From Ardenticatena sp. (GTDB lineage: Bacteria > Chloroflexota > Anaerolineae > Ardenticatenales > Ardenticatenaceae), in contig WFOS01000076.1 of assembly GCA_015487975.1 (NCBI GenBank), positions 11,091-75,090 of the forward strand: a stretch of 64,000 nt of DNA. Reading direction: 5' to 3'. Positions 1 to 64,000 of the stretch are shown here, piece by piece; within the stretch, counting starts at the first letter, position 1; each line of letters begins with the position of its first letter. Both the position numbers and the translations under genes were made by a program. The notes under the pieces are model-generated. The model was not told the DNA's origin. It was given only the letters and a program-made list of their open reading frames with translations, and searched no databases.

Positions 1-286
1 CGCTCAACGGCGAAAGGCGAAACGTGCCATCGCCAAGGTTCTCGTAGAGCCGATTGGGGGCAGCCGGATCGGTGAGGTAGAGGTCGAGATCGCCATCGTT
101 GTCGTAGTCGCCCCACGCCTGTCCGGTGGTGCGGAGTGCCCCACTGTGGGGCATCTCCAGATGCGCTTCGGCGTTGGCAGGGACGAAGCGTGGCATATCA
201 GCGGCAGCAAACAGACGGCTGGCCCACCACCATCTCCCTAGCACTAGCGCACACACCACCATTGCCCAACCAAGCCAGCGCCTCAT
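1..286 (-). CDS. FG-GAP/VCBS-repeat (CRTAC1/ASPIC-UnbV-like) exported protein, N-terminal fragment running off the window start
   Basis: Absent from the ORF track because it has no stop in the window. My codon-by-codon translation from ATG 286-284 gives MRRWLGWAMVVCALVLGRWWWASRLFAAADMPRFVPANAEAHLEMPHSGALRTTGQAWGDYDNDGDLDLYLTDPAAPNRLYENLGDGTFRLSPLS. It has an N-terminal hydrophobic anchor followed by the 'GDYDNDGDLDLY...NRLYxNxGDGTF' FG-GAP/VCBS repeat signature. Confidence 0.6.
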   Translation of the reverse strand, partial: MRRWLGWAMVVCALVLGRWWWASRLFAAADMPRFVPANAEAHLEMPHSGALRTTGQAWGDYDNDGDLDLYLTDPAAPNRLYENLGDGTFRLSPLS

Positions 287-310
287 GGCCACGTCCTTCG
301 TCATGGCACG

Positions 311-1147
311 TCATTGCGTCGACGAAGACGCACCGGTGGAATTTCCTTCCACGGCTGCTTTCGGGCGCATATCGTATCGCCCCAAGAGGTGATTCCAACG
401 TACCATTAGGACATCGCGGAAGAGACGCCACGAGTCGAGCAAGGGGTTGACTTTGCTCTCGCGCCCGTAGCGCCATGCAACTGGTACTTCCTTGACTTTG
501 TAGCCAAGTTGCAGCGCCAGGAAGAGGAGTTCCACATCGAAACCAGTCACCATGCTCCCCTTGACGGGGCCCTTGCTCCCATCGTGAATACGCAAGCGGG
601 GGAACAAATCGTGTACGGCTTCGCGGCGCATCGCTTTGAACCCGCACTGCGTATCTTGAATGCCTGGCACTGCCAGCAACTGCACCAGCAAGTTGAAGAC
701 GCGCCCCATCAAATGACGGTAGAAAGGTTCCCCCACACGTTGGTTCGGGCCTCCGCCTTCCCGCGACCCAATCACAATGTCATACGATTGCTCGAAATAA
801 GGGAAAAAGCGTTCGACCTCGTGAATTGGCGTCGACAGGTCGGCATCGCTGAACAGGACGATCTCACCGCGCGCCGCCAGCATGCCCGTGCGTACCGCAT
901 ACGCTTTGCCGTAATGCTCGTTCTCGATGATACGCACACGGGGGTCACCAGCAACAACCTCGCGAGCCCGCTCGACCGTGCGATCTTCCGAGCCATCATC
1001 CACCACGATGACTTCGGCCTCGAAGGGTTGCGTATCCAGGTACTCAAGCACACGCTTCAAGTTGGGCGGTAAGCGGCGCTCTTCGTTGTACGCCGGTATG
1101 ACAATCGAGAGAAACGGTTGCTCGGAAATGGGTTGCCTCCTCATCAT
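311..1147 (-). CDS. Family-2 glycosyltransferase (polyprenyl/dolichyl-phosphate hexosyltransferase-like)
   Basis: 278-aa ORF. 'FLSIVIPAYNEERRL', 'VIVVDDGSEDRT' and 'FSDADLS' (DXD) are GT-A/GT2 signatures. The start ATG 1147-1145 overlaps the upstream ORF's stop (ATGA). Confidence 0.9.
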   Translation of the reverse strand: MMRRQPISEQPFLSIVIPAYNEERRLPPNLKRVLEYLDTQPFEAEVIVVDDGSEDRTVERAREVVAGDPRVRIIENEHYGKAYAVRTGMLAARGEIVLFSDADLSTPIHEVERFFPYFEQSYDIVIGSREGGGPNQRVGEPFYRHLMGRVFNLLVQLLAVPGIQDTQCGFKAMRREAVHDLFPRLRIHDGSKGPVKGSMVTGFDVELLFLALQLGYKVKEVPVAWRYGRESKVNPLLDSWRLFRDVLMVRWNHLLGRYDMRPKAAVEGNSTGASSSTQ

Positions 1148-1716
1148 TGTATTCCGAAACGTTGCTTACATTCATCGTACAAATCGTCTATTCGAAGCAC
1201 CAAAGCCCGTTTTCGGGTTTCGTAAGGAAAAAGATAGACATCTTTCTCACACATTGTTACCTTATCATTACGCACTCTGGCTTTCCGTGAATTGTTTGTT
1301 GGTCCACCGATATACACACCAATGACACGATGTCGGGGCGAAAGCCGCAACGTTGTCCTTTGGTGATGCCGTTCTCCATCATCTGGTAAATTCGATTGCT
1401 GAGAACAACGACAAAAATGTTCAATCGTCGTACGCAATTGCCGTGCCGCACGCCCAACGTGCTCCAATGTATTTTTGATTTCGATCACCAAGACGAGATC
1501 CTCAACATCATCTTGTAGTCCACGGGCAACAACCAGGCCATCGGCAGAAGATGGTTGATTGGATAGTTCCTGGTATACAACCGCAAAATACCCATTACGT
1601 GCCACATCGATTTCGAAGGCATGAATCATATAGCGTTGAGAAGACACGACCTTGACGATATATTGATTTTCATCCCCAGAAAAGGAAGCTTCCTGCTTCG
1701 AAAATCCTTGTAACAT
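1144..1716 (-). CDS. Hypothetical 190-aa protein, possible PD-(D/E)xK-like nuclease; partner of the upstream ATPase
   Basis: ATG 1716 overlaps the ATPase stop (TAATG) and its own stop overlaps the GT2 start (ATGA). A purine-rich GGGAAGGG lies about 10 nt upstream. It is clearly AT-richer than the flanks: my hand count of 1141-1260 gives about 39% GC. '...SADGLVVARGLQDDVEDLVLVIEIKNT...' could be a D...E-x-K core. I recognise no family by eye. Confidence 0.6.
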   Translation of the reverse strand: MLQGFSKQEASFSGDENQYIVKVVSSQRYMIHAFEIDVARNGYFAVVYQELSNQPSSADGLVVARGLQDDVEDLVLVIEIKNTLEHVGRAARQLRTTIEHFCRCSQQSNLPDDGERHHQRTTLRLSPRHRVIGVYIGGPTNNSRKARVRNDKVTMCEKDVYLFPYETRKRALVLRIDDLYDECKQRFGIQ

Positions 1717-2942
1717 TATTTTTTCCCTTCCCCGCTATGAGCACTGGCATATGTCAGAATGCGCGACAATTGAATATCTTGCTCGTGCTGCGCCTGCCGC
1801 AAAACATCCTCTTCGATCCAATACATCCTTTGGCCTTTGGCATCCGTGAGAGGGGAAACAATCGATGTCACAGATCCATTTTCTGTCTTGTACACGGCAA
1901 CTTGTTCAGGCTTCAGACGGGTTTCTGGTGGTGGCAATGTCGCATCATCCACACTATCGGGTAAAAGAACCCCTGCCGCCAAAAGGTTATTGAATGCAAA
2001 CAAAAGATCGGCAGAATGCGTCGTAATGGTGATCGAAAATCCTCGATTGACGAGAAATGCCAAAGTCCATGCAATGGCCATCTGCGCTTCCGGATAGAGG
2101 TGAGACTCTGGCTCTTCTATGTGGATAGAAGAAGGTGGCGCTTGGGAAACGGTATCAAGAGCCTTTTGCCATTCGACGAGCATTTGGGCAACGACAATGA
2201 GAGGCCAACTTTGCATCTGTCCGGACGAGGCCAACTCGATATCCAAGCGCGTTGCTTCGGCATTGCGTGGACGCCATTGCCAAGTATTGGCATAGCGCCC
2301 TTTCCGCTCCAACGCAAAGTATCCTCGAAGTGCTTCCGCTGCCCATGCTTGGATACGTTGTGCTTCCTCACTCCGAAAAGGATACCAATCGTTGACACGC
2401 AAAAGATGCCGACCGAACTCACGCACCGTAATTGGAAGCGCACTATGCCCGAGCAACTGGGGATCCGTATTGATGAAACGAGAAAGGAACAAGCGTTCGG
2501 CGGGTATGAACAGCGCTCGTGAAGGGGGTTCGGCAGGATTGTCGCGCCATAGCGCAATCCAACGTTCTATTTCCTTTTGGAACTTCCCCAGCGGGCGCGC
2601 TCTATTGTTGACGTACATACTCACGGAACGCTCATGCTCGCCGATATACGTCCATGTCGTCGTTGCCTGAGCCAGAAAGACGCTCAATGCTCGCTGAGTC
2701 TTCTCACCCGCCCGCAAGTGGCGCAGAGTCACCGCCACAGTCGCATCGACATCTCGCGTTCCCCGCATTCGATAGAGCAAATTCTCAGCATCGCGAAAGA
2801 AATACAAGATCTCACTCAATAACGATTTTCCACTCCCCTGTGGCCCAACGAAAATCGTGAGTGGGCGAACATCTATGTGCAACGGCGCCTTGAATGGCCC
2901 AAATGTACCTTTTTCCAATCGCAACTGTTCTGACATGAACAT
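1716..2942 (-). CDS. ABC/SMC-type AAA_15/AAA_21-like ATPase (OLD/RecF-like family)
   Basis: ORF 1716..3038 trimmed to ATG 2942, which is preceded by GAGGAGACA. The longer form would overlap the GT2 stop at 3001. Motifs: Walker A 'GPQGSGKS', signature-like 'ASSGQMQ', Walker B 'IHIEEPESHLYP' and H-loop 'TTHS'. Confidence 0.8.
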   Translation of the reverse strand: MFMSEQLRLEKGTFGPFKAPLHIDVRPLTIFVGPQGSGKSLLSEILYFFRDAENLLYRMRGTRDVDATVAVTLRHLRAGEKTQRALSVFLAQATTTWTYIGEHERSVSMYVNNRARPLGKFQKEIERWIALWRDNPAEPPSRALFIPAERLFLSRFINTDPQLLGHSALPITVREFGRHLLRVNDWYPFRSEEAQRIQAWAAEALRGYFALERKGRYANTWQWRPRNAEATRLDIELASSGQMQSWPLIVVAQMLVEWQKALDTVSQAPPSSIHIEEPESHLYPEAQMAIAWTLAFLVNRGFSITITTHSADLLFAFNNLLAAGVLLPDSVDDATLPPPETRLKPEQVAVYKTENGSVTSIVSPLTDAKGQRMYWIEEDVLRQAQHEQDIQLSRILTYASAHSGEGKK

Positions 2943-3000
2943 TGTCTCCTCTTGCACACCACCTACATGCGCGGCAAGCATACTCGCCTGATAGGCACTG

Positions 3001-3945
3001 TCAACTGAATAGCGCTTCGATCTCTTCATCGCTGACACGTGCCGTCGCGTGAATTCGCCAGCGGTCTGGCACGTAGCGCGGCCAAGTCAATGCCCCCACC
3101 AGCATACCGCGCAAGCGTGCGCGTGCTGCAGCACCACGCCATGCTCGTAATGCCGCCCATGCGTGGCGTGCCTGGGCACGGGCAATGGCACGCCAATTGC
3201 GGTGCAGCGCCCGTGTGGGGAAGTTCTTGGTAATGACGTAGAACCAGTTGCGCCCGACGTAATAACTGGCAAAGGTGCCACCACCTGTGGCGCTGACTTT
3301 GTGGTACACCACAGCATCGGGCACGTAGATACAACGCCAGCCACGCCACTGCGCCCGAAACGCCAAATCGACATCTTCCAGATACGAACCAAGCCGCTGG
3401 TCGAACAGCCCGACATCGTCGAAGAGCGCACGCCGATAGAGTGCCGCCGCCCCACACGGGGCAAAGACATACTCTTCCTGGTCGAAGCGCCCATCGTCTG
3501 GTTGCCATACACCGCGGTTGCCGGGTTGCGCATCTCGGCTCATGGTGTCGCCGGCGGTGTGTAAGCGTGTGCGATCGTCCCACAGGCGAACTTTGCAGGC
3601 CGCCATACCCGCATCGGGGTGACGCAACAACCCCGCCACAAAGCGTTCCAGCCAGTCTGGTTCTTGCTCGGTATCGTTGTTCAGCAACGCGATGAGGTCG
3701 CCCCGTGCTGCCTGCACCCCTGCATTGAACGCTGCTACCACGCCACGATTGTGTGGAAATGCCACCACGCGCACCTGCGGCCAAGCCGTCGCCAGCCATT
3801 CAACCGAGCCATCGGTGCTCCCGTTGTCCACCACCACTACCTCGAAAGGGTGATAGGTTTGGGCAAAGAGCGAAGGGAGACAGGCTGCCAAGTGATGCTT
3901 TCCATTCCAGTTGGGGATGACGACGCTCACCAGTGGATTCGTCAT
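3001..3945 (-). CDS. Family-2 glycosyltransferase (rhamnosyltransferase-like)
   Basis: 'LVSVVIPNWNGKHHLAACLPSL...VVVVDNGSTDGS' and 'LLNNDTE' are GT2 signatures. Start set at ATG 3945, which overlaps the rfbD stop (ATGA), rather than the 3969 ORF start. Confidence 0.9.
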   Translation of the reverse strand: MTNPLVSVVIPNWNGKHHLAACLPSLFAQTYHPFEVVVVDNGSTDGSVEWLATAWPQVRVVAFPHNRGVVAAFNAGVQAARGDLIALLNNDTEQEPDWLERFVAGLLRHPDAGMAACKVRLWDDRTRLHTAGDTMSRDAQPGNRGVWQPDDGRFDQEEYVFAPCGAAALYRRALFDDVGLFDQRLGSYLEDVDLAFRAQWRGWRCIYVPDAVVYHKVSATGGGTFASYYVGRNWFYVITKNFPTRALHRNWRAIARAQARHAWAALRAWRGAAARARLRGMLVGALTWPRYVPDRWRIHATARVSDEEIEALFS

Positions 3946-4775
3946 ACCAGCCCCTCGGCACGCACCCATTCGAGCAAGCCTTCCTGCCAGTGGGGTAACC
4001 CCACACCAACCTGGCGAGCCGCAAGTGTGTGGAGTTCAGCCCGTTTGGGGACACGCGCCGGGCGCGGATAATGGTCGGTTGGTTCGAGGGGATAATCGGT
4101 GCGCCCAATCGCATTCAAAATGGCGCGTGCAAACGCAAAGCGCGTGGCGCATCCTTCGTTCACCAGGTGGTAAATGCCGAACGCTTCTGTCTGAATCAGC
4201 CGGGCAATCGCCTGTGCCAGATGCGGTGCATAGGTGGGATGCCCAGCCTCGTTCGTCACCATCCGCAGGAAAGGATGCTGCTCGGCGAGGTCGAGCACCT
4301 TGCGCGGGAAGTTGCGACCACCGGGGCCATACACCCAAGCGGTGCGAGCAATGTAGAAACGCGTGAGCAAATGGCGCACGAACCATTCGCCTGCCAGTTT
4401 GCTCGCGCCATACACGTTGAGCGGATTCGTGGGGTCCCATTCCCAATAGGGCGTTTCTTTCTCACCATCGTACACGTAATCGGTGCTAATGTAGCAGAGC
4501 GCCGCATTGACACGTTGTGCCAGCAACACCACATGCTGTGTGCCCAGTGCATTGACACGATACGCGGCGTCGGGATCGAGTTCGCACCCATCTACATTGG
4601 TCATGGCTGCCGCGTGAATGATGACGTCCGGTTCCCAATCGGCAAGTGCCAATACAGCACGGCGATCGCTCACATCCAGATCGGCATGAGCAAGTGGCAA
4701 TGTTTCGTGTTCGTCCAGTGCCTGCTGCAAAGCACGCCCCAATTGTCCATTGGCGCCAGTGATGAGGATACGCAT
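3942..4775 (-). CDS. rfbD: dTDP-4-dehydrorhamnose reductase
   Basis: 'MRILITGANGQLGRAL' Rossmann motif, 'STDYVYDG' and 'YGASKLAGE' (YxxxK) are typical RmlD motifs. ORF 3942..5108 trimmed to ATG 4775, which has a GGGGAG RBS. The 111-aa N-terminal extension has no protein-like character. Confidence 0.9.
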   Translation of the reverse strand: MRILITGANGQLGRALQQALDEHETLPLAHADLDVSDRRAVLALADWEPDVIIHAAAMTNVDGCELDPDAAYRVNALGTQHVVLLAQRVNAALCYISTDYVYDGEKETPYWEWDPTNPLNVYGASKLAGEWFVRHLLTRFYIARTAWVYGPGGRNFPRKVLDLAEQHPFLRMVTNEAGHPTYAPHLAQAIARLIQTEAFGIYHLVNEGCATRFAFARAILNAIGRTDYPLEPTDHYPRPARVPKRAELHTLAARQVGVGLPHWQEGLLEWVRAEGLV

Positions 4776-4924
4776 CCTGTTTCTCCCCTTCCTCGATTGC
4801 AACCCCAGATGATACGCAATTGATGAAATTGGTGAAACGGTGCGAAGGCCCCCCAAGGTGCACAACGTTTGGCACACGTCGCAGGCGGTGATACGATTAT
4901 TGTTGCCATCGTGAACGAGGAGAC

Positions 4925-6292
4925 ATGAGCAGAAAGATGAGCAAACAGAGGCAGGTACGCCACCGTTGCCCATTTTTGGGGGATGACACACGCCCCAAAC
5001 GTGGGCACCCCTACCCACATGATGCCCACCGCTGTTGGGCGAAAGGTACGCCTGCCACCATTCCACGCCGCCGTCAAGCGCAACACTGCCTGCGCGATGC
5101 TCACACACGTTGTCCCATCTTCACGGCGCTCATCCCACAGGAACAGATCTCCGTGCGCCCAGACACCGCCCCCACACAGGCGCTGATTGCCCTGTTGGAT
5201 GAACCGCCGCGACGGCGCCCACCATCGCGGCCACATGCCACCACGTCTACGCGAGCCACACATGGCCACCTGCTCCGCAAACTGCGAAGCCAGACCGCCG
5301 CGCATTCCAAAAGGACACGTCCGCACCCAACAGAACGCGCAACCGCTACGCACGCCACCCGTGCGACCATCGCGACGCGCCCCAGCACACGCCCCCAATA
5401 TGCCACACGCGCTGCGCGGCTCATGCCCGCCACACCAACCCCCTTGCCGCGCCGTCGTGCCTCGCTCTGGTTGTGGGGCTTTGCCATGACGCCGATGCTG
5501 GCGGCAATCGTCATTGCCGCGTTCATCATCATGCGCACCAGCGGGTCATCTGCGCCCAGCCCAGACGCGCTGGCCGTCGCCACGCCTTTCGCCAACAATG
5601 TCGCCCTGGCTGCCGTGCCGTCAAGCAGCCCCCCATCGCCCACGGCCACACCAGGCTCGTTCATCCCGCTTCTCGCCATCACCGACACCAACGCGCCACC
5701 ATTCGACCCGGTTGCCGAAGCTACCGTTGTCGCCCAAACCGAGCAGGAAAAATCGCAAACGGGCACCGACCAGCCCAATGCCCCCCTCATCGCCACTCCG
5801 GGGCCATTCCCACCACCGGCGACAAGCCCCCCCTCGCGACTCATCATCCCAGCCATCAACCTCGCCTCGCGCGTTGTGCCCGTTGGTACCTACTTGGTCC
5901 AGCAAGGCAACTATCTCGTGCGCTACTACCAGGTCGCAGAATACGCTGTCGGATGGCATGAAGATAGTGCCCTCCCCGGCGCACGCGGCAACACCGTCAT
6001 GGCCGGACACAACAACACCAAAGGCGAAGTATTCCGCGATTTATGGAAACTCGAACCGGGCGACATGGTCTACGTCGAAGCCGATGGACGCCTCTACGCC
6101 TACCAGGTGGCGCTCAAAAAAATCGTGCGCGAAGTCGGTGTGCCGCTCGAACAGCAATTCGAGAACGCCCGCTGGATTGCGCCCACGAACGATATCCGCC
6201 TCACACTCGTTTCGTGCTGGCCGTATGAAAGCAATACGCACCGTGTCATCATCGTCGCTGTCCCATTCGGCACCAACGTCGTCACGCAATAG
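4925..6292 (+). CDS. Sortase-family transpeptidase with an N-terminal cytoplasmic Cys/His-rich domain, a TM segment and a Pro-rich linker
   Basis: The C-terminal domain reads 'SRLIIPAINLASRVVP...NTVMAGHNNT...IRLTLVSCWP', with the sortase His and the TLxTC-type Cys. TM segment 'LWLWGFAMTPMLAAIVIAAFII'. A strong GAGGAGAC RBS sits directly before ATG 4925. The N-terminus reads 'CPFLGDDT...HRCW...QHCLRDAHTRCPIF'. An alternative shorter start is ATG 5423. Confidence 0.75.
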   Translation: MSRKMSKQRQVRHRCPFLGDDTRPKRGHPYPHDAHRCWAKGTPATIPRRRQAQHCLRDAHTRCPIFTALIPQEQISVRPDTAPTQALIALLDEPPRRRPPSRPHATTSTRATHGHLLRKLRSQTAAHSKRTRPHPTERATATHATRATIATRPSTRPQYATRAARLMPATPTPLPRRRASLWLWGFAMTPMLAAIVIAAFIIMRTSGSSAPSPDALAVATPFANNVALAAVPSSSPPSPTATPGSFIPLLAITDTNAPPFDPVAEATVVAQTEQEKSQTGTDQPNAPLIATPGPFPPPATSPPSRLIIPAINLASRVVPVGTYLVQQGNYLVRYYQVAEYAVGWHEDSALPGARGNTVMAGHNNTKGEVFRDLWKLEPGDMVYVEADGRLYAYQVALKKIVREVGVPLEQQFENARWIAPTNDIRLTLVSCWPYESNTHRVIIVAVPFGTNVVTQ

Positions 6293-6348
6293 CCGTCTCT
6301 TGCTCCTTCCCCACACTCCGCTACAATCCGCGCCACCATGAAGGAGCG

Positions 6349-7065
6349 ATGCCCATGCCTGGTCTAGACCATTCGCGGATCGACGCCATCCTTTTCGACC
6401 TCGACGGCACGTTGCTTGCCCTGCGCGGGGGCGAAAAAGGGGGCACACTCGCCACCTATCTGCGCCCATTCACCCCCATTTTGCCCGGGCGCAACCCCGA
6501 ACAATTCATGCGGCGTCTCTGGGTGCTCACCGAAACGCCCACCAACTACGTGCTCGCCATCCTCGACCGCCTGGGGCTGGACACCTGGCTCCGTCCGCTG
6601 GCCGACCGCGCCCGCCGCGCCAAAGGCATCGGCACGCTCGAGAATCTTGCGCCCATCGAAGGGGCGATGGAAACGGTACAGGCGCTCGCCTCCCGCTACC
6701 GCCTGGGCGTGCTGACCAACCGTGCCCGTCGCGAAACGTTCGCCTTTCTCGACCAAAGTGGCCTGCGCCCCTACTTCGGTGCAATTACCACACGCCAGGA
6801 TTTGTGGCGCTTCAAGCCGCACCCCCAAGCCGTGCGCCGCACTGCCCACCTGCTAAACGTTCCCCCCGAACGAGTGTTGATGGTGGGCGATATGCCCGTG
6901 GATATGGAAACCGCCCGCCGCGCTGGGGCACAAGCCGTTGGCGTCCTGACGGGCTTTGCGACCGCCGAAGAGCTGCACGCCGCTGGTGCCACCATCATTC
7001 TGCCATCGGTGTGCGATTTGCCCCCCATCTTGTTCGGCCAATCATCCCGCGAGGAACGACCATGA
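6349..7065 (+). CDS. HAD-superfamily hydrolase (phosphoglycolate phosphatase-like)
   Basis: 'ILFDLDGTLL' (DxDxT motif I), 'LGVLTNR' (motif II) and 'MVGDMPVDMETARRAG' (motif IV). AAGGAG RBS upstream. The stop overlaps the folB start (ATGA). Confidence 0.85.
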   Translation: MPMPGLDHSRIDAILFDLDGTLLALRGGEKGGTLATYLRPFTPILPGRNPEQFMRRLWVLTETPTNYVLAILDRLGLDTWLRPLADRARRAKGIGTLENLAPIEGAMETVQALASRYRLGVLTNRARRETFAFLDQSGLRPYFGAITTRQDLWRFKPHPQAVRRTAHLLNVPPERVLMVGDMPVDMETARRAGAQAVGVLTGFATAEELHAAGATIILPSVCDLPPILFGQSSREERP

Positions 7066-7439
7066 ACAACGACCGCATTCTCATCCGAGGGTTGGAATGC
7101 TACGCCGCCATCGGCGTGAGCGCTGCCGAACGTGAAGTCGGACAACGCTTGCAATTCAACGTCGATGTCTGGCTCGACCTGGCGCCCGCTGGGCACAGCG
7201 ACAAAATCACCGATACCGTCAGTTATGCCAGGCTGGCACGCGCCATCGTCGAAGTCGCACGCTGTAAGAACTACTCCCTGCTAGAACATCTGGCGGAAGA
7301 AGTCGCTGCGCACCTGCTCACCTCTTTCCCTATCGAAGCAGTGCGCGTCCAGGTGATGAAAACGCCGCCGCCTGTGGATTTGCGTATCGTTGCGGCTGGC
7401 GTCGAAATCGAACGTCGGCGAGGTGATTCGCATGGTTGA
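7062..7439 (+). CDS. folB: Dihydroneopterin aldolase
   Basis: 'ILIRGLECYAAIGVSAAEREVGQRLQFNVDVWLD...DKITDTVSYARLA' is the FolB pattern. ORF 6804..7439 trimmed to ATG 7062. Confidence 0.85.
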   Translation: MNNDRILIRGLECYAAIGVSAAEREVGQRLQFNVDVWLDLAPAGHSDKITDTVSYARLARAIVEVARCKNYSLLEHLAEEVAAHLLTSFPIEAVRVQVMKTPPPVDLRIVAAGVEIERRRGDSHG

Positions 7440-8664
7440 ATCCAAATGGCCACTCATCCCCGTTGCGGAAGCACGGCGCATCATTCTCGAACATGTCCAC
7501 CCGCTGGGCACCGAAGTACGCCGCTTCGAAACGGCGCAGGGCCATGTGTTGGCCGAAGATGTGCGTGCTCGCGAACCGATGCCCCCTTTCCCCGCCAGCG
7601 CCAAAGACGGGTTTGCCGTCATTGCTGACGATACAACCGAATGGCGGCGTATCGTTGGCGACCAATTCGCCGGCTACGACGCCAATTTGCGTGTCGAATA
7701 TGGCACCGCCGCTCGCATTACCACCGGCGCCCCTCTTCCACAAGGCGCCGACGCGGTCATCATGGTCGAATTCAGCGAAGTGCAAGGCGACCGTGTGCGC
7801 TTTACTCGCCGCGTTGCCCCTGGTGCGGATATTCGCCCGGTGGGACAAGACATTGCCGAGGGACAAGTTGTCTTGCCCGCCGGTACGCGGCTGGGCCCGC
7901 CCGAGCTGGGCTTGCTGGCTACTGTTGGCGCCACGCGCATCACCGTCTGGAAACGGCCACGTATCGGCGTGATGAGCACAGGCGACGAACTGGTCGAACC
8001 GGATGCAACACCCGGCCCCGGCCAAATCCGCGATGCCAACCGCTTCGGCCTGATGGCTGCCGTGCGTGAAACGGGCGCCGAGGCGGTTGATTTAGGGTTT
8101 GCTCCCGATACCGCCGACGCGCTGGAAACCTTCATCCGCGATGGACTGGCCACATGCGACGCCATCGTGACAAGTGGCGGCGTCTCTATGGGGGAACTCG
8201 ACCTGGTGAAGCCGTTGTTGGAACGCATCGGCACGGTGCATTTTGGGCGTGTTTCGGTCAAGCCGGGGAAGCCGGTCACCTTCGCAATGGTGGATGGCAA
8301 ACCTTTCTTCGCCATGCCTGGCTTTCCGGTCTCTTCACTCGTGGCGTTCGAAATTTTCGCTCGTCCTGCTCTGCTCCGTATGGCTGGCTGGCCACTGGAC
8401 GCCGTGGAACGCCCACGTGTGCCCGCCGTGCTCGACCATGATATTCACCACGGCGCTGCCCGCACGGAGTATCAACGTGCTGTGGTGCGATTCGATCGCG
8501 CCGATGGACGCTTTCACGCCACGACGACAGGCTTTCAAGGGAGCGGACGCCTATTGAGCATGGTTGGTGCGAATGCCCTGCTAGAATTGCCCGAAGGACG
8601 TGGGAATTTTCAAGCGGGTGAAGTGGTCGAGGCGTTGCTCATCGCCCCGCTGAAAACGGAGTGA
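7432..8664 (+). CDS. moeA: Molybdopterin molybdenumtransferase
   Basis: 'PLIPVAEARRIILEHV...EDVRAREPMPPFPASAKDGFAV' and 'VTSGGVSMGELDLV...KPGKPVTFA' are MoeA domains. Start taken at ATG 7432, overlapping the folB end by 8 nt. Confidence 0.9.
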   Translation: MVESKWPLIPVAEARRIILEHVHPLGTEVRRFETAQGHVLAEDVRAREPMPPFPASAKDGFAVIADDTTEWRRIVGDQFAGYDANLRVEYGTAARITTGAPLPQGADAVIMVEFSEVQGDRVRFTRRVAPGADIRPVGQDIAEGQVVLPAGTRLGPPELGLLATVGATRITVWKRPRIGVMSTGDELVEPDATPGPGQIRDANRFGLMAAVRETGAEAVDLGFAPDTADALETFIRDGLATCDAIVTSGGVSMGELDLVKPLLERIGTVHFGRVSVKPGKPVTFAMVDGKPFFAMPGFPVSSLVAFEIFARPALLRMAGWPLDAVERPRVPAVLDHDIHHGAARTEYQRAVVRFDRADGRFHATTTGFQGSGRLLSMVGANALLELPEGRGNFQAGEVVEALLIAPLKTE

Positions 8665-8667
8665 CGC

Positions 8668-9459
8668 ATGGACGAACGTACGTACCTGCGCACCCAACAA
8701 TATGGCACAGCGTCGAACCTGAATGCACGTATCGAGCTGCACCGCCGATTCAGCACCAACCCCTATCCGTGGCACACCTGGGTACTCGACCACATCTCCG
8801 CCCCCGACAACGCCCACATTCTCGAAGTCGGGTGTGGGCCTGCCTCGCTCTGGCGCGACCACCTGACACGCATTCCATCAACATGGCGCATCGTGCTGGC
8901 TGATCTTTCGGAAGGCATGGGCAAGGACGCAATGGCGCATGTGGGGCACGATCGGCGTTTTTCCTGCGTGTGTGCTGATATTCAAGCCCTGCCATTCGAA
9001 GCCGATACATTCGACGTCGTCATCGCTAACCATATGCTCTACCATGTTCACGACGTGCATGCCGCCCTGCGTAACGTGCGGCGCGTGCTCAAAGCGGGGG
9101 GGCGTTTCTACGCCGCCACGAATGGGCCACGCCATCTGGCGCAATTCCATGAGTGGGCGCATCGGTTGGGGCGTGAATGGCTGACATTCGACCGCAGTAC
9201 GCTGCAAGAGCGTTTCTTGCTGCACAACGGCGAGCACATGCTCCGCATGCACTTCCAGCATGTGCGCCGCCACGACTATCCCGACGCCCTGCACATCACC
9301 GACATCGAACCCTTGCTGGCGTACATCGCCTCAACCCCTGTGGGGCAAAGCCTGCGCAAGGATGAATGGCAAACCCTACGCGCACTTTTGGAAGACGAGC
9401 TGGCCCGCCACAGTCTCATTCGTGTCGAAAAAGAAAGTGGTCTGTTCGAAGCCTGGTGA
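8668..9459 (+). CDS. Class I SAM-dependent methyltransferase
   Basis: 'ILEVGCGPASLW' (motif I), 'DIQALPFEADTFDVVIANHMLYHV' and 'LKAGGRFYAAT'. Confidence 0.85.
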   Translation: MDERTYLRTQQYGTASNLNARIELHRRFSTNPYPWHTWVLDHISAPDNAHILEVGCGPASLWRDHLTRIPSTWRIVLADLSEGMGKDAMAHVGHDRRFSCVCADIQALPFEADTFDVVIANHMLYHVHDVHAALRNVRRVLKAGGRFYAATNGPRHLAQFHEWAHRLGREWLTFDRSTLQERFLLHNGEHMLRMHFQHVRRHDYPDALHITDIEPLLAYIASTPVGQSLRKDEWQTLRALLEDELARHSLIRVEKESGLFEAW

Positions 9460-9478
9460 AAAACAGAGGAGAGAGGAT

Positions 9479-9853
9479 ATGGATCCACTGGCGCTCGTGC
9501 GTGAGTTTCACGAACGGTTCGACGTTGAAATTGCCGACCATCCAACCATTCCACCTGCACACCTGCGTGAACTGCGCCTGCGGCTCATTCAAGAAGAAAT
9601 GCAAGAATTATGTGACGCCGCACATGAGGAAGATCTGCCCGCCATTGCTCGTGAGTTGGCCGACTTGATTTATGTCTGCTACGGGATGGCACTCGTGTAT
9701 GGCATCCCGATTCACGACGTATTTGCCGAAGTGCACGCCAGTAACATGAGCAAACTCGGCCCCGACGGGCATCCCATCCGCCGCGAGGATGGGAAGGTGC
9801 TCAAAGGCCCCAACTTTCGCCCGCCACACATCGCCCACCTGCTCCATTCATGA
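9479..9853 (+). CDS. MazG-like nucleotide pyrophosphohydrolase domain protein
   Basis: 124 aa. 'LRLRLIQEEMQELCDA...ELADLIYVCYG' matches the all-alpha MazG/HisE-type EExxE...D pattern. ATG 9479 has a GGAGAGAGG RBS. The longer ORF 9260.. overlaps the methyltransferase. Confidence 0.75.
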   Translation: MDPLALVREFHERFDVEIADHPTIPPAHLRELRLRLIQEEMQELCDAAHEEDLPAIARELADLIYVCYGMALVYGIPIHDVFAEVHASNMSKLGPDGHPIRREDGKVLKGPNFRPPHIAHLLHS

Positions 9854-9855
9854 CA

Positions 9856-9880
9856 GAAGGGGCGCGATATGCGCCCCTTC
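9856..9880. terminator. GC-rich hairpin between convergent genes
   Basis: 'gaaggggcgc gatat gcgccccttc' forms a perfect 10-bp stem. It has no clear U-tract, so it may act bidirectionally or weakly. Confidence 0.45.
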
Positions 9881-9904
9881 GTGCGAGGATTCCACCACCC
9901 GCGA

Positions 9905-10384
9905 CTACTGGTCGCGTACTTCGACGGTTACCGTCACGGGTCCTGCCTTCTCGAAGACGAACGTTGCCTCGAACGAATCGCCCACCTTCAACGCGCGTTG
10001 CAACTCCATCAGCATCACATGGTAGCCTCCCGGCTCGAAGGGAACTGTTTCGCTCGCCGGGACTTCGACGCCTTCGGGCTGTGGCATCATCTTCGCCACA
10101 CCGTTGGCGTCAAACGCCGTGCGGTGAATTTCAGCGCGCTCCGCGACGGCTGTTTCGACACGCAACAAGCGGTCGGTAGTATCACCACGGTTCACAATCG
10201 TGGCAAAAATGACGCCGGGGGTCCCCATTTCTATCTCGCTCTCGCCGTCTTGGCCCATCGCCATCTGCTGCACCGGACGCGACCAAGCATCACGCACTTC
10301 CACTCGCCCTTCGGATTGTCCTGTGCCAGTACAGCCGCTCATGAGCAGAACCAAAGGCAAAAGCCACAGCCACTTTCGCAGCAT
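9905..10384 (-). CDS. Copper chaperone PCu(A)C (DUF461) lipoprotein
   Basis: Lipobox 'LLMSGC'. 'ATIVNRGDTTDRLL...AERAEIH...GGYHVMLMEL' matches the PCuAC Met/His copper-site pattern. Confidence 0.85.
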   Translation of the reverse strand: MLRKWLWLLPLVLLMSGCTGTGQSEGRVEVRDAWSRPVQQMAMGQDGESEIEMGTPGVIFATIVNRGDTTDRLLRVETAVAERAEIHRTAFDANGVAKMMPQPEGVEVPASETVPFEPGGYHVMLMELQRALKVGDSFEATFVFEKAGPVTVTVEVRDQ

Positions 10385-10409
10385 CGTCGTTTCCTCCTGT
10401 TTTCGTTCG

Positions 10410-11039
10410 TTAGCGCAAAAGTGCCTTCAAATCGGCGGCCATTTCCTCCGCCGTCAAGGTTGGCGCCCACAAAAGTTTGAGATTGCCATCCGGATCGATC
10501 AACAGCACACTGGCGGTGTGATCGAACAAAATCGTCTCACCTTGGGATTGGTCGGCATAGTAAATTCCCAGCGGTGTTGCCAATTGCGCCAGTGCATCGG
10601 GGGTTCCCCGCAATCCAATGAACGATGGATTGTAGCTTTCCACGAACCCTTTCAGCCGCTCGATCGTATCACGCTCCGGATCCACCGATACAAAGACCAC
10701 CTGCACCTGTTCGGCTTCTTCTGGCGAAAGTTGCGCCATCATGTTGCGCAGTTTGAGCATCGTTGTTGGGCAGACATCCGGACAGTGGGTGTAACCAAAA
10801 AAGAGCACGACGTACTTGCCACGCAAATCGCTCAAACGCATTTCGCCGCCACGTGTGCTCTCCATTACGACATCGGGGGGAGTGCGTCCTGGGTCAAATG
10901 CCGTGCCGTTGAGCACCGGGGGACGCATTTGTTGTATCACGAACCACACCCCCAGTATCAACACCCCCAGAACAATCCCTCCTCCCAGCAAGCGATTTCT
11001 GTGTTGCATTGGCTTCCTCCTCCTTTTGATGTCAGACAC
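10410..11039 (-). CDS. SCO1/SenC family thioredoxin-fold copper chaperone
   Basis: TM anchor, then 'VVLFFGYTHCPDVCPTT' (CxxxC) and a downstream 'H' in 'LFDHTASVLLIDPDG'. Confidence 0.9.
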   Translation of the reverse strand: MSDIKRRRKPMQHRNRLLGGGIVLGVLILGVWFVIQQMRPPVLNGTAFDPGRTPPDVVMESTRGGEMRLSDLRGKYVVLFFGYTHCPDVCPTTMLKLRNMMAQLSPEEAEQVQVVFVSVDPERDTIERLKGFVESYNPSFIGLRGTPDALAQLATPLGIYYADQSQGETILFDHTASVLLIDPDGNLKLLWAPTLTAEEMAADLKALLR

Positions 11040-11144
11040 ACGTAGAAGTATGGTGTTTTGCTGTCATCCGGACAAGGTGTCATTTGTCATTGTTCTCGAA
11101 GAGCTGGCACAGGGAAAGCCGTCCAGGATACCTGTCATCACACT

Positions 11145-11174
11145 AAAAAAAACACACCCAGAGGAGGGTGTGTT
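11145..11174 (-). terminator. Intrinsic terminator after the pseudokinase gene
   Basis: The minus strand reads 'aacacaccc tcctct gggtgtgtt' followed by TTTTTTT. It lies 23 nt downstream of the stop at 11197. Confidence 0.75.
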
Positions 11175-11196
11175 CCGTATGGCTGGCTCGCATGTC

Positions 11197-12474
11197 TCAC
11201 GGGGACGGTGGCCCCAGGCTCACGATAAGGTCTACCGCCGTTCCAGCCACCACCTGCACGTCAGCCCGTGGGTTTTGTTCGAGAACCAGCCCAGCAGGCA
11301 CAGCCGCATCATGCGCGTAGCGTACCAGCCCCACCTGTAAGCCAGCCTCTTCGAGCACGGCTGTGGCATCTTCCAGCGATAAGCCGAACACATCGGGAAT
11401 CGCCACAATCTGCGCCGAGGGCGTCAACTCTGGTGGTGGTGCGCTCTGTTCCTGCGGCACAGGTGTCGCCAGCGGCAAAGGGGCAGCGTTCGGCTGCGCG
11501 ATTTGCCAGACGAATACCACCAAAAGCACGGCCGCAAGAGCCGTCAACACCCCCATCGAGAACATGGCTTCTGGCGTCCAAGCAGACGCAAGGGGCGCGG
11601 TCTCAGGCGTTTGCGACGCAGATGCGGGCGTCGAAACAGAGATTTCATGCACGTGGTCGTGCAGTGCCAGGGGAAGCGCCCGCGCAAGCACACGCGCCGT
11701 TGGGGGGCGCATGTAGGGGTCGGGATGCAGGCAACGCAGCAGAAGCGTTTCGAGCGTCTCGGAGAGCAAGGGGTTATATCGCGATGGGGGAATTGGATAG
11801 AGGCGCGACGTATCGTTCGGAGCGAAAGGGGAGTGTTGCGTCAGCATCTCATACAACACAACTCCCAACGCATACACATCTGCTGCTGTGGTCAATGGTG
11901 CGGCAGGGTTTTCGAGCCGTTCCGGCGCAGCATAGGGGCGGACATCGGGGGCGTCGATACCGGCTGCTATAACCGTACAGAGTTCCCATTCACCAAATGC
12001 AATTTGCAGGTGGTCGTGCGGTTCTTCGTGAATGTACATCGTGGTGGGAGCAAGCGCCCCATGTGCAAGCCCCGCTGCATGGACAGGCACCAAGGCTTCG
12101 ACAATCGCCGTGCCGACACGCACTGCGGCTTCTGGTTCAACCAGTGACGTTTCTGCCAACCAACGGTTCAAGGGAATGCCGGTCGGCGGGTGTTCCACCT
12201 GATAGAGCGTTCCATCGTCAGTGGCACCAAATTCGAGGATGGTGGGAATACACGGCAAGGCGAGTTCCTGTAATCGCCAGAGGCGATCGTGCCATTGGTC
12301 GTAGAAGGCACTCGATTGGCTCAATTCAGGCCAGAAACGTTTGATCCAGACACGCTGCCCCTGCTCAATGTCCGTACCTTCGAAAAGGTCATACCCATGG
12401 CGGCGATCGAGCAGACGTTCGACATGAAAACGTGGAAGGGGTTGCCAATCAACAGTCATCGCGCTCTCCTGCAT
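11197..12474 (-). CDS. Ser/Thr-kinase-fold protein with a C-terminal TM segment and PASTA domain; catalytic motifs degenerate (pseudokinase)
   Basis: Kinase-fold landmarks are retained: 'VWIKRF', 'YAAPERL' and 'DVYALGVVLYEML'. The G-loop is absent, HRDLKPxN is replaced by 'HGALAPTT', and DFG is replaced by 'AFG'. C-terminal PASTA: 'IPDVFGLSLEDATAVLEEAGLQVG...VDLIVSLG'. Confidence 0.8.
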   Translation of the reverse strand: MQESAMTVDWQPLPRFHVERLLDRRHGYDLFEGTDIEQGQRVWIKRFWPELSQSSAFYDQWHDRLWRLQELALPCIPTILEFGATDDGTLYQVEHPPTGIPLNRWLAETSLVEPEAAVRVGTAIVEALVPVHAAGLAHGALAPTTMYIHEEPHDHLQIAFGEWELCTVIAAGIDAPDVRPYAAPERLENPAAPLTTAADVYALGVVLYEMLTQHSPFAPNDTSRLYPIPPSRYNPLLSETLETLLLRCLHPDPYMRPPTARVLARALPLALHDHVHEISVSTPASASQTPETAPLASAWTPEAMFSMGVLTALAAVLLVVFVWQIAQPNAAPLPLATPVPQEQSAPPPELTPSAQIVAIPDVFGLSLEDATAVLEEAGLQVGLVRYAHDAAVPAGLVLEQNPRADVQVVAGTAVDLIVSLGPPSP

Positions 12475-13105
12475 TGGTTACGTCGGCGTTCAACACCCCA
12501 GCTCGCTCAGCAGCCGTGCGCACATCGTTGCGGAACTGCGTCAGCAATTGCGTCGCTTCTTCGGGGCGCATGCCCTGCATGCGTAAAATGTACGATGGGT
12601 GATAGGTCACAAGGGCTGGAATGCCAAAGGGTGTATCCAACCATGTGCCGCGCACATCCCGCATACGCAATGTGTTGCGCCCCAGGATGGTTTTGGCGGC
12701 TGTTCCACCAATCAACAAGAGGACCTTCGGTTGAATGATACGCACTTCCCGCTCGAAAAACGGCCACGATGCACGACGTTCAGCGGCATTGGGGGGGCGT
12801 GTGCGCAGGGAGCGCCCATGACGGCGTGTCGGCCATACCTTCACCACATTGCTCACCCACACATCGCGGCTGCGATCCAATCCTAATTCGGTGAGTACCT
12901 GTTCCAGTAATTGCCCGCTTTTCCCGACAAAGGGACGCCCCTCGCGGTCTTCCTGCGGACCGGGGGCTTCCCCAACGAGCATCAATGGAGCGTCGGGGTT
13001 GCCTTCGCCAAAAACAATTTGCGTCTGGTCGGGTGTGAGCAATGGAGCAAGAGCCGTTTCGGCTTCGTGTCGTAAGGCTTCGAGCGCGGCTGCTTTCTCA
13101 CTCAT
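12449..13105 (-). CDS. Uracil-DNA glycosylase, family-4-like, without Fe-S cysteines
   Basis: 'GEGNPDAPLMLVGEAPGPQEDREGRPFVGKSGQLL' and 'LVTYHPSYILR' are UDG family-4 motifs A and B. Start ATG 13105 has an AAGGAG RBS. Confidence 0.85.
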   Translation of the reverse strand: MSEKAAALEALRHEAETALAPLLTPDQTQIVFGEGNPDAPLMLVGEAPGPQEDREGRPFVGKSGQLLEQVLTELGLDRSRDVWVSNVVKVWPTRRHGRSLRTRPPNAAERRASWPFFEREVRIIQPKVLLLIGGTAAKTILGRNTLRMRDVRGTWLDTPFGIPALVTYHPSYILRMQGMRPEEATQLLTQFRNDVRTAAERAGVLNADVTNAGERDDC

Positions 13106-14456
13106 GGGGTACTCCTTGCGGCGGGGCTTGCAGGCGAATGAAGCCGATACCGCCATCTTCGATCGTTACAACGCCCATCACTATCGCCCCTTCGATATCG
13201 GCAAAGACGCGCCATGTTCCCGCAGGCACATCGCCGATGAGCAGATTTTCCTGCCATTCGTCGTCGGGTGGTGTTTCCTCACTGGCGTAGGTGTATTCGT
13301 AAAAGGCGACGCGATCTTCATCCATGGGAAGCACGGTGACCAACGCTTCGCGTGCTGGTGTTCCATCAGCTTCGAGGATTTGTCCTACCAACACACCACG
13401 CCCCGGTCGTGGTTTCAGCCACAGTTCCGGGTTGCGCACCGTATCGTAAAAGTTCGCACCCACGCGGACTTCCAAATGCAGGTGCGGCCCCAAGGCAATC
13501 CCACTCGCACCAACAGCACCCAGGAGATCACCTGTGCGAACACGCTGCCCCGTTTGCACAGCAATGTCGTGCATATGCCCAAACAGCACATAGATGGGGC
13601 GACCGTTCCATTGGCGGTCGAGTTGCATCACCACGACATTGCCATAAAAGTTCGTGGTCGGTCCGACAGCAACGGTATCATCGCGCCCGGCAAAAACAAT
13701 CGTGCCATCAGCCGGGGCAATGATAGGTGTTCCCAACGGGTTGACGAATTCGACCCCATGATGTGGCGCGTACTGCCCCTCGCCTGTCGAGCCGTAGGGA
13801 TAGAAACGCGCTATTGTGTTGGTCGCCGATGGCGGAATGGGACGCTCAAGCCAAAAGTGTGCCGTCGCCTGAGGCGTTGGAACCGGCGTTGGGGTAGGCG
13901 GTAACGGTATCGGGGTCGGGGTGGGGGTTGCCACGGTGACGCTGAACGTCAGTGTTGCGCCACCGTCGGTGCGCAAGACGTGTTCTCCCGGGGCAATCTC
14001 TTCCGGTAAGGGAATACTGGCTGTACATGCCCCAGCATAACAGGAGAGCACGCCCACCTGTTGGTCGTCGAGCCAGAGTGGGAATTCGACGAACGCCGCC
14101 CCATCGCCCGCCTCACCGGTGGGCAAGCCACCACGCCCAACCACCGTCAACGTACTGCCGCGTGTGGCTGGCTGTGGGCGCACACGCGTCAATTCGGGGA
14201 ACGTGAACGCCGGTGTGGGAGTAGGGGATGACGGCAGTGTGGGGGTTGGCGTGGCAGTGGCGGTTGCTTCGGTTGGCGTGGCAGGGCGTGGTGGGGCTTC
14301 TTCACCAGATGGCGTTGCCGCAACCAAGGCCGAAGCAGGTAGCGCCTGGCGTGCACGAGCAGATGTACCGGCGACTGCGGCCAGTAACACCCCCAGCAAA
14401 AGCAATCCAACGCCAATGCCTACGATGGTATCAAGTGTGCGACGTGACATACACAA
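13098..14456 (-). CDS. M23 (LytM-type) metallopeptidase with an N-terminal TM segment and Pro/Thr-rich linkers
   Basis: 'HHGVEFVNPLGTPIIAPADGTIVFAG', 'GASGIALGPHLHLEV' (HxH) and the TM segment 'IVGIGVGLLLLGVLLAAV'. Confidence 0.85.
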   Translation of the reverse strand: MCMSRRTLDTIVGIGVGLLLLGVLLAAVAGTSARARQALPASALVAATPSGEEAPPRPATPTEATATATPTPTLPSSPTPTPAFTFPELTRVRPQPATRGSTLTVVGRGGLPTGEAGDGAAFVEFPLWLDDQQVGVLSCYAGACTASIPLPEEIAPGEHVLRTDGGATLTFSVTVATPTPTPIPLPPTPTPVPTPQATAHFWLERPIPPSATNTIARFYPYGSTGEGQYAPHHGVEFVNPLGTPIIAPADGTIVFAGRDDTVAVGPTTNFYGNVVVMQLDRQWNGRPIYVLFGHMHDIAVQTGQRVRTGDLLGAVGASGIALGPHLHLEVRVGANFYDTVRNPELWLKPRPGRGVLVGQILEADGTPAREALVTVLPMDEDRVAFYEYTYASEETPPDDEWQENLLIGDVPAGTWRVFADIEGAIVMGVVTIEDGGIGFIRLQAPPQGVPHE

Positions 14457-14458
14457 TC

Positions 14459-15010
14459 CTATGGCATAACCGGCTTGATGAAATCTTCGGCGACCCAGCC
14501 TTGCACCTGGCTATCGACTTTCTGTACCTTCCACCAGACAAATCCATCCACTTCTTCGGGCCCACCAATAATCACAAGGCGTGTCCCTTCTGGCAACAGT
14601 TCGACAATCGCAAACGAAACGCCAGGTCCTTCACGCATGTTCAGTCCCAAGCCATCCGTGTTGAACACCTCTACCGTCACACCAATGCCAACGGTATTGG
14701 GAACACTGGGCGTAGCCGTTGGTTCAGGCGCAACGGTCAGTGTTGGCAACGCGGTGGGGGATGGCCCAGGCGTAAACGTTGCCAGGGCAGCGGTCGCCAC
14801 CACATTGCGTGGATTGGTATCGCCGGGCAACGTCGTTTCAGGCTCGCGGCGGCAGCTCAGTGCCACCAAAATGATGACAATCACAAGCCCCAGCAAAAGC
14901 AACGAAAGCGCGACACGCAAGCGCGTGCTGGTCAGGTCGATACCACGGCTGCGGCGTGGCCGTTGTGGCGGTGGCTCGAATTCCTGGTGCGGATCGAACA
15001 TGCCGGACAT
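14459..15010 (-). CDS. Membrane-anchored SH3b-domain protein
   Basis: TM segment 'LRVALSLLLLGLVIVIILVAL'. C-terminal 'LNMREGPGVSFAIVELLPEGTRLVIIGGPEEVDGFVWWKVQ...GWVAEDFI' is the bacterial SH3 pattern. Its stop is 2 nt from the M23 gene start. Confidence 0.75.
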   Translation of the reverse strand: MSGMFDPHQEFEPPPQRPRRSRGIDLTSTRLRVALSLLLLGLVIVIILVALSCRREPETTLPGDTNPRNVVATAALATFTPGPSPTALPTLTVAPEPTATPSVPNTVGIGVTVEVFNTDGLGLNMREGPGVSFAIVELLPEGTRLVIIGGPEEVDGFVWWKVQKVDSQVQGWVAEDFIKPVMP

Positions 15011-15150
15011 AGGTCACCTGTTCCAGGTTGATTGTTCAGTGCTCAGCGCAGGCACTGATTATAGGAAGGTTTGCGCGAATGAGCAACGCTTTTCCTCTGC
15101 CTATGCTTTCTGAATACCAGATGTCTATCGTTTCTCCCCCTTCTTTCTCA

Positions 15151-15178
15151 TTGACGAATAGGGGGCATTTCATACGAT
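15151..15178 (+). promoter_or_regulatory. Candidate sigma-70 promoter for the GH57 gene
   Basis: TTGACG-N16-TACGAT, about 58 nt upstream of ATG 15236. Confidence 0.35.
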
Positions 15179-15235
15179 TGAAGTGGTTTGTTTGCCAGGC
15201 TTATCGATTCAGCACACCTGAGAAGAGGCATTTCA

Positions 15236-16675
15236 ATGACGAAAAACGTCGCGCTTTGCATTCACGGCCATTTTTACCAACCGCCGCGGCACGACCCAAT
15301 CACGGGCGAAATTCCGAATGAGCCAGGGGCAGAGCCGTATCACAACTGGAATGAGCGCATTCACGCTGAATGCTACGAGCCGAACGCACGCTTGGGAAAC
15401 TTCGAGCGCATCAGCTTCGACATCGGCCCTACGCTCTTTACCTGGATGGAAACCTACGCCCCACATACGGTTCAAGCCATCATTTCACAAGACCGCGCCA
15501 ATGTCGAACGGTTTGGTGTTGGGAACGCTATGGCGCAAGCGTACAATCACACCATTCTGCCGCTTGCGGCCTATACGGACAAAGTCACACAGGTGCGTTG
15601 GGGTATTGCCGAATTCGAGCACCGTTTCGGGCGCAAACCTGAGGGTATGTGGCTGCCGGAAACCGCAGTCGATACGGAAACGCTCTGCGTCCTCGCTGAC
15701 CATGGTATCACGTTTACGATTCTGGCTCCCTGGCAAGCCCAAGATCCCCATCTGGATACAGGGCGTGTGTACCGAGTGCCGCTTCCACACGGGCGCAGTA
15801 TCAATGTGTTCTTTTACCACCCATCTTTGAGCAGCATGGTCAGTTTCGACCCCACTGCAACCGCCAATGCGGATGAATTCTTTGCAACACGCGTTCGACC
15901 TCTCCTGGAACAGCCGACACCCGACGGCGAACCACGCCTGGTGCTGCTAGCGTCGGATGGGGAACTGTATGGGCATCATCAACCATTTCGGGATTACTTT
16001 TTGCAGTATCTCCTCACAGCTACGGCCCCTGCGCACGGCGTCGATGTGACCTATCCAGCCCGATGGATAGGTCAACATCCACCCCGCGCCACCATGCACA
16101 TTCGTGATCACACATCGTGGAGTTGCCACCACGGCGTGTTGCGCTGGTCGGGCATGTGCCCCTGCACCCCCGATGGTGGCGCATGGAAAGAGGCTTTCCG
16201 CGACGCGATGAACCGCATCGGCGCAGCACTGGATGGTGTGTACATCGAGCACGTACAACCATACATTGCAAATGTGTGGGAGCTCCGTCATCGGTACATC
16301 GAAGTCATTTTGGGGTATCGTGCTGCCGAAGACCTGGTTTGGGAAATGGCAGGCAAGCGTCTCGATGCCGATATCACACAGGCGATCCTGCTGCTCCTGA
16401 AATCACAGCACGCCCGCCAGCAGATGTTCACCTCTTGTGGCTGGTTCTTCGAAGATTTCGACCGCATCGAACCCAAAAACAACGTTGCCTACGCGGCACA
16501 GGCCGTCTGGTTTGCGCAACAAGCCACCCACCGTGCGCTTGCACCAGGCGCAGCTGCACGACTACGCGCGGTCATGAGTACACGCACAGGGCTGCGAGGT
16601 GATACCGTTTTCTGGCAGCAATGGGCACGCTGGGAAGAAATCACCAACGCATACGTCAGACACCACCTGCGCTAG
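15236..16675 (+). CDS. Glycoside hydrolase family 57 protein (with DUF3536-like C-terminal region)
   Basis: 'ALCIHGHFYQPPR', 'NWNERIHAECYEPNA', 'FDIGPTLFTWME' and 'MWLPETAVD' form the GH57 catalytic core. Start ATG 15236 is preceded by AGAAGAGG. Confidence 0.9.
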   Translation: MTKNVALCIHGHFYQPPRHDPITGEIPNEPGAEPYHNWNERIHAECYEPNARLGNFERISFDIGPTLFTWMETYAPHTVQAIISQDRANVERFGVGNAMAQAYNHTILPLAAYTDKVTQVRWGIAEFEHRFGRKPEGMWLPETAVDTETLCVLADHGITFTILAPWQAQDPHLDTGRVYRVPLPHGRSINVFFYHPSLSSMVSFDPTATANADEFFATRVRPLLEQPTPDGEPRLVLLASDGELYGHHQPFRDYFLQYLLTATAPAHGVDVTYPARWIGQHPPRATMHIRDHTSWSCHHGVLRWSGMCPCTPDGGAWKEAFRDAMNRIGAALDGVYIEHVQPYIANVWELRHRYIEVILGYRAAEDLVWEMAGKRLDADITQAILLLLKSQHARQQMFTSCGWFFEDFDRIEPKNNVAYAAQAVWFAQQATHRALAPGAAARLRAVMSTRTGLRGDTVFWQQWARWEEITNAYVRHHLR

Positions 16676-16693
16676 GGGGGCCTGGCACGCATC

Positions 16694-16725
16694 AAAAAAC
16701 GGGGGCTTGTGCCCCCGTTCTGTTT
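16694..16725. terminator. Bidirectional intrinsic terminator between GH57 and hpf
   Basis: 'aaaaaacgggggc ttgt gcccccgtt ctgttt'. A-run and T-run flank a 9-bp GC stem. Confidence 0.75.
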
Positions 16726-16739
16726 GCCATCGTCCCGTA

Positions 16740-17309
16740 TCAAACAAGTTCGGGAATGATCAAACCGTAGTTGCCATCGCGCCGGCGATAGACCACGTTC
16801 ACTTGTCCTTCATCGGGGTTGTAGAAGATGAAGAAATTGTGCCCCAACAGTTCCATCTGCTCGATGGCTTCTTCGGGCGTCATGGGGCCCATCGCAAAAC
16901 GCTTCACGCGCACTAGTTTGAGTGGGCCTTCGCCTGCATCTTCCTGTTCCTGCAAGTCGGCAAGCCGCTCATTCATCGCGGTTTCAACCTTGTGTTGGTG
17001 GCGGGCACGAGCAATTCGCTTGCCCTTGTACTTCTCGATCTGGCGGTGCATCTTGTCCATGACAAGGTCGATAGCCGAATACAAGTCGGCTGAGCGTTCT
17101 TCGCCACGGAGCATCGCCCCACGTCCGTTGAACAATGTCACCTCCACCACGTTGCGCTGGGTGGCATCTTTGGTGTGTTCGTGGCGCAGTTCGACGACAG
17201 CCTCGGTTGCATCTGGCAGGTATCGTTCGAGTTTGCCGATCTTCTTGGCCAGATAGGCCTCCACGCGGTCATTCACCTCGATACCATTGCCAATGATTCT
17301 GATGTCCAT
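16740..17309 (-). CDS. hpf: Ribosome hibernation-promoting factor (long form)
   Basis: 'MDIRIIGNGIEVNDRVEAYLAKKIGKLERYL' plus the C-terminal dimerisation domain 'MTPEEAIEQMELLGHNFFIFYNPDEGQVNVVYRRRDGNYGLI'. Confidence 0.92.
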   Translation of the reverse strand: MDIRIIGNGIEVNDRVEAYLAKKIGKLERYLPDATEAVVELRHEHTKDATQRNVVEVTLFNGRGAMLRGEERSADLYSAIDLVMDKMHRQIEKYKGKRIARARHQHKVETAMNERLADLQEQEDAGEGPLKLVRVKRFAMGPMTPEEAIEQMELLGHNFFIFYNPDEGQVNVVYRRRDGNYGLIIPELV

Positions 17310-17423
17310 AGCGCCTCCTCTCCTTTGAGTCCCCCACCGGTTCGATTACCAGTGGTGCACAAATCGTACCATGCGCAGATACCAGCGTCAAGCGACAAAA
17401 AGCGATGCACCGAATGACGATGT

Positions 17424-18140
17424 TCACTTCACAGCAGGAAGAAGGGCGCGACTCAATGCGAATCCGATGACAGCAGCCGCACCATGTTCGCGCAAAACGT
17501 GTGCACACGCTCCCATCGTCGCACCAGTTGTGCAGACATCATCAACAAGAAGGACAACACGCCCCTGAACAACAGCCGTATCCCCGTGGCTGAGCGCAAA
17601 CGCATCAGCCACATTCAACAACCGTTCCCGTCGACCACACCCAACCTGAGGTGGTGTTTCCCGCGTTCGCTGCAACACGTCGGCATAGGGGCTTCCTGTT
17701 GCGCGTGCCACCACCTGCGCCAGCAATGCTGCCTGGTTGTATCCGCGCTCTGCCAATCGCTGGGAATGTAATGGCACCGGCACGATAATCCCAGGCTGCA
17801 CACGCGCCGCAAGCATATGAGCAGCCATAAGATGCCCCAAAGGCACTGCGACAGCACGTTGCCCCCCATATTTGAGGGCATGCACAGCACGACGGGCACT
17901 TCCGCGATGCGGCCCAACCACCAACAACCGATCGAGAGACGCAGGAATTGAACACCGATGCCCTGGGGTGAATGGCTCATCACAACGGGCACAGCGGGGT
18001 TCAGGGAATCGTGGCCATTGTGCCAGACACGCTGGGCACAGCAGTGTGCCAACAGCACGACAGACCACGCAACGAGGTGGGAAAAGCAAATCCAAAAGGA
18101 CGTTACCCATACGTTGGAGACGGTCAAGCATAGGAGCCAT
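17424..18140 (-). CDS. comF: ComF-family phosphoribosyltransferase-domain protein
   Basis: N-terminal zinc finger 'PPRCVVCRAVGTLLCPACL...CARC' and PRTase motif 'VVLLVDDVCTTGATM'. Confidence 0.85.
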   Translation of the reverse strand: MAPMLDRLQRMGNVLLDLLFPPRCVVCRAVGTLLCPACLAQWPRFPEPRCARCDEPFTPGHRCSIPASLDRLLVVGPHRGSARRAVHALKYGGQRAVAVPLGHLMAAHMLAARVQPGIIVPVPLHSQRLAERGYNQAALLAQVVARATGSPYADVLQRTRETPPQVGCGRRERLLNVADAFALSHGDTAVVQGRVVLLVDDVCTTGATMGACAHVLREHGAAAVIGFALSRALLPAVK

Positions 18141-18173
18141 CCTGGTAGGTTGTGATTTGTGGAGTGTTGCCGT

Positions 18174-18539
18174 TTAGCGAGCGATATCGTGAACAGCGAG
18201 GGTATCACCCACTGCTGTGTGGGTCCGTTCGATTGTGCCAGGAGGAAGTTCCAAAACAGCGTAAGCCCCTCGATGAACTGGCCCGACGCGCCATGGCGGT
18301 ACAGTCGGATGCACACTCAAGACGCGCCAGATCTCGTCTAGAAACAACACATCGATGGGAAAACGCATGAAAAAAGTGTGAATAGACCAATCTGGAACAA
18401 GAAGCAACCCGTCATCGGGTGCCAGCGACCGCTGAAACATCAAACCACGCAAGCGCGAGAGGAACGTATCGGCACGGCGGGCGTGTTCGCACACAACTGT
18501 TTGCCGCGTTGTATTTTCGATACGCAGAGGTGTCATCAC
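18174..18539 (-). CDS. DUF192-domain protein
   Basis: 'ADTFLSRLRGLMF...LLLVPDWSIHTFFMRFPIDVLFLD...AYAVLELPPGT' is the DUF192 pattern. Its start overlaps the tadC stop (ATGA). Confidence 0.8.
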   Translation of the reverse strand: MMTPLRIENTTRQTVVCEHARRADTFLSRLRGLMFQRSLAPDDGLLLVPDWSIHTFFMRFPIDVLFLDEIWRVLSVHPTVPPWRVGPVHRGAYAVLELPPGTIERTHTAVGDTLAVHDIAR

Positions 18540-19468
18540 AGCGCACCCAATGCATCCATAATGCGCGGGATCGCCGGCCCCAGCAACACAATGAAGATTG
18601 CTGGGAAAATCAGGAAAACGAGGGGGAAGAGCATCTTGATCGACGCTTGTTGGGCCTGTTCTTCTGCCCGTTGTCGGCGGCGAATACGCATTTGCTCGCT
18701 CTGGGTACGCAAGACCTTGGCGATCGAAACACCCAGCTGGTCAGCCTGAATGATGGCAGCCACGAAGCCGCGAATTTCATCCACCTGTGTACGCTCAGCA
18801 AGATCGCGTAGAGCTTCGCGGCGTGTTTTCCCCAAACGGATTTCGGTAATCACGCGGTTGAATTCTTTTGCCAGTTCGTTATCGCCCCACTTTTCTGCGA
18901 CCTTTGCCATCGCCTGGTCGAACCCCAAACCGGCTTCCACACTAATCGTCATCAAGTCCAGGGCATCTGGCAATGTTTTGAGAATCATTTTACGCCGATC
19001 TTGAATTTTGCGATTGATCCAGATTCCTGGAAGCAAAAAACCAAGCAACCCGAAGCCAATGGCAAAGCCAATGACACGAATCAGTGCGGCACCACTCAAA
19101 AAGAGCAAAATTCCAGGCAAGGCCCCCAGCACGATAGCAGCCAGACCACGAACCCCCAAAAAGTCCGCAGGTGTCCAATCGTTGGGATTGCCGGCCGCCT
19201 CCAGAAGGGCACGCTGATTTTCAAGCACCTGCTGCGGGGTGAAGCGCGAAATTGTCGAAGCAAGCGAGCGAATCAGTGGGCGCAAAACACGTTCGGTGAA
19301 TGGCTCTTCCAGTTCGAGCTCTTGCAACGATGTCACTTGTCGGGTGCCATACCGAGCGATACGCTCGCTCACATCTTCGGTTTCGGTCTGCAATGCGCCT
19401 GAAAGTCCGAGGATAATCAAAAAGACGCTTGCGCCTGTCAACAATGCCACCAGGAGTGGAATCAACAT
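18536..19468 (-). CDS. tadC: Type II secretion system F-family protein (TadC-like)
   Basis: T2SSF-type topology with 'LPDALDLMTISVEAGLGFDQAM'. ORF trimmed to ATG 19468, which has a GGAGGG RBS. Confidence 0.85.
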   Translation of the reverse strand: MLIPLLVALLTGASVFLIILGLSGALQTETEDVSERIARYGTRQVTSLQELELEEPFTERVLRPLIRSLASTISRFTPQQVLENQRALLEAAGNPNDWTPADFLGVRGLAAIVLGALPGILLFLSGAALIRVIGFAIGFGLLGFLLPGIWINRKIQDRRKMILKTLPDALDLMTISVEAGLGFDQAMAKVAEKWGDNELAKEFNRVITEIRLGKTRREALRDLAERTQVDEIRGFVAAIIQADQLGVSIAKVLRTQSEQMRIRRRQRAEEQAQQASIKMLFPLVFLIFPAIFIVLLGPAIPRIMDALGAL

Positions 19469-19476
19469 AAGCCCTC

Positions 19477-20436
19477 CTAAACCTCGATCGCAATGATCTT
19501 GCGAATGGCGAAGTTCCCTGCCACGATGAGGAAAATAGCCGTCACGAGCATAATCCAGCCACACGTGGTTGTATAAAGCAGCGAAACATATTCACGATTG
19601 ACCATGAACATAAACAAGAAGAGGGCCACAGGAACGAACGTCAATACCCATCCAGCGAGGCGCTGCTGTGATGTCAGAACGCGGATTTCGCCTTGAATGC
19701 GCACACGTTCGCGAATGGTATGCGCCAGAATATCCAAAATTTCTGCCAAGTTCCCACCGACCTCTTTTTGAACGTTGATGGCGGTAATCATCATGTCCAG
19801 GTCGTCACTCGGGACACGTTCCAACAAGTTTTTCAGCGCCTGCTCTTCGGTAAGCCCAAGCCCCACCTCACGAATGACCACACGGAATTCGGCGCCAATG
19901 GGGTCGGGCATTTCCCGCGAAAGGACTTCCATGCTCTGAAGCAGACTATACCCAGCACGCAAGGAATTTGCCAGCAAACCAATAGCATCCGGCAACATAT
20001 CGTTGAATTTATTTATGCGACGCTGTTGCCGCATGCGCAACCAGATGCGCGGCAGAAATATCCCCACAATTGCGGCCCCCATCGCCAGGACAATATTCCG
20101 GAACAAAATCCAGCCGAGCAATCCCATGAGAAGAACGGTGAGGAGATTGAACGTGAACCACTCGCGCGGTGTCAGTTTCAAATCGGCGCGAGCGAGCTCC
20201 ACAAGCAGACCGCTTCGTCGTGCCTGTTCCTCCGCCAGTTCGTCAAGAAAACTTCCACCCGAATCCGATTCATCATCGATGATGTCTAGAAACTCGAACT
20301 GGCCGCTTTCGCGATGGGCATATCGTTGCAAGCGGTCGTCGACAATTTCAGCCGGTGCACTCAAAACTTGTGCCAGCCCAATGAAAACGAGCAGAATGCT
20401 GAGCCCAACCAGCCCTGCTGCAACCAACGGCGTCAT
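19477..20436 (-). CDS. tadB: Type II secretion system F-family protein (TadB-like)
   Basis: 'LPDAIGLLANSLRAGYSLLQSMEVL' and three or more TM segments. Confidence 0.85.
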   Translation of the reverse strand: MTPLVAAGLVGLSILLVFIGLAQVLSAPAEIVDDRLQRYAHRESGQFEFLDIIDDESDSGGSFLDELAEEQARRSGLLVELARADLKLTPREWFTFNLLTVLLMGLLGWILFRNIVLAMGAAIVGIFLPRIWLRMRQQRRINKFNDMLPDAIGLLANSLRAGYSLLQSMEVLSREMPDPIGAEFRVVIREVGLGLTEEQALKNLLERVPSDDLDMMITAINVQKEVGGNLAEILDILAHTIRERVRIQGEIRVLTSQQRLAGWVLTFVPVALFLFMFMVNREYVSLLYTTTCGWIMLVTAIFLIVAGNFAIRKIIAIEV

Positions 20437-20457
20437 GGTGCCATCTCCTCACCCGTA

Positions 20458-21837
20458 TTAGCGTCGCACACCGAAAATTTGTGGTGGCAGGTGAATATCG
20501 TGTTCTTCCAGCCGGTTCATAAAGCGCGGAATGATGCCAGTGGGGCGCAGGCGACCAATGATGCGACCATTTTCGTAGCCCGTTTGCTGGAAGACGAAAA
20601 TGTCTTGCATCACAATCACATCACCTTCCATGCCCTGCACTTCGGAGATGTGCGTAATCTTGCGCGTCCCGTCACGGAATCGTTCTTGGTGTACAACAAG
20701 GTCCACAGCGCTGGCGATCTGCTCACGAATTGCCCGCAATGGCAAATCCATACCAGCCATCAGGGACATGGTTTCCATACGCGCCAGGGTATCGCGCGGG
20801 CTGTTGGAGTGCAACGTTGTCATCGACCCTTCGTGGCCAGTATTCATCGCCTGCAACATGTCCAGCGTTTCACCACCACGACACTCACCAACCACGATAC
20901 GGTCGGGGCGCATACGCAATGAGTTGATCACAAGATCACGAATGGTCACTTCACCACGTCCTTCGATGTTAGGGGGGCGGCTTTCCAGCGTGACGACATG
21001 TTCCTGGTGCAATTGCAATTCAGCAGCGTTCTCGATCGTGATAATGCGTTCCCCCTCTGGAATGAAACTCGACAAGACATTGAGCAATGTCGTCTTCCCG
21101 GAACCAGTACCACCGCTAATCACAATATTCAACTGCGCCTGAACACAGGCCTTCAAAAATTCCATCGCTTCCTTGGTACAACTACCAAAGCGGATCAAAT
21201 CCTCGGCTGTCAAACGGTTGCGACTAAACTTGCGGATGGTAATCGTGGGGCCATTCAATGCCAATGGGGGAATGATGATATTCACACGGCTTCCGTCAGG
21301 CAAACGTGCGTCTACATATGGCTGGCTCTCATCGACGCGGCGACCAATCGGTGAAACAATACGGTCGATAATGCGCATCACATGCTCATCACTATCGAAC
21401 TGAATAGGCACTTTTTCGAGTTTCCCTGCCCGCTCAACATAGATGTGGTTGGGGCCATTCACCATGATTTCTGAAATCGAGTCATCTTGCAAAAGCGGTT
21501 CGAGCGGCCCATATCCCAAAATTTCGGCAATAATGGCCTCGAAAAGCGAATTGCGTTGTGCGCGTGTTAGCACCATTCCGCTTTCGTTGAGATACTCCTC
21601 GAACATAGCGCGGATGGTGTTGCGCACCTCATCCTTTTTTGAAAGATCGATTTTGGGGTCTAGTTCAGCAATGAGCTTCGACTGGATTTCGCTCTTCAAT
21701 TCCGCAAATGAATCACGGGCCGCCGGTGCTAATGGCTGCCGCCGCAGACGTGTCTCGGGCGCAGATGAAGATGCCGAAGATGTGATCCTCGATTTGCCCT
21801 TGCCATCTTTTCCTTCCAATCGCCGCAAGAGACTCAT
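20458..21837 (-). CDS. cpaF: CpaF/TadA-type pilus assembly ATPase
   Basis: 'NIVISGGTGSGKTTLLNVL' (Walker A), 'RIITIENAAEL', 'RMRPDRIVVGECRGGE' and 'GHEGSMTTLHSNS' are the VirB11/CpaF family boxes. Confidence 0.95.
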   Translation of the reverse strand: MSLLRRLEGKDGKGKSRITSSASSSAPETRLRRQPLAPAARDSFAELKSEIQSKLIAELDPKIDLSKKDEVRNTIRAMFEEYLNESGMVLTRAQRNSLFEAIIAEILGYGPLEPLLQDDSISEIMVNGPNHIYVERAGKLEKVPIQFDSDEHVMRIIDRIVSPIGRRVDESQPYVDARLPDGSRVNIIIPPLALNGPTITIRKFSRNRLTAEDLIRFGSCTKEAMEFLKACVQAQLNIVISGGTGSGKTTLLNVLSSFIPEGERIITIENAAELQLHQEHVVTLESRPPNIEGRGEVTIRDLVINSLRMRPDRIVVGECRGGETLDMLQAMNTGHEGSMTTLHSNSPRDTLARMETMSLMAGMDLPLRAIREQIASAVDLVVHQERFRDGTRKITHISEVQGMEGDVIVMQDIFVFQQTGYENGRIIGRLRPTGIIPRFMNRLEEHDIHLPPQIFGVRR

Positions 21838-21853
21838 TCCATCCTCCCATTAC

Positions 21854-23209
21854 TTATGAACGACCAAACAGCTTTCCAAACAGAGACCCATCCTTGCCTT
21901 TCTTCGGTGTTCGAGCCTGTTGTTCACGCCTGCCAGCACGTCCAGCAGACCCTTCACTCTCATCCTGGTGTGGAGATGAAACCTTTTCGCTAAATCGTTT
22001 GGCAAGCCCCAAAACACCTTGGGCAATAGGGGTACGCTGCTGATTGATGACGAACGGAATCCCTTTGTTCAAGGCATCGATGGCAACGCGTTCATTCGCT
22101 TCGATGACAGCCAGCAACGGGTGCCGAATACTGGATTGAATTGCTTCCGGTTTAATACCGGTACGCACATCATACCGGTTGAGCACAAGCTCGATTTTGG
22201 ATTCATCGTAGCCCAATTGCTCACCAAGTTCAAAGAAGTTCTTTGTATTGCGAATAGCAGGGATTTCAGTTGTCATCACCAGCAAAATTTTGTCAGCATG
22301 ATCAAGAATCGTGAGAACTGGTTCATGGAGCGAGGTACGTGTGTTGACAAATACATAATCGTATTCCGAACGCAGCAATTCAAACATCTTGACGAATGTC
22401 TCAGGCGTCACCAATTCAGCATCCACAGGGGTCAATGGTGCCAAAAGCACCTTCACACCCGATGAATGCGTTACGGAAATATCATGCAAAAACTGGATAT
22501 CAGCTTCCTCAATCGCTTCGGCCAGGTCGCGGAGTGTGCGTGTGACTTCAAGGTTCAAGAACACACTGACATCACCAAATTGCAAGTCAGCATCGACAAG
22601 CGCCACCCGGGCCGAAGGATGCTGTTGTTGCAACGCCAATGCCATGTTCACGGCCAGCGTTGTGGCGCCCACTCCACCTTTTGCTCCGAAGATTGCCGTA
22701 ATCGTTGCCCCCCGTGTGACCTGAGGAGTGCTCATTCGTGCTGCTGTTGCTTGTGCGATCCCTTGCGCGATCCCACGCTGTTCAAGACCAGCCTGAGGGG
22801 AGATGGGCGTTTCTACCTGAGGCGGACGCATCTGCTGCGCCAGAGCATAGACCCGGCGAATACTGGTACTAAGTTCATCACTCGAAAATGGTTTGATCAA
22901 ATACTCGCGTGCGCCAGCCAACATAGAACGCCGTAGGTAATCGGCGTCGTTTTGCACACTCATCATAATGACCTGGGTGCCGGGAACTTCGCGTGTGAGC
23001 GCTTCGACCGTGGCGATCCCATCCATGCCCGGCATATTGATATCCATCAAAACGATATCGGGGCGCAGTCGGCGGGCCTGCTGAATAGCCTCTTCTCCGC
23101 TGCCAGCTGTTCCCACTACTTCGATATCGTTTTCGAAGAAGAGCAATTTCTTCAAGTTTTCACGCGTATCAGCGCTGTCGTCGACGATGAGTAAGCGGAT
23201 TGTGCTCAC
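21854..23209 (-). CDS. cpaE: Response-regulator receiver domain fused to a CpaE/MinD-like ATPase
   Basis: REC domain: 'IRLLIVDDSADTRE...DIVLMDINMPGMDG...KPF'. Deviant Walker A: 'ITAIFGAKGGVGATTLAVNMA'. Confidence 0.9.
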   Translation of the reverse strand: MSTIRLLIVDDSADTRENLKKLLFFENDIEVVGTAGSGEEAIQQARRLRPDIVLMDINMPGMDGIATVEALTREVPGTQVIMMSVQNDADYLRRSMLAGAREYLIKPFSSDELSTSIRRVYALAQQMRPPQVETPISPQAGLEQRGIAQGIAQATAARMSTPQVTRGATITAIFGAKGGVGATTLAVNMALALQQQHPSARVALVDADLQFGDVSVFLNLEVTRTLRDLAEAIEEADIQFLHDISVTHSSGVKVLLAPLTPVDAELVTPETFVKMFELLRSEYDYVFVNTRTSLHEPVLTILDHADKILLVMTTEIPAIRNTKNFFELGEQLGYDESKIELVLNRYDVRTGIKPEAIQSSIRHPLLAVIEANERVAIDALNKGIPFVINQQRTPIAQGVLGLAKRFSEKVSSPHQDESEGSAGRAGRREQQARTPKKGKDGSLFGKLFGRS

Positions 23210-23300
23210 GACGCCTCTCCTTCATGTCGGATATGCTCTTTTTAGCATCGAAAGGTACGCATCCCCAGAAAGAACATCGGACCGAATCGTCTCCCCAACA

Positions 23301-24128
23301 TCATTGCGTTGGTTCAACGAAGACCGAGTCCAACAACGCCTGATCCAACCCAAAGTTGGTAAGGATATAGCGTAGCGTGACCGGTTCGACGGTATATTCG
23401 GTTTCATCACCAGCCGGGCGCAATACAAAGATAGGTGTCATATATTGAGAAATATATGTCAAGATAGCCGCCTGTTGACGATCGACGAGCAATGTATACA
23501 TGTTTCCGGCTGCTGCTTCACCATCTTCGGCTGTCCATGGCGATGTGCGCAAAATTTCAATGTTTTGCAACGTAAAAGCCGTCATATTGATAGAAGTGCG
23601 GCTCAAGTTCGGCGGTAATGTCCCCCCCAAATCCTGAATCGATGCCGAGAACGAAACAATCAGGTCAACCGTATCACCCGGACGAATGGCGCCAGCCACG
23701 CTCGAAACTTCGTTGACTGGAAACGCCATAGCAACTTTTCCCTCGGGAATCAAGAAGGACACATCCGAACGTTGCGCCGCACTGGCTCCCAACTCTTCGG
23801 CGGCTGCTTCTTTATCCACAACCATATCTCGCACAATGGGTTGGCCCTGGTAAATATCTGTCGTTGCCAGCTTATTGGCAACACTCGCCGTATCTGTCAA
23901 AGCCCCGGTAGGAATCAACTCCACTGGCCAATCGCGTACTGTGATCGCATCCGGCGGGATGACACTTCGTGCTGGAATGGGCTGAATCGCGACAACAACC
24001 GGGCGCGTTTCAACCGGTGCTGCTTCTTCGCCTGACGATGTCGCCAACATGAAGAAAACCAACCCGGCGGAAACAACGGCCAAAATCAAACCAAGTAAGA
24101 CGAGGATTCGACCACGCATGCTATTCAC
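23301..24128 (-). CDS. cpaB: Flp pilus assembly protein CpaB/RcpC-like
   Basis: N-terminal TM segment, then a SAF-like 'VVVAIQPIPARSVIPPDAITVRDWP' and the RcpC-type C-terminal domain. Confidence 0.8.
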   Translation of the reverse strand: MNSMRGRILVLLGLILAVVSAGLVFFMLATSSGEEAAPVETRPVVVAIQPIPARSVIPPDAITVRDWPVELIPTGALTDTASVANKLATTDIYQGQPIVRDMVVDKEAAAEELGASAAQRSDVSFLIPEGKVAMAFPVNEVSSVAGAIRPGDTVDLIVSFSASIQDLGGTLPPNLSRTSINMTAFTLQNIEILRTSPWTAEDGEAAAGNMYTLLVDRQQAAILTYISQYMTPIFVLRPAGDETEYTVEPVTLRYILTNFGLDQALLDSVFVEPTQ

Positions 24129-24200
24129 CTCGTATCTTCAAGTTGTTTGCGTATGGTGAGCATACCGTTTCTCATGGTTGCTGGCAAGTCAACCACGTGC

Positions 24201-27200
24201 TCAACGGAAAATAACAGGTAAATAGACATCACAATTGGGTGGACAAACGATCCTTTCGACGATGAGCCCATCAGGCAAAACACCTGTACCACCATCAGGG
24301 TTACGAACATACACATCCCATGCGCCGTTCAACTGCCCTAACAAGTCAAATGTGGCTTCAATTTGGGAACTTGAAAGCGATGTCACCACACCATCGATGC
24401 GTGCATTCTCTTTCTGAATCCAGACGGAAGCCCCTGTAGCAAAGTTCGCCCCGCTAATGGTGATGTTCTGATCATCCTGAGGCATAACACGTACCGGCGA
24501 GACAGAAACGACTTCAGGGCTTGGTGCAATGGCATCCGTCACTGTAATGACCAAGGGACCAATCAAATTATTCGTTTCAGGCCACTCTGGGATAGGCCAA
24601 CCATTTCCTGTACCACCATCGCCATCATCTGTATTGACCTGCGCATACACGTAATAGGTGCCAGGGGTTGCAAATGACGTATATGGCGTTCCCATCGAAT
24701 CGTCACTGGAAAGTGTCACACGCCCATTTTGCTGCAAAGAAGCCCCATTCACGTACCAGTAGGTGCCAACATCGGACAATTCCATGCGTGAAGGTGGATT
24801 CGGTTGCGAACGCACATACAAATCTGCCCAAATTCCCCACGTTTCTGGATCAGGGAGCTGATCGACGCTTGGCATTCCCGTCATACGTGCCTCGAAAGTA
24901 ATCACGACAGGCTCGCTAGTGCGTAAGACGGTGCGTGTCGCTGCCAACCCAGATGCCCAAAAATCACCAGCGACAGGGACGAAAATGGGTTCACCCATTG
25001 CAGCATGACCACTCGCATCCTTCACACCATACTCGGTATTGGCAATCCCACCTGCATCGACACTATCGACACGCACGGTATACGAAACAACACCACTTCC
25101 ACCTAGTCCCACAAGGTCAGTTGGCCATGTCCATGAAAGCACATCACCAACTACGACAGCACCATTGGATTGCAGCAAGGTCGTGTTCGCTGGAATACGG
25201 TCCGTTACAACGATGCCGGTCGCATCCATATCGCCCGTATTGGTAAATGCCAACGTAAACGTCACCACATCATTTGGCAGCACACCGCTCGATGGCTGGG
25301 CACGCTTGCTGATATGCAAAACGGGGCGGCTGGTCAATGTCAAGAGTGCCTCGTTGGACATGAGATCGCGAGCGGAAAGCGTTCGCGCCTGAGCCGTATT
25401 GGTGATAGCGGTTGTACCAGCCGGGAGTGGGCGATCGACCCGGACCCGGAAGGAGAGTTCACCACTCTGACCAATCGGCACTGAACCAACAACCCAACGT
25501 AGTTCCGGAAGGTTGGAGGCATCGGCACCGGGGCCACTGATTGAATCAGTGAGATACGTTGTGTGAAGCGGAATGGTGTCCGTCAACACAACATCGCTCA
25601 AATCGACGTTCCCCGTGTTGGTATAGACAATCCGATACAACACTTCATCCCCTGCTTTGGCCACTGCAGGAATGGCTTCTTTGCGAATGTCCAGCTGGAC
25701 TGTCGTGGTAATCGTGTTGAATACTGCGTTACTGAAAGCCGGTAAGCTATCAGTACTACTAATAGTGGCTGAGTTGAAAATGTCGTCTCCCGAAAATGCC
25801 TCGACATCCGTGTTCACTTGCACTTTGAACGTGAGTGTCCCACCACTGTGCGGTGCGATTTCTGGCACCAACCAGCGTAAAACAGGTGGTGTCTGGTTTG
25901 TATCATATTCAAAGGTAAAGTTTGCTGGATGTGTTTCCGAGCCAACGACATAGAGCGTGTTCGTCGGCACAGCATCTTCGATGACGACATTGCGCGCCGG
26001 TATATTGCTGGTATTGGAAATCTCCAATGTGTATTGGATCTCCTGACCAGGCACAACCAGGCCTTGCGGCGAGTTTGCCTTCGTGAAATCGAAGCGGACG
26101 ACTTCCAAGTCATTCAAGACCTGTGATCGATTGTTTCCTGGGTCTACATCGGGTCCAGGATAATCGATCTCGACCGTGTTGGTGATCACCGGGCGAGCCT
26201 CTTGCAACGGTAAGGCAGTCAGGACATCCGTTACACGCAGGGTCACAGTGATGGTATTCGTGACACCAGGTTCTACCCGTCCGAGATTGGCAGTGTACAT
26301 ACGATCGCCTGTTTGCGTCACCCCAGCAAATGCAAATGGATGCGACGCATTCACGAAATCAACATAGGAGGGGAAGGTCTCGGTCAACACCGCATTCGTA
26401 GCCACCGAATCTGCCGCCGTCGCGCGGTTTCCATACTGAATCGTGTATGTTATCAAGCTTCCACGGGCAATGAAACCTGTATTCAAACTTGCTTTCGAGA
26501 CCCACAAATCAGGAGGCGGAACTTCATACACCAACTGCACCCGCTGCACAGAGGGGGTTGTCTTTGTAAAGGCCGTTCCCATACGGATACGATATTGTAC
26601 GAACTGTCCGCTTGTTCCCAGAGGTAATTGAATCGAATCCGTGTAGATGCCGTCTGGCTGACGCAACGTTTGCGTGTAGGTACTGTGGAAAGGCCCTATC
26701 CAGGGAGCTTTCTGCAAGTTGCTCAAAGAGCCATCTGCCACGCGATATTCAATCGTGACAGTCACAGGAGTCGTATTCAGATCGAGAGTTGGGCTGATGA
26801 AAGTCGTCCACCGCAATTCGCGCAACGTGCGGTTCGAGAAAAGCACAATTGGGCGTGAGACGAACTCGCCATAAGGTGCATACTGGGATGCGGCCCCGCT
26901 CATCGAGCCATAATCGACGACATTCGTCCCTGGGGACGCAATCCCTTCACTCGCCCCGCCAATCACGTAAATCCATCCACGGCTCGAAATGACAGCATCA
27001 TGGAGAAATCGCGTAAGCGTCAGCGCCTTCGTCTCGAACCAGAAATCGATGCCGCCATCAGGACGCACGATCCCAGTCGTCACTTTGTCCGATGCTTGGT
27101 TCAAATTACTCCCAGATGCACCACCGATGATCAAAAACTGACCATTGTATTCCACAGCTGCAGCATGCCGCCGTTGTTCCGGCAAAGGCTGTGTCGTATT

Positions 27201-28226
27201 CCACCCCCCGGGAATAGGGTCCGTTAGTCCCTGTGGCGTTGCGTAGTAAACGTTGCTCGCAATGTCGCTTCCAGCAATGTTGTACAATCGGCCTTCATAT
27301 GCCAATGCTGAACTCCCGAACACTTTTTCAGGGAGATTCGGGGTAAGACGCTTCCATTGGGAGATCGTACCATCCGCATTGGGCTGTGCGGCAAAAATAC
27401 ATGCTGATCCATCCAAAACACCCGGCTGTCCCCCGATCACATAAATCGTATCGCTCATGACAATAGCCGCTGTACGAGCACGCCCCGTCTCCCCATTTGT
27501 CAATTCGTCACACAACCCCTTAGTATCCGATATAGGAAGCGGAGTCGTCTCGGTGAAACTCCCCAATGAGCCATCAGTGACATCGATAGGCGCGAAGAAA
27601 ACCGTATCGGTCACGATATAATTCTGATCGATCCCACCAATTACATACAAATAATTGTTCCAAATAACCGATTGATGTCCATAGATTGCCACTGGCAATG
27701 AAACGGGAAGCGTTTCCCATATCCCAGGTTTGTCGGGCGTATCAGGCACATTGCTTGTAATAATCGTCGTATGATAAATCGCGGCAGATGGCACTTGATT
27801 GACTTCTCCGCCGATAACGTACAAATGCTCTACACCTTGTGCATCTTTGAAAATTTCCACCGTATGTGACTTGATGGCCGGTAATCCCTGCCCCATATCC
27901 GAATACCAATTACCCGCAAGCCCAATTGCCAACAAGGTAATCTCACCATTCCCATCTCCTACAGGTGCATCCCGCCGTGAGACGCCCGTCAAGTAACCAC
28001 GTCCCTCGAAAAAATCTTGTTCGGTGTCATCCTCGATGATTGCCAAGAGAGGTGTGGCTGCTGGCAAAGCCGATCGTCGAACCAGAGAAGAAGGCGAGGC
28101 ATTACGTGCATCGACAGGCGAAATCCACAAAATGGTCAAGAGCATCGAAACGCCTAAAACAAGCAAAACCCCCAAACTCATCAAGAAGAATGCCCCGCGA
28201 CGAGAAACTCGTAACAAGTGGAACAT
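24201..28226 (-). CDS. 1341-aa exported surface protein: six Kelch-like blades, four DUF11-type repeats and a C-terminal IPT/TIG domain
   Basis: Signal/TM segment 'FFLMSLGVLLVLGVSMLLTIL'. Repeated 'LYVIGG/IYVIGG/FLIIGG' Kelch blades. DUF11-like units 'ITYTIQYGN...', 'IQYTLEISNTSN...VIEDAVP', 'VLYRIVYTNTGN...VLTDTIP' and 'VTFTLAFTNTGD...VVTDRIP'. IPT-like 'NITISGANFATGASVWI'. The protein ends '...CDVYLPVIFR'. Confidence 0.85.
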   Translation of the reverse strand: MFHLLRVSRRGAFFLMSLGVLLVLGVSMLLTILWISPVDARNASPSSLVRRSALPAATPLLAIIEDDTEQDFFEGRGYLTGVSRRDAPVGDGNGEITLLAIGLAGNWYSDMGQGLPAIKSHTVEIFKDAQGVEHLYVIGGEVNQVPSAAIYHTTIITSNVPDTPDKPGIWETLPVSLPVAIYGHQSVIWNNYLYVIGGIDQNYIVTDTVFFAPIDVTDGSLGSFTETTPLPISDTKGLCDELTNGETGRARTAAIVMSDTIYVIGGQPGVLDGSACIFAAQPNADGTISQWKRLTPNLPEKVFGSSALAYEGRLYNIAGSDIASNVYYATPQGLTDPIPGGWNTTQPLPEQRRHAAAVEYNGQFLIIGGASGSNLNQASDKVTTGIVRPDGGIDFWFETKALTLTRFLHDAVISSRGWIYVIGGASEGIASPGTNVVDYGSMSGAASQYAPYGEFVSRPIVLFSNRTLRELRWTTFISPTLDLNTTPVTVTIEYRVADGSLSNLQKAPWIGPFHSTYTQTLRQPDGIYTDSIQLPLGTSGQFVQYRIRMGTAFTKTTPSVQRVQLVYEVPPPDLWVSKASLNTGFIARGSLITYTIQYGNRATAADSVATNAVLTETFPSYVDFVNASHPFAFAGVTQTGDRMYTANLGRVEPGVTNTITVTLRVTDVLTALPLQEARPVITNTVEIDYPGPDVDPGNNRSQVLNDLEVVRFDFTKANSPQGLVVPGQEIQYTLEISNTSNIPARNVVIEDAVPTNTLYVVGSETHPANFTFEYDTNQTPPVLRWLVPEIAPHSGGTLTFKVQVNTDVEAFSGDDIFNSATISSTDSLPAFSNAVFNTITTTVQLDIRKEAIPAVAKAGDEVLYRIVYTNTGNVDLSDVVLTDTIPLHTTYLTDSISGPGADASNLPELRWVVGSVPIGQSGELSFRVRVDRPLPAGTTAITNTAQARTLSARDLMSNEALLTLTSRPVLHISKRAQPSSGVLPNDVVTFTLAFTNTGDMDATGIVVTDRIPANTTLLQSNGAVVVGDVLSWTWPTDLVGLGGSGVVSYTVRVDSVDAGGIANTEYGVKDASGHAAMGEPIFVPVAGDFWASGLAATRTVLRTSEPVVITFEARMTGMPSVDQLPDPETWGIWADLYVRSQPNPPSRMELSDVGTYWYVNGASLQQNGRVTLSSDDSMGTPYTSFATPGTYYVYAQVNTDDGDGGTGNGWPIPEWPETNNLIGPLVITVTDAIAPSPEVVSVSPVRVMPQDDQNITISGANFATGASVWIQKENARIDGVVTSLSSSQIEATFDLLGQLNGAWDVYVRNPDGGTGVLPDGLIVERIVCPPNCDVYLPVIFR

Positions 28227-28287
28227 GGGAGACTCCTTCCTCGATTATGATACACATAGACCATGTCCAAACGGAGCGACATGCAAG

Positions 28288-28308
28288 AGGGGGGCATCAA
28301 GCCCCCCT
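28288..28308 (-). other. GC hairpin between the TadG-vWA gene and the giant protein gene
   Basis: 'aggggggc atcaa gcccccct' forms an 8-bp stem. The U-tract on the minus strand is weak, so it may be a processing or attenuation element rather than a full terminator. Confidence 0.3.
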
Positions 28309-28330
28309 TTCTACGCTAGCACGTCGAACA

Positions 28331-30580
28331 CTACGGACACCACGTCGGGCGGGCAGCACCATCGCACGTGCTCAGGTACAAGACTTCCACTTGTGTAACT
28401 CCCGTCCCTTGCCCAACGCTGACTTCGACATAGCCACCACGCGGATTGTCCGGGTTACGTGGTGGGCCACCATTCCCATACGTCAGGATATCATACACTA
28501 AGCCATTGCGATTGACACGTGCCGTGAGCCGATATGTCCCTGGTGCCACATCCGTGAACTGATAAGCACCAGCATTGTTGGCTGTCGTCGTTTGCACCAC
28601 AGCACCACTGGTCGTACGCAATTCGATCGTTGCACCAGCTCCCAACGTTTCCTTCGTGTAATACGTCCCCTCTTTACCAATCTGCTGGACGCGATTCCCA
28701 ATAAGTTGGTAGATATTCGCCAAGTCGGAAGCATTACGCGCGACGTAGAAGTGGCGTTCATAATCATCGATGCGCCCATTGCCATCGTAATCGACATCTG
28801 GTGAGGCAATCGCTTCGGTCACCGCAGTATTGAACCCATCACCAATTGCAATCGAGAAGACAATGATCCCTGCTTCTTTCGCCAAATTTGCTTGGTCGAT
28901 CGTCTGTTGTTCAGCCTGGTTATTGCAAGCAGGTGTATTCTGCCCTTGACCAGCAGCACCACCAAAGCCTGTCCACTTTCCGTCAAGCGTAACGTTTACA
29001 ATGCCATCCGATGCGATAATCAAGACCGGAACGGCACCGGGCCGTAAATCAGCCAACAACTGCTCGCGGGCTGTTTGGATGGCATGCGCCAATGACGTCG
29101 CACTATTCGCATTGAGACTCCGAATAATACTATTGACATATGCGACATTGTCCGTGAGAGGCGAACGCACCTCCGAATACAAACGGGTACGCAACCTGTA
29201 ATTGTCACATACTGTGCGATATTGTGAGCCACTCGAAACCGTCGGGAACGTCGTCAACCCAACCCTGTCACCTTCAACAGTATTCAACGTATTATTGAAA
29301 GTGATCAGCGCGTCTTTGGCAGATTGCAGTTTCGACGAACCGCCCGACCATGACGCCCTCATCGACCCCGAAATATCCAGTACCAACATCACATCCACGG
29401 GGATCTTTTGCTCAGTCGTTCCTTCCGTGTAGAAGATTTCGTTCAAGTGGACTGTACCAGCAATCACACGCCCTAGGTCGGCAGGTGGTTCATCATAGAG
29501 CTTGACGGTTTGCGTCAGATAGCACCCACCACCTGGCGGTGCTGTGGTATCAACATAGCGTTCAAAGACACCTTCGATCCACTTGTTCCGTCCACGTGCC
29601 TTGTAATCCGTCAAGCGGAAGCGGGCAAAGCCCACAATGTGATACCGCAGATTGTTACCACGCCCCGTCGTATAGTCGTAAATCGGCACCACAACCGAGG
29701 GATCATGCTGAATGGTTACACCATCATGCGAATGGGTCGCCCCCGAAATATACGCATCCAGCTCGTTCCGTACGCTACGACTTTTCATCACACCAGTCGC
29801 ACCTGGCAGCATGTCCCCCACACGCCACGTCCCGCTGCGGCGGGTGTCATGCATGTTGGAAACAAGCGTTGTGTTGCTGGGATCGTTGTTCCACGAGACC
29901 CAACCGAAGTTTCCATACGAGGAATTGTTGCCTTTTTCCCAGATACGGTAGGTTGCCCCCTCGATCGGCTTGCCCCCGGGATCATCCTGGAACAACGCAG
30001 CACTCACCGCTATAGGAAAGAGGTTACTTGCACTGGCTGGGCACCAATTCGGGTTGGCTTGTGCAAAAGCATCGGCAGATGTTTCCATCTCGTCGAAGCC
30101 AATAACACGCGCGAAGAATGTTTGGAAATCCAGCGTCGAGCGGACTTCGATACCACTGACCTCATACGAAGGCGGAATCCCACCATTGTTGGGCAGTGGC
30201 ACCCCCACGCGTTCTCCACCTGGCCCAATGAAGTATGCCTCGATGTTCGTATTGATATCGTCATTGGGATTGCCATTGCTATCTGGAATACCATTGGCTT
30301 GCGCAACGCGTATAATGGTCTGCCAAATACGTCTCTCATCCTGTACTGTCCCCGCATAGCGGCCACTATTTGGGTCAACAGCAACGCGTGCCAGTTCGGC
30401 ACCACCGGCCAGCGTTGCCGCATCGACAGCATTTTGCACACGCTGGCGTTGCACATACGCATTCCCAGCGTCGGTTACCAACGCCAGGAGCGCCATCAGG
30501 GCAACCAGAGCGCCACCGATAATGACAAGCGACTGCCCGGCCTCCCGATGCAATGAACGGAAAATCTTCGTTCCTCTCAT
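28331..30580 (-). CDS. TadG/TadE-like N-terminal domain fused to a von Willebrand A domain and a C-terminal Ig-like (CarboxypepD_reg/SdrD-B-like) domain
   Basis: N-terminal 'GQSLVIIGGALVALMALLALVTDAGNAYVQRQRVQNAVDAATLAG' (Tad N-terminal type). vWA MIDAS 'VMLVLDISGSM' and 'IIASDG'. C-terminal 'NAGAYQFTDVAPGTYRLTA'. Confidence 0.85.
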   Translation of the reverse strand: MRGTKIFRSLHREAGQSLVIIGGALVALMALLALVTDAGNAYVQRQRVQNAVDAATLAGGAELARVAVDPNSGRYAGTVQDERRIWQTIIRVAQANGIPDSNGNPNDDINTNIEAYFIGPGGERVGVPLPNNGGIPPSYEVSGIEVRSTLDFQTFFARVIGFDEMETSADAFAQANPNWCPASASNLFPIAVSAALFQDDPGGKPIEGATYRIWEKGNNSSYGNFGWVSWNNDPSNTTLVSNMHDTRRSGTWRVGDMLPGATGVMKSRSVRNELDAYISGATHSHDGVTIQHDPSVVVPIYDYTTGRGNNLRYHIVGFARFRLTDYKARGRNKWIEGVFERYVDTTAPPGGGCYLTQTVKLYDEPPADLGRVIAGTVHLNEIFYTEGTTEQKIPVDVMLVLDISGSMRASWSGGSSKLQSAKDALITFNNTLNTVEGDRVGLTTFPTVSSGSQYRTVCDNYRLRTRLYSEVRSPLTDNVAYVNSIIRSLNANSATSLAHAIQTAREQLLADLRPGAVPVLIIASDGIVNVTLDGKWTGFGGAAGQGQNTPACNNQAEQQTIDQANLAKEAGIIVFSIAIGDGFNTAVTEAIASPDVDYDGNGRIDDYERHFYVARNASDLANIYQLIGNRVQQIGKEGTYYTKETLGAGATIELRTTSGAVVQTTTANNAGAYQFTDVAPGTYRLTARVNRNGLVYDILTYGNGGPPRNPDNPRGGYVEVSVGQGTGVTQVEVLYLSTCDGAARPTWCP

Positions 30581-30609
30581 AAGCCTACCTCACGCACTCT
30601 TCATGGGGT

Positions 30610-31029
30610 TCAATAGAATCCAATGGACGTTACTTCCATTGAAAATGGTCGAGAAATTGTAATACTATTATCTGTGAGCAACAAAGGAATACGAATCGTT
30701 GGTAAGTTGAATGTGTAATACGATGTAATCGTAATCTGATCACCTGTGCGATCCAAGACTACAGATGGTGTCCCAATAAGCCCCACAAAGTTCGGTTTGA
30801 CGGCATTATCGATGATCTCTTGATTGGTCGCCGTCGGGTGGCGTGTTGCGTAACTCACACCCTCTGTGGTCGCATGATACATCACAATCCAGGCGTAAAA
30901 GGCATAGGACATCGCTACAAAACCGATCAGCGTCCCTACCAGCAACGGCAAAGAAAGGGCAAACTCGCTCAACGATTGCCCTTGCTCCCGCTTCTGCTTC
31001 CACCGGTACCGTCGCAACATACTTACCAT
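30610..31029 (-). CDS. TadE-like pseudopilin
   Basis: 'EQGQSLSEFALSLPLLVGTLIGFVAM' is a TadE N-terminal motif. 139 aa. Confidence 0.8.
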   Translation of the reverse strand: MVSMLRRYRWKQKREQGQSLSEFALSLPLLVGTLIGFVAMSYAFYAWIVMYHATTEGVSYATRHPTATNQEIIDNAVKPNFVGLIGTPSVVLDRTGDQITITSYYTFNLPTIRIPLLLTDNSITISRPFSMEVTSIGFY

Positions 31030-31538
31030 ATCGTCTCTACCGTCATACTATATCGAATTTGATACTCACTTGGCAGCCCAAAACGTCCAACGATAGGAAA
31101 ATTCAGTGTGCTGGTAAACAAATCATTCAAGGAATATGTAACACTTACAAAAATTTCATATCGTCCATTGCCAATATCTGTATAGACAGGGTCTGAAATA
31201 ACCAGACGCGCCGGATCGAGCCCCTTTGTTTGCGCCGATTCAACAATGCGCCGACAAAATTCATACAACGTTGGTGTCTGACTCTGGCTGAGATCTGGAT
31301 CCTGGCAATTCGAGCGCCCCAGTTCGTTCAACATCGCCGGTTTGTCGATGAGATACAACGCACCATGCCGTGTCGATGACACCAGTGTCAAATACGTGGT
31401 AAACACCCGCGCCATTTCAAAGATAGCGACCAACATCACCAGCAGAAAGATGAGCGTGAGCGACATCTCCACAAGGCTTTGCCCATGCTCTCGCGCATAT
31501 ATCCATCTTTTCGACTTCAGTATGTGTTCACGCACCAT
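31023..31538 (-). CDS. TadE-like pseudopilin
   Basis: 'EHGQSLVEMSLTLIFLLVMLVAIFEMARVF'. ORF start GTG 31571 was rejected because it lies inside the -10 of the promoter below. ATG 31538 is used instead. Confidence 0.75.
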   Translation of the reverse strand: MVREHILKSKRWIYAREHGQSLVEMSLTLIFLLVMLVAIFEMARVFTTYLTLVSSTRHGALYLIDKPAMLNELGRSNCQDPDLSQSQTPTLYEFCRRIVESAQTKGLDPARLVISDPVYTDIGNGRYEIFVSVTYSLNDLFTSTLNFPIVGRFGLPSEYQIRYSMTVETIW

Positions 31539-31571
31539 AGTCTCACTACTGTTGTATCGTTTTCTTACCAC

Positions 31572-31600
31572 ATTCTAACAGGGAAAGAGAAGAGATGCAA
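31572..31600 (-). promoter_or_regulatory. Candidate sigma-70 promoter of the tad gene block
   Basis: The minus strand reads TTGCAT-N17-TAGAAT, about 30 nt upstream of ATG 31538. Confidence 0.55.
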
Positions 31601-31725
31601 TAGGTATTGTGTGCATCCTTGCAGGCAAAAATCTGGGACTTTCGTTAGTCGCGTGGGATGACTTTTGCACGCTATACGCCCACTGTACAGCAAAAAGGTT
31701 ACGGCTTATATTACAAGCGAGCGCA

Positions 31726-32547
31726 TTACATGCCAAATCGGCGGCGCAAGATGAAGGCCCCAACCAATGAAAGCCCAAACAATGCTGCGACAAGGAGCCA
31801 GAGGTCTGCAAATGTGCTGGCGTCATCGCCAGTTGCGGGAAGAACCCCTTGCACCTGTGGGGTGAGTGTGGGCTGAGGGGTAGGCGTTGTGGTAGGCATG
31901 CCTGTTTGGCCAAGTACGAGACGCAAAGAAACGACTTCACCCGGTGCACCTGTGGTTTCAAGTGCTGCTCGTGCCAAGACCTGCCCCTCGACCAATGCTT
32001 CGATGACGGCTTGTCCAGCCCCAAGATTATCGAAGTAGAAGAAGCCATTTGAATCAGTCAGCCATTCCGCCTGCCACCCTCCGCCACGCAAACGCACCAG
32101 CACACCTGGCCAGCCAGCACCCTGAGCATCTACGACAAACCCCTCGACACGCGAAAAGCAACACTGTGAATTCGGGCCCACAGTACCGTTGGTGTCCCCA
32201 GCGTCAGCCCGAGTTGGGGTTGGCGTGGACAAAGGATGGCTTGTCTGAGTAGGTTGCGGTACGGAAGTGGATGTGGCTGTTGGCGTATTCGCCGGAACCG
32301 TCGATGTTGGTGGGACTGGGGTGGGCGTGAATGTTGGTGTGGGCGTGACGTCTGGTGCTGTTGTGGTTGGTTCCGGCGTTGGTGTCGCCGTTGCCGTTGG
32401 CGGAACGGGCGTTGCCGTAGAAGTTGGCGTCGGCGTTGGCGTTGCACGCTGTTGCAATGGCGACGCCGCATATCCCACCGCAGGAAATACGCCAAAGAAA
32501 ACAAGAACAAGGACCAGGTCCATGCGCTTGATGAGAATACTCATCAT
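31726..32547 (-). CDS. Exported Pro/Thr-rich protein with a CarboxypepD_reg-like domain and a C-terminal LPXTG-type sortase signal
   Basis: Signal peptide 'MDLVLVLVFFGVFPAVGYA'. Long P/T-rich linker. 'VEGFVVDAQGAGWPGVLVRL...TDSNGFFYFDNLGAG'. The C-terminus 'LPATGDD...LWLLVAALFGLSLVGAFILRRRFGM' gives LPATG, a TM segment and a basic tail. Start ATG 32547 has an AAGGAG RBS. Confidence 0.8.
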   Translation of the reverse strand: MMSILIKRMDLVLVLVFFGVFPAVGYAASPLQQRATPTPTPTSTATPVPPTATATPTPEPTTTAPDVTPTPTFTPTPVPPTSTVPANTPTATSTSVPQPTQTSHPLSTPTPTRADAGDTNGTVGPNSQCCFSRVEGFVVDAQGAGWPGVLVRLRGGGWQAEWLTDSNGFFYFDNLGAGQAVIEALVEGQVLARAALETTGAPGEVVSLRLVLGQTGMPTTTPTPQPTLTPQVQGVLPATGDDASTFADLWLLVAALFGLSLVGAFILRRRFGM

Positions 32548-32560
32548 CCCATTGCTCCTT

Positions 32561-33688
32561 TTACGATGCAGATGGCAAACGTGGTGATGCGTTTTCGGTT
32601 GGTGCCAGCGCGGGCATACGAACCTGGACCCGTGTCCCTCGGCCGGCAGCACTATCCACCTGCATTTTACCTTGCAACATTTCAATGCGCTCTTGCAGAG
32701 TTGTCAAGCCGATGCGCTTCTGTTGGGCTGATGTGCGCAAAACAGCACCAACATCAAACCCCACACCGTCATCTTCGACCGTCAGAACGATTTCATCGCC
32801 TTGGCGGTCGAGCGTGACGAGCACGTTGCTGGCATTGGCATGGCGCTCGACATTGCGCAACAATTCCTGCAATGTGCGGAAAAGCGTAATCTCGATCGTT
32901 GGATCGAAGCGCTGATCGTCACCCAACACCTGCAATCGGATGGTAAAAGGGACTTTGTTCTGCAAAGCCTCTACATAACGCTTCACAGTGGGAACCAGCC
33001 CCAAATCGTCCAGCATCATGGGGCGCAAATCGAAGATAAAGTCGCGGATCTGTTGGAATGTGGTATTGACCGCATTTTTGAGATTGTTCAATTCAACACG
33101 TGCCCGCTCAGCGTCCATATCGAAGAGCCGCTGACAGACTTCGGCTTGCAAAATCAGGTTCGTCAGTGATTGTGCCGGGCCATCATGCATCTGGCGTGCC
33201 AAATTGAGGCGCTCACTTTCCTGCGCTTCGATCAGCTGGACCACCATTGCCATACTGTCGAGCGGCACAACCTCACCCTCTTCATCACCCAAACGCAGGG
33301 CTGATGTTCCTGGCGCCGTTTCAGTTGCTTCGGCAAACGCCACCACTCGCTGCAACATTTCTGCGTAACGTTCAAGGATGCGTTGCTTATTTTGCAACTG
33401 CTCGATCTGGCTTCGCATCATGAACAAGCGCATCTGCATTTCATGTGCCGCCGTATAGAGCGCCTTGATATCTTCGCGCGGCACTGTATCGAAGTTCATT
33501 TCCATCTGGCGTACACGATTTTGCGCCTGCAAATTGCGCTGCGCCAGCCGCTCAACCTCGGCGGTACTCTGCCGAATCAGCACATCCAGCTCGCGTAATT
33601 CCCCTTGAATGCGCTCCAACTCCTGCGAGGCATCCTCATGCAATTCGTGCAGTTTTCGCAAAAAACCCGTTGACTGTTGCATACTCAC
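32561..33688 (-). CDS. Cytoplasmic DegS-like sensor histidine kinase (HisKA_3 + HATPase_c)
   Basis: Coiled-coil N-terminus. H-box 'LARQMHDGPAQSLTNL', N-box 'LLRNVERHANA', G1 'VEDDGVGFD' and G2 'GLTTLQERIEMLQG'. Confidence 0.9.
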   Translation of the reverse strand: MSMQQSTGFLRKLHELHEDASQELERIQGELRELDVLIRQSTAEVERLAQRNLQAQNRVRQMEMNFDTVPREDIKALYTAAHEMQMRLFMMRSQIEQLQNKQRILERYAEMLQRVVAFAEATETAPGTSALRLGDEEGEVVPLDSMAMVVQLIEAQESERLNLARQMHDGPAQSLTNLILQAEVCQRLFDMDAERARVELNNLKNAVNTTFQQIRDFIFDLRPMMLDDLGLVPTVKRYVEALQNKVPFTIRLQVLGDDQRFDPTIEITLFRTLQELLRNVERHANASNVLVTLDRQGDEIVLTVEDDGVGFDVGAVLRTSAQQKRIGLTTLQERIEMLQGKMQVDSAAGRGTRVQVRMPALAPTENASPRLPSAS

Positions 33689-34401
33689 CTTTCATCCTCG
33701 TCGTCGATTTCGTCCAACCGAATCCAGCCGTGCCGCAATGCGTAGACAGCCGCTTGTGTACGGTCGTTCACCTGCAACTTGCGGAGAATCGATGTCATAT
33801 GATTCTTGACGGTCTGCCGGCTAATCCCCAAATGATAGGCCACTTCTTTGTTCGAATACCCTTTGGTGATGAGTGTCAAAATTTCCATTTCACGTGGCGA
33901 CAACGGCACAAAAGCATCTTCATCGGCCGTGCCGTAAAGCGCCATTTCCTCGAACTGCTTCAACAACCAGGCGGCCATCTGTTGTTCGCTCATGACCTGG
34001 TTGTTGACAACGTACTTCCCCTCATAGACGTTATGAATGGCATCCAACAATGTTTCCGGATCGACATCTTTTGGGAAGTAGGCAGATGCACCAGCACGAA
34101 TGGCATGAAACAATTGTTCTTTATCGTGATACGCGGTGAGGATGATCATGTAGATGCCGCTATTTTGCATCGTCACTTCACGTGTGATACGCAATCCGTT
34201 CTTGCCAGGCAAGTTGATATCCATGAGGACGATGTGCGGTGCAAGCTCCAGAATCCGCTCAACAGCATCCTCACCACTCGACAGCTCGGCCACTACCTCT
34301 ATTTGCGGGTCGATTTCCAGCGTGTTCCGAAGCCCGCGCCGAAAGAGCGGGTGATCATCACACAGGACGACACGAATCCGCCCTTGCTGTGCCATTTCCA
34401 C
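33685..34401 (-). CDS. NarL/LuxR-family response regulator
   Basis: 'IRVVLCDDHPLFRRG...HIVLMDINLPGKNG' (REC) and 'LSPREMEILTLITKGYSNKEVAYHLGISRQTVKNHMTSILRKL' (LuxR HTH). The stop overlaps the kinase start (ATGA). Confidence 0.92.
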   Translation of the reverse strand: MEMAQQGRIRVVLCDDHPLFRRGLRNTLEIDPQIEVVAELSSGEDAVERILELAPHIVLMDINLPGKNGLRITREVTMQNSGIYMIILTAYHDKEQLFHAIRAGASAYFPKDVDPETLLDAIHNVYEGKYVVNNQVMSEQQMAAWLLKQFEEMALYGTADEDAFVPLSPREMEILTLITKGYSNKEVAYHLGISRQTVKNHMTSILRKLQVNDRTQAAVYALRHGWIRLDEIDDEDER

Positions 34402-34413
34402 GAGAGCCTCCCT

Positions 34414-35187
34414 TCAACCCTCCTCACGGGGCATCGTTGGAACCTGCACCAACACTCGTGTTCCACGAGGGGTGCCATTCTCGATCTGCATGGTTCCCCC
34501 AAGCAAGCGCACCCGCTCCCACGCACTCAACAATGCCAGTGCCCGCATGTTCGGTTCGGTATCAAAGTCGAGCGTCAAGGCCATCGGTTCGCCATCATCC
34601 TCGAACGTCATATACACGTCCGAACGTTTTTCGTGCAATCGAATCTGCAAGGACGAGGCATCGGCCCAATACAGGACTGCAAAGACGATCTCCTGCACAA
34701 TACGGAACGCGACAACCTCAAACAAAGCCGAATACCGACGCGGCGGTAAGGTGTTTTCCCAGGCAATCTCAACGTCTGTCTGTCCAGCGACGGTTTCCTG
34801 GAACGATCGGAGCGCTGCATGAAGCCCCAGTTCGAAAAGCATCCGTGGATACAAGCCATTGACGAGCGCCTGCACTGCATGCAATCCCTGACGGAGCTCA
34901 TCACGCAGCGCCTCAAGCCCGCTACGGGCAACGTCAGGAGCCGTGTCGAGCAGTTGCAAGCAAGCGTTGACTTCGAAGGTTGCGTTCGCCAGCAGCTGTC
35001 CAGGCCCATCACTCACAAAACGAGCCACCCGCAACGCGGTCTCTTCGGTCCACCACAACGCCCACCAGGCCCCTTGTGCCGGGGAATGGGCAAAGTGCTT
35101 CGCCCATTCTGCCGCCAGAGGATCTTGATCGGTCTCGTTCGAGTGCCAGTATACCATATCTCGCTCCTGAGCGTCAATGAAAAACAC
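34414..35187 (-). CDS. Histidine-kinase-like protein with a degenerate ATP-binding domain
   Basis: HisKA_3-like 'LRDELRQGLHAVQALVNGLYP'. HATPase-like C-terminus 'FEDDGEPM...WERVRLLGGTMQIENGTPRGTRVLVQVP'. The N-box Asn is not evident ('QEIVFAVLYWADAS'). Confidence 0.65.
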   Translation of the reverse strand: MFFIDAQERDMVYWHSNETDQDPLAAEWAKHFAHSPAQGAWWALWWTEETALRVARFVSDGPGQLLANATFEVNACLQLLDTAPDVARSGLEALRDELRQGLHAVQALVNGLYPRMLFELGLHAALRSFQETVAGQTDVEIAWENTLPPRRYSALFEVVAFRIVQEIVFAVLYWADASSLQIRLHEKRSDVYMTFEDDGEPMALTLDFDTEPNMRALALLSAWERVRLLGGTMQIENGTPRGTRVLVQVPTMPREEG

Positions 35188-35247
35188 CCCTGCATGACAC
35201 GTTCAAGCATGCCCTAATTCGACGCTCAGCGCAATACGACTTTATGG

Positions 35248-44240: not shown

Positions 44241-45575
44241 ATGCCAACATTCGAGGAGATTTGGGCGCTTGTCGAACAAGAGAACGTGCGCTTTGTGCGC
44301 ATGCAATTCACCGACATTGTCGGTCACGTCAAAAACGTGACCATCCCGGTTGAAAAACTGGAAGACGCCGTCACGCACGGGGTCTGGTTCGATGGTTCCT
44401 CCATCGAAGGGTTTGCCCGCATCGCTGAAAGCGACATGTACCTCAAACCCGACCTGAGCACATTTGCCATTCTACCGTGGGAACGCCGCGAACAGGCGAC
44501 CGCCCGTATCATCTGCGATGTCTACACCCCACATGGCGACCCCTTCCCTGGGGACCCTCGCGAGGTGCTTCGTCGTGCCCTGGCCGATGCCGCCAAAATG
44601 GGGTTTGGCTATCAAACCGGCCCTGAACCCGAATTCTTCCTCTTCAAACGCGATGCCAGCGGCCGCCCCATCCTTGAACCGCATGACAGCGCAGGTTATT
44701 TCGACGAAAGCACCGACTTGGGGCTGGACGTGCGCCGTCAGATGGTGAATGCCCTGCAAGCCCTGGGCATCGAGGTCGAAGCCACACACCACGAAGTCGC
44801 CTCTGGTCAGCATGAGATTGACTTTCGCTACGATGATGCCTTACGCACCGCCGACAACGTGGTGACCCTGCGCATTGCCGTCAAAACCATTGCCCAACGC
44901 AATGGGCTGTATGCCTCGTTCATGCCCAAACCCATTTCCGGTATCAATGGAAGCGGCATGCACACGCACCAAAGCCTGGTCTGGCTGGAAACGGGCGAAA
45001 ATGCGTTCGTCGATCCCGAGGGCGAATACGGGTTGAGCGATATCGCCCGCTGGTTCATTGCCGGGCAACTGGCACACGCCCGCGCCCTCAGTGCTGTTGT
45101 TGCCCCCACGGTCAACTCCTACAAGCGGCTTGTGCCTGGCTACGAAGCACCTGTGTATGTGTCATGGGCACGCTTCAATCGCTCGGCGCTCATCCGGGTA
45201 CCGAGCATCAGCGCTGGGCGCTGGCAAAGTACCCGTGTCGAACTCCGCTGCCCCGACCCATCCACGAATCCCTACCTGGCCTTTGCCGTCATGCTCGCCG
45301 CCGGGTTGGATGGTATCCGCCGCAAACTAGAACCACCCCCACCCGCCGAAGAGGACCTGTTCCACCTCGACGCCCGCCGCCTGACACGCCCACTGGAACT
45401 TTTGCCCGGCTCGCTCGCCGAAGCGTTGGATGCACTCGAATCGGATGAAGTGATTGCCTCAGCCCTGGGGCCACATCTGCTCAACCGCTTCATCGAAGCG
45501 AAACGGCGCGAGTGGGATGACTATCGCGCACATGTCTCCACGTGGGAAATCGAGCGCTACTTCGAAATCTTCTAA
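44241..45575 (+). CDS. glnA: Glutamine synthetase type I (alpha subtype, 444 aa)
   Basis: By recall it is co-linear with Bacillus-type GlnA: 'VRFVRMQFTDIVGHVKNV', 'FDGSSIEGFARIAESDMYLKPD', 'GPEPEFFLFK', 'HHEVASGQHEIDF', 'NGSGMHTHQS' and 'NSYKRLVPGYEAP'. Confidence 0.95.
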   Translation: MPTFEEIWALVEQENVRFVRMQFTDIVGHVKNVTIPVEKLEDAVTHGVWFDGSSIEGFARIAESDMYLKPDLSTFAILPWERREQATARIICDVYTPHGDPFPGDPREVLRRALADAAKMGFGYQTGPEPEFFLFKRDASGRPILEPHDSAGYFDESTDLGLDVRRQMVNALQALGIEVEATHHEVASGQHEIDFRYDDALRTADNVVTLRIAVKTIAQRNGLYASFMPKPISGINGSGMHTHQSLVWLETGENAFVDPEGEYGLSDIARWFIAGQLAHARALSAVVAPTVNSYKRLVPGYEAPVYVSWARFNRSALIRVPSISAGRWQSTRVELRCPDPSTNPYLAFAVMLAAGLDGIRRKLEPPPPAEEDLFHLDARRLTRPLELLPGSLAEALDALESDEVIASALGPHLLNRFIEAKRREWDDYRAHVSTWEIERYFEIF

Positions 45576-45583
45576 GGCAAGCA

Positions 45584-45616
45584 AAAACGCGCGTGGTTTC
45601 GAGCCACGCGCGTTTT
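45584..45616. terminator. Bidirectional terminator between the second glnA and rplS
   Basis: 'aaaacgcgcgtgg tttcgag ccacgcgcgtttt'. Confidence 0.85.
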
Positions 45617-45639
45617 GCTGATCGGCGATGATAACTGAA

Positions 45640-46029
45640 CTACTCTTTGTCTTTGCTGATGAAGCGCTGGCGCAAACGAGCTTTCTTGCCCGTAAGATTG
45701 CGCAGGTAGTAGAGTTTCGCGCGGCGCACTTTGGAATGGCGCACCACTTCGATTTTCTCCACACGGGGCGAATAGACAGGGAAAATACGTTCCACCCCCA
45801 CGCCGTGCGAGGCAATGCGGCGCACCGTAATCATGCGGTTCACCCCACGCCCCTTGATGGCAATAATGGTCCCTTGAAAGACCTGCACACGCTCTTTGTT
45901 GCCTTCGACAATGCGCAGGTGGACGCGCACAATATCACCAGGGCGCAAACGGGGCACGTCTTTTTTGGCGGCTAATTGTTCCAACATTTCCGATTCAAGA
46001 GCCTGTACCAGGTCGGCCATTGCTGTCAC
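45640..46029 (-). CDS. rplS: 50S ribosomal protein L19
   Basis: '[37 protein letters not shown]...[29 protein letters not shown]' is the L19 signature. Confidence 0.95.
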
Positions 46030-46053
46030 TCCCTTTGGCTAAATTCACACAGA

Positions 46054-46078
46054 AAAACGCCCTCGGCACGGGCGTTTT
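46054..46078 (-). promoter_or_regulatory. Terminator-like hairpin inside the rplS 5' leader (possible attenuator)
   Basis: The minus strand reads 'aaaacgccc gtgccga gggcgtttt tctgtg'. It lies between the candidate promoter (46103-46131) and the rplS RBS AAAGGGAG. Confidence 0.45.
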
Positions 46079-46102
46079 GTTGTTCTTCAACAGCGGCTCG
46101 GC

Positions 46103-46131
46103 AGTATAACACAACCTCAAAAAGTGAGCAA
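46103..46131 (-). promoter_or_regulatory. Candidate sigma-70 promoter for rplS
   Basis: The minus strand reads TTGCTC-N17-TATACT, with TG at the extended -10 position (TGTTATACT). Confidence 0.5.
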
Positions 46132-46355
46132 ATGCCCAGTCTCGCTCGAATACGCAACGAACCAATCGCCCCCAACATGGCCATCCCCAAAGAGAACATT
46201 CTGGACTTTCCGGCCATTTTGGGTATCCTAACAAAGCAGAGGCTGAAATCATTTGCGAAGGATTGTGAACGCACAATTCTCAGACCTATTTGTTCGCCAA
46301 CTGCATATCACGCAGGACTGGACGACCCGCCTGGCTGACCGCTCCACCACACAAC

Positions 46356-46380
46356 GAGACCGGCGCGCGGGTCTCTTTTT
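46356..46380 (+). terminator. Terminator-like hairpin in the 5' region of the GlmU-like gene
   Basis: 'gagacc ggcgcgcg ggtctc ttttt', 37 nt before ATG 46417. It is flanked by the direct repeat CCACCACACA (46344-46353 and 46389-46398). Confidence 0.45.
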
Positions 46381-46416
46381 GTTGCCTGCCACCACACACG
46401 AAAGGACACTGCATCT

Positions 46417-47421
46417 ATGAAACTCGCCGCGATTCTTCTCGCTGCTGGCCAAGGCACACGCATGAAATCTCGCCTCCCCAAAGTGCTGCATCCCGTGGCC
46501 GGGCGCACCATGATCGAAGAAGTGATCGAAACCGCGCGTGCGCTCAATCCCGCGGAACTTGTACTGGTTGTGGGGCATGGGGCTGAACAAGTGCGTGCCG
46601 CTGTCGGAGAAGATGTGCGCTATGCCCTGCAAGCCCGCCAGCTCGGCACGGGGCATGCTGTCGCCCAAGCGCGTTCATTGGTCGAAGGACACGCCGATAC
46701 CGTGCTGGTGCTCTACGGCGACACGCCACTCATTCGCCCCGATACCTTGCGCACTTTGTTGGCACACCATGCCGCAACCAATGCTGCGGTCACGCTGCTC
46801 ACGTTCGAACCATCCGACCCCACAGGCTACGGGCGTATCGTGCGCGACGCCAACGGGCATGTTGTCGCCATTGTCGAACACAAAGATGCTACCGAGGAAG
46901 AACGCCGTATCCGCGAATGCAACAGTGGCATTCTTGCATTCCGAGCCGATTGGTTATGGGCGCGCCTGGACGATGTGCCACTCAGCCCACAAGGCGAATA
47001 CTATCTGACCGACATGGTCGCGCTGGCTGTGGAAGATGAATTGCCCGTGGCTGCCATCGTCGCCGACGACCCCAACGAAGTCTTAGGGGTCAACGATCGC
47101 GTGCAACTTGCCACTGCAACGCGCATCTTGCTCGACCGCCGACGCGAAGCCCTCATGCGCAGTGGGGTCACACTCGTGCAACCCGAAACGGTCTTCATCG
47201 GGCCACATGTGCGCGTGGGGCGCGATACGCTCATCGAGCCACATGTCCACCTTGACGGGCTGACGATCATTGGCGAAGAAAACTACATCGGGCCATTCAC
47301 GCATCTCTCCAACGTGACCAGCGGGCGCGGCTGCCTGCTCAGCGGCGTGCGTCTCTACAACCGTGATTTGGCCGACGGCGTCAAACTCGTTGGAGAAGAA
47401 AACGGCATTCCCATAGGCTGA
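46417..47421 (+). CDS. GlmU-like sugar-1-phosphate nucleotidyltransferase with a short left-handed beta-helix tail
   Basis: 'AAILLAAGQGTRMKSRLPKVLHPVAGRTMI', 'VLYGDTPLI' and 'EYYLTDMV' form a GlmU-type N-terminal domain. Only about 85 aa of hexapeptide-repeat region follows. Total length is 334 aa. Confidence 0.85.
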   Translation: MKLAAILLAAGQGTRMKSRLPKVLHPVAGRTMIEEVIETARALNPAELVLVVGHGAEQVRAAVGEDVRYALQARQLGTGHAVAQARSLVEGHADTVLVLYGDTPLIRPDTLRTLLAHHAATNAAVTLLTFEPSDPTGYGRIVRDANGHVVAIVEHKDATEEERRIRECNSGILAFRADWLWARLDDVPLSPQGEYYLTDMVALAVEDELPVAAIVADDPNEVLGVNDRVQLATATRILLDRRREALMRSGVTLVQPETVFIGPHVRVGRDTLIEPHVHLDGLTIIGEENYIGPFTHLSNVTSGRGCLLSGVRLYNRDLADGVKLVGEENGIPIG

Positions 47422-47438
47422 AAATCAAATGAAAGGAG

Positions 47439-48803
47439 ATGATGGCATTGGAAGCCGACAGTCGTTCCCCGTTGACACTCTTTATGGTCGTGCTCACACT
47501 CTTGCTCTATGCCTTTGCCACGTATGCCGAAACCGTCTTGCGCATATACCCGCGCAGCCAACTCCTCACCGACAAACACCGCTCACTTGCCACCCATCTG
47601 CGCGACCACCCGTTGCATGCCTCGCTGGCATTTGCCGCTATGCGTCTCTTCCTGTTGACGATCGCCATCGTTGTCCTCGCGCCCATCGCCACACAACAGC
47701 CGTGGTCGCCAGGCATCTTCTTTGGCATCATCATGCTCGTCTTCTTCGTGGTGGGGCACATGCTGCCAGCCACACTCGCGCAACACACCGCCCATAACAG
47801 CATCACCACGTTGCTCTACATCATCCAGGGGGTGCTCTGGCTCAGCACCCCTCTGCTCATGGTGTACGAACGTCTGCTCAACCTGAGCACATCAGCCGAA
47901 CCAAGCCGCGAAACGCAAAGCAACGTACTCAGCGACGATGAAATCCGTATTCTCGCCACATTGGTCGGCGAGACCGAAGCCGTCGAAGGGCTGCCCGAAG
48001 ATGAACGCCGCATGATCGAACGCATTTTCGACCTCGATAAAACCAATGTGCGCGAAGTGATGACGCCGCGTATTCACATTGTGGCGCTTCCCGAAACAGC
48101 CACCCTGGCTGACGCCATGGCGCTCATCCTGGAAGAAGGCCACTCCCGTATCCCGATCTACCGCGAGAGCATCGACAATATCGTGGGCCTGCTCTACGCC
48201 AAAGACCTCTTCAAACCCTTGCAGGCGGGGCACATGCACTGCACCATCGCCGAAAGCGGTATCCTACGCCAGCCGCTTTTCGTGCCCGAAAGCAAAAAAC
48301 TCGACCGCCTGCTGAAAGAAATGCAACAACAGCACATGCACCTGGCAGTTGTCGTGGATGAATACGGCGGCACCGCTGGAATTGCAACCATCGAAGATAT
48401 CATGGAAGAAATCGTAGGCGACATTCAGGACGAATACGACGAAGAACTTCCCGACATCGAACACCTGTCGCCTACCGAACTGCTCTGCCACGCCCATGCC
48501 GACATCGACCACATCAACAGCATTCTCAACATCGATCTACCAACCGACAACAGCGATACAATCGGGGGGCTGCTGTATGCCCTGCTGGGTGACGTACCGC
48601 AATCAGGGCATGAAGAAATCGTCGATGGAGCACGTTTGCGTGTGGTCGAACTGGATGGGCGGCGCATCGCCAAAGTCCACGTACAAAAATTACCGCCCCC
48701 ATCGGTTCCCAAAGAAAGCACCACAACGTCCAACCTTTCCACGCCATCGGAAGAAACACCATCCCAAAGCAGCATGAAGTACAAGTTCGACACATGTGCA
48801 TGA
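47439..48803 (+). CDS. CNNM/HlyC-CorC family transporter-associated protein (DUF21 + CBS pair + CorC_HlyC)
   Basis: Four TM segments. 'ERRMIERIFDLDKTNVREVMTPR', the CBS pair 'HSRIPIYRESIDNIVGLLYAKDL' and 'AVVVDEYGGTAGIATIEDIMEEIVGDIQDEYD'. Confidence 0.9.
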   Translation: MMALEADSRSPLTLFMVVLTLLLYAFATYAETVLRIYPRSQLLTDKHRSLATHLRDHPLHASLAFAAMRLFLLTIAIVVLAPIATQQPWSPGIFFGIIMLVFFVVGHMLPATLAQHTAHNSITTLLYIIQGVLWLSTPLLMVYERLLNLSTSAEPSRETQSNVLSDDEIRILATLVGETEAVEGLPEDERRMIERIFDLDKTNVREVMTPRIHIVALPETATLADAMALILEEGHSRIPIYRESIDNIVGLLYAKDLFKPLQAGHMHCTIAESGILRQPLFVPESKKLDRLLKEMQQQHMHLAVVVDEYGGTAGIATIEDIMEEIVGDIQDEYDEELPDIEHLSPTELLCHAHADIDHINSILNIDLPTDNSDTIGGLLYALLGDVPQSGHEEIVDGARLRVVELDGRRIAKVHVQKLPPPSVPKESTTTSNLSTPSEETPSQSSMKYKFDTCA

Positions 48804-48899
48804 AAAAATTCACATCTTCTCGGGCTTCGCTTGCGCTTTGGATCACCTCATCATTCGATACACTATCGTCGAAGAAGACGACACACAATGGAGTGCACT

Positions 48900-49289
48900 A
48901 TGACCGAACAAGATCTCCATCACTATGCCGTCGAAGCCCGTGAGCGAGCGTATGCCCCCTATTCACACTATGCCGTCGGTGCAGCCGTCGAAACAGAAGA
49001 TGGCACAGTGTTTACTGGATGCAACGTAGAAAACGCCGCCTATCCGCAATGCATATGCGCCGAACGAGTTGCCATTTTCAAAGCCGTCAGCGAAGGCCAC
49101 CGCCGCATACGTCGGCTTCTCCTCGTCACTCAGGATGGCGGAACACCCTGCGGGGGGTGCCGCTCCGTCATGGCGGAATTTGGCACGCCAGAGACGGAAG
49201 TCATCATCGCCACACCAGAGACCATCATCAAGCGCTATCGGCTGGGCGACCTTTTGCTGGATGGCTTCGAGTTTCGCCACGACGCATAA
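48900..49289 (+). CDS. cdd: Cytidine deaminase
   Basis: 'AYAPYSHYAVGAAV...GCNVENAAYPQCICAERVAI' (C/H-A-E) and 'PCGGCRSVMAEF' (PCxxC). The start may instead be ATG 48888. Confidence 0.9.
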   Translation: MTEQDLHHYAVEARERAYAPYSHYAVGAAVETEDGTVFTGCNVENAAYPQCICAERVAIFKAVSEGHRRIRRLLLVTQDGGTPCGGCRSVMAEFGTPETEVIIATPETIIKRYRLGDLLLDGFEFRHDA

Positions 49290-49318
49290 CGTGTCACGGC
49301 ACACGTGGCATCGACACG

Positions 49319-49348
49319 ACGACAGCGTTTCACGCGCTGTCGTTTTTT
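49319..49348 (+). terminator. Intrinsic terminator after cdd
   Basis: 'acgacagcg tttcacg cgctgtcgt ttttt'. Confidence 0.8.
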
Positions 49349-49482
49349 ACATGTGCCACGCATACGATTCACCGTTTCTTGCTTTTCTTGCCGTGAATAG
49401 CCCTTCATGTGGAAAAGAATATAATTTTGCGCGTCCATGCTGGGTTACACAACATATTCTTCTGTAAAATCAAGGAGGCATC

Positions 49483-51429
49483 ATGGCAGTAGTCGAACGG
49501 AAAGAGTTGGCCTGGCGAGTCGGTGGCCCCCAAGGAAGTGGGGTGGACACCGCCGCAAAAATGTTCAGTTATGCCTGCATGTATGGCGGGCTTTTCGTTT
49601 TCGGTCGCCGTGAATACTACTCCAACATCATGGGGCGCCACAGTTTCTACGACGTGCGCGTCTCGCATCGTCGCCTCACCTCGCACCGCGAAACAGTAGA
49701 CCTGCTTGCCACATTCGAAGCTGAATCACTGGCACGCCACGCTGTCAATGTGGTGCCGGGGGGCGCAATCGTGTACAACACCGCCGACGCCGACGTTCCC
49801 TTCGACCGCATCACCTACCTCGACAAGCGCTACGCTGACGACCTTGCTGCCTACCTCGCCGAGCGCGACTTGCCGCCCACAACGGCTGGCCTGCTGGAAG
49901 ACGCCCGCCGCCGTGGGGTGCAGGTTTTTGCCTTCCCCTACGACGAAGTCATGGAACGCCTGGCCGAACAGCGCGGCATCCACAAATCGGTGGCGCAACG
50001 CACGATCAACACCATCGCCGTCGCCATCTCGGTCGCTATGCTCGAATTCGACGAAACCACCGTCGTCAAAGCGCTCGAAAAATCGTTCCCCGGTCGCCAG
50101 AAAATCATCGACCTGAACGTCGCCGCCGCAGAAACCACCTACGACTATGTGCGCAACGAATACGACATCTCGCACTTCATGTTCCGCCTCGACCGCCGCG
50201 AAACCGACGAGCGCTACATCCTCGTCAACGGCAACCAGGCCGGCGCACTGGGGAAACTTGCTGGCGGGCTGACCATGCAAACCTACTACCCCATTAGCCC
50301 CGCCACCGACGAAAGCGTCTATCTGGAAGGGCACAACCACTTCCCCCTGCGCAATGGGGGCGATGGCGCCGCCATCATCGTCCAAACCGAAGACGAGCTC
50401 TCGGCCATCACTATGGCTGCCGGAGCCGCCTTGGCTGGCGCACGCGCCGCCACCGCCACCTCGGGGCCAGGTTTCGCGCTCATGGTCGAGGCGTTGGGCT
50501 GGGTCGGTACGGTCGAAGTTCCTGTCGTCATCACCGACTACCAGCGCGGCAGCCCCAGCACCGGTATGCCCACCCGCACCGAGCAGGGCGACCTGCTCTT
50601 CGCCGTACACGCCGGGCATGGGGAATTTCCGCGCATTGTGCTCGCCTCGGGCGACGTAGAAGAAACGTTTTACGATGCCGCACAAGCGCTCAATTATGCC
50701 GAAAAATACCAGGTGCCCGTCATTCACCTGCTGGACAAAAACCTGGCCAGCAACTCGGTCAGCCTGCCGGCGTTCGACACCAGCAAAGTCAAAATCGAAC
50801 GCGACCTGCGCTACAACCCCGCAGAAAAACAACACGAAGGCACTTTCCCACGCTTCGCCATCACCGAAAGCGGCATCTCTCCGCGCGCGGTGTTGGGGCA
50901 GCCGGGTGGCGAACACTGGGTCACCGGTGGTGAGCACACAGTCTATGGGCGCGTCACCGAAGACGTGACCACCCGCGAACAGCAAATGGAAAAACGCATG
51001 CGCAAGCTGGAAACCATTCGCACCGAACTCTCCGCCGAAGAAAAAGTGAAGGTCTATGGCAACCCCGATACCGCCTTCACCATCATCAGCTGGGGCTCGA
51101 CCAAAGGCAGCATTCTCGAAGCCATCGAGCGGCTGGCCAAAGAGGGCATCGAAGCCCGCTTCATCCAGGTCCGCTTGCTCTATCCCTTCCCCAGCGAAGT
51201 GCTGAGCGACTTGCTCGCCACCGCTCAGCCACTGGTGGATGTGGAGCTGAACTACTCAGGCCAGCTCGCGCGGCTCCTGCGCGAACAAATGGGGCGCGAT
51301 GTCGATCACCTAGTCGTCAAATACAACGGTCGCCCCATCGCTGGGCATACCCTGGCAGATGTGTTGCGCGGCATCGCCAAAGGCGACATCACAGACGCTC
51401 GCTACGTCATTCGCAATCCATTCGAATAA
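49483..51429 (+). CDS. korA: 2-oxoacid:ferredoxin oxidoreductase, alpha subunit (fused gamma-alpha type)
   Basis: 648 aa with an AAGGAGG RBS. N-terminal gamma-like domain 'GGPQGSGVDTAAKMF'. Alpha-domain pattern 'GNQAGALGKLAGGLTMQTYYPISPATDE' and 'ATSGPGFALMVEALG'. Confidence 0.9.
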   Translation: MAVVERKELAWRVGGPQGSGVDTAAKMFSYACMYGGLFVFGRREYYSNIMGRHSFYDVRVSHRRLTSHRETVDLLATFEAESLARHAVNVVPGGAIVYNTADADVPFDRITYLDKRYADDLAAYLAERDLPPTTAGLLEDARRRGVQVFAFPYDEVMERLAEQRGIHKSVAQRTINTIAVAISVAMLEFDETTVVKALEKSFPGRQKIIDLNVAAAETTYDYVRNEYDISHFMFRLDRRETDERYILVNGNQAGALGKLAGGLTMQTYYPISPATDESVYLEGHNHFPLRNGGDGAAIIVQTEDELSAITMAAGAALAGARAATATSGPGFALMVEALGWVGTVEVPVVITDYQRGSPSTGMPTRTEQGDLLFAVHAGHGEFPRIVLASGDVEETFYDAAQALNYAEKYQVPVIHLLDKNLASNSVSLPAFDTSKVKIERDLRYNPAEKQHEGTFPRFAITESGISPRAVLGQPGGEHWVTGGEHTVYGRVTEDVTTREQQMEKRMRKLETIRTELSAEEKVKVYGNPDTAFTIISWGSTKGSILEAIERLAKEGIEARFIQVRLLYPFPSEVLSDLLATAQPLVDVELNYSGQLARLLREQMGRDVDHLVVKYNGRPIAGHTLADVLRGIAKGDITDARYVIRNPFE

Positions 51430-51480
51430 ACCCGACAATCTGGCGGTCATTCTGGCCGAACATGTGAGAGGAGCGAAACC

Positions 51481-52452
51481 ATGACAGTGCAAAACGTGAA
51501 AGTGACACCCAAGCTCTATCGCCCACCCCACCCCGTCGATTGGTGCCCAGGGTGCGGCGACTTCGGGATTCTCTCGTCGTTGCAACGCGCCCTTGCCGGG
51601 CTCGGTCTGCTGCCCCACCAAGTCGCCGTCTTTGGCGGTATCGGTTGCTCGGGGAAAGCCCCGTACTACGTCAGCAGTTATGGCGTGCATACGTTGCACG
51701 GGCGCGTGTTGCCCTACGCACAAGGCGCGAAACTTGCCAACCCCGAACTGACCGTTGTCGCCGTGGGGGGTGACGGCGACGGCTTGGGGATCGGCGCCGC
51801 CCATTTCGTCAATGCCGGTCGCCGCAACATCGACATGACCTACATCCTGTTCAACAATGAAGTCTACGGGCTCACCAAAGGGCAAGCCGCTCCCACCATG
51901 CCGCTTGGTATGCAAACCAAAGCCCTGCCCGAACCCAACATGCAGAACAAAATCAACTCGCTCATGCTGGCATTCACCTCTGGCTTCACGTGGATCGGGC
52001 GTGGCTATGCTTACAACGTCAAACAACTCGTCAAACTCATGCAAGAAGCCATCCAGCATCCGGGGTTGTCCTATCTCGAAGTGCTGCAACCTTGCCCCAC
52101 CTACAACAACATTCACACCAAAGAATGGTTCAATGGGGAAGACCTGGGACACCCGCGTGTCTACGATGTCCAGGAAGAAGGCTACGACCCCATCATCCCC
52201 GAAGACGCCGACGAGGAGATCATCAACGCCAAAATGCTTGCCTTCATGCAGAAAGCCAACGAATGGGGCGACCGCATTCCCACGGGCGTGCTGCTGCAAA
52301 ACCGCGCTATTCCCACCTACGAAGAACGCATCAGCAAGAAGATCCCCACCTATCGCAGCAATCCACCGGCCGTGCGTGACGTACGTGGTGAAGATGGCAC
52401 GTCGCAAGCCGATTTGTCACCCTTCTACGAGGAACTCGCCATCAATTACTGA
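51481..52452 (+). CDS. korB: 2-oxoacid:ferredoxin oxidoreductase, beta subunit (TPP-binding)
   Basis: 'DWCPGCGDFGIL', 'GGIGCSGK' and 'VGGDGDGLGIGAAHFVNAGRRNIDMTYILFNNEVYGLTKGQ'. Confidence 0.92.
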   Translation: MTVQNVKVTPKLYRPPHPVDWCPGCGDFGILSSLQRALAGLGLLPHQVAVFGGIGCSGKAPYYVSSYGVHTLHGRVLPYAQGAKLANPELTVVAVGGDGDGLGIGAAHFVNAGRRNIDMTYILFNNEVYGLTKGQAAPTMPLGMQTKALPEPNMQNKINSLMLAFTSGFTWIGRGYAYNVKQLVKLMQEAIQHPGLSYLEVLQPCPTYNNIHTKEWFNGEDLGHPRVYDVQEEGYDPIIPEDADEEIINAKMLAFMQKANEWGDRIPTGVLLQNRAIPTYEERISKKIPTYRSNPPAVRDVRGEDGTSQADLSPFYEELAINY

Positions 52453-52471
52453 CCGGTACCACGCGCCTACC

Positions 52472-52500
52472 AAAACGGGAGCCTCGTGCTCCCGTTTTTT
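52472..52500 (+). terminator. Intrinsic terminator after korB
   Basis: 'aaaacgggagc ctcgt gctcccgtttttt'. Confidence 0.85.
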
Positions 52501-52586
52501 CTATGCCCCCGTCATCCAATTGCTCATCTTTGCCACTCACATAGAATGGCAGCAACCAATCCATACCAACCGAAGGGGAGCAGGGC

Positions 52587-55500
52587 ATGCACATTGCACG
52601 TGCGTTCCGCGAACGCTACGCTTTGGATGAAACCTTTTTCCAGCCCAATGGTGATGTCGCCACAACTGACTTTTATACCGCTCACGTGTTGGCCCAACGC
52701 CTCAACAGCGACCGCCATCCTGATCGTCAGACATCACCTGCCGAACTGCATGCTATCGGGTTGCTCCATGAAGTGGCACACACCATCATGGCGCACTACC
52801 AGACACAACGCCGCCCCCACGCCTTCACCGACGCCATTGCCTGGCTCGAAGAACGCTTGGGGCGCATGGCGCTCGATACGACGCTGCGCGCGATTGTCGA
52901 AACATTTCCCCCACTCGCTGTCCAACGGGGCGAGATGAGCGCCGACGAATATCTCGATGCCACCGATGAACATGGCGTCTCGCAGCGTGAGCACCTGCTC
53001 GAAGAAAGCATCATCCTCTGGCTCGAAAACAACAATCCGGCGCTTACTCGCTATCGCGATTTGTTCGACGATCGTATGCTGGCACGCCAAACCGCCTACG
53101 AACCGCTGCTTGCCGAACTCGATGCGTTCTTCCGCCGAGAACCACCATTCGGCCCCGAAAACAAGCCCTTGTTGGAACTGTTGGCGCTGCCCACACGTCT
53201 CGCCCCCCAATCCATCTTCGCCCAACTCGATTACATTCGTCAACATTGGCACGATGTTCTCCCAGACCACATCGTGCGGCGCATCCTCATCGGCATGGAT
53301 TTTGCCCGTGAAGAAGAACGCGCCCTGGCTTTGCGTCACGCCGCCCCTGGCGGACCACGCAGAGGCGAAGCCCCCGTCTTTCATGGGAAAGACGCGTTCG
53401 GCGTCGAACTCAACCTCGACGAAGAATACGAAGCCTTCAGCCCCGACCTCGACTGGATGCCCAACGTCGTCCTCATCGCCAAAAACACCTACGTCTGGCT
53501 CGATCAGCTTTCACGCTGGTATGGGCGCTCTATCACGCGGCTCGACCAAATTCCCGACGAAGAGCTGGACAAACTCGCCCGCTGGGGCATCAACGGGTTG
53601 TGGCTGATTGGCCTTTGGGAACGGAGCCCCGCATCCAAACGCATCAAACACCTGTGCGGCAACCCCGACGCCGAAGCGTCTGCCTACGCCCTGTTCGATT
53701 ACGAAATCGCACACGCATTGGGGGGTGAAGAGGCCTACCGCAACCTGCGTGATCGTGCCTGGCAGCGTGGTATTCGGCTCGCCAGTGACATGGTACCCAA
53801 CCACATGGGGATTGATTCGCGCTGGGTCATGGAACACCCCGACCGCTTCATCTGGACCGACAGGCCACCTTTCCCATCCTACACGTTCAACGGGCCCGAT
53901 CTCTCTTGGAACCCACGCATCGGTATCTACCTGGAAGACCATTATTACGACCGCACCGATGCCGCCGTTGTGTTCAAATGGGTGAACCGCGAGACTGGCG
54001 AAGTGCGCTACATCTACCACGGCAACGATGGGACTAGCATGCCCTGGAACGACACCGCCCAACTCGACTACCTCGAAGCCGAGGTGCGTGAAGCCGTCAT
54101 TCAGCAAATTCTGCACGTGGCACGCAAATTCCCCATCATCCGCTTCGACGCCGCCATGACCCTCGCCAAGCGCCACATCCAGCGTCTCTGGTATCCACAA
54201 CCCGGCCAGGGGGGCAGCATTCCATCACGGGCTGCGTTCGCCATGACCAAAGACGAATTCGACCGTCTCATGCCCAAGGAATTTTGGCGTGAAGTGGTCG
54301 ATCGTGTGGCAGAGGAAGCGCCCGACACGCTCCTGCTTGCCGAAGCCTTCTGGCTTATGGAAGGCTACTTCGTGCGCACGCTGGGTATGCACCGCGTCTA
54401 CAACAGCGCCTTCATGCACATGTTGCGCGACGAAAACAACGCCGGCTACCGCAAAGTCATGAAAGAGACGCTCGAATTCGACCCGCAAATCTTGAAGCGA
54501 TATGTCAACTTCATGAACAATCCCGACGAAGAAACCGCCGTGGCGCAATTTGGCAAAGGTGACAAATACTTCGGCGTCGCCACCATGCTCGCCACGTTGC
54601 CAGGCCTGCCCATGATTGGACATGGGCAAATCGAAGGCTTCGTCGAAAAGTACGGCATGGAATACCGCCGTGCCTACCTCGACGAAAGCCCCGATGACTC
54701 CCTCATTCGTCGGCACGAGCGCGAAATCTTTCCCCTCTTTCGCAAACGCCGCCTCTTTGCCGACGTGGAGCACTTCTTGCTCTACGACTTCTGGCGCCCA
54801 GATGGCACCGTGGACGAAAACGTCTTCGCCTACTCCAACCGCCTGGGGGAAGAACGCGCGCTCGTCGTCTACCACAATCGCTACGCCGAAACACACGGCA
54901 CCATTCGTTCATCCGCTCTGTTTGCCGTCAAAAGCGACGACGGTGCCAAACATCTTGTCTCGAAAACGCTCGCCGACGGGTTGGCGCTTCCTGACACCCC
55001 CAACACGTTCGTCATCTTCCGCGACCACGTGACGAACTTGGAACAGATCCACCGCGTAGAAACCCTGCGCACACAGGGGCTTTCCCTGCACCTGCGTGCC
55101 TACGAATACCACGTCTTCCTCGATTTTCGTTTCGTGCAGGATGAAAGCGGGCACTACGCCACCCTTACCGACCAGTTGCAAGGGCGCGGTGTCCCCTCCA
55201 TCGCGGAAGCCCTGCGCGAACTGGAACTCGCCCCTGTGTTGCATCCGTTCCGTGCCTTTCTGAACGCCGACACCGTGCGCGACCTGCTCGCACACCGCGC
55301 GTTCAGCACAGAAGCCCCTGACATCGACGACCTGCTCGACCGCGTGCGCACCCGCGCCGAGCACACGTATACCGCCCTAGCCAGCTTCGCCAACCTGTCC
55401 GTCTCCCTCGACACCGCGCTCGACATCCTCGATACCCGTTTGCGCCATCTGCTGCGCCTGCCTGCCCACTGGCAGAACGATGCACCGCTCGATTCCCTGC

Positions 55501-56165
55501 TCGACGACGACACTATCACCTGGCCTGCATTGCTGCTCTGGGCCTTGTTGTCGCCACTCGGCACATTTGCTACCAGCGAAGACGAAATGCCTTCCCATGT
55601 CATCAGCCGCCTGCTGGATGAATGGCTCTTGCGCAAACCGATCGAAGAAGCCCTGCACGCGCTCGGCAGTGATGCTTGGCAAAGCGGGCAGACCATGCGC
55701 TTACTCGACATTCTTCTCCACCATGCCGACGCCATCGCTGCCCTGCTCCGTGTTGGTGAAGAAGACCTGCCACATGAACAGAGCGACGCCGAATTCGCCG
55801 ATTTGCTCGACACTCTTCTCATGCGCCTTTTGGACGACCCGCGTCTGCTGGAATTCTGGAACGTGCATGAATACGACAACGTCGAATGGTTCAACAAAGA
55901 AGCCTTCGAACGCACAGCCGTGGCGCTCACCGCCGCTGTGGATGCCGCCACACGCGAGGAAATGCTTCACGCGCCCGTCACAATGCTAGGGCGGTTGTTG
56001 CTGACTGCCGCAGACGGTTCGGGCTATCGCGTGCGCGCCCTCGATGCCGCTGCTGCACTTCAGGCACATGCCTCGGCTGAGCGCACACAGGAAGAAACCG
56101 AGGCGAACGACGAGGCCATTGCCCCCGACCACACAGATCAAACCAGCGCAACCGAAGAGGAGTAA
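52587..56165 (+). CDS. Large (1192-aa) alpha-amylase-family (GH13-like) protein with long N- and C-terminal extensions
   Basis: GAAGGGGAG RBS. Central blocks 'GINGLWLIGLWERS', 'GIRLASDMVPNHMG', 'FPIIRFDAAMTLAKRH', 'LLLAEAFW' and 'VNFMNNPDE' resemble GH13 conserved regions I-IV. Confidence 0.8.
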   Translation: MHIARAFRERYALDETFFQPNGDVATTDFYTAHVLAQRLNSDRHPDRQTSPAELHAIGLLHEVAHTIMAHYQTQRRPHAFTDAIAWLEERLGRMALDTTLRAIVETFPPLAVQRGEMSADEYLDATDEHGVSQREHLLEESIILWLENNNPALTRYRDLFDDRMLARQTAYEPLLAELDAFFRREPPFGPENKPLLELLALPTRLAPQSIFAQLDYIRQHWHDVLPDHIVRRILIGMDFAREEERALALRHAAPGGPRRGEAPVFHGKDAFGVELNLDEEYEAFSPDLDWMPNVVLIAKNTYVWLDQLSRWYGRSITRLDQIPDEELDKLARWGINGLWLIGLWERSPASKRIKHLCGNPDAEASAYALFDYEIAHALGGEEAYRNLRDRAWQRGIRLASDMVPNHMGIDSRWVMEHPDRFIWTDRPPFPSYTFNGPDLSWNPRIGIYLEDHYYDRTDAAVVFKWVNRETGEVRYIYHGNDGTSMPWNDTAQLDYLEAEVREAVIQQILHVARKFPIIRFDAAMTLAKRHIQRLWYPQPGQGGSIPSRAAFAMTKDEFDRLMPKEFWREVVDRVAEEAPDTLLLAEAFWLMEGYFVRTLGMHRVYNSAFMHMLRDENNAGYRKVMKETLEFDPQILKRYVNFMNNPDEETAVAQFGKGDKYFGVATMLATLPGLPMIGHGQIEGFVEKYGMEYRRAYLDESPDDSLIRRHEREIFPLFRKRRLFADVEHFLLYDFWRPDGTVDENVFAYSNRLGEERALVVYHNRYAETHGTIRSSALFAVKSDDGAKHLVSKTLADGLALPDTPNTFVIFRDHVTNLEQIHRVETLRTQGLSLHLRAYEYHVFLDFRFVQDESGHYATLTDQLQGRGVPSIAEALRELELAPVLHPFRAFLNADTVRDLLAHRAFSTEAPDIDDLLDRVRTRAEHTYTALASFANLSVSLDTALDILDTRLRHLLRLPAHWQNDAPLDSLLDDDTITWPALLLWALLSPLGTFATSEDEMPSHVISRLLDEWLLRKPIEEALHALGSDAWQSGQTMRLLDILLHHADAIAALLRVGEEDLPHEQSDAEFADLLDTLLMRLLDDPRLLEFWNVHEYDNVEWFNKEAFERTAVALTAAVDAATREEMLHAPVTMLGRLLLTAADGSGYRVRALDAAAALQAHASAERTQEETEANDEAIAPDHTDQTSATEEE

Positions 56166-56181
56166 GGAGACCAAAACACCT

Positions 56182-56937
56182 ATGTCGAAAAAGGCTCACG
56201 ATCTCGACGCCATGCAGCGCGCCCTGCGCGGCGAACGCAAAGCAAAATATGTCAACCGCATGTTCAGCCGCATTGCCAAGCGTTACGACCTGATGAATCG
56301 CCTCATGACGATGGGGCGTGATCAAGCATGGCGACGGCAAGCCGTTGCCATGGCCGACATCCCCCCCAATGCGCTCGTGCTCGACCTTGCCACGGGCACA
56401 GGCGACCTGGGGCTAGCAGTCCTCGAACAACGCCCCTCGGCACGTGTCATCGGTGCCGATTTTGCCCTGCCGATGATGCTGGTAGGGAAACGGAAACTGG
56501 CCAAACACAACGAAAAGCGGCTTCAATTCGTCGCAGCCGATGCCTTGCAGATGCCCTTCCCCGACAACACTTTCGACACGGTGCTCAGCGCCTTTTTGAT
56601 GCGTAATGTCGAAGACGTGCACCGTGGTTTTGCCGAGCAATACCGCGTGCTCAAACCAGGCGGGCGCGTGGTCTGCCTGGAAATCACCATGCCACAAACA
56701 CCCGGGTTCCGGCAAGCCTTCGAATGGTACTTTGGGCGGCTGGTCCCTATCATCGGCGGGCTGATTGCCGGTGCCCCCGACGCTTACACCTACCTGCCCG
56801 AATCGGTGCGGCGGTTTCCCCAGCCGGATATGCTCGCTAAGATGCTGCGAGCAATCGGCTTTCAGCAGGTGGACTATCGGCGGCTCATGCTCGGCACCAT
56901 CGCCATTCATGTCGGGCAAAAACCATCGACGGAGTGA
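56182..56937 (+). CDS. menG: Demethylmenaquinone/ubiquinone C-methyltransferase
   Basis: 'VNRMFSRIAKRYDLMNRLMTMGRDQAWRR', 'VLDLATGTGDL' and 'LKPGGRVVCLE' form the UbiE/MenG family pattern. AAGGAGA RBS before ATG 56182. Confidence 0.9.
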   Translation: MSKKAHDLDAMQRALRGERKAKYVNRMFSRIAKRYDLMNRLMTMGRDQAWRRQAVAMADIPPNALVLDLATGTGDLGLAVLEQRPSARVIGADFALPMMLVGKRKLAKHNEKRLQFVAADALQMPFPDNTFDTVLSAFLMRNVEDVHRGFAEQYRVLKPGGRVVCLEITMPQTPGFRQAFEWYFGRLVPIIGGLIAGAPDAYTYLPESVRRFPQPDMLAKMLRAIGFQQVDYRRLMLGTIAIHVGQKPSTE

Positions 56938-56946
56938 GGAAACACC

Positions 56947-57756
56947 ATGCGCGATTTCGCCATCAAACTCGCCCTCGACGCGGGGCACGTGCTCCGCGAG
57001 CATTTTGGCAGTACGCTTGAAGTCGAAACCAAATCCAGCGACATCGATCCCGTCACGAATGCTGATCGTGCCAGCGAGGCACTGATTCTGGAACGCCTGC
57101 GCCGCACGTTCCCCCAACATGCCATTTTGGCCGAGGAAAGCGGCGCACATGAAAACGGTGCCAGCGAATGGCGCTGGGTGGTCGATCCACTCGACGGCAC
57201 GGTCAATTTTGCCCACGGGCTGCCCCACTTCTGCGTCAGTATCGCGCTCTACAAAGGCGACCGTGCGCATCTGGGCGTCATTTACGACCCAATGCACGAC
57301 GAACTCTTCTGGGCGGAACGCGACAAAGGCGCATGGATGCGCGATGCGGATGGCCATGTGCGGCGCTTGCAGGTTTCCAATGCCCGCCGACTGCGCGAAA
57401 GCATCGTTTCGACGGGCTTCCACTACCTGCGCGACCGTGTGCGCCACAACAACATCGCCGAATTCGAGGCGGTGGCGCTACGTGTACAGGGGGTACGTCG
57501 TCTTGGCTCAGCCGCCCTCGACCTGGCGTATGTCGCCGCTGGGCGGCTCGACGGCTACTGGGAATACTACCTCGCTCCCTGGGATTGGGCAGCCGGCACG
57601 CTCATCGTCACCGAAGCCGGGGGCGCGATTGCCACCGTAGAAGGCAAACCATGGCACCTGGGGGTTGACAGCATCGTTGCCGCCAATCCCCACCTGCTGC
57701 CTCTTTTGCTGGAAACATTGCAATCAGCCCGTACAACGGAGCCCCCAGAGCGATGA
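56947..57756 (+). CDS. Inositol monophosphatase family protein
   Basis: 'ILAEESG', 'WVVDPLDGTVNFAHG' and 'WDWAAGTLIVTEAGG' are the IMPase motifs. Confidence 0.9.
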   Translation: MRDFAIKLALDAGHVLREHFGSTLEVETKSSDIDPVTNADRASEALILERLRRTFPQHAILAEESGAHENGASEWRWVVDPLDGTVNFAHGLPHFCVSIALYKGDRAHLGVIYDPMHDELFWAERDKGAWMRDADGHVRRLQVSNARRLRESIVSTGFHYLRDRVRHNNIAEFEAVALRVQGVRRLGSAALDLAYVAAGRLDGYWEYYLAPWDWAAGTLIVTEAGGAIATVEGKPWHLGVDSIVAANPHLLPLLLETLQSARTTEPPER

Positions 57757-58658
57757 GCAAATGGCGCATGCTCTCACCACATACTGCCTACCTGCCAGGC
57801 GGTGTCAACGTGGGTGTTGTCTTCGACGATAGAGGCAATGCCGTGCTGATCGATAGTGGGGGCGACAAGCAGTATGGGCGCACCGTGCGCAAAGCGCTGA
57901 ATGCTGCCGGCTTGCGTCTCATCGCCATCGTCAACACACACGCCCACGCTGACCATTACGGCGGCAACGACTACCTTTGCCGACAGTTCGATGTGCCTGT
58001 GTGGGCACCCACGTTCGAGGAAGCCATCCTGCGCTATCCTTTGCTCGAACCCATGTACCTGTTCGGCGGTGCTTCGCCACCAGACGAGATATGCAACAAA
58101 TGGCTCATGGCAAAGCCTTCACCCGTGGCGCATGTGTACACCCCTGGTGAGTCTTCCACGTTGGAAATCGGCTCACTCCGCTTGCATGTCCACGATGTTT
58201 CAGGACATGCCGCCGTGCAAGCCGCCATCGGCTTCGAAACGGTTTGCTTCGCCGCCGATGCGTTCTTTGGCACAGAGATTCTGGAAAAGTATGAAATTCC
58301 CTTCGCCCACGACATCGAGCGTCAACTCGATGCCCTCGACCATCTTTGCACACTCCCCTACGAGCGATTCGTGCCAGGGCATGGCAACCCCACAGAGGAC
58401 ATCGAACACGCCGTGGCCGAAAACCGTGCCGCGATCGAACGAGCCACCGCCCGGGTACTCGACGCCGTTGGGCAAAGCGCTACCACCGACGAAGTGGTGC
58501 ACCATGTAACCGCCCTCCTCACACACCCTCCTACTTCGCTGACAACCTATGTGTTGATGCGCGCCACGATCACCGCCCATCTCGTGTATCTTGCTCGCCA
58601 GCGCCTCATCACGCCACACGTGGAACAAGGCGTCTTACGGTGGGTCAAACGCACCTAA
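57753..58658 (+). CDS. MBL-fold metallo-hydrolase
   Basis: 'IVNTHAHADHYGGN' (HxHxDH) and later 'HDVSGH'. The start overlaps the IMPase stop (ATGA). Confidence 0.85.
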   Translation: MSKWRMLSPHTAYLPGGVNVGVVFDDRGNAVLIDSGGDKQYGRTVRKALNAAGLRLIAIVNTHAHADHYGGNDYLCRQFDVPVWAPTFEEAILRYPLLEPMYLFGGASPPDEICNKWLMAKPSPVAHVYTPGESSTLEIGSLRLHVHDVSGHAAVQAAIGFETVCFAADAFFGTEILEKYEIPFAHDIERQLDALDHLCTLPYERFVPGHGNPTEDIEHAVAENRAAIERATARVLDAVGQSATTDEVVHHVTALLTHPPTSLTTYVLMRATITAHLVYLARQRLITPHVEQGVLRWVKRT

Positions 58659-58750
58659 CGCAGAGCGAGAATGTATTTGGGAATAGCAACGTTCCCTGTG
58701 CCTCCGTGTAAAACCACCACACATTCTTCACAGAGGCCAAACATGCTCGC

Positions 58751-58783
58751 AAAAAAAACACTCCCCTGTTGGGGAGTGTTTTT
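58751..58783. terminator. Bidirectional intrinsic terminator
   Basis: 'aaaaaaaacactcccc tgtt ggggagtgttttt'. Confidence 0.85.
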
Positions 58784-58799
58784 CGCTCACGTCATCAGT

Positions 58800-59120
58800 C
58801 TACTGCCACAAGTGCGTAATGTCGTCTTCGACAGCATTGAGCGCCGACCGAATTGCGTACATCTCGCGACGCCCAATCGGCGGCATTGTCCGAAAGTGTC
58901 GTTCTTCGGTTGGTGTCAATTCGTGTGCATACGTAAACGGTTCACGCAAAAACAAAACCCCTTGTGCGCCACAGGCCGCACATTTGAGAACAATAGCCCA
59001 CAACGCTTCGCGACAGCCGAGCACATGAACGTGCTCCTGCGCGTAATTGCTTCCACACCGGCGGCATTGCCGTGCTTCTGCGATCTGTCGGCGGAGTTCC
59101 GCGGAACGATGTGAATCCAT
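58800..59120 (-). CDS. Hypothetical small protein with a CxxC...CxxC zinc-ribbon-like motif
   Basis: ORF 58800..59180 trimmed to ATG 59120, giving 106 aa: 'QCRRCGSNY...LKCAACGAQG'. It is bracketed by the terminator at 58751-58783 and by rplI upstream. No family recognised. Confidence 0.45.
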   Translation of the reverse strand: MDSHRSAELRRQIAEARQCRRCGSNYAQEHVHVLGCREALWAIVLKCAACGAQGVLFLREPFTYAHELTPTEERHFRTMPPIGRREMYAIRSALNAVEDDITHLWQ

Positions 59121-59195
59121 GCTTCTTTGCCCTTTCATCCCTGTTTGGCGGGATGGGAACACGGCCTGCGGAACAACCACCGAACGAGGACACGC

Positions 59196-59699
59196 TTAGG
59201 CGTCGGTTTCGCCCTGCTCGGCAGTCAATCCCAACGATTCGGCCGTTTCGCCGCCTTCACCCACAACAACGACCTTCACCTCTTGCGTGATACCACCAGC
59301 CAGACGCACAGGCACTTCATACGTTCCGAGCTGGCGAATGGGGCGGTTCAGGTCAAGGGTGTGGCGGTCGATTTCCACACCCAACGCCTCACTCAAACGC
59401 TCGGCGATTTGGGCGGCTGTGACCGAGCCAAACAATTGCCCCGTTTCACCAACCTTGGCTGTAAATTCCAGTGTCAGCTCAGCCATACGCGCGGCCAGGG
59501 CTTCGGCATCCTTACGCTCGCGTTCGCGGCGGCGTTCCGCGGCCAGGCGAATTTGCTCCGCCTGTTTCTTGATGCCAGGTGTTGCCACTTTTGCCAACCC
59601 CTGTGGGATGAGATAGTTGCGTGCGTACCCATCGCTGACATCTTTGATCTCACCGGCCAATCCCAGATTGGGAACATCTTTCAAGAGTAAGACTTCCAT
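59196..59699 (-). CDS. rplI: 50S ribosomal protein L9
   Basis: '[36 protein letters not shown]' is the L9 N-terminal signature. Confidence 0.95.
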
Positions 59700-59818
59700 G
59701 TTTCCATTGCCTCCCTTCTGCTTCTCTGGCTACGGCCGCGTACTATACACGAGAGTGCCCAAAAGAGCAAAGCAAAAGGAGTGGAACCCCTTCGACATTC
59801 GGTGCCCCCAAGCACACC

Positions 59819-62218
59819 CTAACGCAGAATGAGAGGCAAATATACGATGTAATCATCATTCAAAACAATGGCTTGGCCTGCATTCGTCCCCATAGAAACC
59901 GGATTCGCATTGCTCAGGTACAACCAAAATACTTCATCGTCTTCGACGAGTGTATCGCCATACACGTTGACCACGATATGCTGTATGACTTCTCCCGGAT
60001 TGAACGTCAGCGTTCCACTCACAGGCTCGAAATCTTCCCCTCCTATCGCTGCGTCGCTTCCCACCCCGTTTTGCGTGGTGTAATCCACCGTGACGGTGAA
60101 TGCTGCCGGCGTCGAAAGGATCACATCGAAGGTCGCTGGTGTTATACCACTGTTGCCTTCTTGGACAACTGGCCCAGAAGCGAGATCCATGCGTGCCGTA
60201 TCATCGTCTTCGATGGTGCCAGTTGCTTCGCTATCGACGAGCGAGGCATTGACAGGCGCACGCAATTGCACCAAAAACGTTTCACTCACACCTTCATCGA
60301 CCACATCCCCATTCATCGTAACCGTAATCGGCTTCAGCGTCTCCCCTGGGGCGAAGACGACTTGCCCACTGATGGCAATGTAGTCTTCGCTGCTCGTCGC
60401 CGTACCATCACTGGTGGCGTACTCGACAGTAACTGTCGAAGCCGATGATGGGGAAAGCGTCACAGCAAACACCATTGGGGTTGTACCGGTGTTTCCTTCC
60501 AAGAGCGACTGGTCGGCTATTGCAAGCGCTGGCAATCCATCATCATCAATAATCGTTCCTACGGCGCTCCCATCCAATACATCAGCGTTGAGTGGTGCAC
60601 TCAATAGCACAACGAAGGTCTCATCCACCTCGTCATCCGTGTCACCTTTGACATCGACCGCGATCGTCTTTTGCGTTTCCCCCGGATTGAACGTAAGGGT
60701 TCCCGCGGTGGCAACGAAATCAACGCCCCCGATGGCGGTTCCATTTACAGTCGCGTAATCGACCTGCACCGTGGCTGTGCTCGTTGGGGCGAGTGTCACA
60801 GTGAAAACAGCGGTCGTGGTACCACTATTCCCTTCCACAACGACAGTATCCTGAATGATCAGTTGGCGGTGCGCCTCCACAGCACCAATATCGCATACGG
60901 CTGTTCCATCACCATCGCCATCGAACGGTCGTGCACGACCACGTGCATCGAACGATGGACAGAGGGAATTGCTCCCTGTATCCAAAGCCGGGCTGCCAGG
61001 AACAAGCGCATGCGTCCAAACCAAGCCACCATTATCCGCAAGAGGCGCCAGAAGCGGATCGCTATTGGGTACATCACTCGCCTGCGAAAGGGCACATGTA
61101 TCATCGTCGGCCAGGTTGTTGCCAAGCGAGGTGAGTTGTCCATTCAACGAACAATTGTCGTCGTCATTGTACGCCAACAGCGTATTTCCCATCACCACCG
61201 ACGCGCCCGTCCCAACGACAATTCCATTGCGCCCTGCTCCCAACGTGTTGGTGCGTGTATTGGAGACGATCGAGCTGTTCGTCAGGTACACCATCACACC
61301 CGAGCCGCTCACATACAGCCCTGCGTAATTGTTGGTCGCTACATTGCCGCTCACTGTCGTATTCGTCGCTGTCAGAACCCCCTTGTTCACGAAGATGCCA
61401 CCACCATTGGCTGCCTGATTGCCAGAGACCGTGACACGATCGAGCACCACACTCTCCAAAGCCAACACCGAAAGGCCACCGCCAAATGAACTAGACACAT
61501 TTCCACGCACTGTCGTTTCTTCCAAGCGAGCAGACGACCCGTCAATAAGAAGCCCCCCACCATACAATCCAGCCGATGAATTTCCCGCGACTGTGCTGCG
61601 CGATACGGTCAGCACACCAGTGTAATTATGGATACCACCACCATAGACCTGTGCCGTGTTACTCATGACAGAGACATCTTCGAGCGTCAACGCCCCTAGA
61701 TTGAAAATCCCCCCACCGCTGCCGTTGGCATCATTCCCGACAACCTCCACATGGCTGAGCGTGACGTTTCCATTGGTAAGCATGCCCGCTCCAACCTCAT
61801 CGAAAAATGCACCATCGAACGTTCGGCCATTCTGGACACGCACACCCGAAATCACAGTAGTGGCATTGATGGAAAACACACGCCCGAGACCACCAGCATC
61901 CACAACTGTGTTGGACGCACCCGCCCCGACAAGCGTAATATCGACGTAAATCTCGATACCATGCTCATTGTATGTCCCCGCTGCCACCTGCACCGTGTCG
62001 CCATCTGCCGCCTTGGCAACCGCCGCAGCGATCGTTGCACATGCCGTTGCTGGTGAAAGGCAATCGTTGCTATCATTGCCACTTGTGGCGTCCACATACC
62101 AAGTCGCTCCCAATGGAGCCGCGTGTAAAAGCATCCCCATCGCGAGCGGCCCCCACAGCAAGAACACAACCAACACACCACCTAATGCACCTGCCAGTGA
62201 AAAAGAGTTGCGAGCCAT
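59819..62218 (-). CDS. Exported protein: right-handed beta-helix (PMP-like GGGI/GGGL repeats) followed by three Calx-beta domains
   Basis: ATG 62218 has an AGGAGG RBS. Signal 'LAGALGGVLVVFLLWGPLAMGMLLHA'. Repeats 'GGGIFN', 'GGGIHN', 'GGGLLI', 'GGGLSV' and 'GGGIFV'. Three units of the form 'EGNSGTT..VFTVTL....V.Y.T.DGTA..G.D....G.L.F.PGE..K.I.V...GD...E..E.F.V.L'. The protein ends '...DDYIVYLPLILR'. Confidence 0.85.
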   Translation of the reverse strand: MARNSFSLAGALGGVLVVFLLWGPLAMGMLLHAAPLGATWYVDATSGNDSNDCLSPATACATIAAAVAKAADGDTVQVAAGTYNEHGIEIYVDITLVGAGASNTVVDAGGLGRVFSINATTVISGVRVQNGRTFDGAFFDEVGAGMLTNGNVTLSHVEVVGNDANGSGGGIFNLGALTLEDVSVMSNTAQVYGGGIHNYTGVLTVSRSTVAGNSSAGLYGGGLLIDGSSARLEETTVRGNVSSSFGGGLSVLALESVVLDRVTVSGNQAANGGGIFVNKGVLTATNTTVSGNVATNNYAGLYVSGSGVMVYLTNSSIVSNTRTNTLGAGRNGIVVGTGASVVMGNTLLAYNDDDNCSLNGQLTSLGNNLADDDTCALSQASDVPNSDPLLAPLADNGGLVWTHALVPGSPALDTGSNSLCPSFDARGRARPFDGDGDGTAVCDIGAVEAHRQLIIQDTVVVEGNSGTTTAVFTVTLAPTSTATVQVDYATVNGTAIGGVDFVATAGTLTFNPGETQKTIAVDVKGDTDDEVDETFVVLLSAPLNADVLDGSAVGTIIDDDGLPALAIADQSLLEGNTGTTPMVFAVTLSPSSASTVTVEYATSDGTATSSEDYIAISGQVVFAPGETLKPITVTMNGDVVDEGVSETFLVQLRAPVNASLVDSEATGTIEDDDTARMDLASGPVVQEGNSGITPATFDVILSTPAAFTVTVDYTTQNGVGSDAAIGGEDFEPVSGTLTFNPGEVIQHIVVNVYGDTLVEDDEVFWLYLSNANPVSMGTNAGQAIVLNDDYIVYLPLILR

Positions 62219-62599
62219 TCTTGCCTCCTTTGGATGTCTCACAGCACCATTTTTCCGATACACTGGCAGGCAAGTTCCGAGCCAAGGGGCATCTTCCCTA
62301 CCTGTGTACCCACAAGCCTTACACCAAACCCTCACAACAGACGCGCACCAACACATCCCTACCACGTGGCGTGATGCATACATGCGGAGAGCAAGAACGA
62401 CGCTCTTCGAGCGCACCAGAGGAAGATGGTATGCAAAAGGGCTTGATGAAATAAACGCATGCGAAGAGAAGATTGGGATATTCTCAGATGTAGATTTCTA
62501 CTCGATCAGTGACGCTGTTACCACTCGTAAAAAAGCCCACCGTCAAAAGCAGCAATTTGACAGTAAACACATTCCAGATATACTTTCGCTCGCTCGTGA

Positions 62600-62672
62600 G
62601 GGGCTGTAGCTCAGTTGGGAGAGCGCCACAATCGCACTGTGGAGGTCAGGGGTTCGAGTCCCCTCAGCTCCA
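62600..62672 (+). tRNA. tRNA-Ala (anticodon CGC)
   Basis: I folded the cloverleaf by hand: acceptor ggggctg/cagctcc with G3:U70, D arm gctc-agttggga-gagc, anticodon arm ccaca-atCGCac-tgtgg, T arm agggg-ttcgagt-cccct, discriminator A. CCA is not encoded. Confidence 0.9.
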
Positions 62673-62689
62673 TTTGACAATCGCATCGC

Positions 62690-62762
62690 GGGGCCGTAGC
62701 TCAGTTGGGAGAGCGCCTCAATGGCATTGAGGAGGTCAGGGGTTCAAGTCCCCTCGGCTCCA
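62690..62762 (+). tRNA. tRNA-Ala (anticodon GGC)
   Basis: Acceptor ggggccg/cggctcc with G3:U70, anticodon arm cctca-atGGCat-tgagg, T arm agggg-ttcaagt-cccct. It starts 17 nt after the first tRNA. Confidence 0.9.
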
Positions 62763-62770
62763 CTCCAATG

Positions 62771-62795
62771 ACGCCTGGTTCAACCGGGCGTTTTT
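62771..62795 (+). terminator. Intrinsic terminator after the tRNA-Ala pair
   Basis: 'acgcctgg ttcaa ccgggcgt tttt'. Confidence 0.75.
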
Positions 62796-62814
62796 GCTAC
62801 AACTACATCATGCA

Positions 62815-63056
62815 AAAGACGGTGAGCAGGAGTAGTAGGCCATCCCGCAGCGAGCCGGGGAGAGTGGAAGCCCGGTAACGTGCCACGGGAGCGCGTCAGG
62901 TTGAACTCGCCTGCGAGTTGCAGTGGTGAAGCCGAGTAGCCGCTGTCGGGTGCGCCCGTTATAGCGCCCACGAGTGCCGGTTGTCAGTGCAACCGGAACG
63001 AGGGTGGTACCGCGGAGGTTACAGCCTTCGTCCCTCGAGGGGCGAAGGCTTTTTTC
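62815..63056 (+). promoter_or_regulatory. T-box riboswitch leader (Leu specifier) of leuS
   Basis: The canonical T-box sequence 'AGGGTGGTACCGCG' lies at 63001-63014. A terminator follows: 'agccttcgtccc tcga ggggcgaaggct' plus TTTTT (63023-63055). Stem-I elements present are 'AGTA' and an 'AGCGAG'/'GAGAGTGGAA' distal region. The candidate specifier 'GAA-CUC-G' has CUC (Leu) at 62906-62908. The UGGU bulge matches discriminator A73. Confidence 0.8.
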
Positions 63057-63098
63057 ATCGCGCTCACCTATTAGAGAATCGAGCAAAGGAGCAGCACC

Positions 63099-64000
63099 AT
63101 GAGCAAAGTGGCGTACATACCCAGTGAGATCGAGCCCAAATGGCAACGACGATGGGAAGAGATGGGAATTTACCGTACCCAGGATGACCCATCGCGCCCC
63201 AAGTTCTATCTGCTCTCCATGTTCCCCTATCCTAGCGGGAATTTGCATACCGGGCACTGGTATGCTTTTGCCCCTGCCGATGCCTATGCACGTTTCATGC
63301 GCATGCAAGGCCACAACGTACTCTTTCCTATCGGCTTCGACGCCTTTGGGCTGCCAGCCGAAAACGCCGCCATCAAGCGCAACGTGCATCCCAAAGAATG
63401 GACCTACAAGAACATCGAGCATATGCGCTGGCAGTTCAAACGTATGGGGCCTTCGTTCGACTGGTCGCGAGAAATCATCACATGTGAACCCGAATACTAT
63501 CGTTGGAACCAGTGGTTCTTCCTGCAATTCTATAAACGCGGCCTAGCGTACCGTGAAAAAGCCCCTGTGGACTGGTGCCCCACATGCAACACCACCCTGG
63601 CGCGTGAACAGGTGGTCGGTGAAGACCGTCGCTGTGAACGCTGCGATACCCCGGTCATCAAGCGTGAATTGGAACAGTGGAAACTGCGCATCACCACGTA
63701 TGCCGAAGAATTGCTGAACGATATCGAGACGCTGGAATGGCCGGAAAGCATCAAAGTCATGCAGCGCAACTGGATCGGGAAGAGCCGCGGGGCGACGATT
63801 CGTTTCCCAGTGGAAGGTGTGGACGATGTCATCGAAGTCTTCACCACCCGCCCCGATACGGTGTATGGCGCAACGTTCATGGTGCTGGCACCGGAACACC
63901 CACTGGTAGAAAAAATCACCACCCCTGAACAACGCGAGGAAGTCGAAGCCTACAAGTACCAGGCCGCCCGCCAGAGCGAAATCGAACGCATGAGCACCGA
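63099..64000 (+). CDS. leuS: Leucine--tRNA ligase, N-terminal part (runs off the window end)
   Basis: Absent from the ORF track because it has no stop in the window. My translation gives [30 protein letters not shown]...[14 protein letters not shown] (HIGH motif)...[15 protein letters not shown]...[16 protein letters not shown]...CERC (zinc motif). AAAGGAG RBS at 63085-63091. Confidence 0.95.

Follow-up and report, generated by a model that had tools for sequence, protein, structure and literature searches.

The window, by which we mean the whole 64 kb stretch of DNA analysed, contains a two-gene cassette lying between the two glycosyltransferase genes of an rfbD–GT2–GT2 operon. The first gene (1716..2942, minus strand) encodes an ABC-type ATPase of the OLD/AAA_15 branch, 408 aa when counted from its ATG, and the second (1144..1716, minus strand) encodes a 190 aa partner predicted to be a divergent PD-(D/E)xK (restriction-endonuclease-like) effector. 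The upstream flank is a GT2 gene of the host operon (3001..3969, minus strand; Pfam Glycos_transf_2, 1.9e-31), and the downstream flank is a second GT2 gene (311..1147, minus strand; Glycos_transf_2, 3.6e-34). The ATPase and partner genes overlap by 1 nt (TAATG), the partner stop overlaps the downstream GT2 start by 4 nt (ATGA), and ATG 2942 of the ATPase lies 58 nt beyond the upstream GT2 stop at 3001. In this genome, the ATPase is translationally coupled to the partner and the partner to the downstream GT2. Re-reading the sequence reproduced all of the open reading frames and junctions given in a preliminary description of this DNA. More than one start is possible for the ATPase: the longest open reading frame begins at GTG 3038 and the public gene call at ATG 2981 (421 aa), and ortholog alignment favours 2942 or 2936. 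An AGGAG Shine-Dalgarno sequence precedes the gene (2946-2950, minus strand), with better spacing for the alternative start at ATG 2936.

A consensus scan placed a promoter-like site, TTGACA-16 nt-TATGCT, between the upstream GT2 and ATPase genes (2977..3004, minus strand; 10/12 matches). Because the number of such sites in the region does not exceed chance, we treat it as weak evidence. Its position in the 58-nt gap nevertheless means that transcription of the cassette need not depend on the host operon alone, and the cassette may possess its own promoter besides the translational coupling.

Base composition sets the cassette apart from its flanks. The partner gene has 44.5% GC (GC3 38%) and the ATPase gene 51.4% (GC3 52%), against 57.5-61% (GC3 63-68%) in the flanking genes. 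The earlier hand counts proved exact (39.2% for 1141-1260 and 55.0% for 1741-1800), and the computed profile confirmed that the drop is real. The lowest-GC kilobase in the 64 kb window is the bin 1001-2000, and the GC of the cassette, taken as an 1800-bp window, falls about 2 SD under the mean. A Tad pilus region has GC as low as that of the cassette, which is therefore not unique in the window in this respect.

We analyzed the ATPase by Pfam search and by scoring motif conservation in an alignment of 36 orthologs. The protein matched AAA_15 (3.8e-15; 56.8 bits, cut-off 32.1) and AAA_21 (5.4e-10; 40.2 bits, cut-off 27). All four motifs previously read from the sequence were present, with key residues invariant in the 36 orthologs. 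On the minus strand, these are Walker A GPQGSGKS (2823..2846; residues 33-40, including Lys39), in which G33, Q35, G36, G38, and K39 are invariant; the ABC signature-like ASSGQM (2214..2231; residues 238-243), with G241 and Q242 invariant and A238, S239, and S240 in at least 90% of orthologs; the Walker B and D-loop region IHIEEPESHLYP (2091..2126; residues 273-284), with E276, E277, P278, E279, L282, and P284 invariant; and the H-loop TTHS (2013..2024; residues 307-310), with T308, H309, and S310 invariant. The motif order and the Pfam matches identify the protein as an ABC ATPase of the OLD/AAA_15 branch, and its catalytic site is intact and invariant. In a profile search, its nearest solved relatives were OLD nuclease (1e-7), PtuA (3e-7), and GajA (8e-4), without exception defence ABC ATPases.

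The partner belongs to no family in Pfam, NCBIfam, or PHROG; the preliminary description had likewise recognised none. No PDB sequence or Pfam clan member matched it, and the earlier judgement by eye, which set it apart from DUF4435/Toprim, HNH, and DUF4276 proteins, was upheld by the Pfam and PADLOC models. The family is rare, as an exhaustive phmmer search returned only 11 representatives in 1.84e9 proteins. A putative catalytic core lies at 1438..1542 (minus strand) and comprises D59 (1540-1542), E79 (1480-1482), K81 (1474-1476), and Q93 (1438-1440). In a 50-sequence alignment with 49 aligned members, D59 was conserved in 49/49, E79 in 47/49, and Q93 in 48/49. The third position of ExK was K in 13 members, including the clade of the window partner, R in 28, and E in 8. 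The D...ExK core suggested earlier therefore holds for its D and E, but its Lys is not conserved family-wide, as the PD-(D/E)xK pattern would demand. Most members have Arg or Glu at this position, and it cannot be assumed that all of them are active nucleases. An Rx4H string that had also been singled out, RTTIEH, is a chance occurrence, with R95 and H100 found together in only 3/50 members. The stretch DDGERHH (1363..1383, minus strand; residues 112-118) fits G-[DE]-x-HH, a motif of the non-cyanobacterial subfamily. Its HH dipeptide occurred in 20/50 aligned members; none of these belonged to the cyanobacterial-type group, whose ~28 members in the same alignment all lack it.

We utilized AF2 to predict the structure of the partner, which yielded a confident model (pLDDT 92.9, pTM 0.90). 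In this model, D59 lies just before strand 60-66, E79 and K81 lie within strand 74-83, and Q93 lies within helix 84-100. The motif thus falls on the second and third strands and the next helix, the elements expected of it, and the modelled protein has the layout of PD-(D/E)xK nucleases, with an Asp at the beginning of core strand 2, (D/E)-x-K within core strand 3, and a helix after that. Foldseek returned no match at E ≤ 1e-3. The top match was UL24 (E 7.6e-3, probability 0.96, TM 0.34), which is sub-threshold, and the recurring sub-threshold matches were endonuclease-fold proteins: UL24, Mrr, McrC, BsmI, EcoO109I, PaqCI, EndoMS, and HamA. Several endonuclease-fold proteins matched the model at TM 0.2-0.3. 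The fold check proposed in the preliminary description therefore gave a confident model with the motif in place, but no fold match above threshold.

These results bear on whether the partner cuts nucleic acid at all. It could be a catalytically inactive endonuclease-fold protein that serves as a DNA-binding sensor or adaptor, in a module that acts without cleaving or recruits another effector. The Arg or Glu at the Lys position in 36 of the 49 members and the lack of a significant fold match would suit such a protein. We nevertheless consider it improbable, as the near-invariance of D59, E79, and Q93 is hard to account for without catalysis or metal binding, and no conserved third gene is available as an effector. 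Furthermore, Glu in place of Lys occurs in active enzymes such as BamHI. A precedent for inactivity is found in Menshen, where NsnA uses inactive REase domains for DNA binding (PMC12065111).

Next to the properties of the single proteins, we analyzed the conservation of their pairing. The pair is a real, conserved two-gene module, found in ~17 independent neighbourhoods in Chloroflexota, Cyanobacteria, and Myxococcota. Of about 36 known ATPase orthologs, all those with downstream sequence (L001-L016 and L090-L093) are followed by a partner of 136–213 aa that lacks a Pfam match and has a D…E-x-(K/R/E)…Q motif. The gene order is constant, the spacing ranges from -4 to +10 nt, and no conserved third gene stands beside the pair in the compared loci. 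The two genes thus occur together in many unrelated surroundings, bearing out the expectation that they travel jointly.

The neighbourhoods consist of housekeeping genes, with a restriction-modification gene within 4 kb in only 1/~17. We found no enrichment of defence genes or mobile elements around the pair, and no integrase, transposase, or terminal repeats at any examined locus; the absence of integrase and transposase genes noted earlier accordingly holds for the present locus and for the others. Class 1 OLD genes are likewise without defence-gene or mobile-element context (PMC10568477). Searches by tblastn gave no match for the partner or the ATPase in 72,556 plasmids and none for the partner in 50,697 phages, and viral contigs (IMG/VR) hold distant relatives of the pair only.

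Given the rhamnose/glycosyltransferase operon around it, the pair might be an accessory of envelope-glycan biosynthesis or be co-regulated with it. The 4-nt overlap of partner stop and GT2 start, found both in the window and in its relative L001, fits this idea, as does the presence of glycosyltransferase or sugar-nucleotide genes within 1-3 genes of the pair in 4/~17 neighbourhoods (window/L001, L002, L004, and L090). However, the remaining ~13 neighbourhoods have no link to glycans and include MurC, DAHP synthase, UvrD, a sigma-54 activator, YggS, xanthine dehydrogenase, and others. The pair is therefore not confined to rhamnose/GT operons, the pattern that the preliminary description had named as speaking against its own proposal. 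Moreover, the composition of the pair is foreign, 22/24 orthologous rfbD–GT2–GT2 operons function without it, and the two domain types work on nucleic acids in all characterised relatives. A role in glycan synthesis is thus very unlikely.

The same orthologous operons also bear on the origin of the cassette. Among 24 related rfbD–GT2–GT2 loci, the GT2 genes adjoin in 22, and the pair is present in none. Because 22/24 are empty sites, the cassette is an insertion, in line with the earlier proposal. The GT2|GT2 junction carries other cargo in other lineages. One relative, L001, has the same insertion, and its flanking proteins are ~95% identical to those of the window. The downstream GT2 is 95% identical between the two loci, whereas the ATPase is only 73% and the partner 49% identical. 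Likewise, dN is 0.02-0.03 in the flanks, 0.21 in the ATPase, and 0.47 in the partner, with saturated synonymous sites in the cassette genes, so that non-synonymous change has been 7-20 times faster in the cassette than in the flanks in this comparison. Identity to L001 falls sharply at 3000 and returns at about 1150, indicating breakpoints at the cassette edges. The pair is also AT-rich relative to its flanks in 17/18 loci. Together with the empty sites, this supports the horizontal acquisition previously put forward.

The pair could also be a housekeeping ATPase–nuclease for DNA repair or maintenance, similar to RecF or SbcCD. Its ABC ATPase belongs to the SMC/RecF/OLD superclass and is joined with a nuclease-like partner, and its housekeeping context, including a uvrD gene adjoining it in L014, is compatible with this. 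We regard such a role as highly improbable, since the family is very rare and patchy (the 11 partner representatives given above and about 37 ATPase orthologs), is missing at the same locus in close relatives, and shows both AT-richness and an elevated non-synonymous rate.

Subsequently, we compared the pair with known defence systems. The PADLOC search suggested in the preliminary description showed that the window proteins match named defence models only partially or weakly. The top match of the ATPase was an AriA model of PARIS (1.7e-17), which covered no more than the generic AAA_15 portion at the C-terminus (profile positions 277-371 of 373). In PARIS, too, the ABC ATPase and the nuclease effector are products of separate genes, and the ATPase scaffold frees the nuclease upon sensing a phage protein (PMC11464382). 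Septu, Gabija, OLD, and Menshen use the same ABC ATPase branch to control a nuclease or toxin (PMC10568477, PMC12065111), and the NsnB model matched most of the length of the window ATPase (1.9e-14). We rejected PARIS because the partner has no Pfam or PADLOC match to DUF4435, Toprim, or AriB; Septu because it has no HNH match (no PtuB); and OLD nuclease and Gabija because the 408 aa ATPase has no Toprim match and its neighbours are GT2 genes, with no UvrD-like GajB. Menshen was rejected since the upstream gene is a GT2 rather than a DUF262 NsnA, and there is neither a DUF3696 tail nor a conserved third gene that could encode an NsnC effector. Shedu SduA (DUF4263) was weakly matched by 6/38 partner-family members at the D…ExK region (best 3.2e-4), but these matches are sub-threshold and local, and Shedu is a single gene without an ATPase.

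One of the closest known systems is PDC-M29, a PADLOC-DB v2 candidate with a similar arrangement: an ATPase of ~410 aa and, directly after it, a small protein carrying a D…ELK(G)…Q core. The window ATPase matched PDC-M29A at 7.6e-12 over ~90 residues (13-104 only), and the window partner matched PDC-M29B at 0.019 over 36 residues (72-107 only), which include the ExK–Q stretch. Intermediate pairs encoded by viral contigs of IMG/VR matched PDC-M29A at 2e-25 to 2e-28 and PDC-M29B at 2.4e-7. The ATPase profile separates the clades, with orthologs scoring at least 213 bits and PDC-M29-like viral pairs 146-168 bits. In contrast to PDC-M29, the window partner is longer (190 aa vs. 164 profile positions) and has an extra N-terminal sheet and the G[DE]xHH motif. 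A literature search found no paper on PDC-M29 and no experimental validation of it.

PD-T4-4, an experimentally validated anti-phage system (Vassallo et al. 2022, PMC9519451), consists of an AAA_15 ATPase and a PD(D/E)XK nuclease that form complexes (PMC10952713; preprint 10.1101/2025.07.10.664194). It shares with the PADLOC candidate PDC-M47 the two-gene layout seen here, an AAA_15 ATPase with a small PD-(D/E)xK nuclease. The window ATPase matched PDC-M47A at 8e-8 and PD-T4-4_A at 7.3e-10, the latter only over C-terminal residues 273-355 (83 residues) and not across most of the protein. PD-T4-4_B found no match in the window partner or in the 38 partner-family members; 11/38 matched PDC-M47B weakly, at the motif. 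Among more distant pairs, full-strength matches to PD-T4-4_A reached 1e-33 to 8e-38, and those to PD-T4-4_B or PDC-M47B lay at 2e-5 to 7e-7. By hhalign, the partner family aligned with the partners following PD-T4-4_A/PDC-M47A-like ATPases at a probability of 93.7% (E 2e-7, residues 54-99), over 43 columns and with a comparison group picked partly by motif, one member of which (L018) matches PD-T4-4_B. The window ATPase is shorter than that of PD-T4-4 (408 aa vs. 460-500), and PD-T4-4 in E. coli resides on an ICE-like element, whereas the window pair sits in a housekeeping operon without mobile-element genes in a Chloroflexota-like genome. These comparisons suggest that the pair is a remote, previously unmodelled relative of PDC-M29 and PD-T4-4. 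The architecture itself has precedents, as PD-T4-4, PDC-M29, and PDC-M47 share the layout.

Overall, we favour the reading that the cassette is a horizontally acquired, self-contained ATPase–nuclease module, in which an OLD/AAA_15 ABC ATPase is joined with a divergent PD-(D/E)xK-type protein related to PDC-M29 and PD-T4-4, and we put its probability at about 0.6. By analogy, the pair would act in defence, and a mechanism can be drawn from PARIS, Septu, Gabija, Menshen, and PD-T4-4. The ATPase would oligomerise, bind the small partner, and keep it inactive. A cue from the phage, in the form of a protein or of abnormal DNA, would then release or activate the nuclease in a step coupled to ATP binding or hydrolysis. 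The nuclease would cut nucleic acid, whether invader DNA or host RNA or DNA, and this cleavage would stop phage replication, possibly via abortive infection.

Much of the same evidence would also fit a selfish addiction module of toxin–antitoxin type, with the partner as a toxin curbed by the ATPase and the pair kept because its loss is costly, with no anti-phage benefit. The tight coupling and constant order of the two genes, their single insertions among housekeeping genes outside defence islands, and their AT-rich, patchy distribution all agree with this, and PARIS-type systems themselves act like toxin–antitoxin pairs (PMC11464382). This alternative is hardly separable from abortive-infection defence. 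Both genes have diverged strongly in comparison with the flanks, which suits an arms race better, and no plasmid carriage was found, although addiction modules are commonest on plasmids. We therefore judge pure addiction unlikely and retain the ATPase–nuclease module, with its proposed defence role, as the preferred reading.

A more far-reaching version is possible but doubtful at present. The pair may represent a distinct functional anti-phage family centred on Chloroflexota, Cyanobacteria, and Myxococcota, with a D / E-x-(K/R/E) / Q nuclease and a G[DE]xHH site, which enters conserved operons as a recombinase-free cassette and is exchanged by homologous recombination of the flanks. If so, operon-internal hot spots would be a neglected home of immune genes in phyla whose defence islands are poorly defined. 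The cassette matters for defence-gene searching because island-based screens would miss such insertions. It also offers a clean natural case of an immune-type cassette within a conserved housekeeping operon, with occupied and empty sites on hand and a close relative that carries a divergent allele at the position of this cassette, and the K/R/E variation at the canonical Lys is a natural test of active-site needs. If the pair is active, the ABC-ATPase–nuclease immune class of PARIS, Septu, Gabija, and PD-T4-4 would gain an effector family unrecognised by Pfam, NCBIfam, and PADLOC models, and would extend to Chloroflexota, filamentous Cyanobacteria, and Myxococcota, whose defence repertoires are barely charted.

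On the minus strand of the window, an ATPase gene (1716..2942 from an ATG; the longest open reading frame extends to a GTG at 3038) is followed by a gene for a 190-aa partner protein (1144..1716). The two ORF calls overlap by 1 nt (TAATG), the partner stop overlaps the start of the downstream GT2 glycosyltransferase gene (311..1147, assigned by Pfam) by 4 nt (ATGA), and the stop of the upstream GT2 gene at 3001 lies 58 nt ahead of the ATPase ATG at 2942. Both ORFs and all three junctions read from the window sequence as the preliminary description had them. The cassette is thus flanked on both sides by GT2 glycosyltransferases, with an RmlD-type reductase upstream and a sortase past that. The start site of the ATPase is uncertain: a public gene call uses ATG 2981 (421 aa), an alignment of 36 orthologs favours 2942 or 2936, and the spacing of the AGGAG at 2946-2950 suits 2936 better. 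The 58-nt gap also holds a promoter-like TTGACA-16 nt-TATGCT; the promoter scan overall did not rise above chance, so this site is only a hint that cassette transcription may not rely purely on operon read-through.

The earlier claim of a compositional drop was borne out by per-gene and binned GC, and its hand counts proved exact on recount (39.2% and 55.0%). GC was 44.5% in the partner gene (GC3 38%) and 51.4% in the ATPase gene (GC3 52%), compared with 57.5-61% (GC3 63-68%) in the genes flanking the cassette, and the lowest-GC kilobase of the window was bin 1001-2000. The drop amounts to about 2 SD and is not unique, as GC is almost as low across the Tad pilus genes at 18-33 kb. That Tad/Flp-type gene cluster (18536-33688, minus strand; GC 50-53% versus 57-61% in most of the window) encodes two T2SSF proteins (TadB/C), a CpaF-type T2SSE ATPase, a receiver-domain ParA-like ATPase, CpaB/RcpC, a 1341-aa DUF11/Kelch surface protein and a TadE/G-like VWA protein, followed by a histidine kinase. 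Elsewhere in the window, two adjacent tRNA-Ala genes lie on the plus strand at 62600-62672 and 62690-62763 (anticodons CGC and GGC).

The ATPase matched Pfam AAA_15 (3.8e-15) and AAA_21 (5.4e-10), and about 37 database proteins were clear orthologs (E < 1e-38, identity 29-72%); one of these (P0029, 589 aa) carries a ~180-aa N-terminal extension absent from the others. The motifs first recognised by eye are real. Walker A GPQGxGKS, a FIPAER motif, the signature ASSGQM, the Walker B and D-loop IHIEEPExHLHP and the H-loop TTHS were invariant or nearly so across 36 orthologs. This retention of catalytic motifs indicates that the ATPase is very probably an active enzyme. By family profile, the nearest solved structure was the OLD nuclease 6p74 (1e-7), followed by PtuA of Septu and retron I-A (3e-7 and weaker) and GajA (8e-4). 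OLD, PtuA and GajA are all ABC ATPases from anti-phage systems.

The partner belonged to no Pfam, NCBIfam or PHROG family, in line with the initial impression of an unrecognisable protein. A word-indexed protein search returned only the partner itself, an exhaustive phmmer search of 1.84 billion representative proteins yielded just 11 relatives, and a profile search added about 29 more, cyanobacterial and ~213 aa long. In a 50-sequence alignment, D59 was present in 49/49, E79 in 47/49 and Q93 in 48/49 aligned members. Position 81, two residues after E79, is K in the window protein and was K in 13, R in 28 and E in 8 members. The proposed D...ExK core therefore kept its D and E, whereas its Lys was not conserved across the family. 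Partners outside the cyanobacterial-type group have G-[DE]-x-HH in common, which reads DDGERHH in the window protein; the HH dipeptide was found in 20 of the 50 aligned sequences, none of them of the cyanobacterial type. The cyanobacterial partners (P0132-P0158) lack G[DE]xHH, have ELR in place of ELK, and show a conserved N-terminal MPLxCxGxxLP. A HEPN-like Rx4H motif was dropped as a candidate: both residues occurred in only 3/50 members, and the string RTTIEH singled out earlier is a chance occurrence.

We used AlphaFold2 to predict the structure of the partner. Confidence was high with a 38-sequence alignment (pLDDT 92.9, pTM 0.90) and low from the single sequence (pLDDT 33). In the model, D59 lies just ahead of strand 60-66, E79 and K81 lie within strand 74-83, and the helix that follows (84-100) carries Q93; this predicted placement is that of the strand–strand–helix of a PD-(D/E)xK core. 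Fold searches of a viral library and the PDB gave no match at E <= 1e-3. Endonuclease-fold proteins recurred among the sub-threshold matches, with herpesvirus UL24 (E 7.6e-3, probability 0.96), UL76, Mrr-domain proteins and HamA in the viral library, and McrC, BsmI, EcoO109I, PaqCI, EndoMS and HamA in the PDB. Carbonic anhydrases topped the PDB search at TM 0.15 and were set aside as artefacts, because the N-terminal part of the partner is all-beta. Partner-family profiles against PDB sequences returned only noise (ADAMTS-5, designed proteins). Based on the motif placement and the recurring endonuclease-fold matches, all of them sub-threshold, the best reading is that the partner adopts a divergent PD-(D/E)xK fold. 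One main alternative is a non-catalytic protein of endonuclease fold; the variable Lys speaks for it, and the conserved acidic residues and Gln, placed on elements of endonuclease type, speak against it.

We then asked whether the two genes occur together elsewhere. By gene calls, the ATPase orthologs were always directly followed by a 136-213 aa protein without a Pfam match. A scan of GTDB genomes with the ATPase alignment as query recovered true orthologs at eight loci (L010-L017) from Anaerolineae, Ardenticatenaceae, Thermoflexales, Anaerolineales, Sandaracinaceae and Polyangia. At the seven with downstream sequence (L010-L016), the next ORF carried D…E[LM]K…Q and matched the partner-family profile. 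Spacing between ATPase and partner ranged from -4 to +10 nt. A partner thus lay directly after every ATPase ortholog with downstream sequence, and ATPase and partner genes constitute a coupled unit. A search for a conserved third gene around the pairs found none; the upstream ORFs of unknown function at four loci (L002, L003, L006, L091), considered as a third component, were unrelated to one another.

To compare orthologous rfbD-GT2-GT2 operons, we started from 80 metagenome loci in which the downstream GT2 gene has a homolog; a homolog of the upstream GT2 gene was also present in 24 of them. The two GT2 genes were adjacent in 22 of the 24, with less than ~400 nt separating the aligned parts, and the pair was absent from all 24. 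In the remaining two, other genes sit between the GT2 genes: L094 (2864-5937) has an ORF of 236 aa resembling SAM methyltransferases together with a large polytopic membrane protein, and L152 (5082-5986) has a pair of small ORFs of unknown type (159 and 171 aa). The GT2|GT2 junction may be a recurrent insertion point. The pair occupied this site only in the window, in L009, which is almost identical to it, and in a single relative, L001, and we found no direct or inverted repeats bounding the window cassette.

Between the window and L001, rfbD and the two GT2 genes shared ~95% protein identity (dN 0.02-0.03, dS 0.6-0.9), compared with 73% for the ATPase (dN 0.21) and 49% for the partner (dN 0.47), both with saturated synonymous sites. 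Nucleotide identity fell from ~86-90% to 47-77% exactly at position 3000 and recovered at ~1150. Exchange of a divergent cassette allele through conserved flanks and very fast evolution of the cassette alone both fit this pattern. GC of the pair was below that of its flanks in 17/18 loci. Together, these results establish the cassette as an insertion that is foreign in origin and fast-diverging. Divergently oriented from the rfbD operon, the sortase-domain protein (4925-6292, plus strand), whose long Pro/Thr/Ala/Arg-rich N-terminal half has a GC of 64-68%, was only 79% identical to its L001 counterpart, against ~95% for the glycan genes.

The ~17 independent neighbourhoods of the pair consisted of housekeeping genes, such as MurC, DAHP synthase, homoserine dehydrogenase, UvrD, a sigma-54 activator, YggS, Sua5 and xanthine dehydrogenase subunits. 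The absence of integrase and transposase genes observed in the window held at every locus examined, and tblastn found no match to either protein in plasmid records or to the partner in phage records. The sole defence gene near any member was an MmeI-type restriction-modification gene ~3 kb downstream of one pair (L093, 5330-6516). Glycosyltransferase or sugar-nucleotide genes lay within 1-3 genes in 4 of ~17 contexts, which looks above expectation and is not obligate; the idea that the pair always goes with glycosyltransferase operons was rejected. A glycan-linked role for the pair is much less likely than a defensive one, and so is a DNA-repair role.

PADLOC models scanned against the window proteins gave matches, all of them partial. 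The ATPase matched AriA (1.7e-17, generic C-terminal part only), PDC-M56A (1.5e-14, partial), NsnB (1.9e-14, most of its length), PDC-M29A (7.6e-12, residues 13-104), PD-T4-4_A (7.3e-10, residues 273-355) and PDC-M47A (8e-8, partial), and the partner matched PDC-M29B (0.019, residues 72-107). Among 38 partner-family members, 11 matched PDC-M47B and 6 Shedu SduA, always at the motif. A literature search found no descriptions of PDC-M29, PDC-M47 or PDC-M56. Partner identity ruled out PARIS and Septu, given the lack of a DUF4435/Toprim or an HNH partner, respectively, as the preliminary description had supposed; OLD and Gabija were excluded by the lack of a fused Toprim domain and of GajB, and Menshen by the lack of a DUF262 NsnA and a DUF3696 tail (PMC11464382, PMC12065111, PMC10568477 for known systems).

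Two groups of more remote loci tie the family to named systems. Four IMG/VR viral or proviral contigs (L174-L177) encoded ATPase relatives that scored 146-168 bits with the ortholog profile, and after each came an ORF of 138-173 aa containing xDY…VELKG…Q. Both scanned ATPases matched PDC-M29A (2e-25 to 2e-28); of the four ORFs behind the ATPase genes, two matched PDC-M29B (2.4e-7 and 1.3e-5). In addition, a downstream ORF with RCD[YF]…ELK occurred at many AAA_15 loci from Poribacteria, Dehalococcoidia, Nitrospirales and others, including at least 13 of 60 ORFs (91-386 aa, mostly 130-250) downstream of more distant AAA_15 ATPases in GTDB (L018-L089); some of these genomes (L021 and L049) hold two such pairs in tandem. 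ATPases of this group matched PD-T4-4_A (1e-33 to 8e-38) and likewise PDC-M47A, and their partners matched PDC-M47B (up to 6.8e-7) and, in one case, PD-T4-4_B (1.9e-5). Alignment of the partner family with this group by hhalign gave a probability of 93.7% (E 2e-7, residues 54-99), the comparison group having been chosen partly by motif. PD-T4-4 was found by functional selection in E. coli and is located on an ICE-like element (PMC9519451); it is described as comprising an AAA_15 ATPase and a PD(D/E)XK nuclease (PMC10952713), and is classed among complex-forming nuclease–NTPase systems (preprint 10.1101/2025.07.10.664194). Since PD-T4-4 already combines these components, the architecture of the window pair is known, and the pair is a separate clade of it without an existing model. 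The original ATPase-effector reading was thus supported, with PDC-M29 and PD-T4-4 as closest relatives, a spurious Rx4H and a variable Lys as its corrections.

The ATPase site is intact in the window protein. Taking PARIS, Septu, Gabija, Menshen and PD-T4-4 as models (PMC11464382, PMC12065111, preprint 10.1101/2025.07.10.664194), we favour, with a probability of about 0.6, a defence mechanism in which the small nuclease would be bound and restrained by an ATPase oligomer. A signal from the phage, coupled to the binding or hydrolysis of ATP, would release or activate the nuclease, and cleavage of invader or host nucleic acid would stop the infection. The other main alternative is a purely selfish toxin–antitoxin-like module. 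The architecture of the pair will not surprise a specialist. It is nevertheless a good experimental target, offering an unrecognised effector family, under-studied host phyla and an insertion that lies cleanly inside an operon, for which both empty sites and a divergent allele can serve as comparison.

Follow-up and report, generated by a model that had tools for sequence, protein, structure and literature searches.

The window (the whole 64-kb stretch of DNA that was analysed) carries on its minus strand a tad locus, preceded by genes for a two-component regulatory pair. The features and the evidence for each are:

17424-18140, minus, ComF-type phosphoribosyltransferase (Pfam and NCBIfam, synteny)
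18174-18539, minus, DUF192 protein (PF02643)
18536-19564, minus, TadC platform protein (PF00482, T2SSF; gene table)
19477-20436, minus, TadB platform protein (PF00482, T2SSF)
20458-21837, minus, CpaF/TadA secretion ATPase (PF00437, T2SSE, 7.7e-69)
21854-23209, minus, REC-CpaE, the TadZ/CpaE protein (Pfam Response_reg and AAA_31/CbiA)
23301-24128, minus, CpaB/RcpC (PF16976 and SAF; TIGR03177 at 5.9e-34)
24201-28226, minus, Kelch protein of 1341 aa with four DUF11 domains and TIG (Pfam)
28331-30580, minus, TadG of 749 aa with Tad-N, vWA and SdrD_B domains (Pfam, translation)
30610-31029, minus, TadE-like minor pilin 2 (TadE2), 139 aa (PF07811, motif, orthology)
31023-31538, minus, TadE-like minor pilin 1 (TadE1), 171 aa (PF07811, motif, orthology)
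31571-31599, minus, promoter-like TTGCAT-N17-TAGAAT, weak (seen in the sequence, in the 187-bp gap before tadE1)
31726-32547, minus, LPATG protein, a sortase substrate (translation, Pfam)
32561-33688, minus, DegS-type histidine kinase (DegS, HisKA_3 and HATPase_c; Pfam)
33685-34401, minus, response regulator with REC and GerE/LuxR HTH domains (gene table of L081)
4925-6292, plus, sortase of ~451 aa (PF04203 in the sister-assembly gene table)

Gene content and neighbours of the locus

All 13 genes listed in an earlier, sequence-only reading of this DNA were recovered in the order and with the domains it gave (Pfam, NCBIfam and gene tables), and 13 of 13 reading frames were intact and closely spaced. 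The true start of TadC is probably at 19468 rather than at the called 19564 (gene table). Components characteristic of Tad/Flp systems were found throughout: the CpaF/TadA ATPase, the paralogous TadB and TadC, TadZ/CpaE with CpaB/RcpC, and TadE/TadF pseudopilins together with a TadG bearing a G/xxxxE-type leader (PF07811 twice, PF13400). TadZ/CpaE consists of a canonical receiver domain, in which the DD...D...K residues are kept, fused to a ParA/MinD-type ATPase. The locus is an ordinary Tad adhesion-pilus cluster of a single-membrane, Ardenticatena-like bacterium of the Chloroflexota. The host is a near relative of the cultured Ardenticatena maritima, and the window CpaF falls into one 90%-identity cluster with A. 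maritima CpaF (KPL88245.1).

Pfam scans of the window revealed no secretin, and the RcpA/RcpB/TadD set, which belongs to the two-membrane version only, was not found. This is as expected, since the bacterium has a single membrane; a sortase substrate and a sortase gene are present, and A. maritima has no genes for LPS or outer-membrane proteins (PMC4653789). The single-membrane assignment made earlier therefore stands.

The GerE-type response regulator is the partner of the DegS-type kinase. A similar pair stands ahead of most Chloroflexota tad loci, and in many loci the tad genes have a homologue of the kinase (40-54% identity) on their upstream side. The promoter proposed earlier does exist as a string, but it matches only 8 of 12 consensus positions, which is below the promoter-scan threshold, and promoter-like sites in the region showed no excess over shuffled sequence (21 found, 14.9 +/- 3.6 expected). 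At the other end, the DUF192 gene overlaps the tadC stop, and a DUF192 gene immediately behind tadC is a recurrent arrangement among monoderm (single-membrane) tad loci from several phyla. The genes for ComF and HPF (16740-17309) are conserved by synteny as downstream neighbours of tad genes; ComF is only a candidate member of the pilus system.

Minor pilins and the location of Flp and TadV

Prepilin cleavage sites were predicted in TadE1 (EHG/QSLVE) and TadE2 (EQG/QSLSE), and both have orthologues in loci L085, L023 and L090, matching the pairs of L023 and L090 one to one. The N-terminus of TadG is also prepilin-like (EAG/QSLVI, in the context HREAG/QSLVIIGGALVALMALLALV; PF13400 at 3.3e-9) and continues into a hydrophobic alpha-1 helix. 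It is followed by a vWA domain (PF00092, PF13519) with a DxSxS MIDAS motif (DISGS, residues 402-406) and, at the C-terminus, by an SdrD_B/CarboxypepD_reg Ig-like domain (Pfam). The AF2 model of TadG (pLDDT 37.7) was too low in confidence to be used for the pilin fold. Homologous TadG-vWA proteins occupy the equivalent slot in L023, L085, L090 and L092.

Judged by its domains, TadG belongs to an established class of tip minor pilins that includes Caulobacter CpaL (PMC11870444, PMC12075869). Caulobacter CpaJ/CpaK/CpaL and Aggregatibacter TadE/TadF/TadG likewise comprise two small TadE-type pseudopilins co-encoded with a large TadG-type protein, which joins a pilin-like N-terminal module to a vWA domain with MIDAS (PMC11870444). 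In contrast to both, the trio in the window comes ahead of cpaB-tadZABC rather than after it, TadG is extended by an SdrD_B/CarboxypepD_reg Ig-like domain, a secretin is lacking, and the gene behind tadG encodes a non-pilin Kelch protein. The Kil Tips of Myxococcus (KilL/KilM/KilN) are also built of minor pilins, the largest of which presents a C-terminal domain that varies (PMC12075869); they lack a vWA domain, however, come from a predator with two membranes (a diderm), and are not accompanied by Kelch or LPXTG genes.

When all ORFs encoding 25-200 aa on either strand were scanned for G-x4-E with a hydrophobic stretch after it, the two TadE genes were the only matches, and the hits of tblastn with six Flp sequences were confined to TadE1, TadE2 and the TadG N-terminus. 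The Flp major pilin (PF04964) was thus not found in the window, as had been claimed, nor in ~18 kb of adjoining sequence where the earlier reading had allowed that Flp or TadV might lie (~8 kb of the same scaffold past one end and 10 kb of the sister assembly past the other, giving about 82 kb). The claim that the 64 kb holds no A24 peptidase (TadV/CpaA) was likewise borne out among window ORFs of ~90 aa or more (Pfam scans, gene tables) and by a search of the window for the GxGDVK signature; neither this peptidase nor a secretin was found in the ~8 kb of further scaffold or the 10 kb of sister-assembly sequence.

What was not borne out is that these absences are a special feature. Separation of Flp and TadV from the tad locus is the usual state in Chloroflexota and is not peculiar to this one. 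The A24 signature was absent beside ~45 Chloroflexota tad loci (L001-L034, L081-L092 and the window), whereas the same search found it adjoining 10 tad loci from outside the phylum. Of 21 Chloroflexota loci with complete flanks, at least 8 had no Flp, and in L004, L012-L016, L026, L034, L085 (the nearest relative), L087 and L091 the 10 kb to each side contained none. Orphan Flp genes are common in Chloroflexota, one type forming a response regulator-DegS kinase-Flp unit followed by housekeeping genes. In Chloroflexales, rcpC-tadZABC, tadEEG and flp have been described as separate sets (PMC7332563), and in Bifidobacterium breve the prepilin peptidase is encoded at a different locus (PMC6916266). 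TadE1, TadE2 and TadG carry G/QSLxE-type prepilin sites, and an A24 peptidase must therefore be encoded somewhere in the genome. As in many Chloroflexota and Bifidobacterium, the genes for TadV and the major pilin Flp probably lie elsewhere.

The single-membrane Tad loci of B. breve and Micrococcus luteus are minimal machines without a secretin, like this one, but have flp beside tadE/tadF and no CpaB, Kelch protein or LPXTG partner. The tad clusters of Chloroflexus/Roseiflexus and Litorilinea aerophila have the same repertoire, and flp can sit apart (PMC7332563, PMC13319060); no Kelch or LPXTG genes have been reported in them. Pili were seen by electron microscopy in organisms with these clusters (PMC7332563, PMC13319060). 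In most Anaerolineae loci fetched, the genes run HK-Flp-CpaB-CpaE-CpaF and a Kelch gene is lacking.

The giant Kelch protein and its LPXTG neighbour

The 1341-aa Kelch protein has an N-terminal Sec-type signal peptide, as do all family members in the form of Sec-like N-termini, and it is therefore not a pilin. The suggestion that TadG and the giant hold positions of minor pilins or tip factors survives in part: the slot and prepilin N-terminus of TadG fit, but the giant is not pilin-like. The conserved head of the giant, for which AF2 gave a confident model (pLDDT 87.5, pTM 0.88) and which the family alignment also shows, spans approximately residues 60-575 and is made up of N-terminal strands, a six-bladed Kelch propeller and a beta-sandwich. 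Beyond it lie four DUF11/CLIPPER domains, TIG and a C-terminal tag, CPPNCDVYLPVIFR. The stalk is variable in the family, with PT-rich linkers in relatives in place of the four DUF11 domains and TIG.

This head family holds the slot between tadG and cpaB in 10 of 10 independent loci examined, from several Chloroflexota classes, so that the gene is not a chance insertion. The relatives concerned are L012, L023, L085, L086, L087, L090, L091, L092 and L095; L012, L023 and L085 represent Thermoflexus, Ca. Aquidulcis and Ardenticatenia, and L094, which has the same gene order, looks like the species of L086. Loci of the Kelch type are in the minority (2 of ~34 representative Chloroflexota loci).

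The LPATG protein has a signal peptide, a PT-rich stalk, a CarboxypepD_reg beta-sandwich and a C-terminus (LPATGDD...LWLLVAALFGLSLVGAFILRRRFGM) in which LPATG is followed by a hydrophobic segment and an RRRFGM tail, all features of a sortase substrate, and a sortase is encoded in the genome; the enzyme at 4925-6292 is a candidate for its anchoring. The giant itself has neither an LPXTG signal nor a membrane-spanning tail and ends in a tag of 8-10 residues with the pattern [YF]LPxIx[RK], for which no family model or paper was found. Every locus with a tagged Kelch protein and flank sequence has a PT-rich LPXTG neighbour (the window, L085, L012, L023, L086/L094, L090 and L095), and none was present in the two tag-less Kelch loci or in any other tad locus fetched; few independent lineages underlie this link, and the pair of tag-less loci appears to be a single clade. 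The tag was also found on unrelated secreted proteins of the window (a Calx-beta protein, 59819-62218, and the ORF at 38965-40755), which makes it a signal of general use and not one confined to the pilus. The giant and its small wall-anchored partner are a conserved and undescribed addition to the Tad locus.

Like PilY1/PilC of type IVa pili, the giant is a large non-pilin with a Sec signal encoded in a minor-pilin operon. However, PilY1 joins a propeller to vWA-type adhesion, functions split here between the propeller gene and the preceding tadG, and its propeller is C-terminal, whereas that of the Kelch family is N-terminal and conserved. Neither sequence nor fold gave evidence of homology: no such family appeared in Pfam or NCBIfam scans, and the best 50 Foldseek matches listed were all six-bladed Kelch propellers, with E about 1e-15 to Kelch domains. 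The resemblance is an analogy only. Gram-positive sortase-anchored adhesins of the MSCRAMM type share the signal peptide, N-terminal head, Ig-like stalk repeats and C-terminal sorting region; the DUF11, SdrD_B and TIG stalk domains are comparable, and the LPATG neighbour has a classical sorting signal. The giant differs in ending in the short tag.

A model of the pilus and its alternatives

The reading we prefer, at about even confidence, is that the locus encodes the assembly-and-tip half of a type IVc Tad/Flp system whose Flp and TadV are encoded elsewhere, and that the Kelch and LPXTG proteins form an extracellular accessory to the pilus that is particular to the lineage. By homology, CpaF powers assembly, the membrane platform consists of TadB and TadC, and the machine is completed by the receiver-domain TadZ and CpaB. 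TadE1, TadE2 and TadG may form the priming and tip complex, with adhesion at the tip falling to the exposed vWA/MIDAS and Ig-like domains of TadG, in line with proposals made for CpaJ/K/L and the Kil Tips. The giant would be exported by Sec and, given its architecture of N-terminal head, variable stalk and short C-terminal tag, could be wall-associated and act with the sortase-anchored, PT-rich LPXTG neighbour. The most likely role of its head is to bind, at a fixed distance from the wall, a conserved partner, which would be either the pilus tip or fibre or the shared attachment surface. As the host is close to the cultured A. maritima, these proposed roles are open to experiment.

Somewhat unlikely, in our judgement, is that the giant and the LPXTG protein are ordinary adhesins or glycan binders, carried as adhesion-island cargo and perhaps co-regulated with the pilus, with no physical or assembly link to it. 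The Sec signal peptide, the Ig-like stalk repeats and a tag that unrelated secreted proteins also carry are consistent with such cargo, as is the fold search, which gave only generic Kelch propellers among the matches listed. Furthermore, the LPATG gene begins 13 bp past the kinase stop codon and lies 187 bp from tadE1, and its position and strand shift among relatives. Against this, the Kelch slot is fixed although its classes are only about 25-30% identical, no member of the head family was found outside tad loci, and a conserved head on a variable stalk is the opposite of what is expected of an adhesin tracking variable ligands.

A system without any Flp, in which TadE1, TadE2 and TadG build a short pseudopilus or fibre that displays the vWA tip or serves as a type II secretion-like piston for the giant, is improbable. 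The lack of Flp in the 82 kb and around L085, L087 and L091 is in keeping with it, but L023, L086, L090, L094 and L095 combine the same TadE/TadE/TadG/Kelch set with a Flp that is canonical and highly conserved, orphan Flp genes are common, and the giant has its own Sec signal, so that a piston would be needless in a single-membrane bacterium. The TadE-built fibre suggested earlier is itself unlikely because the TadE pair is orthologous to pairs in the Flp-carrying L023 and L090, and TadE proteins show no shift toward Flp-like size between Flp-positive and Flp-negative loci.

It is hardly credible that the locus is a relic, decaying or silent, from which the pilin has been lost: the window has no Flp or TadV gene and the G+C content of the locus (0.50-0.54) is below that of its flanks (0.57-0.62), but the reading frames are all intact and tightly packed, and the proteins are at least 90% identical across several assemblies and A. 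maritima.

A Tad assembly locus with a tip module

The minus strand between 17424 and 32547 is a continuous run of densely packed genes, and domain scans confirmed every item of the gene list drawn up from sequence alone. The genes, with two regulatory genes upstream, are as follows (all on the minus strand):

17424-18140, minus, ComF (Pfam, NCBIfam)
18174-18539, minus, DUF192 protein (PF02643)
18536-19564, minus, TadC (T2SSF)
19477-20436, minus, TadB (T2SSF)
20458-21837, minus, CpaF (T2SSE, 7.7e-69)
21854-23209, minus, TadZ/CpaE with a canonical receiver (Response_reg and ParA/MinD type)
23301-24128, minus, CpaB (RcpC and SAF)
24201-28226, minus, Kelch protein of 1341 aa with four DUF11 repeats and TIG (Pfam)
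28331-30580, minus, Tad-N/vWA/SdrD_B protein of 749 aa, TadG-vWA (Pfam)
30610-31029, minus, TadE protein 2 (PF07811)
31023-31538, minus, TadE protein 1 (PF07811)
31726-32547, minus, LPATG protein, an LPXTG-type sortase substrate (translation)
32561-33688, minus, DegS-type kinase, upstream of the LPATG gene
33685-34401, minus, GerE-type response regulator, upstream of the kinase gene

Homology shows the locus to comprise a predicted Tad assembly machine and tip module under a two-component system. The stop codon of the kinase gene is 13 bp from the start of the LPATG gene, which is separated from tadE1 by a 187-bp gap. The promoter string proposed for the locus is present, but it agrees with the consensus at just 8 of 12 positions, and the region has no excess of promoter-like sites; it was dropped as evidence.

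A second HisKA_3-like gene also lies upstream (two-component region 32561-35187, minus strand). A DegS-type kinase and GerE-type regulator pair is found ahead of most tad loci in Chloroflexota, and ahead of an orphan Flp gene as well (fetched locus L115). The canonical receiver domain of the window TadZ is probably phosphorylatable. The G+C content of the tad block (18001-34000) is 0.50-0.54, below that of both flanks (0.57-0.62).

The TadG-vWA protein has a prepilin-like N-terminus (EAG/QSLVI, then a hydrophobic helix) and a vWA domain with the MIDAS motif DISGS, followed by an Ig-like domain. A CpaL/TadG architecture has been proposed at the pilus tip alongside two small minor pilins (PMC11870444, PMC12075869), and the window protein is, judged by its domains, of this known type, for which a tip position is proposed. 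Its structure model was poor (pLDDT 37.7, seven homologues retrieved), so the assignment rests on sequence; a sequence search against solved structures gave no match.

At 90% identity, CpaF and glutamine synthetase cluster with Ardenticatena maritima KPL88245.1 and KPL88260.1, respectively, which makes the organism closely related to A. maritima. Strain 110S of that species is a cultured, filamentous, mineral-attaching iron reducer. The A. maritima genome has no genes for LPS or outer-membrane proteins (PMC4653789) and the species is presumed to be single-membrane (PMC5808234).

The DUF192 gene (18174-18539, minus strand) immediately follows tadC, as it does in many monoderm tad loci of Chloroflexota, Bacillota and Actinomycetota. 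Its product looks like an unrecognised Tad accessory; a literature search for DUF192 with tad found nothing relevant. Downstream of the tad genes, essentially every Chloroflexota locus inspected has genes for ComF and for HPF, a ribosome hibernation factor (16740-18140 in the window, minus strand). DNA uptake in Micrococcus luteus is driven by Tad pili (PMC4322843), so ComF might conceivably be connected with the pilus.

The Kelch protein and its place in tad loci

The 1341-aa Kelch protein starts with a Sec-type signal peptide, in a region that is not conserved in its family. A pilin-like N-terminus was rejected on account of this ordinary signal peptide and the poor conservation, and the giant is not a pilin. 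Residues ~60-575 are predicted to form a conserved head of N-terminal strands, a six-blade Kelch propeller and a beta-sandwich (pLDDT 87.5, pTM 0.88). A fold search with this model returned generic Kelch domains only, among the matches listed, and a sequence search against solved structures likewise found Kelch proteins only; homology to PilY1 was rejected on these grounds.

Proteins with this head are mostly 680-790 aa and fall, at 50% identity, into no fewer than 22 clusters. A profile search of representatives with the Kelch head gave ~22 single-stretch, full-length members in the top 150, where multi-Kelch giants dominate. Family variation lies after the head: most members carry a PT-rich linker and a small Cys-rich knob, and the giants carry DUF11 repeats and TIG.

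In every genomic context read, the Kelch gene lies between tadG and cpaB. Besides the window, the fetched loci (L numbers) with this arrangement are:

L012, Thermoflexus
L023, Ca. Aquidulcis
L085, Ardenticatenia, the nearest relative (46% identity, same 1333-aa architecture)
L086, L087, L090, L091
L092, with a second giant (1321 aa)
L094, L095

The sequence-only reading would have taken absence of the giant gene from the tad loci of all relatives as a sign of chance insertion. Instead, the same slot is occupied in 10 independent loci, counting the window (L094, probably the same species as L086, is not counted separately), so the gene is not a chance insertion. The family occurs in a minority of tad loci (2 of ~34 Chloroflexota representative loci), and a search for literature linking Kelch with tadE or tadG found nothing relevant. 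In L085 (10001-13974, an Ardenticatenia MAG) the giant gene is spread over four successive ORFs (789, 333, 152 and 59 aa) that jointly preserve the architecture, which reflects either assembly frameshifts or a pseudogene.

The LPXTG neighbour and the C-terminal tag

A short C-terminal tag, phi-[YF]-L-P-phi-[IV]-x-[RK](-x-x-P), closes most Kelch-family proteins. It is shared by two secreted proteins of the window unrelated to the giant, one of them a Calx-beta protein that carries a 'choice-of-anchor Q' domain. Domains of the choice-of-anchor type typically occur in proteins bearing some C-terminal sorting signal. The tag matched no Pfam or NCBIfam model, known C-terminal sorting models included, and a string search of the literature found no relevant paper, frog peptides only. 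The tag may be a signal for sorting or anchoring that has yet to be described. Its window positions are 24201-24230 (giant), 59819-59850 (Calx-beta protein) and 40720-40755; many large secreted Chloroflexota proteins end in it, elsewhere too (L004 146-1948, L013 671-2002, L036, L130 13993-15723). Examples of the tag in such proteins are ...DVYLPVIFR, ...IVYLPLILR and ...MFLPLIQHTP.

The LPATG protein combines a signal peptide with a PT-rich stalk, a beta-sandwich (CarboxypepD_reg) and a sorting signal of classical type. In the window and in L085, L012, L023, L086/L094, L090 and L095, the Kelch gene has a gene for a small, PT-rich LPXTG protein beside it; these are all the loci with a tagged Kelch protein among those whose flank was covered. 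No such gene adjoins the Kelch gene in L087 and L091, where the Kelch protein has no tag, or occurs in the other fetched tad loci. This co-occurrence is a lead from few independent lineages, and L087 and L091 look like one clade. The window encodes a sortase (4925-6292, plus strand); the related Kelch-type loci with gene tables examined showed none within 10 kb. The window sortase is unusually long (~451 aa) and lies 25 kb from the LPATG gene.

The Kelch protein would be built as a wall-associated surface protein, with a conserved distal head, a variable stalk and a C-terminal anchoring end, and the LPXTG protein would give a covalent wall link. TadE, TadE and TadG would prime the fibre and display the vWA tip. 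A conserved head on a variable stalk speaks for a partner that is itself conserved, be it the tip or fibre of the pilus or a common attachment surface, rather than for an environmental ligand that varies. We hold with moderate confidence that the locus encodes a Tad machine served by Flp and TadV from elsewhere, with the Kelch and LPXTG proteins as a wall-associated accessory that has a conserved partner.

A rather unlikely alternative is that the two proteins are independent, co-regulated adhesins. More speculative still, the Kelch-head protein and its PT-rich LPXTG partner might together form a wall-anchored extracellular module for docking, guiding or capping the Tad pilus of single-membrane Chloroflexota, as a functional stand-in for missing late-stage envelope-crossing components or as a PilY1-like tip partner; the tag would then be a new C-terminal sorting or anchoring signal of the phylum.

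The Kelch/LPXTG module and the tag appear undescribed. Known monoderm Tad machines look minimal (PMC6916266). For how type IV or Tad pili pass through and are held in a thick monoderm envelope, this conserved, non-pilin, surface-exposed pair, embedded between the tip genes and cpaB, offers concrete candidates, as it does for a new kind of tip partner, and the cultured near relative A. maritima 110S makes them testable. The occurrence of the tag on other secreted proteins is a separate lead to a possible new sorting signal.

Flp, the prepilin peptidase and the secretin

Among window ORFs of 25-200 aa, none besides the two TadE genes has a G-x4-E site leading into a hydrophobic stretch, and tblastn matches to six Flp sequences were confined to TadE1, TadE2 and the TadG N-terminus. 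Pfam scans and gene tables of window ORFs of at least about 90 aa showed no A24 peptidase or secretin. The window belongs to a 90-kb metagenome scaffold; the possibility that Flp and TadV lie immediately outside was not borne out, since no Flp, TadV or secretin came to light in ~8 kb past one side of the window or, past the other, in 10 kb from a sister assembly.

Eighty loci around CpaF relatives from species-representative genomes were surveyed. A canonical Flp of 48-56 aa (…KG/QGLVEYALIL…) lies between the kinase gene and cpaB or tadE in about half of the fetched Chloroflexota loci; at least eight with complete 10-kb flanks have none. The A24 signature (GxGDVK in a multi-pass membrane ORF) adjoins 10 non-Chloroflexota tad loci and was absent beside L001-L034, L081-L092 and the window. 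Scanning metagenomes with the Flp sequence turned up many orphan Flp genes, around which up to 10 kb held no gene for CpaF, TadB or TadC; among them is a response regulator-DegS kinase-Flp unit followed by housekeeping genes. In Chloroflexales, rcpC-tadZABC, tadEEG and flp are separate sets (PMC7332563), and in B. breve the peptidase gene is in another locus (PMC6916266). The absence of Flp and TadV is therefore ordinary for Chloroflexota and no ground for a pilin-less pilus. As a system the locus is of a kind already known, from a phylum that has been little studied, and its vWA protein likewise belongs to a known type.

The prepilin site G/QSL is kept in all three window pseudopilins, so a peptidase must exist elsewhere in the genome, from where both Flp and TadV would act. 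The 7953 Flp matches at E ≤ 0.001 (8000 candidates scored) included none labelled Ardenticatena among the best 120, which were 84-100% identical to the query. The idea of a fibre built from TadE-like subunits is disfavoured: TadE1 and TadE2 are one-to-one partners of TadE1 and TadE2 in the Flp-carrying loci L023 and L090, and by this pairing have not assumed a major-pilin role. A Flp-less pseudopilus or display device, which would fit the missing Flp gene, is accordingly improbable, and a decaying locus, for all its missing genes, is highly improbable beside the intact gene row.

The Flp proteins of Kelch-type loci (L023 930-1091, L086 7682-7837, L090 2298-2450) are nearly identical across Chloroflexota classes (MYLPREEGQGLVEYALILVLVAIVVIAIL...), a striking degree of conservation for a surface fibre subunit.

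What the first reader, a model, noticed from the sequence alone, without database searches (positions are those of the whole stretch)
24201..24227. Recurrent extreme C-terminal peptide [YF]-L-P-[LV]-I on three unrelated exported proteins: possible unrecognised sorting or anchoring tag
Three predicted secreted or anchored proteins in this window end with almost the same short hydrophobic peptide, right at the stop codon:
- The 1341-aa Kelch/DUF11 protein ends '...CDVYLPVIFR*' (24201-24227).
- The beta-helix/Calx-beta protein ends '...DDYIVYLPLILR*' (59819-59845).
- The copper-amine-oxidase-like protein ends '...QQHMFLPLIQHTP*' (40723-40755).

I re-translated the first two codon by codon. The domain architectures of the three proteins are unrelated, so shared ancestry of the tails is unlikely.

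The motif is not followed by a TM helix or basic tail. That sets it apart from the canonical sortase signal, which is present in the window on a different protein (31726..32547: LPATG + TM + RRRFGM).

Inference: this is a C-terminal recognition tag for processing, cell-wall or S-layer attachment, or secretion. It would be analogous in concept to LPXTG, PEP-CTERM or GlyGly-CTERM signals but much shorter. I cannot tell from here whether it has been catalogued.
Basis: partly seen in the sequence, partly recalled or inferred. Interest (0 to 1): 0.75.

Follow-up and report, generated by a model that had tools for sequence, protein, structure and literature searches.

The report
YLP-box C-terminal tag of Chloroflexota
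Three unrelated exported proteins in this Ardenticatena (Chloroflexota) genome end in the same 8-9-residue peptide; the recurrence is real and far beyond chance, but NCBI's protein-family library already lists it as the 'YLP-box putative sorting motif', and how it works is still untested.

Summary
Three proteins end in ..VYLPVIFR*, ..VYLPLILR* and ..MFLPLIQHTP*. [YF]LP[LV]I occurs nowhere else in any long ORF of the window (chance P about 2e-10).

The motif is widespread. It terminates most homologues of two of the three proteins: about 100 of 120 and 57 of 120. It also terminates 37 of 863 unrelated gene proxies in 79 Chloroflexota loci, against 5-6 expected. Nearly all carriers have an N-terminal signal peptide.

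Consensus: hydrophobic-[YFW]-L-P-hydrophobic-[IVL]-x-[RKN]-[P or end], with 4-6 residues after the proline in 81% of tails.

The tail is modular. It stays terminal when PKD, DUF11-like or Calx-beta domains are inserted upstream. At the same position other homologues carry PEP-CTERM, JDVT-CTERM, LPXTG+TM, a plain TM+basic anchor or a dockerin. AlphaFold2 leaves the tail unstructured, and codon usage is ordinary.

It is not unrecognised. NCBIfam release 20 holds NF050076 'sort_motif_YLP' and NF053834 'ultrashort_CTERM', both named 'YLP-box putative sorting motif-containing protein'. Protein 1's tail passes the NF053834 cut-off, protein 2's is just under the NF050076 cut-off, and protein 3 is a divergent variant with no hit.

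I found no paper or experiment, and no processing enzyme could be identified. Verdict: a real feature, correctly interpreted, already catalogued; the mechanism is open.

The parts
24201..24230 (-). Stop codon plus YLP-box tail D-V-Y-L-P-V-I-F-R of the 1341-aa protein
   Evidence: Searches give the codons GAT GTC TAT TTA CCT GTT ATT TTC CGT TGA. The isolated tail scores 13.5 bits on NF053834 ultrashort_CTERM, cut-off 10.
24201..28226 (-). Exported Kelch propeller / DUF11 x4 / TIG protein with the architecture of a fibrillar adhesin. It lies inside a Tad pilus locus and carries YLP-box 1.
   Evidence: Pfam and NCBIfam. The N-terminus has a hydrophobic segment, MFHLLRVSRRGAFFLMSLGVLLVLGVSMLL... 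DUF11 is described as the stalk of adhesins that end in sorting domains (PMC12617251).
59819..59845 (-). Stop codon plus YLP-box tail V-Y-L-P-L-I-L-R
   Evidence: Searches give the codons GTA TAT TTG CCT CTC ATT CTG CGT TAG. The tail scores 13.4 bits on NF050076 sort_motif_YLP, cut-off 15.
59819..62416 (-). Beta-helix / choice-of-anchor Q / Calx-beta x3 protein carrying YLP-box 2. The probable true start is Met67 at 62218, followed by a signal peptide.
   Evidence: NF041518 choice_anch_Q 81.7 bits; Calx-beta 171.6 bits. 57 of 120 homologues of the N-terminal part end in a YLP-box.
40723..40755 (+). Divergent YLP-box tail M-F-L-P-L-I-Q-H-T-P plus stop
   Evidence: The closest homologues keep it: P0001 FLPLIQHTP and Ardenticatena maritima P0002 FLPLIEQSP. 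No NCBIfam hit.
38965..40755 (+). Copper-amine-oxidase-like exported protein carrying YLP-box 3. The true start is probably about 45 codons downstream of 38965.
   Evidence: In the AlphaFold2 model the body has pLDDT above 90, helix 46-72 is the signal or anchor, and the tail 586-596 has pLDDT below 50.
31726..32685 (-). Contrast case: a canonical sortase substrate (LPATG, TM helix, RRRFGM) in the same locus
4925..6292 (+). Sortase of no defined class, with a long N-terminal extension. It is a candidate enzyme only, with no link to the YLP-box shown.
   Evidence: PF04203, 85.8 bits. It passes only the generic TIGR01076 model and is far below every class cut-off. It is 100% identical to 'sortase [Ardenticatena sp.]' P0254.

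Best explanation
The three tails are instances of the YLP-box, an ultrashort C-terminal motif of Sec-exported proteins of Chloroflexota. NCBIfam lists it as a putative sorting motif.

Shown here:
- It is a protein-level linear motif: hydrophobic-[YFW]-L-P-hydrophobic-[IVL]-x-[RKN]-[P or end].
- It sits within about 4-6 residues of the free C-terminus.
- It sits on signal-peptide proteins of many unrelated folds.
- It is unstructured in a predicted model.
- It occupies the slot where homologues in other lineages carry PEP-CTERM, JDVT-CTERM, LPXTG+TM, a TM+basic anchor or a dockerin.

Inferred:
- After Sec export and signal-peptide cleavage, the tail is recognised by a dedicated envelope factor. 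This could be an enzyme that cleaves or transfers it, or a receptor that binds it.
- That factor retains or attaches the protein at the cell surface of these single-membrane filaments.
- The layout looks like a miniature of the classical three-part signal. A signature (YLP) is followed by 2-3 hydrophobic residues instead of a TM helix, and one basic residue instead of a basic cluster. Recognition may therefore happen as the C-terminus leaves the translocon.

The recognising factor is unknown.
For: Identity:
- NF053834 and NF050076 hit the tails.
- The lineage is Ardenticatena, Chloroflexota.

Non-randomness:
- All 3 strict matches in the window are terminal, P about 2e-10.
- In 863 non-family gene proxies from 79 Chloroflexota loci, a relaxed motif lies 0-4 residues from the end 25 times, against about 3.6 expected per bin.
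- 37 tails were observed, against 6.4 +/- 2.5 after shuffling and 5.4 from the internal rate.

Exported proteins:
- The tail occurs in 24 of 253 proxies with an N-terminal hydrophobic segment and in 13 of 610 without one (odds ratio 4.8, P = 7e-6).
- Of those 13, 9 are good tails on ORFs cut by a locus end or with a misplaced start. The other 4 look like chance matches.

Conservation outside the search pattern:
- Position +4 is R, K or N in 127 of 166 tails.
- Position +5 is P or the end of the protein in 102 of 166.
- 81% have 4-6 residues after the proline.

Modularity:
- The tail stays terminal after inserted PKD or DUF11-like domains.
- It lies only 4-10 residues after the choice-of-anchor Q domain.

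Interchange with anchors:
- PEP-CTERM: TIGR02595 scores 18.6 and 16.6 bits, cut-off 16.
- JDVT-CTERM: 34.6 bits, cut-off 27.
- LPDTG+TM+RR.
- TM+basic.
- Dockerin_1: 27.9 bits.

Other points:
- The tail is not part of a fold: pLDDT is below 50.
- It is not a DNA element: GC3 is 0.71 in tails and 0.68 in gene bodies, and Leu codon usage is alike.
Against: - No experiment, proteomic C-terminus or paper was found.
- No cognate enzyme was identified. There was no further sortase among 943 gene proxies. No YLP-box or LPXTG protein lies next to the sortase homologues examined. No recurrent protease neighbour was found.
- A signal with no TM helix has no obvious way to hold the protein at the membrane while it is processed.
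- Only one of the three window tails passes a curated cut-off. In whole-protein scans none is reported.
- The enrichment test rests on ORF-based gene proxies and a hydrophobicity heuristic, not on real gene calls or a signal-peptide predictor.
Confidence: 0.62

Rival explanations
1. The YLP-box is a substrate signal for the Chloroflexota sortases, which fit no defined class. The enzyme would recognise L-P-x-(beta-branched residue) much as it recognises LPXTG. It would cleave within the tail and link the protein to the cell wall, with no need for a TM retention helix.
For: - The motif shares the L-P core with LPXTG. Position +2 is I or V in 122 of 166 tails and T in 8, so it is mostly beta-branched like the T of LPXTG.
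- The window encodes a sortase that passes only the generic model: 68.6 bits against 160 for class E.
- Relatives of this sortase are common in Anaerolineae and other Chloroflexota metagenome-assembled genomes (MAGs).
- Canonical LPXTG+TM substrates are rare in the sampled DNA. One was seen in about 1.3 Mb, against dozens of YLP tails.
Against: - The window has a proper LPATG+TM+RRR substrate, which already accounts for the sortase.
- There is no glycine at +3, and the basic residue at +4 has no counterpart in LPXTG.
- No intermediate forms (YLP followed by a TM helix) were seen.
- The sortase neighbourhoods examined hold no YLP-box proteins.
- None of the 120 listed sortase homologues sits on the multi-megabase Ardenticatenaceae contigs that carry YLP proteins. 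This is a weak hint only.
Confidence: 0.15
2. The tail is a non-covalent anchor or docking peptide. It would be a short hydrophobic hook that either inserts in the outer leaflet of the membrane or adds a strand to an S-layer, sheath or receptor protein. No cleavage would be involved.
For: - The core is very hydrophobic and flanked by an aromatic and a basic residue, as in interfacial membrane peptides.
- A frequent terminal R/K-P would resist carboxypeptidases, which suits a tail that must persist outside the cell (inference).
- A dockerin, which is a non-covalent docking module, occupies the same slot in some homologues.
- The tail is free and flexible in the model.
Against: - Five or six hydrophobic residues give weak membrane affinity.
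- The near-invariant proline and the fixed register point to recognition by a specific protein site rather than by lipid.
- No candidate receptor was found.
Confidence: 0.15
3. The tail is a C-terminal processing or turnover tag. A PDZ-containing envelope protease of the Ctp/Prc or HtrA type would read it and use it for maturation or quality control, not for localisation.
For: The distance to the free C-terminus is tightly constrained: 4-6 residues after the proline in 81% of tails. This is what a reader of C-terminal peptides would impose.
Against: - The terminal residues themselves vary (R, P, E, D, N, K), whereas PDZ readers key on the last residues.
- A degradation tag kept on about 4% of genes and on most members of whole enzyme families is hard to rationalise.
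- Interchange with bona fide anchors argues for localisation.
Confidence: 0.06
4. The recurrence is chance or shared ancestry of the gene ends and has no function.
For: None beyond the shortness of the motif.
Against: - P is about 2e-10 in the window.
- There is six-fold or greater terminal enrichment in independent loci.
- Conservation holds across families at about 50% identity and across domain insertions.
- There is no shared nucleotide sequence or codon bias.
Confidence: 0.01

Closest known systems
YLP-box putative sorting motif (NCBIfam NF050076 sort_motif_YLP, 11 positions; NF053834 ultrashort_CTERM, 10 positions)
   Same: - Same peptide and same extreme C-terminal position.
- The models hit the tail of window protein 1 (13.5 bits, cut-off 10), that of protein 2 (13.4 bits, cut-off 15) and many homologue tails (up to 19.3 bits).
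   Different: - Protein 3's tail (FLPLIQHTP) has Q-H-T-P where the consensus has x-[RK]-P, and gets no hit.
- In whole-protein scans the short models are not reported at all.
- The library gives only a name. I had no access to its description, seed members or any proposed partner.
LPXTG cell-wall sorting signal with sortase
   Same: - It is a C-terminal signal on Sec-exported surface proteins.
- It has an L-P core followed two residues later by a mostly beta-branched residue.
- It co-exists in the same genome, where a sortase and an LPATG protein lie in the window.
   Different: - There is no T-G, no TM helix and no basic cluster. The whole signal is 8-9 residues instead of about 35.
- An aromatic residue is required before L-P, and a basic residue sits at +4.
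PEP-CTERM/exosortase, JDVT-CTERM and related three-part signals
   Same: - They occupy the same slot after choice-of-anchor Q domains in homologues.
- The order of elements is the same: signature, hydrophobic stretch, basic residue(s).
   Different: - The hydrophobic element is 2-3 residues, not a membrane-spanning helix.
- No exosortase-like partner is known or was found.
Short eukaryotic C-terminal signals (KDEL, PTS1 -SKL, CaaX box)
   Same: They are also very short linear motifs read at or near the free C-terminus. This is a conceptual analogy only, from general knowledge.
   Different: The kingdoms, compartments and machineries are unrelated, and no homology is implied.

Membership tests
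YLP-box (NF053834 ultrashort_CTERM / NF050076 sort_motif_YLP) | Protein 1 (24201-28226): HMM score at or above the curated cut-off | tested here: met
   The isolated 27-aa tail scores 13.5 bits on NF053834, cut-off 10. The hit is not reported in the whole-protein scan at E<=1.
YLP-box (NF053834 / NF050076) | Protein 2 (59819-62416): HMM score at or above the curated cut-off | tested here: inconclusive
   The tail scores 13.4 bits on NF050076, cut-off 15. NF053834 is not reported, possibly because of HMMER's filters. The sequence VYLPLILR matches the consensus of 166 tails at every position.
YLP-box (NF053834 / NF050076) | Protein 3 (38965-40755): HMM score at or above the curated cut-off | tested here: not met
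   Neither model hits at E<=10. The F-L-P-L-I core is present. About 100 of 120 homologues of the same family carry typical YLP-box tails at the same place, so I treat it as a divergent variant.
YLP-box (NF053834 / NF050076) | Motif at the extreme C-terminus, not followed by a TM helix | tested here: met
   Two, two and four residues lie between the 5-residue core and the stop.
YLP-box (NF053834 / NF050076) | Carrier is an exported protein with an N-terminal signal peptide | tested here: met
   All three have hydrophobic N-terminal segments. The model of protein 3 has helix 46-72. This rests on a heuristic, because no signal-peptide predictor was available.
LPXTG sortase signal | LPXTG pentapeptide followed by a TM helix and a basic tail | tested here: not met
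   There is no T-G, and 2-4 residues follow the core. Compare the true LPATG signal at 31726-32685.
PEP-CTERM / other exosortase signals | PEP-type signature, TM helix and Arg cluster; a hit to the CTERM models | tested here: not met
   No CTERM model other than the YLP-box models hits the tails.
Any enzymatically processed sorting signal | A cognate processing enzyme co-distributed with the signal; cleavage or attachment demonstrated | not testable with these tools
   This needs whole-genome phylogenetic profiling and proteomics. The partial attempts gave nothing.

The most novel reading that the evidence does not exclude
The YLP-box is a true enzymatically processed sorting signal that works without any membrane-spanning segment. 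Its reader would be machinery not yet identified: either the Chloroflexota sortases that fit no defined class, acting as the C-terminus leaves the translocon, or a wholly new enzyme. This would be a new class of surface-protein sorting and the main way these filamentous single-membrane bacteria decorate their envelope, given that the tail sits on about 4% of sampled genes.
Probability: 0.35. Interest if true: 0.7.

Novelty: already known. Interest (0 to 1): 0.3.

Why it matters
Chloroflexota are abundant in wastewater, sediments and hot springs, and how they anchor surface proteins is poorly understood. A tag on a few percent of their genes could be their main surface-sorting route. It sits on adhesin-like proteins, oxidases and beta-helix proteins.

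Its extreme shortness challenges the rule that C-terminal sorting signals need a membrane helix. It would also make a compact tag for protein display.

As a discovery the value here is limited, because the motif is already catalogued by NCBI. This analysis adds independent quantitative support, a refined consensus with positions +4 and +5 and the length constraint, and direct evidence that the tail swaps with known anchors in homologues.

Tried and rejected
- Literature: searches for the peptide strings, 'YLP-box', 'ultrashort CTERM', the NCBIfam accessions, and Chloroflexi with sortase, sorting signal or exosortase found nothing relevant.
- Whole-protein NCBIfam scan: it missed the motif. Only scans of isolated tails revealed the models.
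- Sortase link:
  - There was no second sortase among 943 gene proxies.
  - The neighbourhoods of three sortase homologues hold tandem sortases, DsbD_2 and copper-related genes, but no YLP-box or LPXTG substrate.
  - This line is inconclusive and was dropped.
- Recurrent neighbours of YLP proteins: clustering showed only synteny around the amine-oxidase-like gene and no protease or membrane enzyme.
- DNA-level explanation (a conserved nucleotide element or rare codons): rejected.
- Tail as part of a fold: rejected, because AlphaFold2 gives pLDDT below 50.
- Taxonomy of unnamed hits through cluster look-up: no names were returned.
- Presence outside Chloroflexota: contigs labelled Acidobacteriota or Zixiibacteriota gave one weak tail and no neighbours with tails. 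This is not evidence of a wider range, and the contigs may be mis-binned.
Full report
**1. The observation**

The 1341-aa protein at 24201-28226(-) ends CDVYLPVIFR*. The 865-aa ORF at 59819-62416(-) ends DDYIVYLPLILR*. The 596-aa ORF at 38965-40755(+) ends QQHMFLPLIQHTP*.

I scanned all six frames of the window. The strict pattern [YF]LP[LV]I occurs exactly three times in stop-to-stop ORFs of at least 100 codons. Every occurrence lies 2-4 residues before the stop. Given the amino-acid composition of the 54 gene proxies, 0.001 such endings are expected, so P(>=3) is about 2e-10.

The domain architectures are unrelated:
- Protein 1: Kelch propeller, four DUF11 repeats and a TIG domain.
- Protein 2: right-handed beta-helix, choice-of-anchor Q domain and three Calx-beta domains.
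- Protein 3: a copper-amine-oxidase-like domain.

A canonical LPATG + TM + RRRFGM protein lies at 31726-32685. A sortase-domain protein lies at 4925-6292.

**2. Source organism**

The sortase is 100% identical to 'sortase [Ardenticatena sp.]' (P0254). Protein 3 is 83% identical to an Ardenticatena maritima protein (P0002). The window therefore comes from an Ardenticatena species (Chloroflexota, Ardenticatenia).

**3. The tail in relatives**

Among the 120 best homologues of protein 3, about 100 end in [YFW]-[LIMF]-P-x-hydrophobic followed by a few residues. The tail stays at the very end even when one or more PKD, DUF11-like or other domains are inserted between the catalytic domain and the terminus. 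It therefore behaves as a portable terminal module, not as part of a fold.

Homologues without it end in one of these:
- a TM helix plus basic cluster (P0016, P0078);
- a dockerin type I domain (P0102 at 27.9 bits, P0027 at 22.0 bits);
- another recurrent ending, ..PTND.

For the beta-helix/choice-of-anchor Q part of protein 2, 57 of 120 homologues end in the motif. It often lies only 4-10 residues after the ..CDIGAYE end of the domain. At the same position other homologues carry:
- PEP-CTERM (P0186 and P0233; TIGR02595 at 18.6 and 16.6 bits, cut-off 16);
- JDVT-CTERM (P0214; 34.6 bits, cut-off 27);
- LPDTG + TM + RR (P0176, Dehalococcoidia);
- other TM+basic tails.

This is the 'choice of anchor' behaviour that marks C-terminal sorting signals.

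**4. Enrichment in independent genes**

A scan of one genome per species returned 79 loci (1.25 Mb). Almost all are from Ardenticatenaceae, Promineifilaceae, Anaerolineales, Caldilineae and unclassified Chloroflexota.

I excluded the 80 members of the query family, which left 863 ORF-based gene proxies.
- A relaxed 5-residue core lies 0-4 residues from the C-terminus 25 times and 5-9 residues away 13 times. About 3.6 are expected per 5-residue bin.
- In total 37 proxies carry a terminal tail. Residue shuffling gives 6.4 +/- 2.5, and the internal rate predicts 5.4.
- Tails are associated with an N-terminal hydrophobic segment: 24 of 253 with one against 13 of 610 without (odds ratio 4.8, P = 7e-6).
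- Of the 13 exceptions, 9 are good tails on ORFs cut by a locus end or with a misplaced start. The other 4 look like the expected chance matches.
- The N-termini look like cleavable Sec signal peptides with AxA-type sites.

**5. Anatomy of the motif**

I aligned 166 non-identical tails on the proline.

| Position | Residues |
|---|---|
| -3 | L/I/V/T |
| -2 | Y 107, F 48, W 11 |
| -1 | L 135 |
| 0 | P |
| +1 | L/V/F/A/I |
| +2 | I 67, V 55, L 15 |
| +3 | variable |
| +4 | R 67, K 46, N 14 |
| +5 | P 61, end of protein 41 |

- Positions +3 to +5 and the tail length were not part of the search pattern, so their conservation is independent evidence.
- 81% of tails have 4-6 residues after the proline.
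- The layout reads like a miniature three-part signal: a signature, 2-3 hydrophobic residues, then one basic residue.
- Codon usage in the tails does not differ from the gene bodies (GC3 0.71 against 0.68). The three window tails use different codons. The constraint therefore acts on the peptide, not on the DNA.
- In an AlphaFold2 model of protein 3 (mean pLDDT 83.7) the body is confident. Residues 586-596 have pLDDT below 50, so the tail is a free appendage.

**6. Is it catalogued?**

Yes. Whole-protein scans of NCBIfam showed nothing on the tails. Scanning 45-residue tails on their own brought up two very short models, both named 'YLP-box putative sorting motif-containing protein':
- NF050076.1 'sort_motif_YLP', 11 positions, cut-off 15 bits;
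- NF053834.1 'ultrashort_CTERM', 10 positions, cut-off 10 bits.

Scores on the tails:
- Protein 1 scores 13.5 bits on NF053834 and passes.
- Protein 2 scores 13.4 bits on NF050076, just below the cut-off.
- Protein 3's divergent tail gets no hit.
- Consensus-like tails from relatives reach 19.3 and 16.6 bits.

I found no paper on the motif in the searchable library.

One paper gives useful context (PMC12617251). It describes DUF11 as the stalk domain of fibrillar adhesins that have a signal peptide, an adhesive domain and a C-terminal sorting domain. Protein 1 has this plan, with the YLP-box in the sorting-domain slot.

**7. How it probably works**

- Shown: it is a terminal, portable, peptide-level motif on exported proteins, and it is interchangeable with known anchors.
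- Inferred: after Sec export the tail is read by a dedicated envelope factor that retains or attaches the protein at the cell surface.
- Unknown: I could not identify that factor.

The window's sortase passes only the generic sortase model. It scores far below every class-specific cut-off, and its relatives are common in Chloroflexota. That makes it a tempting candidate.

Several points argue against giving it much weight:
- The window also holds a proper LPATG substrate for it.
- No YLP-box protein lies beside the sortase homologues examined.
- There was no further sortase in 943 gene proxies.
- The motif lacks the T-G of LPXTG and has a conserved basic residue that sortase signals lack.

I therefore give the sortase hypothesis about 15%. 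Non-covalent docking or membrane hooking gets about 15%. A PDZ-protease processing tag gets about 6%. Chance gets about 1%.

**8. Verdict**

It is already known at the level of a curated family model, so it is not an unrecognised tag.

The analysis here adds quantitative enrichment, a fuller consensus and direct evidence of anchor swapping.

Noticed in passing
window 17424-32685 (- strand): A complete Tad/Flp-type pilus locus. It holds a ComF-like gene, DUF192, two T2SSF genes (TadB/C), a T2SSE ATPase (CpaF), a response-regulator/ParA-like gene (CpaE-like), RcpC/CpaB, a TadG-like VWA protein and two TadE genes. The YLP-box Kelch/DUF11 protein is embedded between CpaB and TadG, and the LPATG protein lies at the upstream end. 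The big YLP-box protein may be a pilus-associated adhesin.
   Followed up: partly
window 4925-6292 (+): The sortase has a cytoplasmic extension of about 180 residues that is rich in Arg, Pro and Thr and carries Cys/His pairs. It passes only the generic TIGR01076 model: 68.6 bits against 160 for class E and 53 against 166 for class F. It therefore belongs to no defined sortase class.
   Followed up: partly
L010 9899-12610 and 12810-16025; L052 9974-11944; L068 22-2115; protein P0184: A second recurrent C-terminal signal in Chloroflexota relatives..(Q/T)PT[AD]V-x-[LVF].., about 10 residues, a TM helix, then RR[KR]. The two tails that were scanned (P0184, and P0016, which is the L010 9899-12610 protein) hit no NCBIfam CTERM model at E<=1. 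This may be an uncatalogued three-part sorting signal.
   Followed up: partly
proteins P0035, P0049, P0064, P0080, P0070 (homologues of window 38965-40755): Another shared ending instead of the YLP-box..YEP(L/F)xNPPGGG..P.NVPNAE.V..PTND or ..PTNGPND. Its meaning is unknown.
   Followed up: no
L014 7669-9003, L054 12045-13334, L022 12039-13316, L038 14002-15123: YLP-box variants that are not quite terminal: YLPL(I/V)xN.. followed by 3-13 residues and ending in ..TC..TCG..TCSG or ..TCN. The near-terminal Cys recurs in a family of secreted proteins of about 370-450 aa next to the amine-oxidase-like gene.
   Followed up: no
protein P0158; also P0126/P0131, P0181, P0218: P0158 has a YLP-box (SYLPLLMTR) followed by 35 more residues, possibly from a frameshift or read-through. 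The others have P->A or P->S at the otherwise near-invariant proline: FLALVQR.., FLSIIHH and YLSVVRR.
   Followed up: no
L080 7161-9811; L082 7053-9803: In other Chloroflexota, two tandem sortase genes are followed by a DsbD_2 gene. They lie amid copper-related genes (YHS, multicopper oxidase, cytochrome c, YtkA).
   Followed up: no
window 62600-62763 (+): Two adjacent tRNA-Ala genes (anticodons CGC and GGC) just upstream of the start of the beta-helix/Calx-beta gene on the opposite strand.
   Followed up: no
window 38965-39103: The listed GTG start of the amine-oxidase-like ORF overlaps the end of the preceding 462-aa gene (37629-39017). The A. maritima homologue is 46 residues shorter and the model shows residues 1-43 as disordered. 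The real start is probably about 45 codons downstream.
   Followed up: partly
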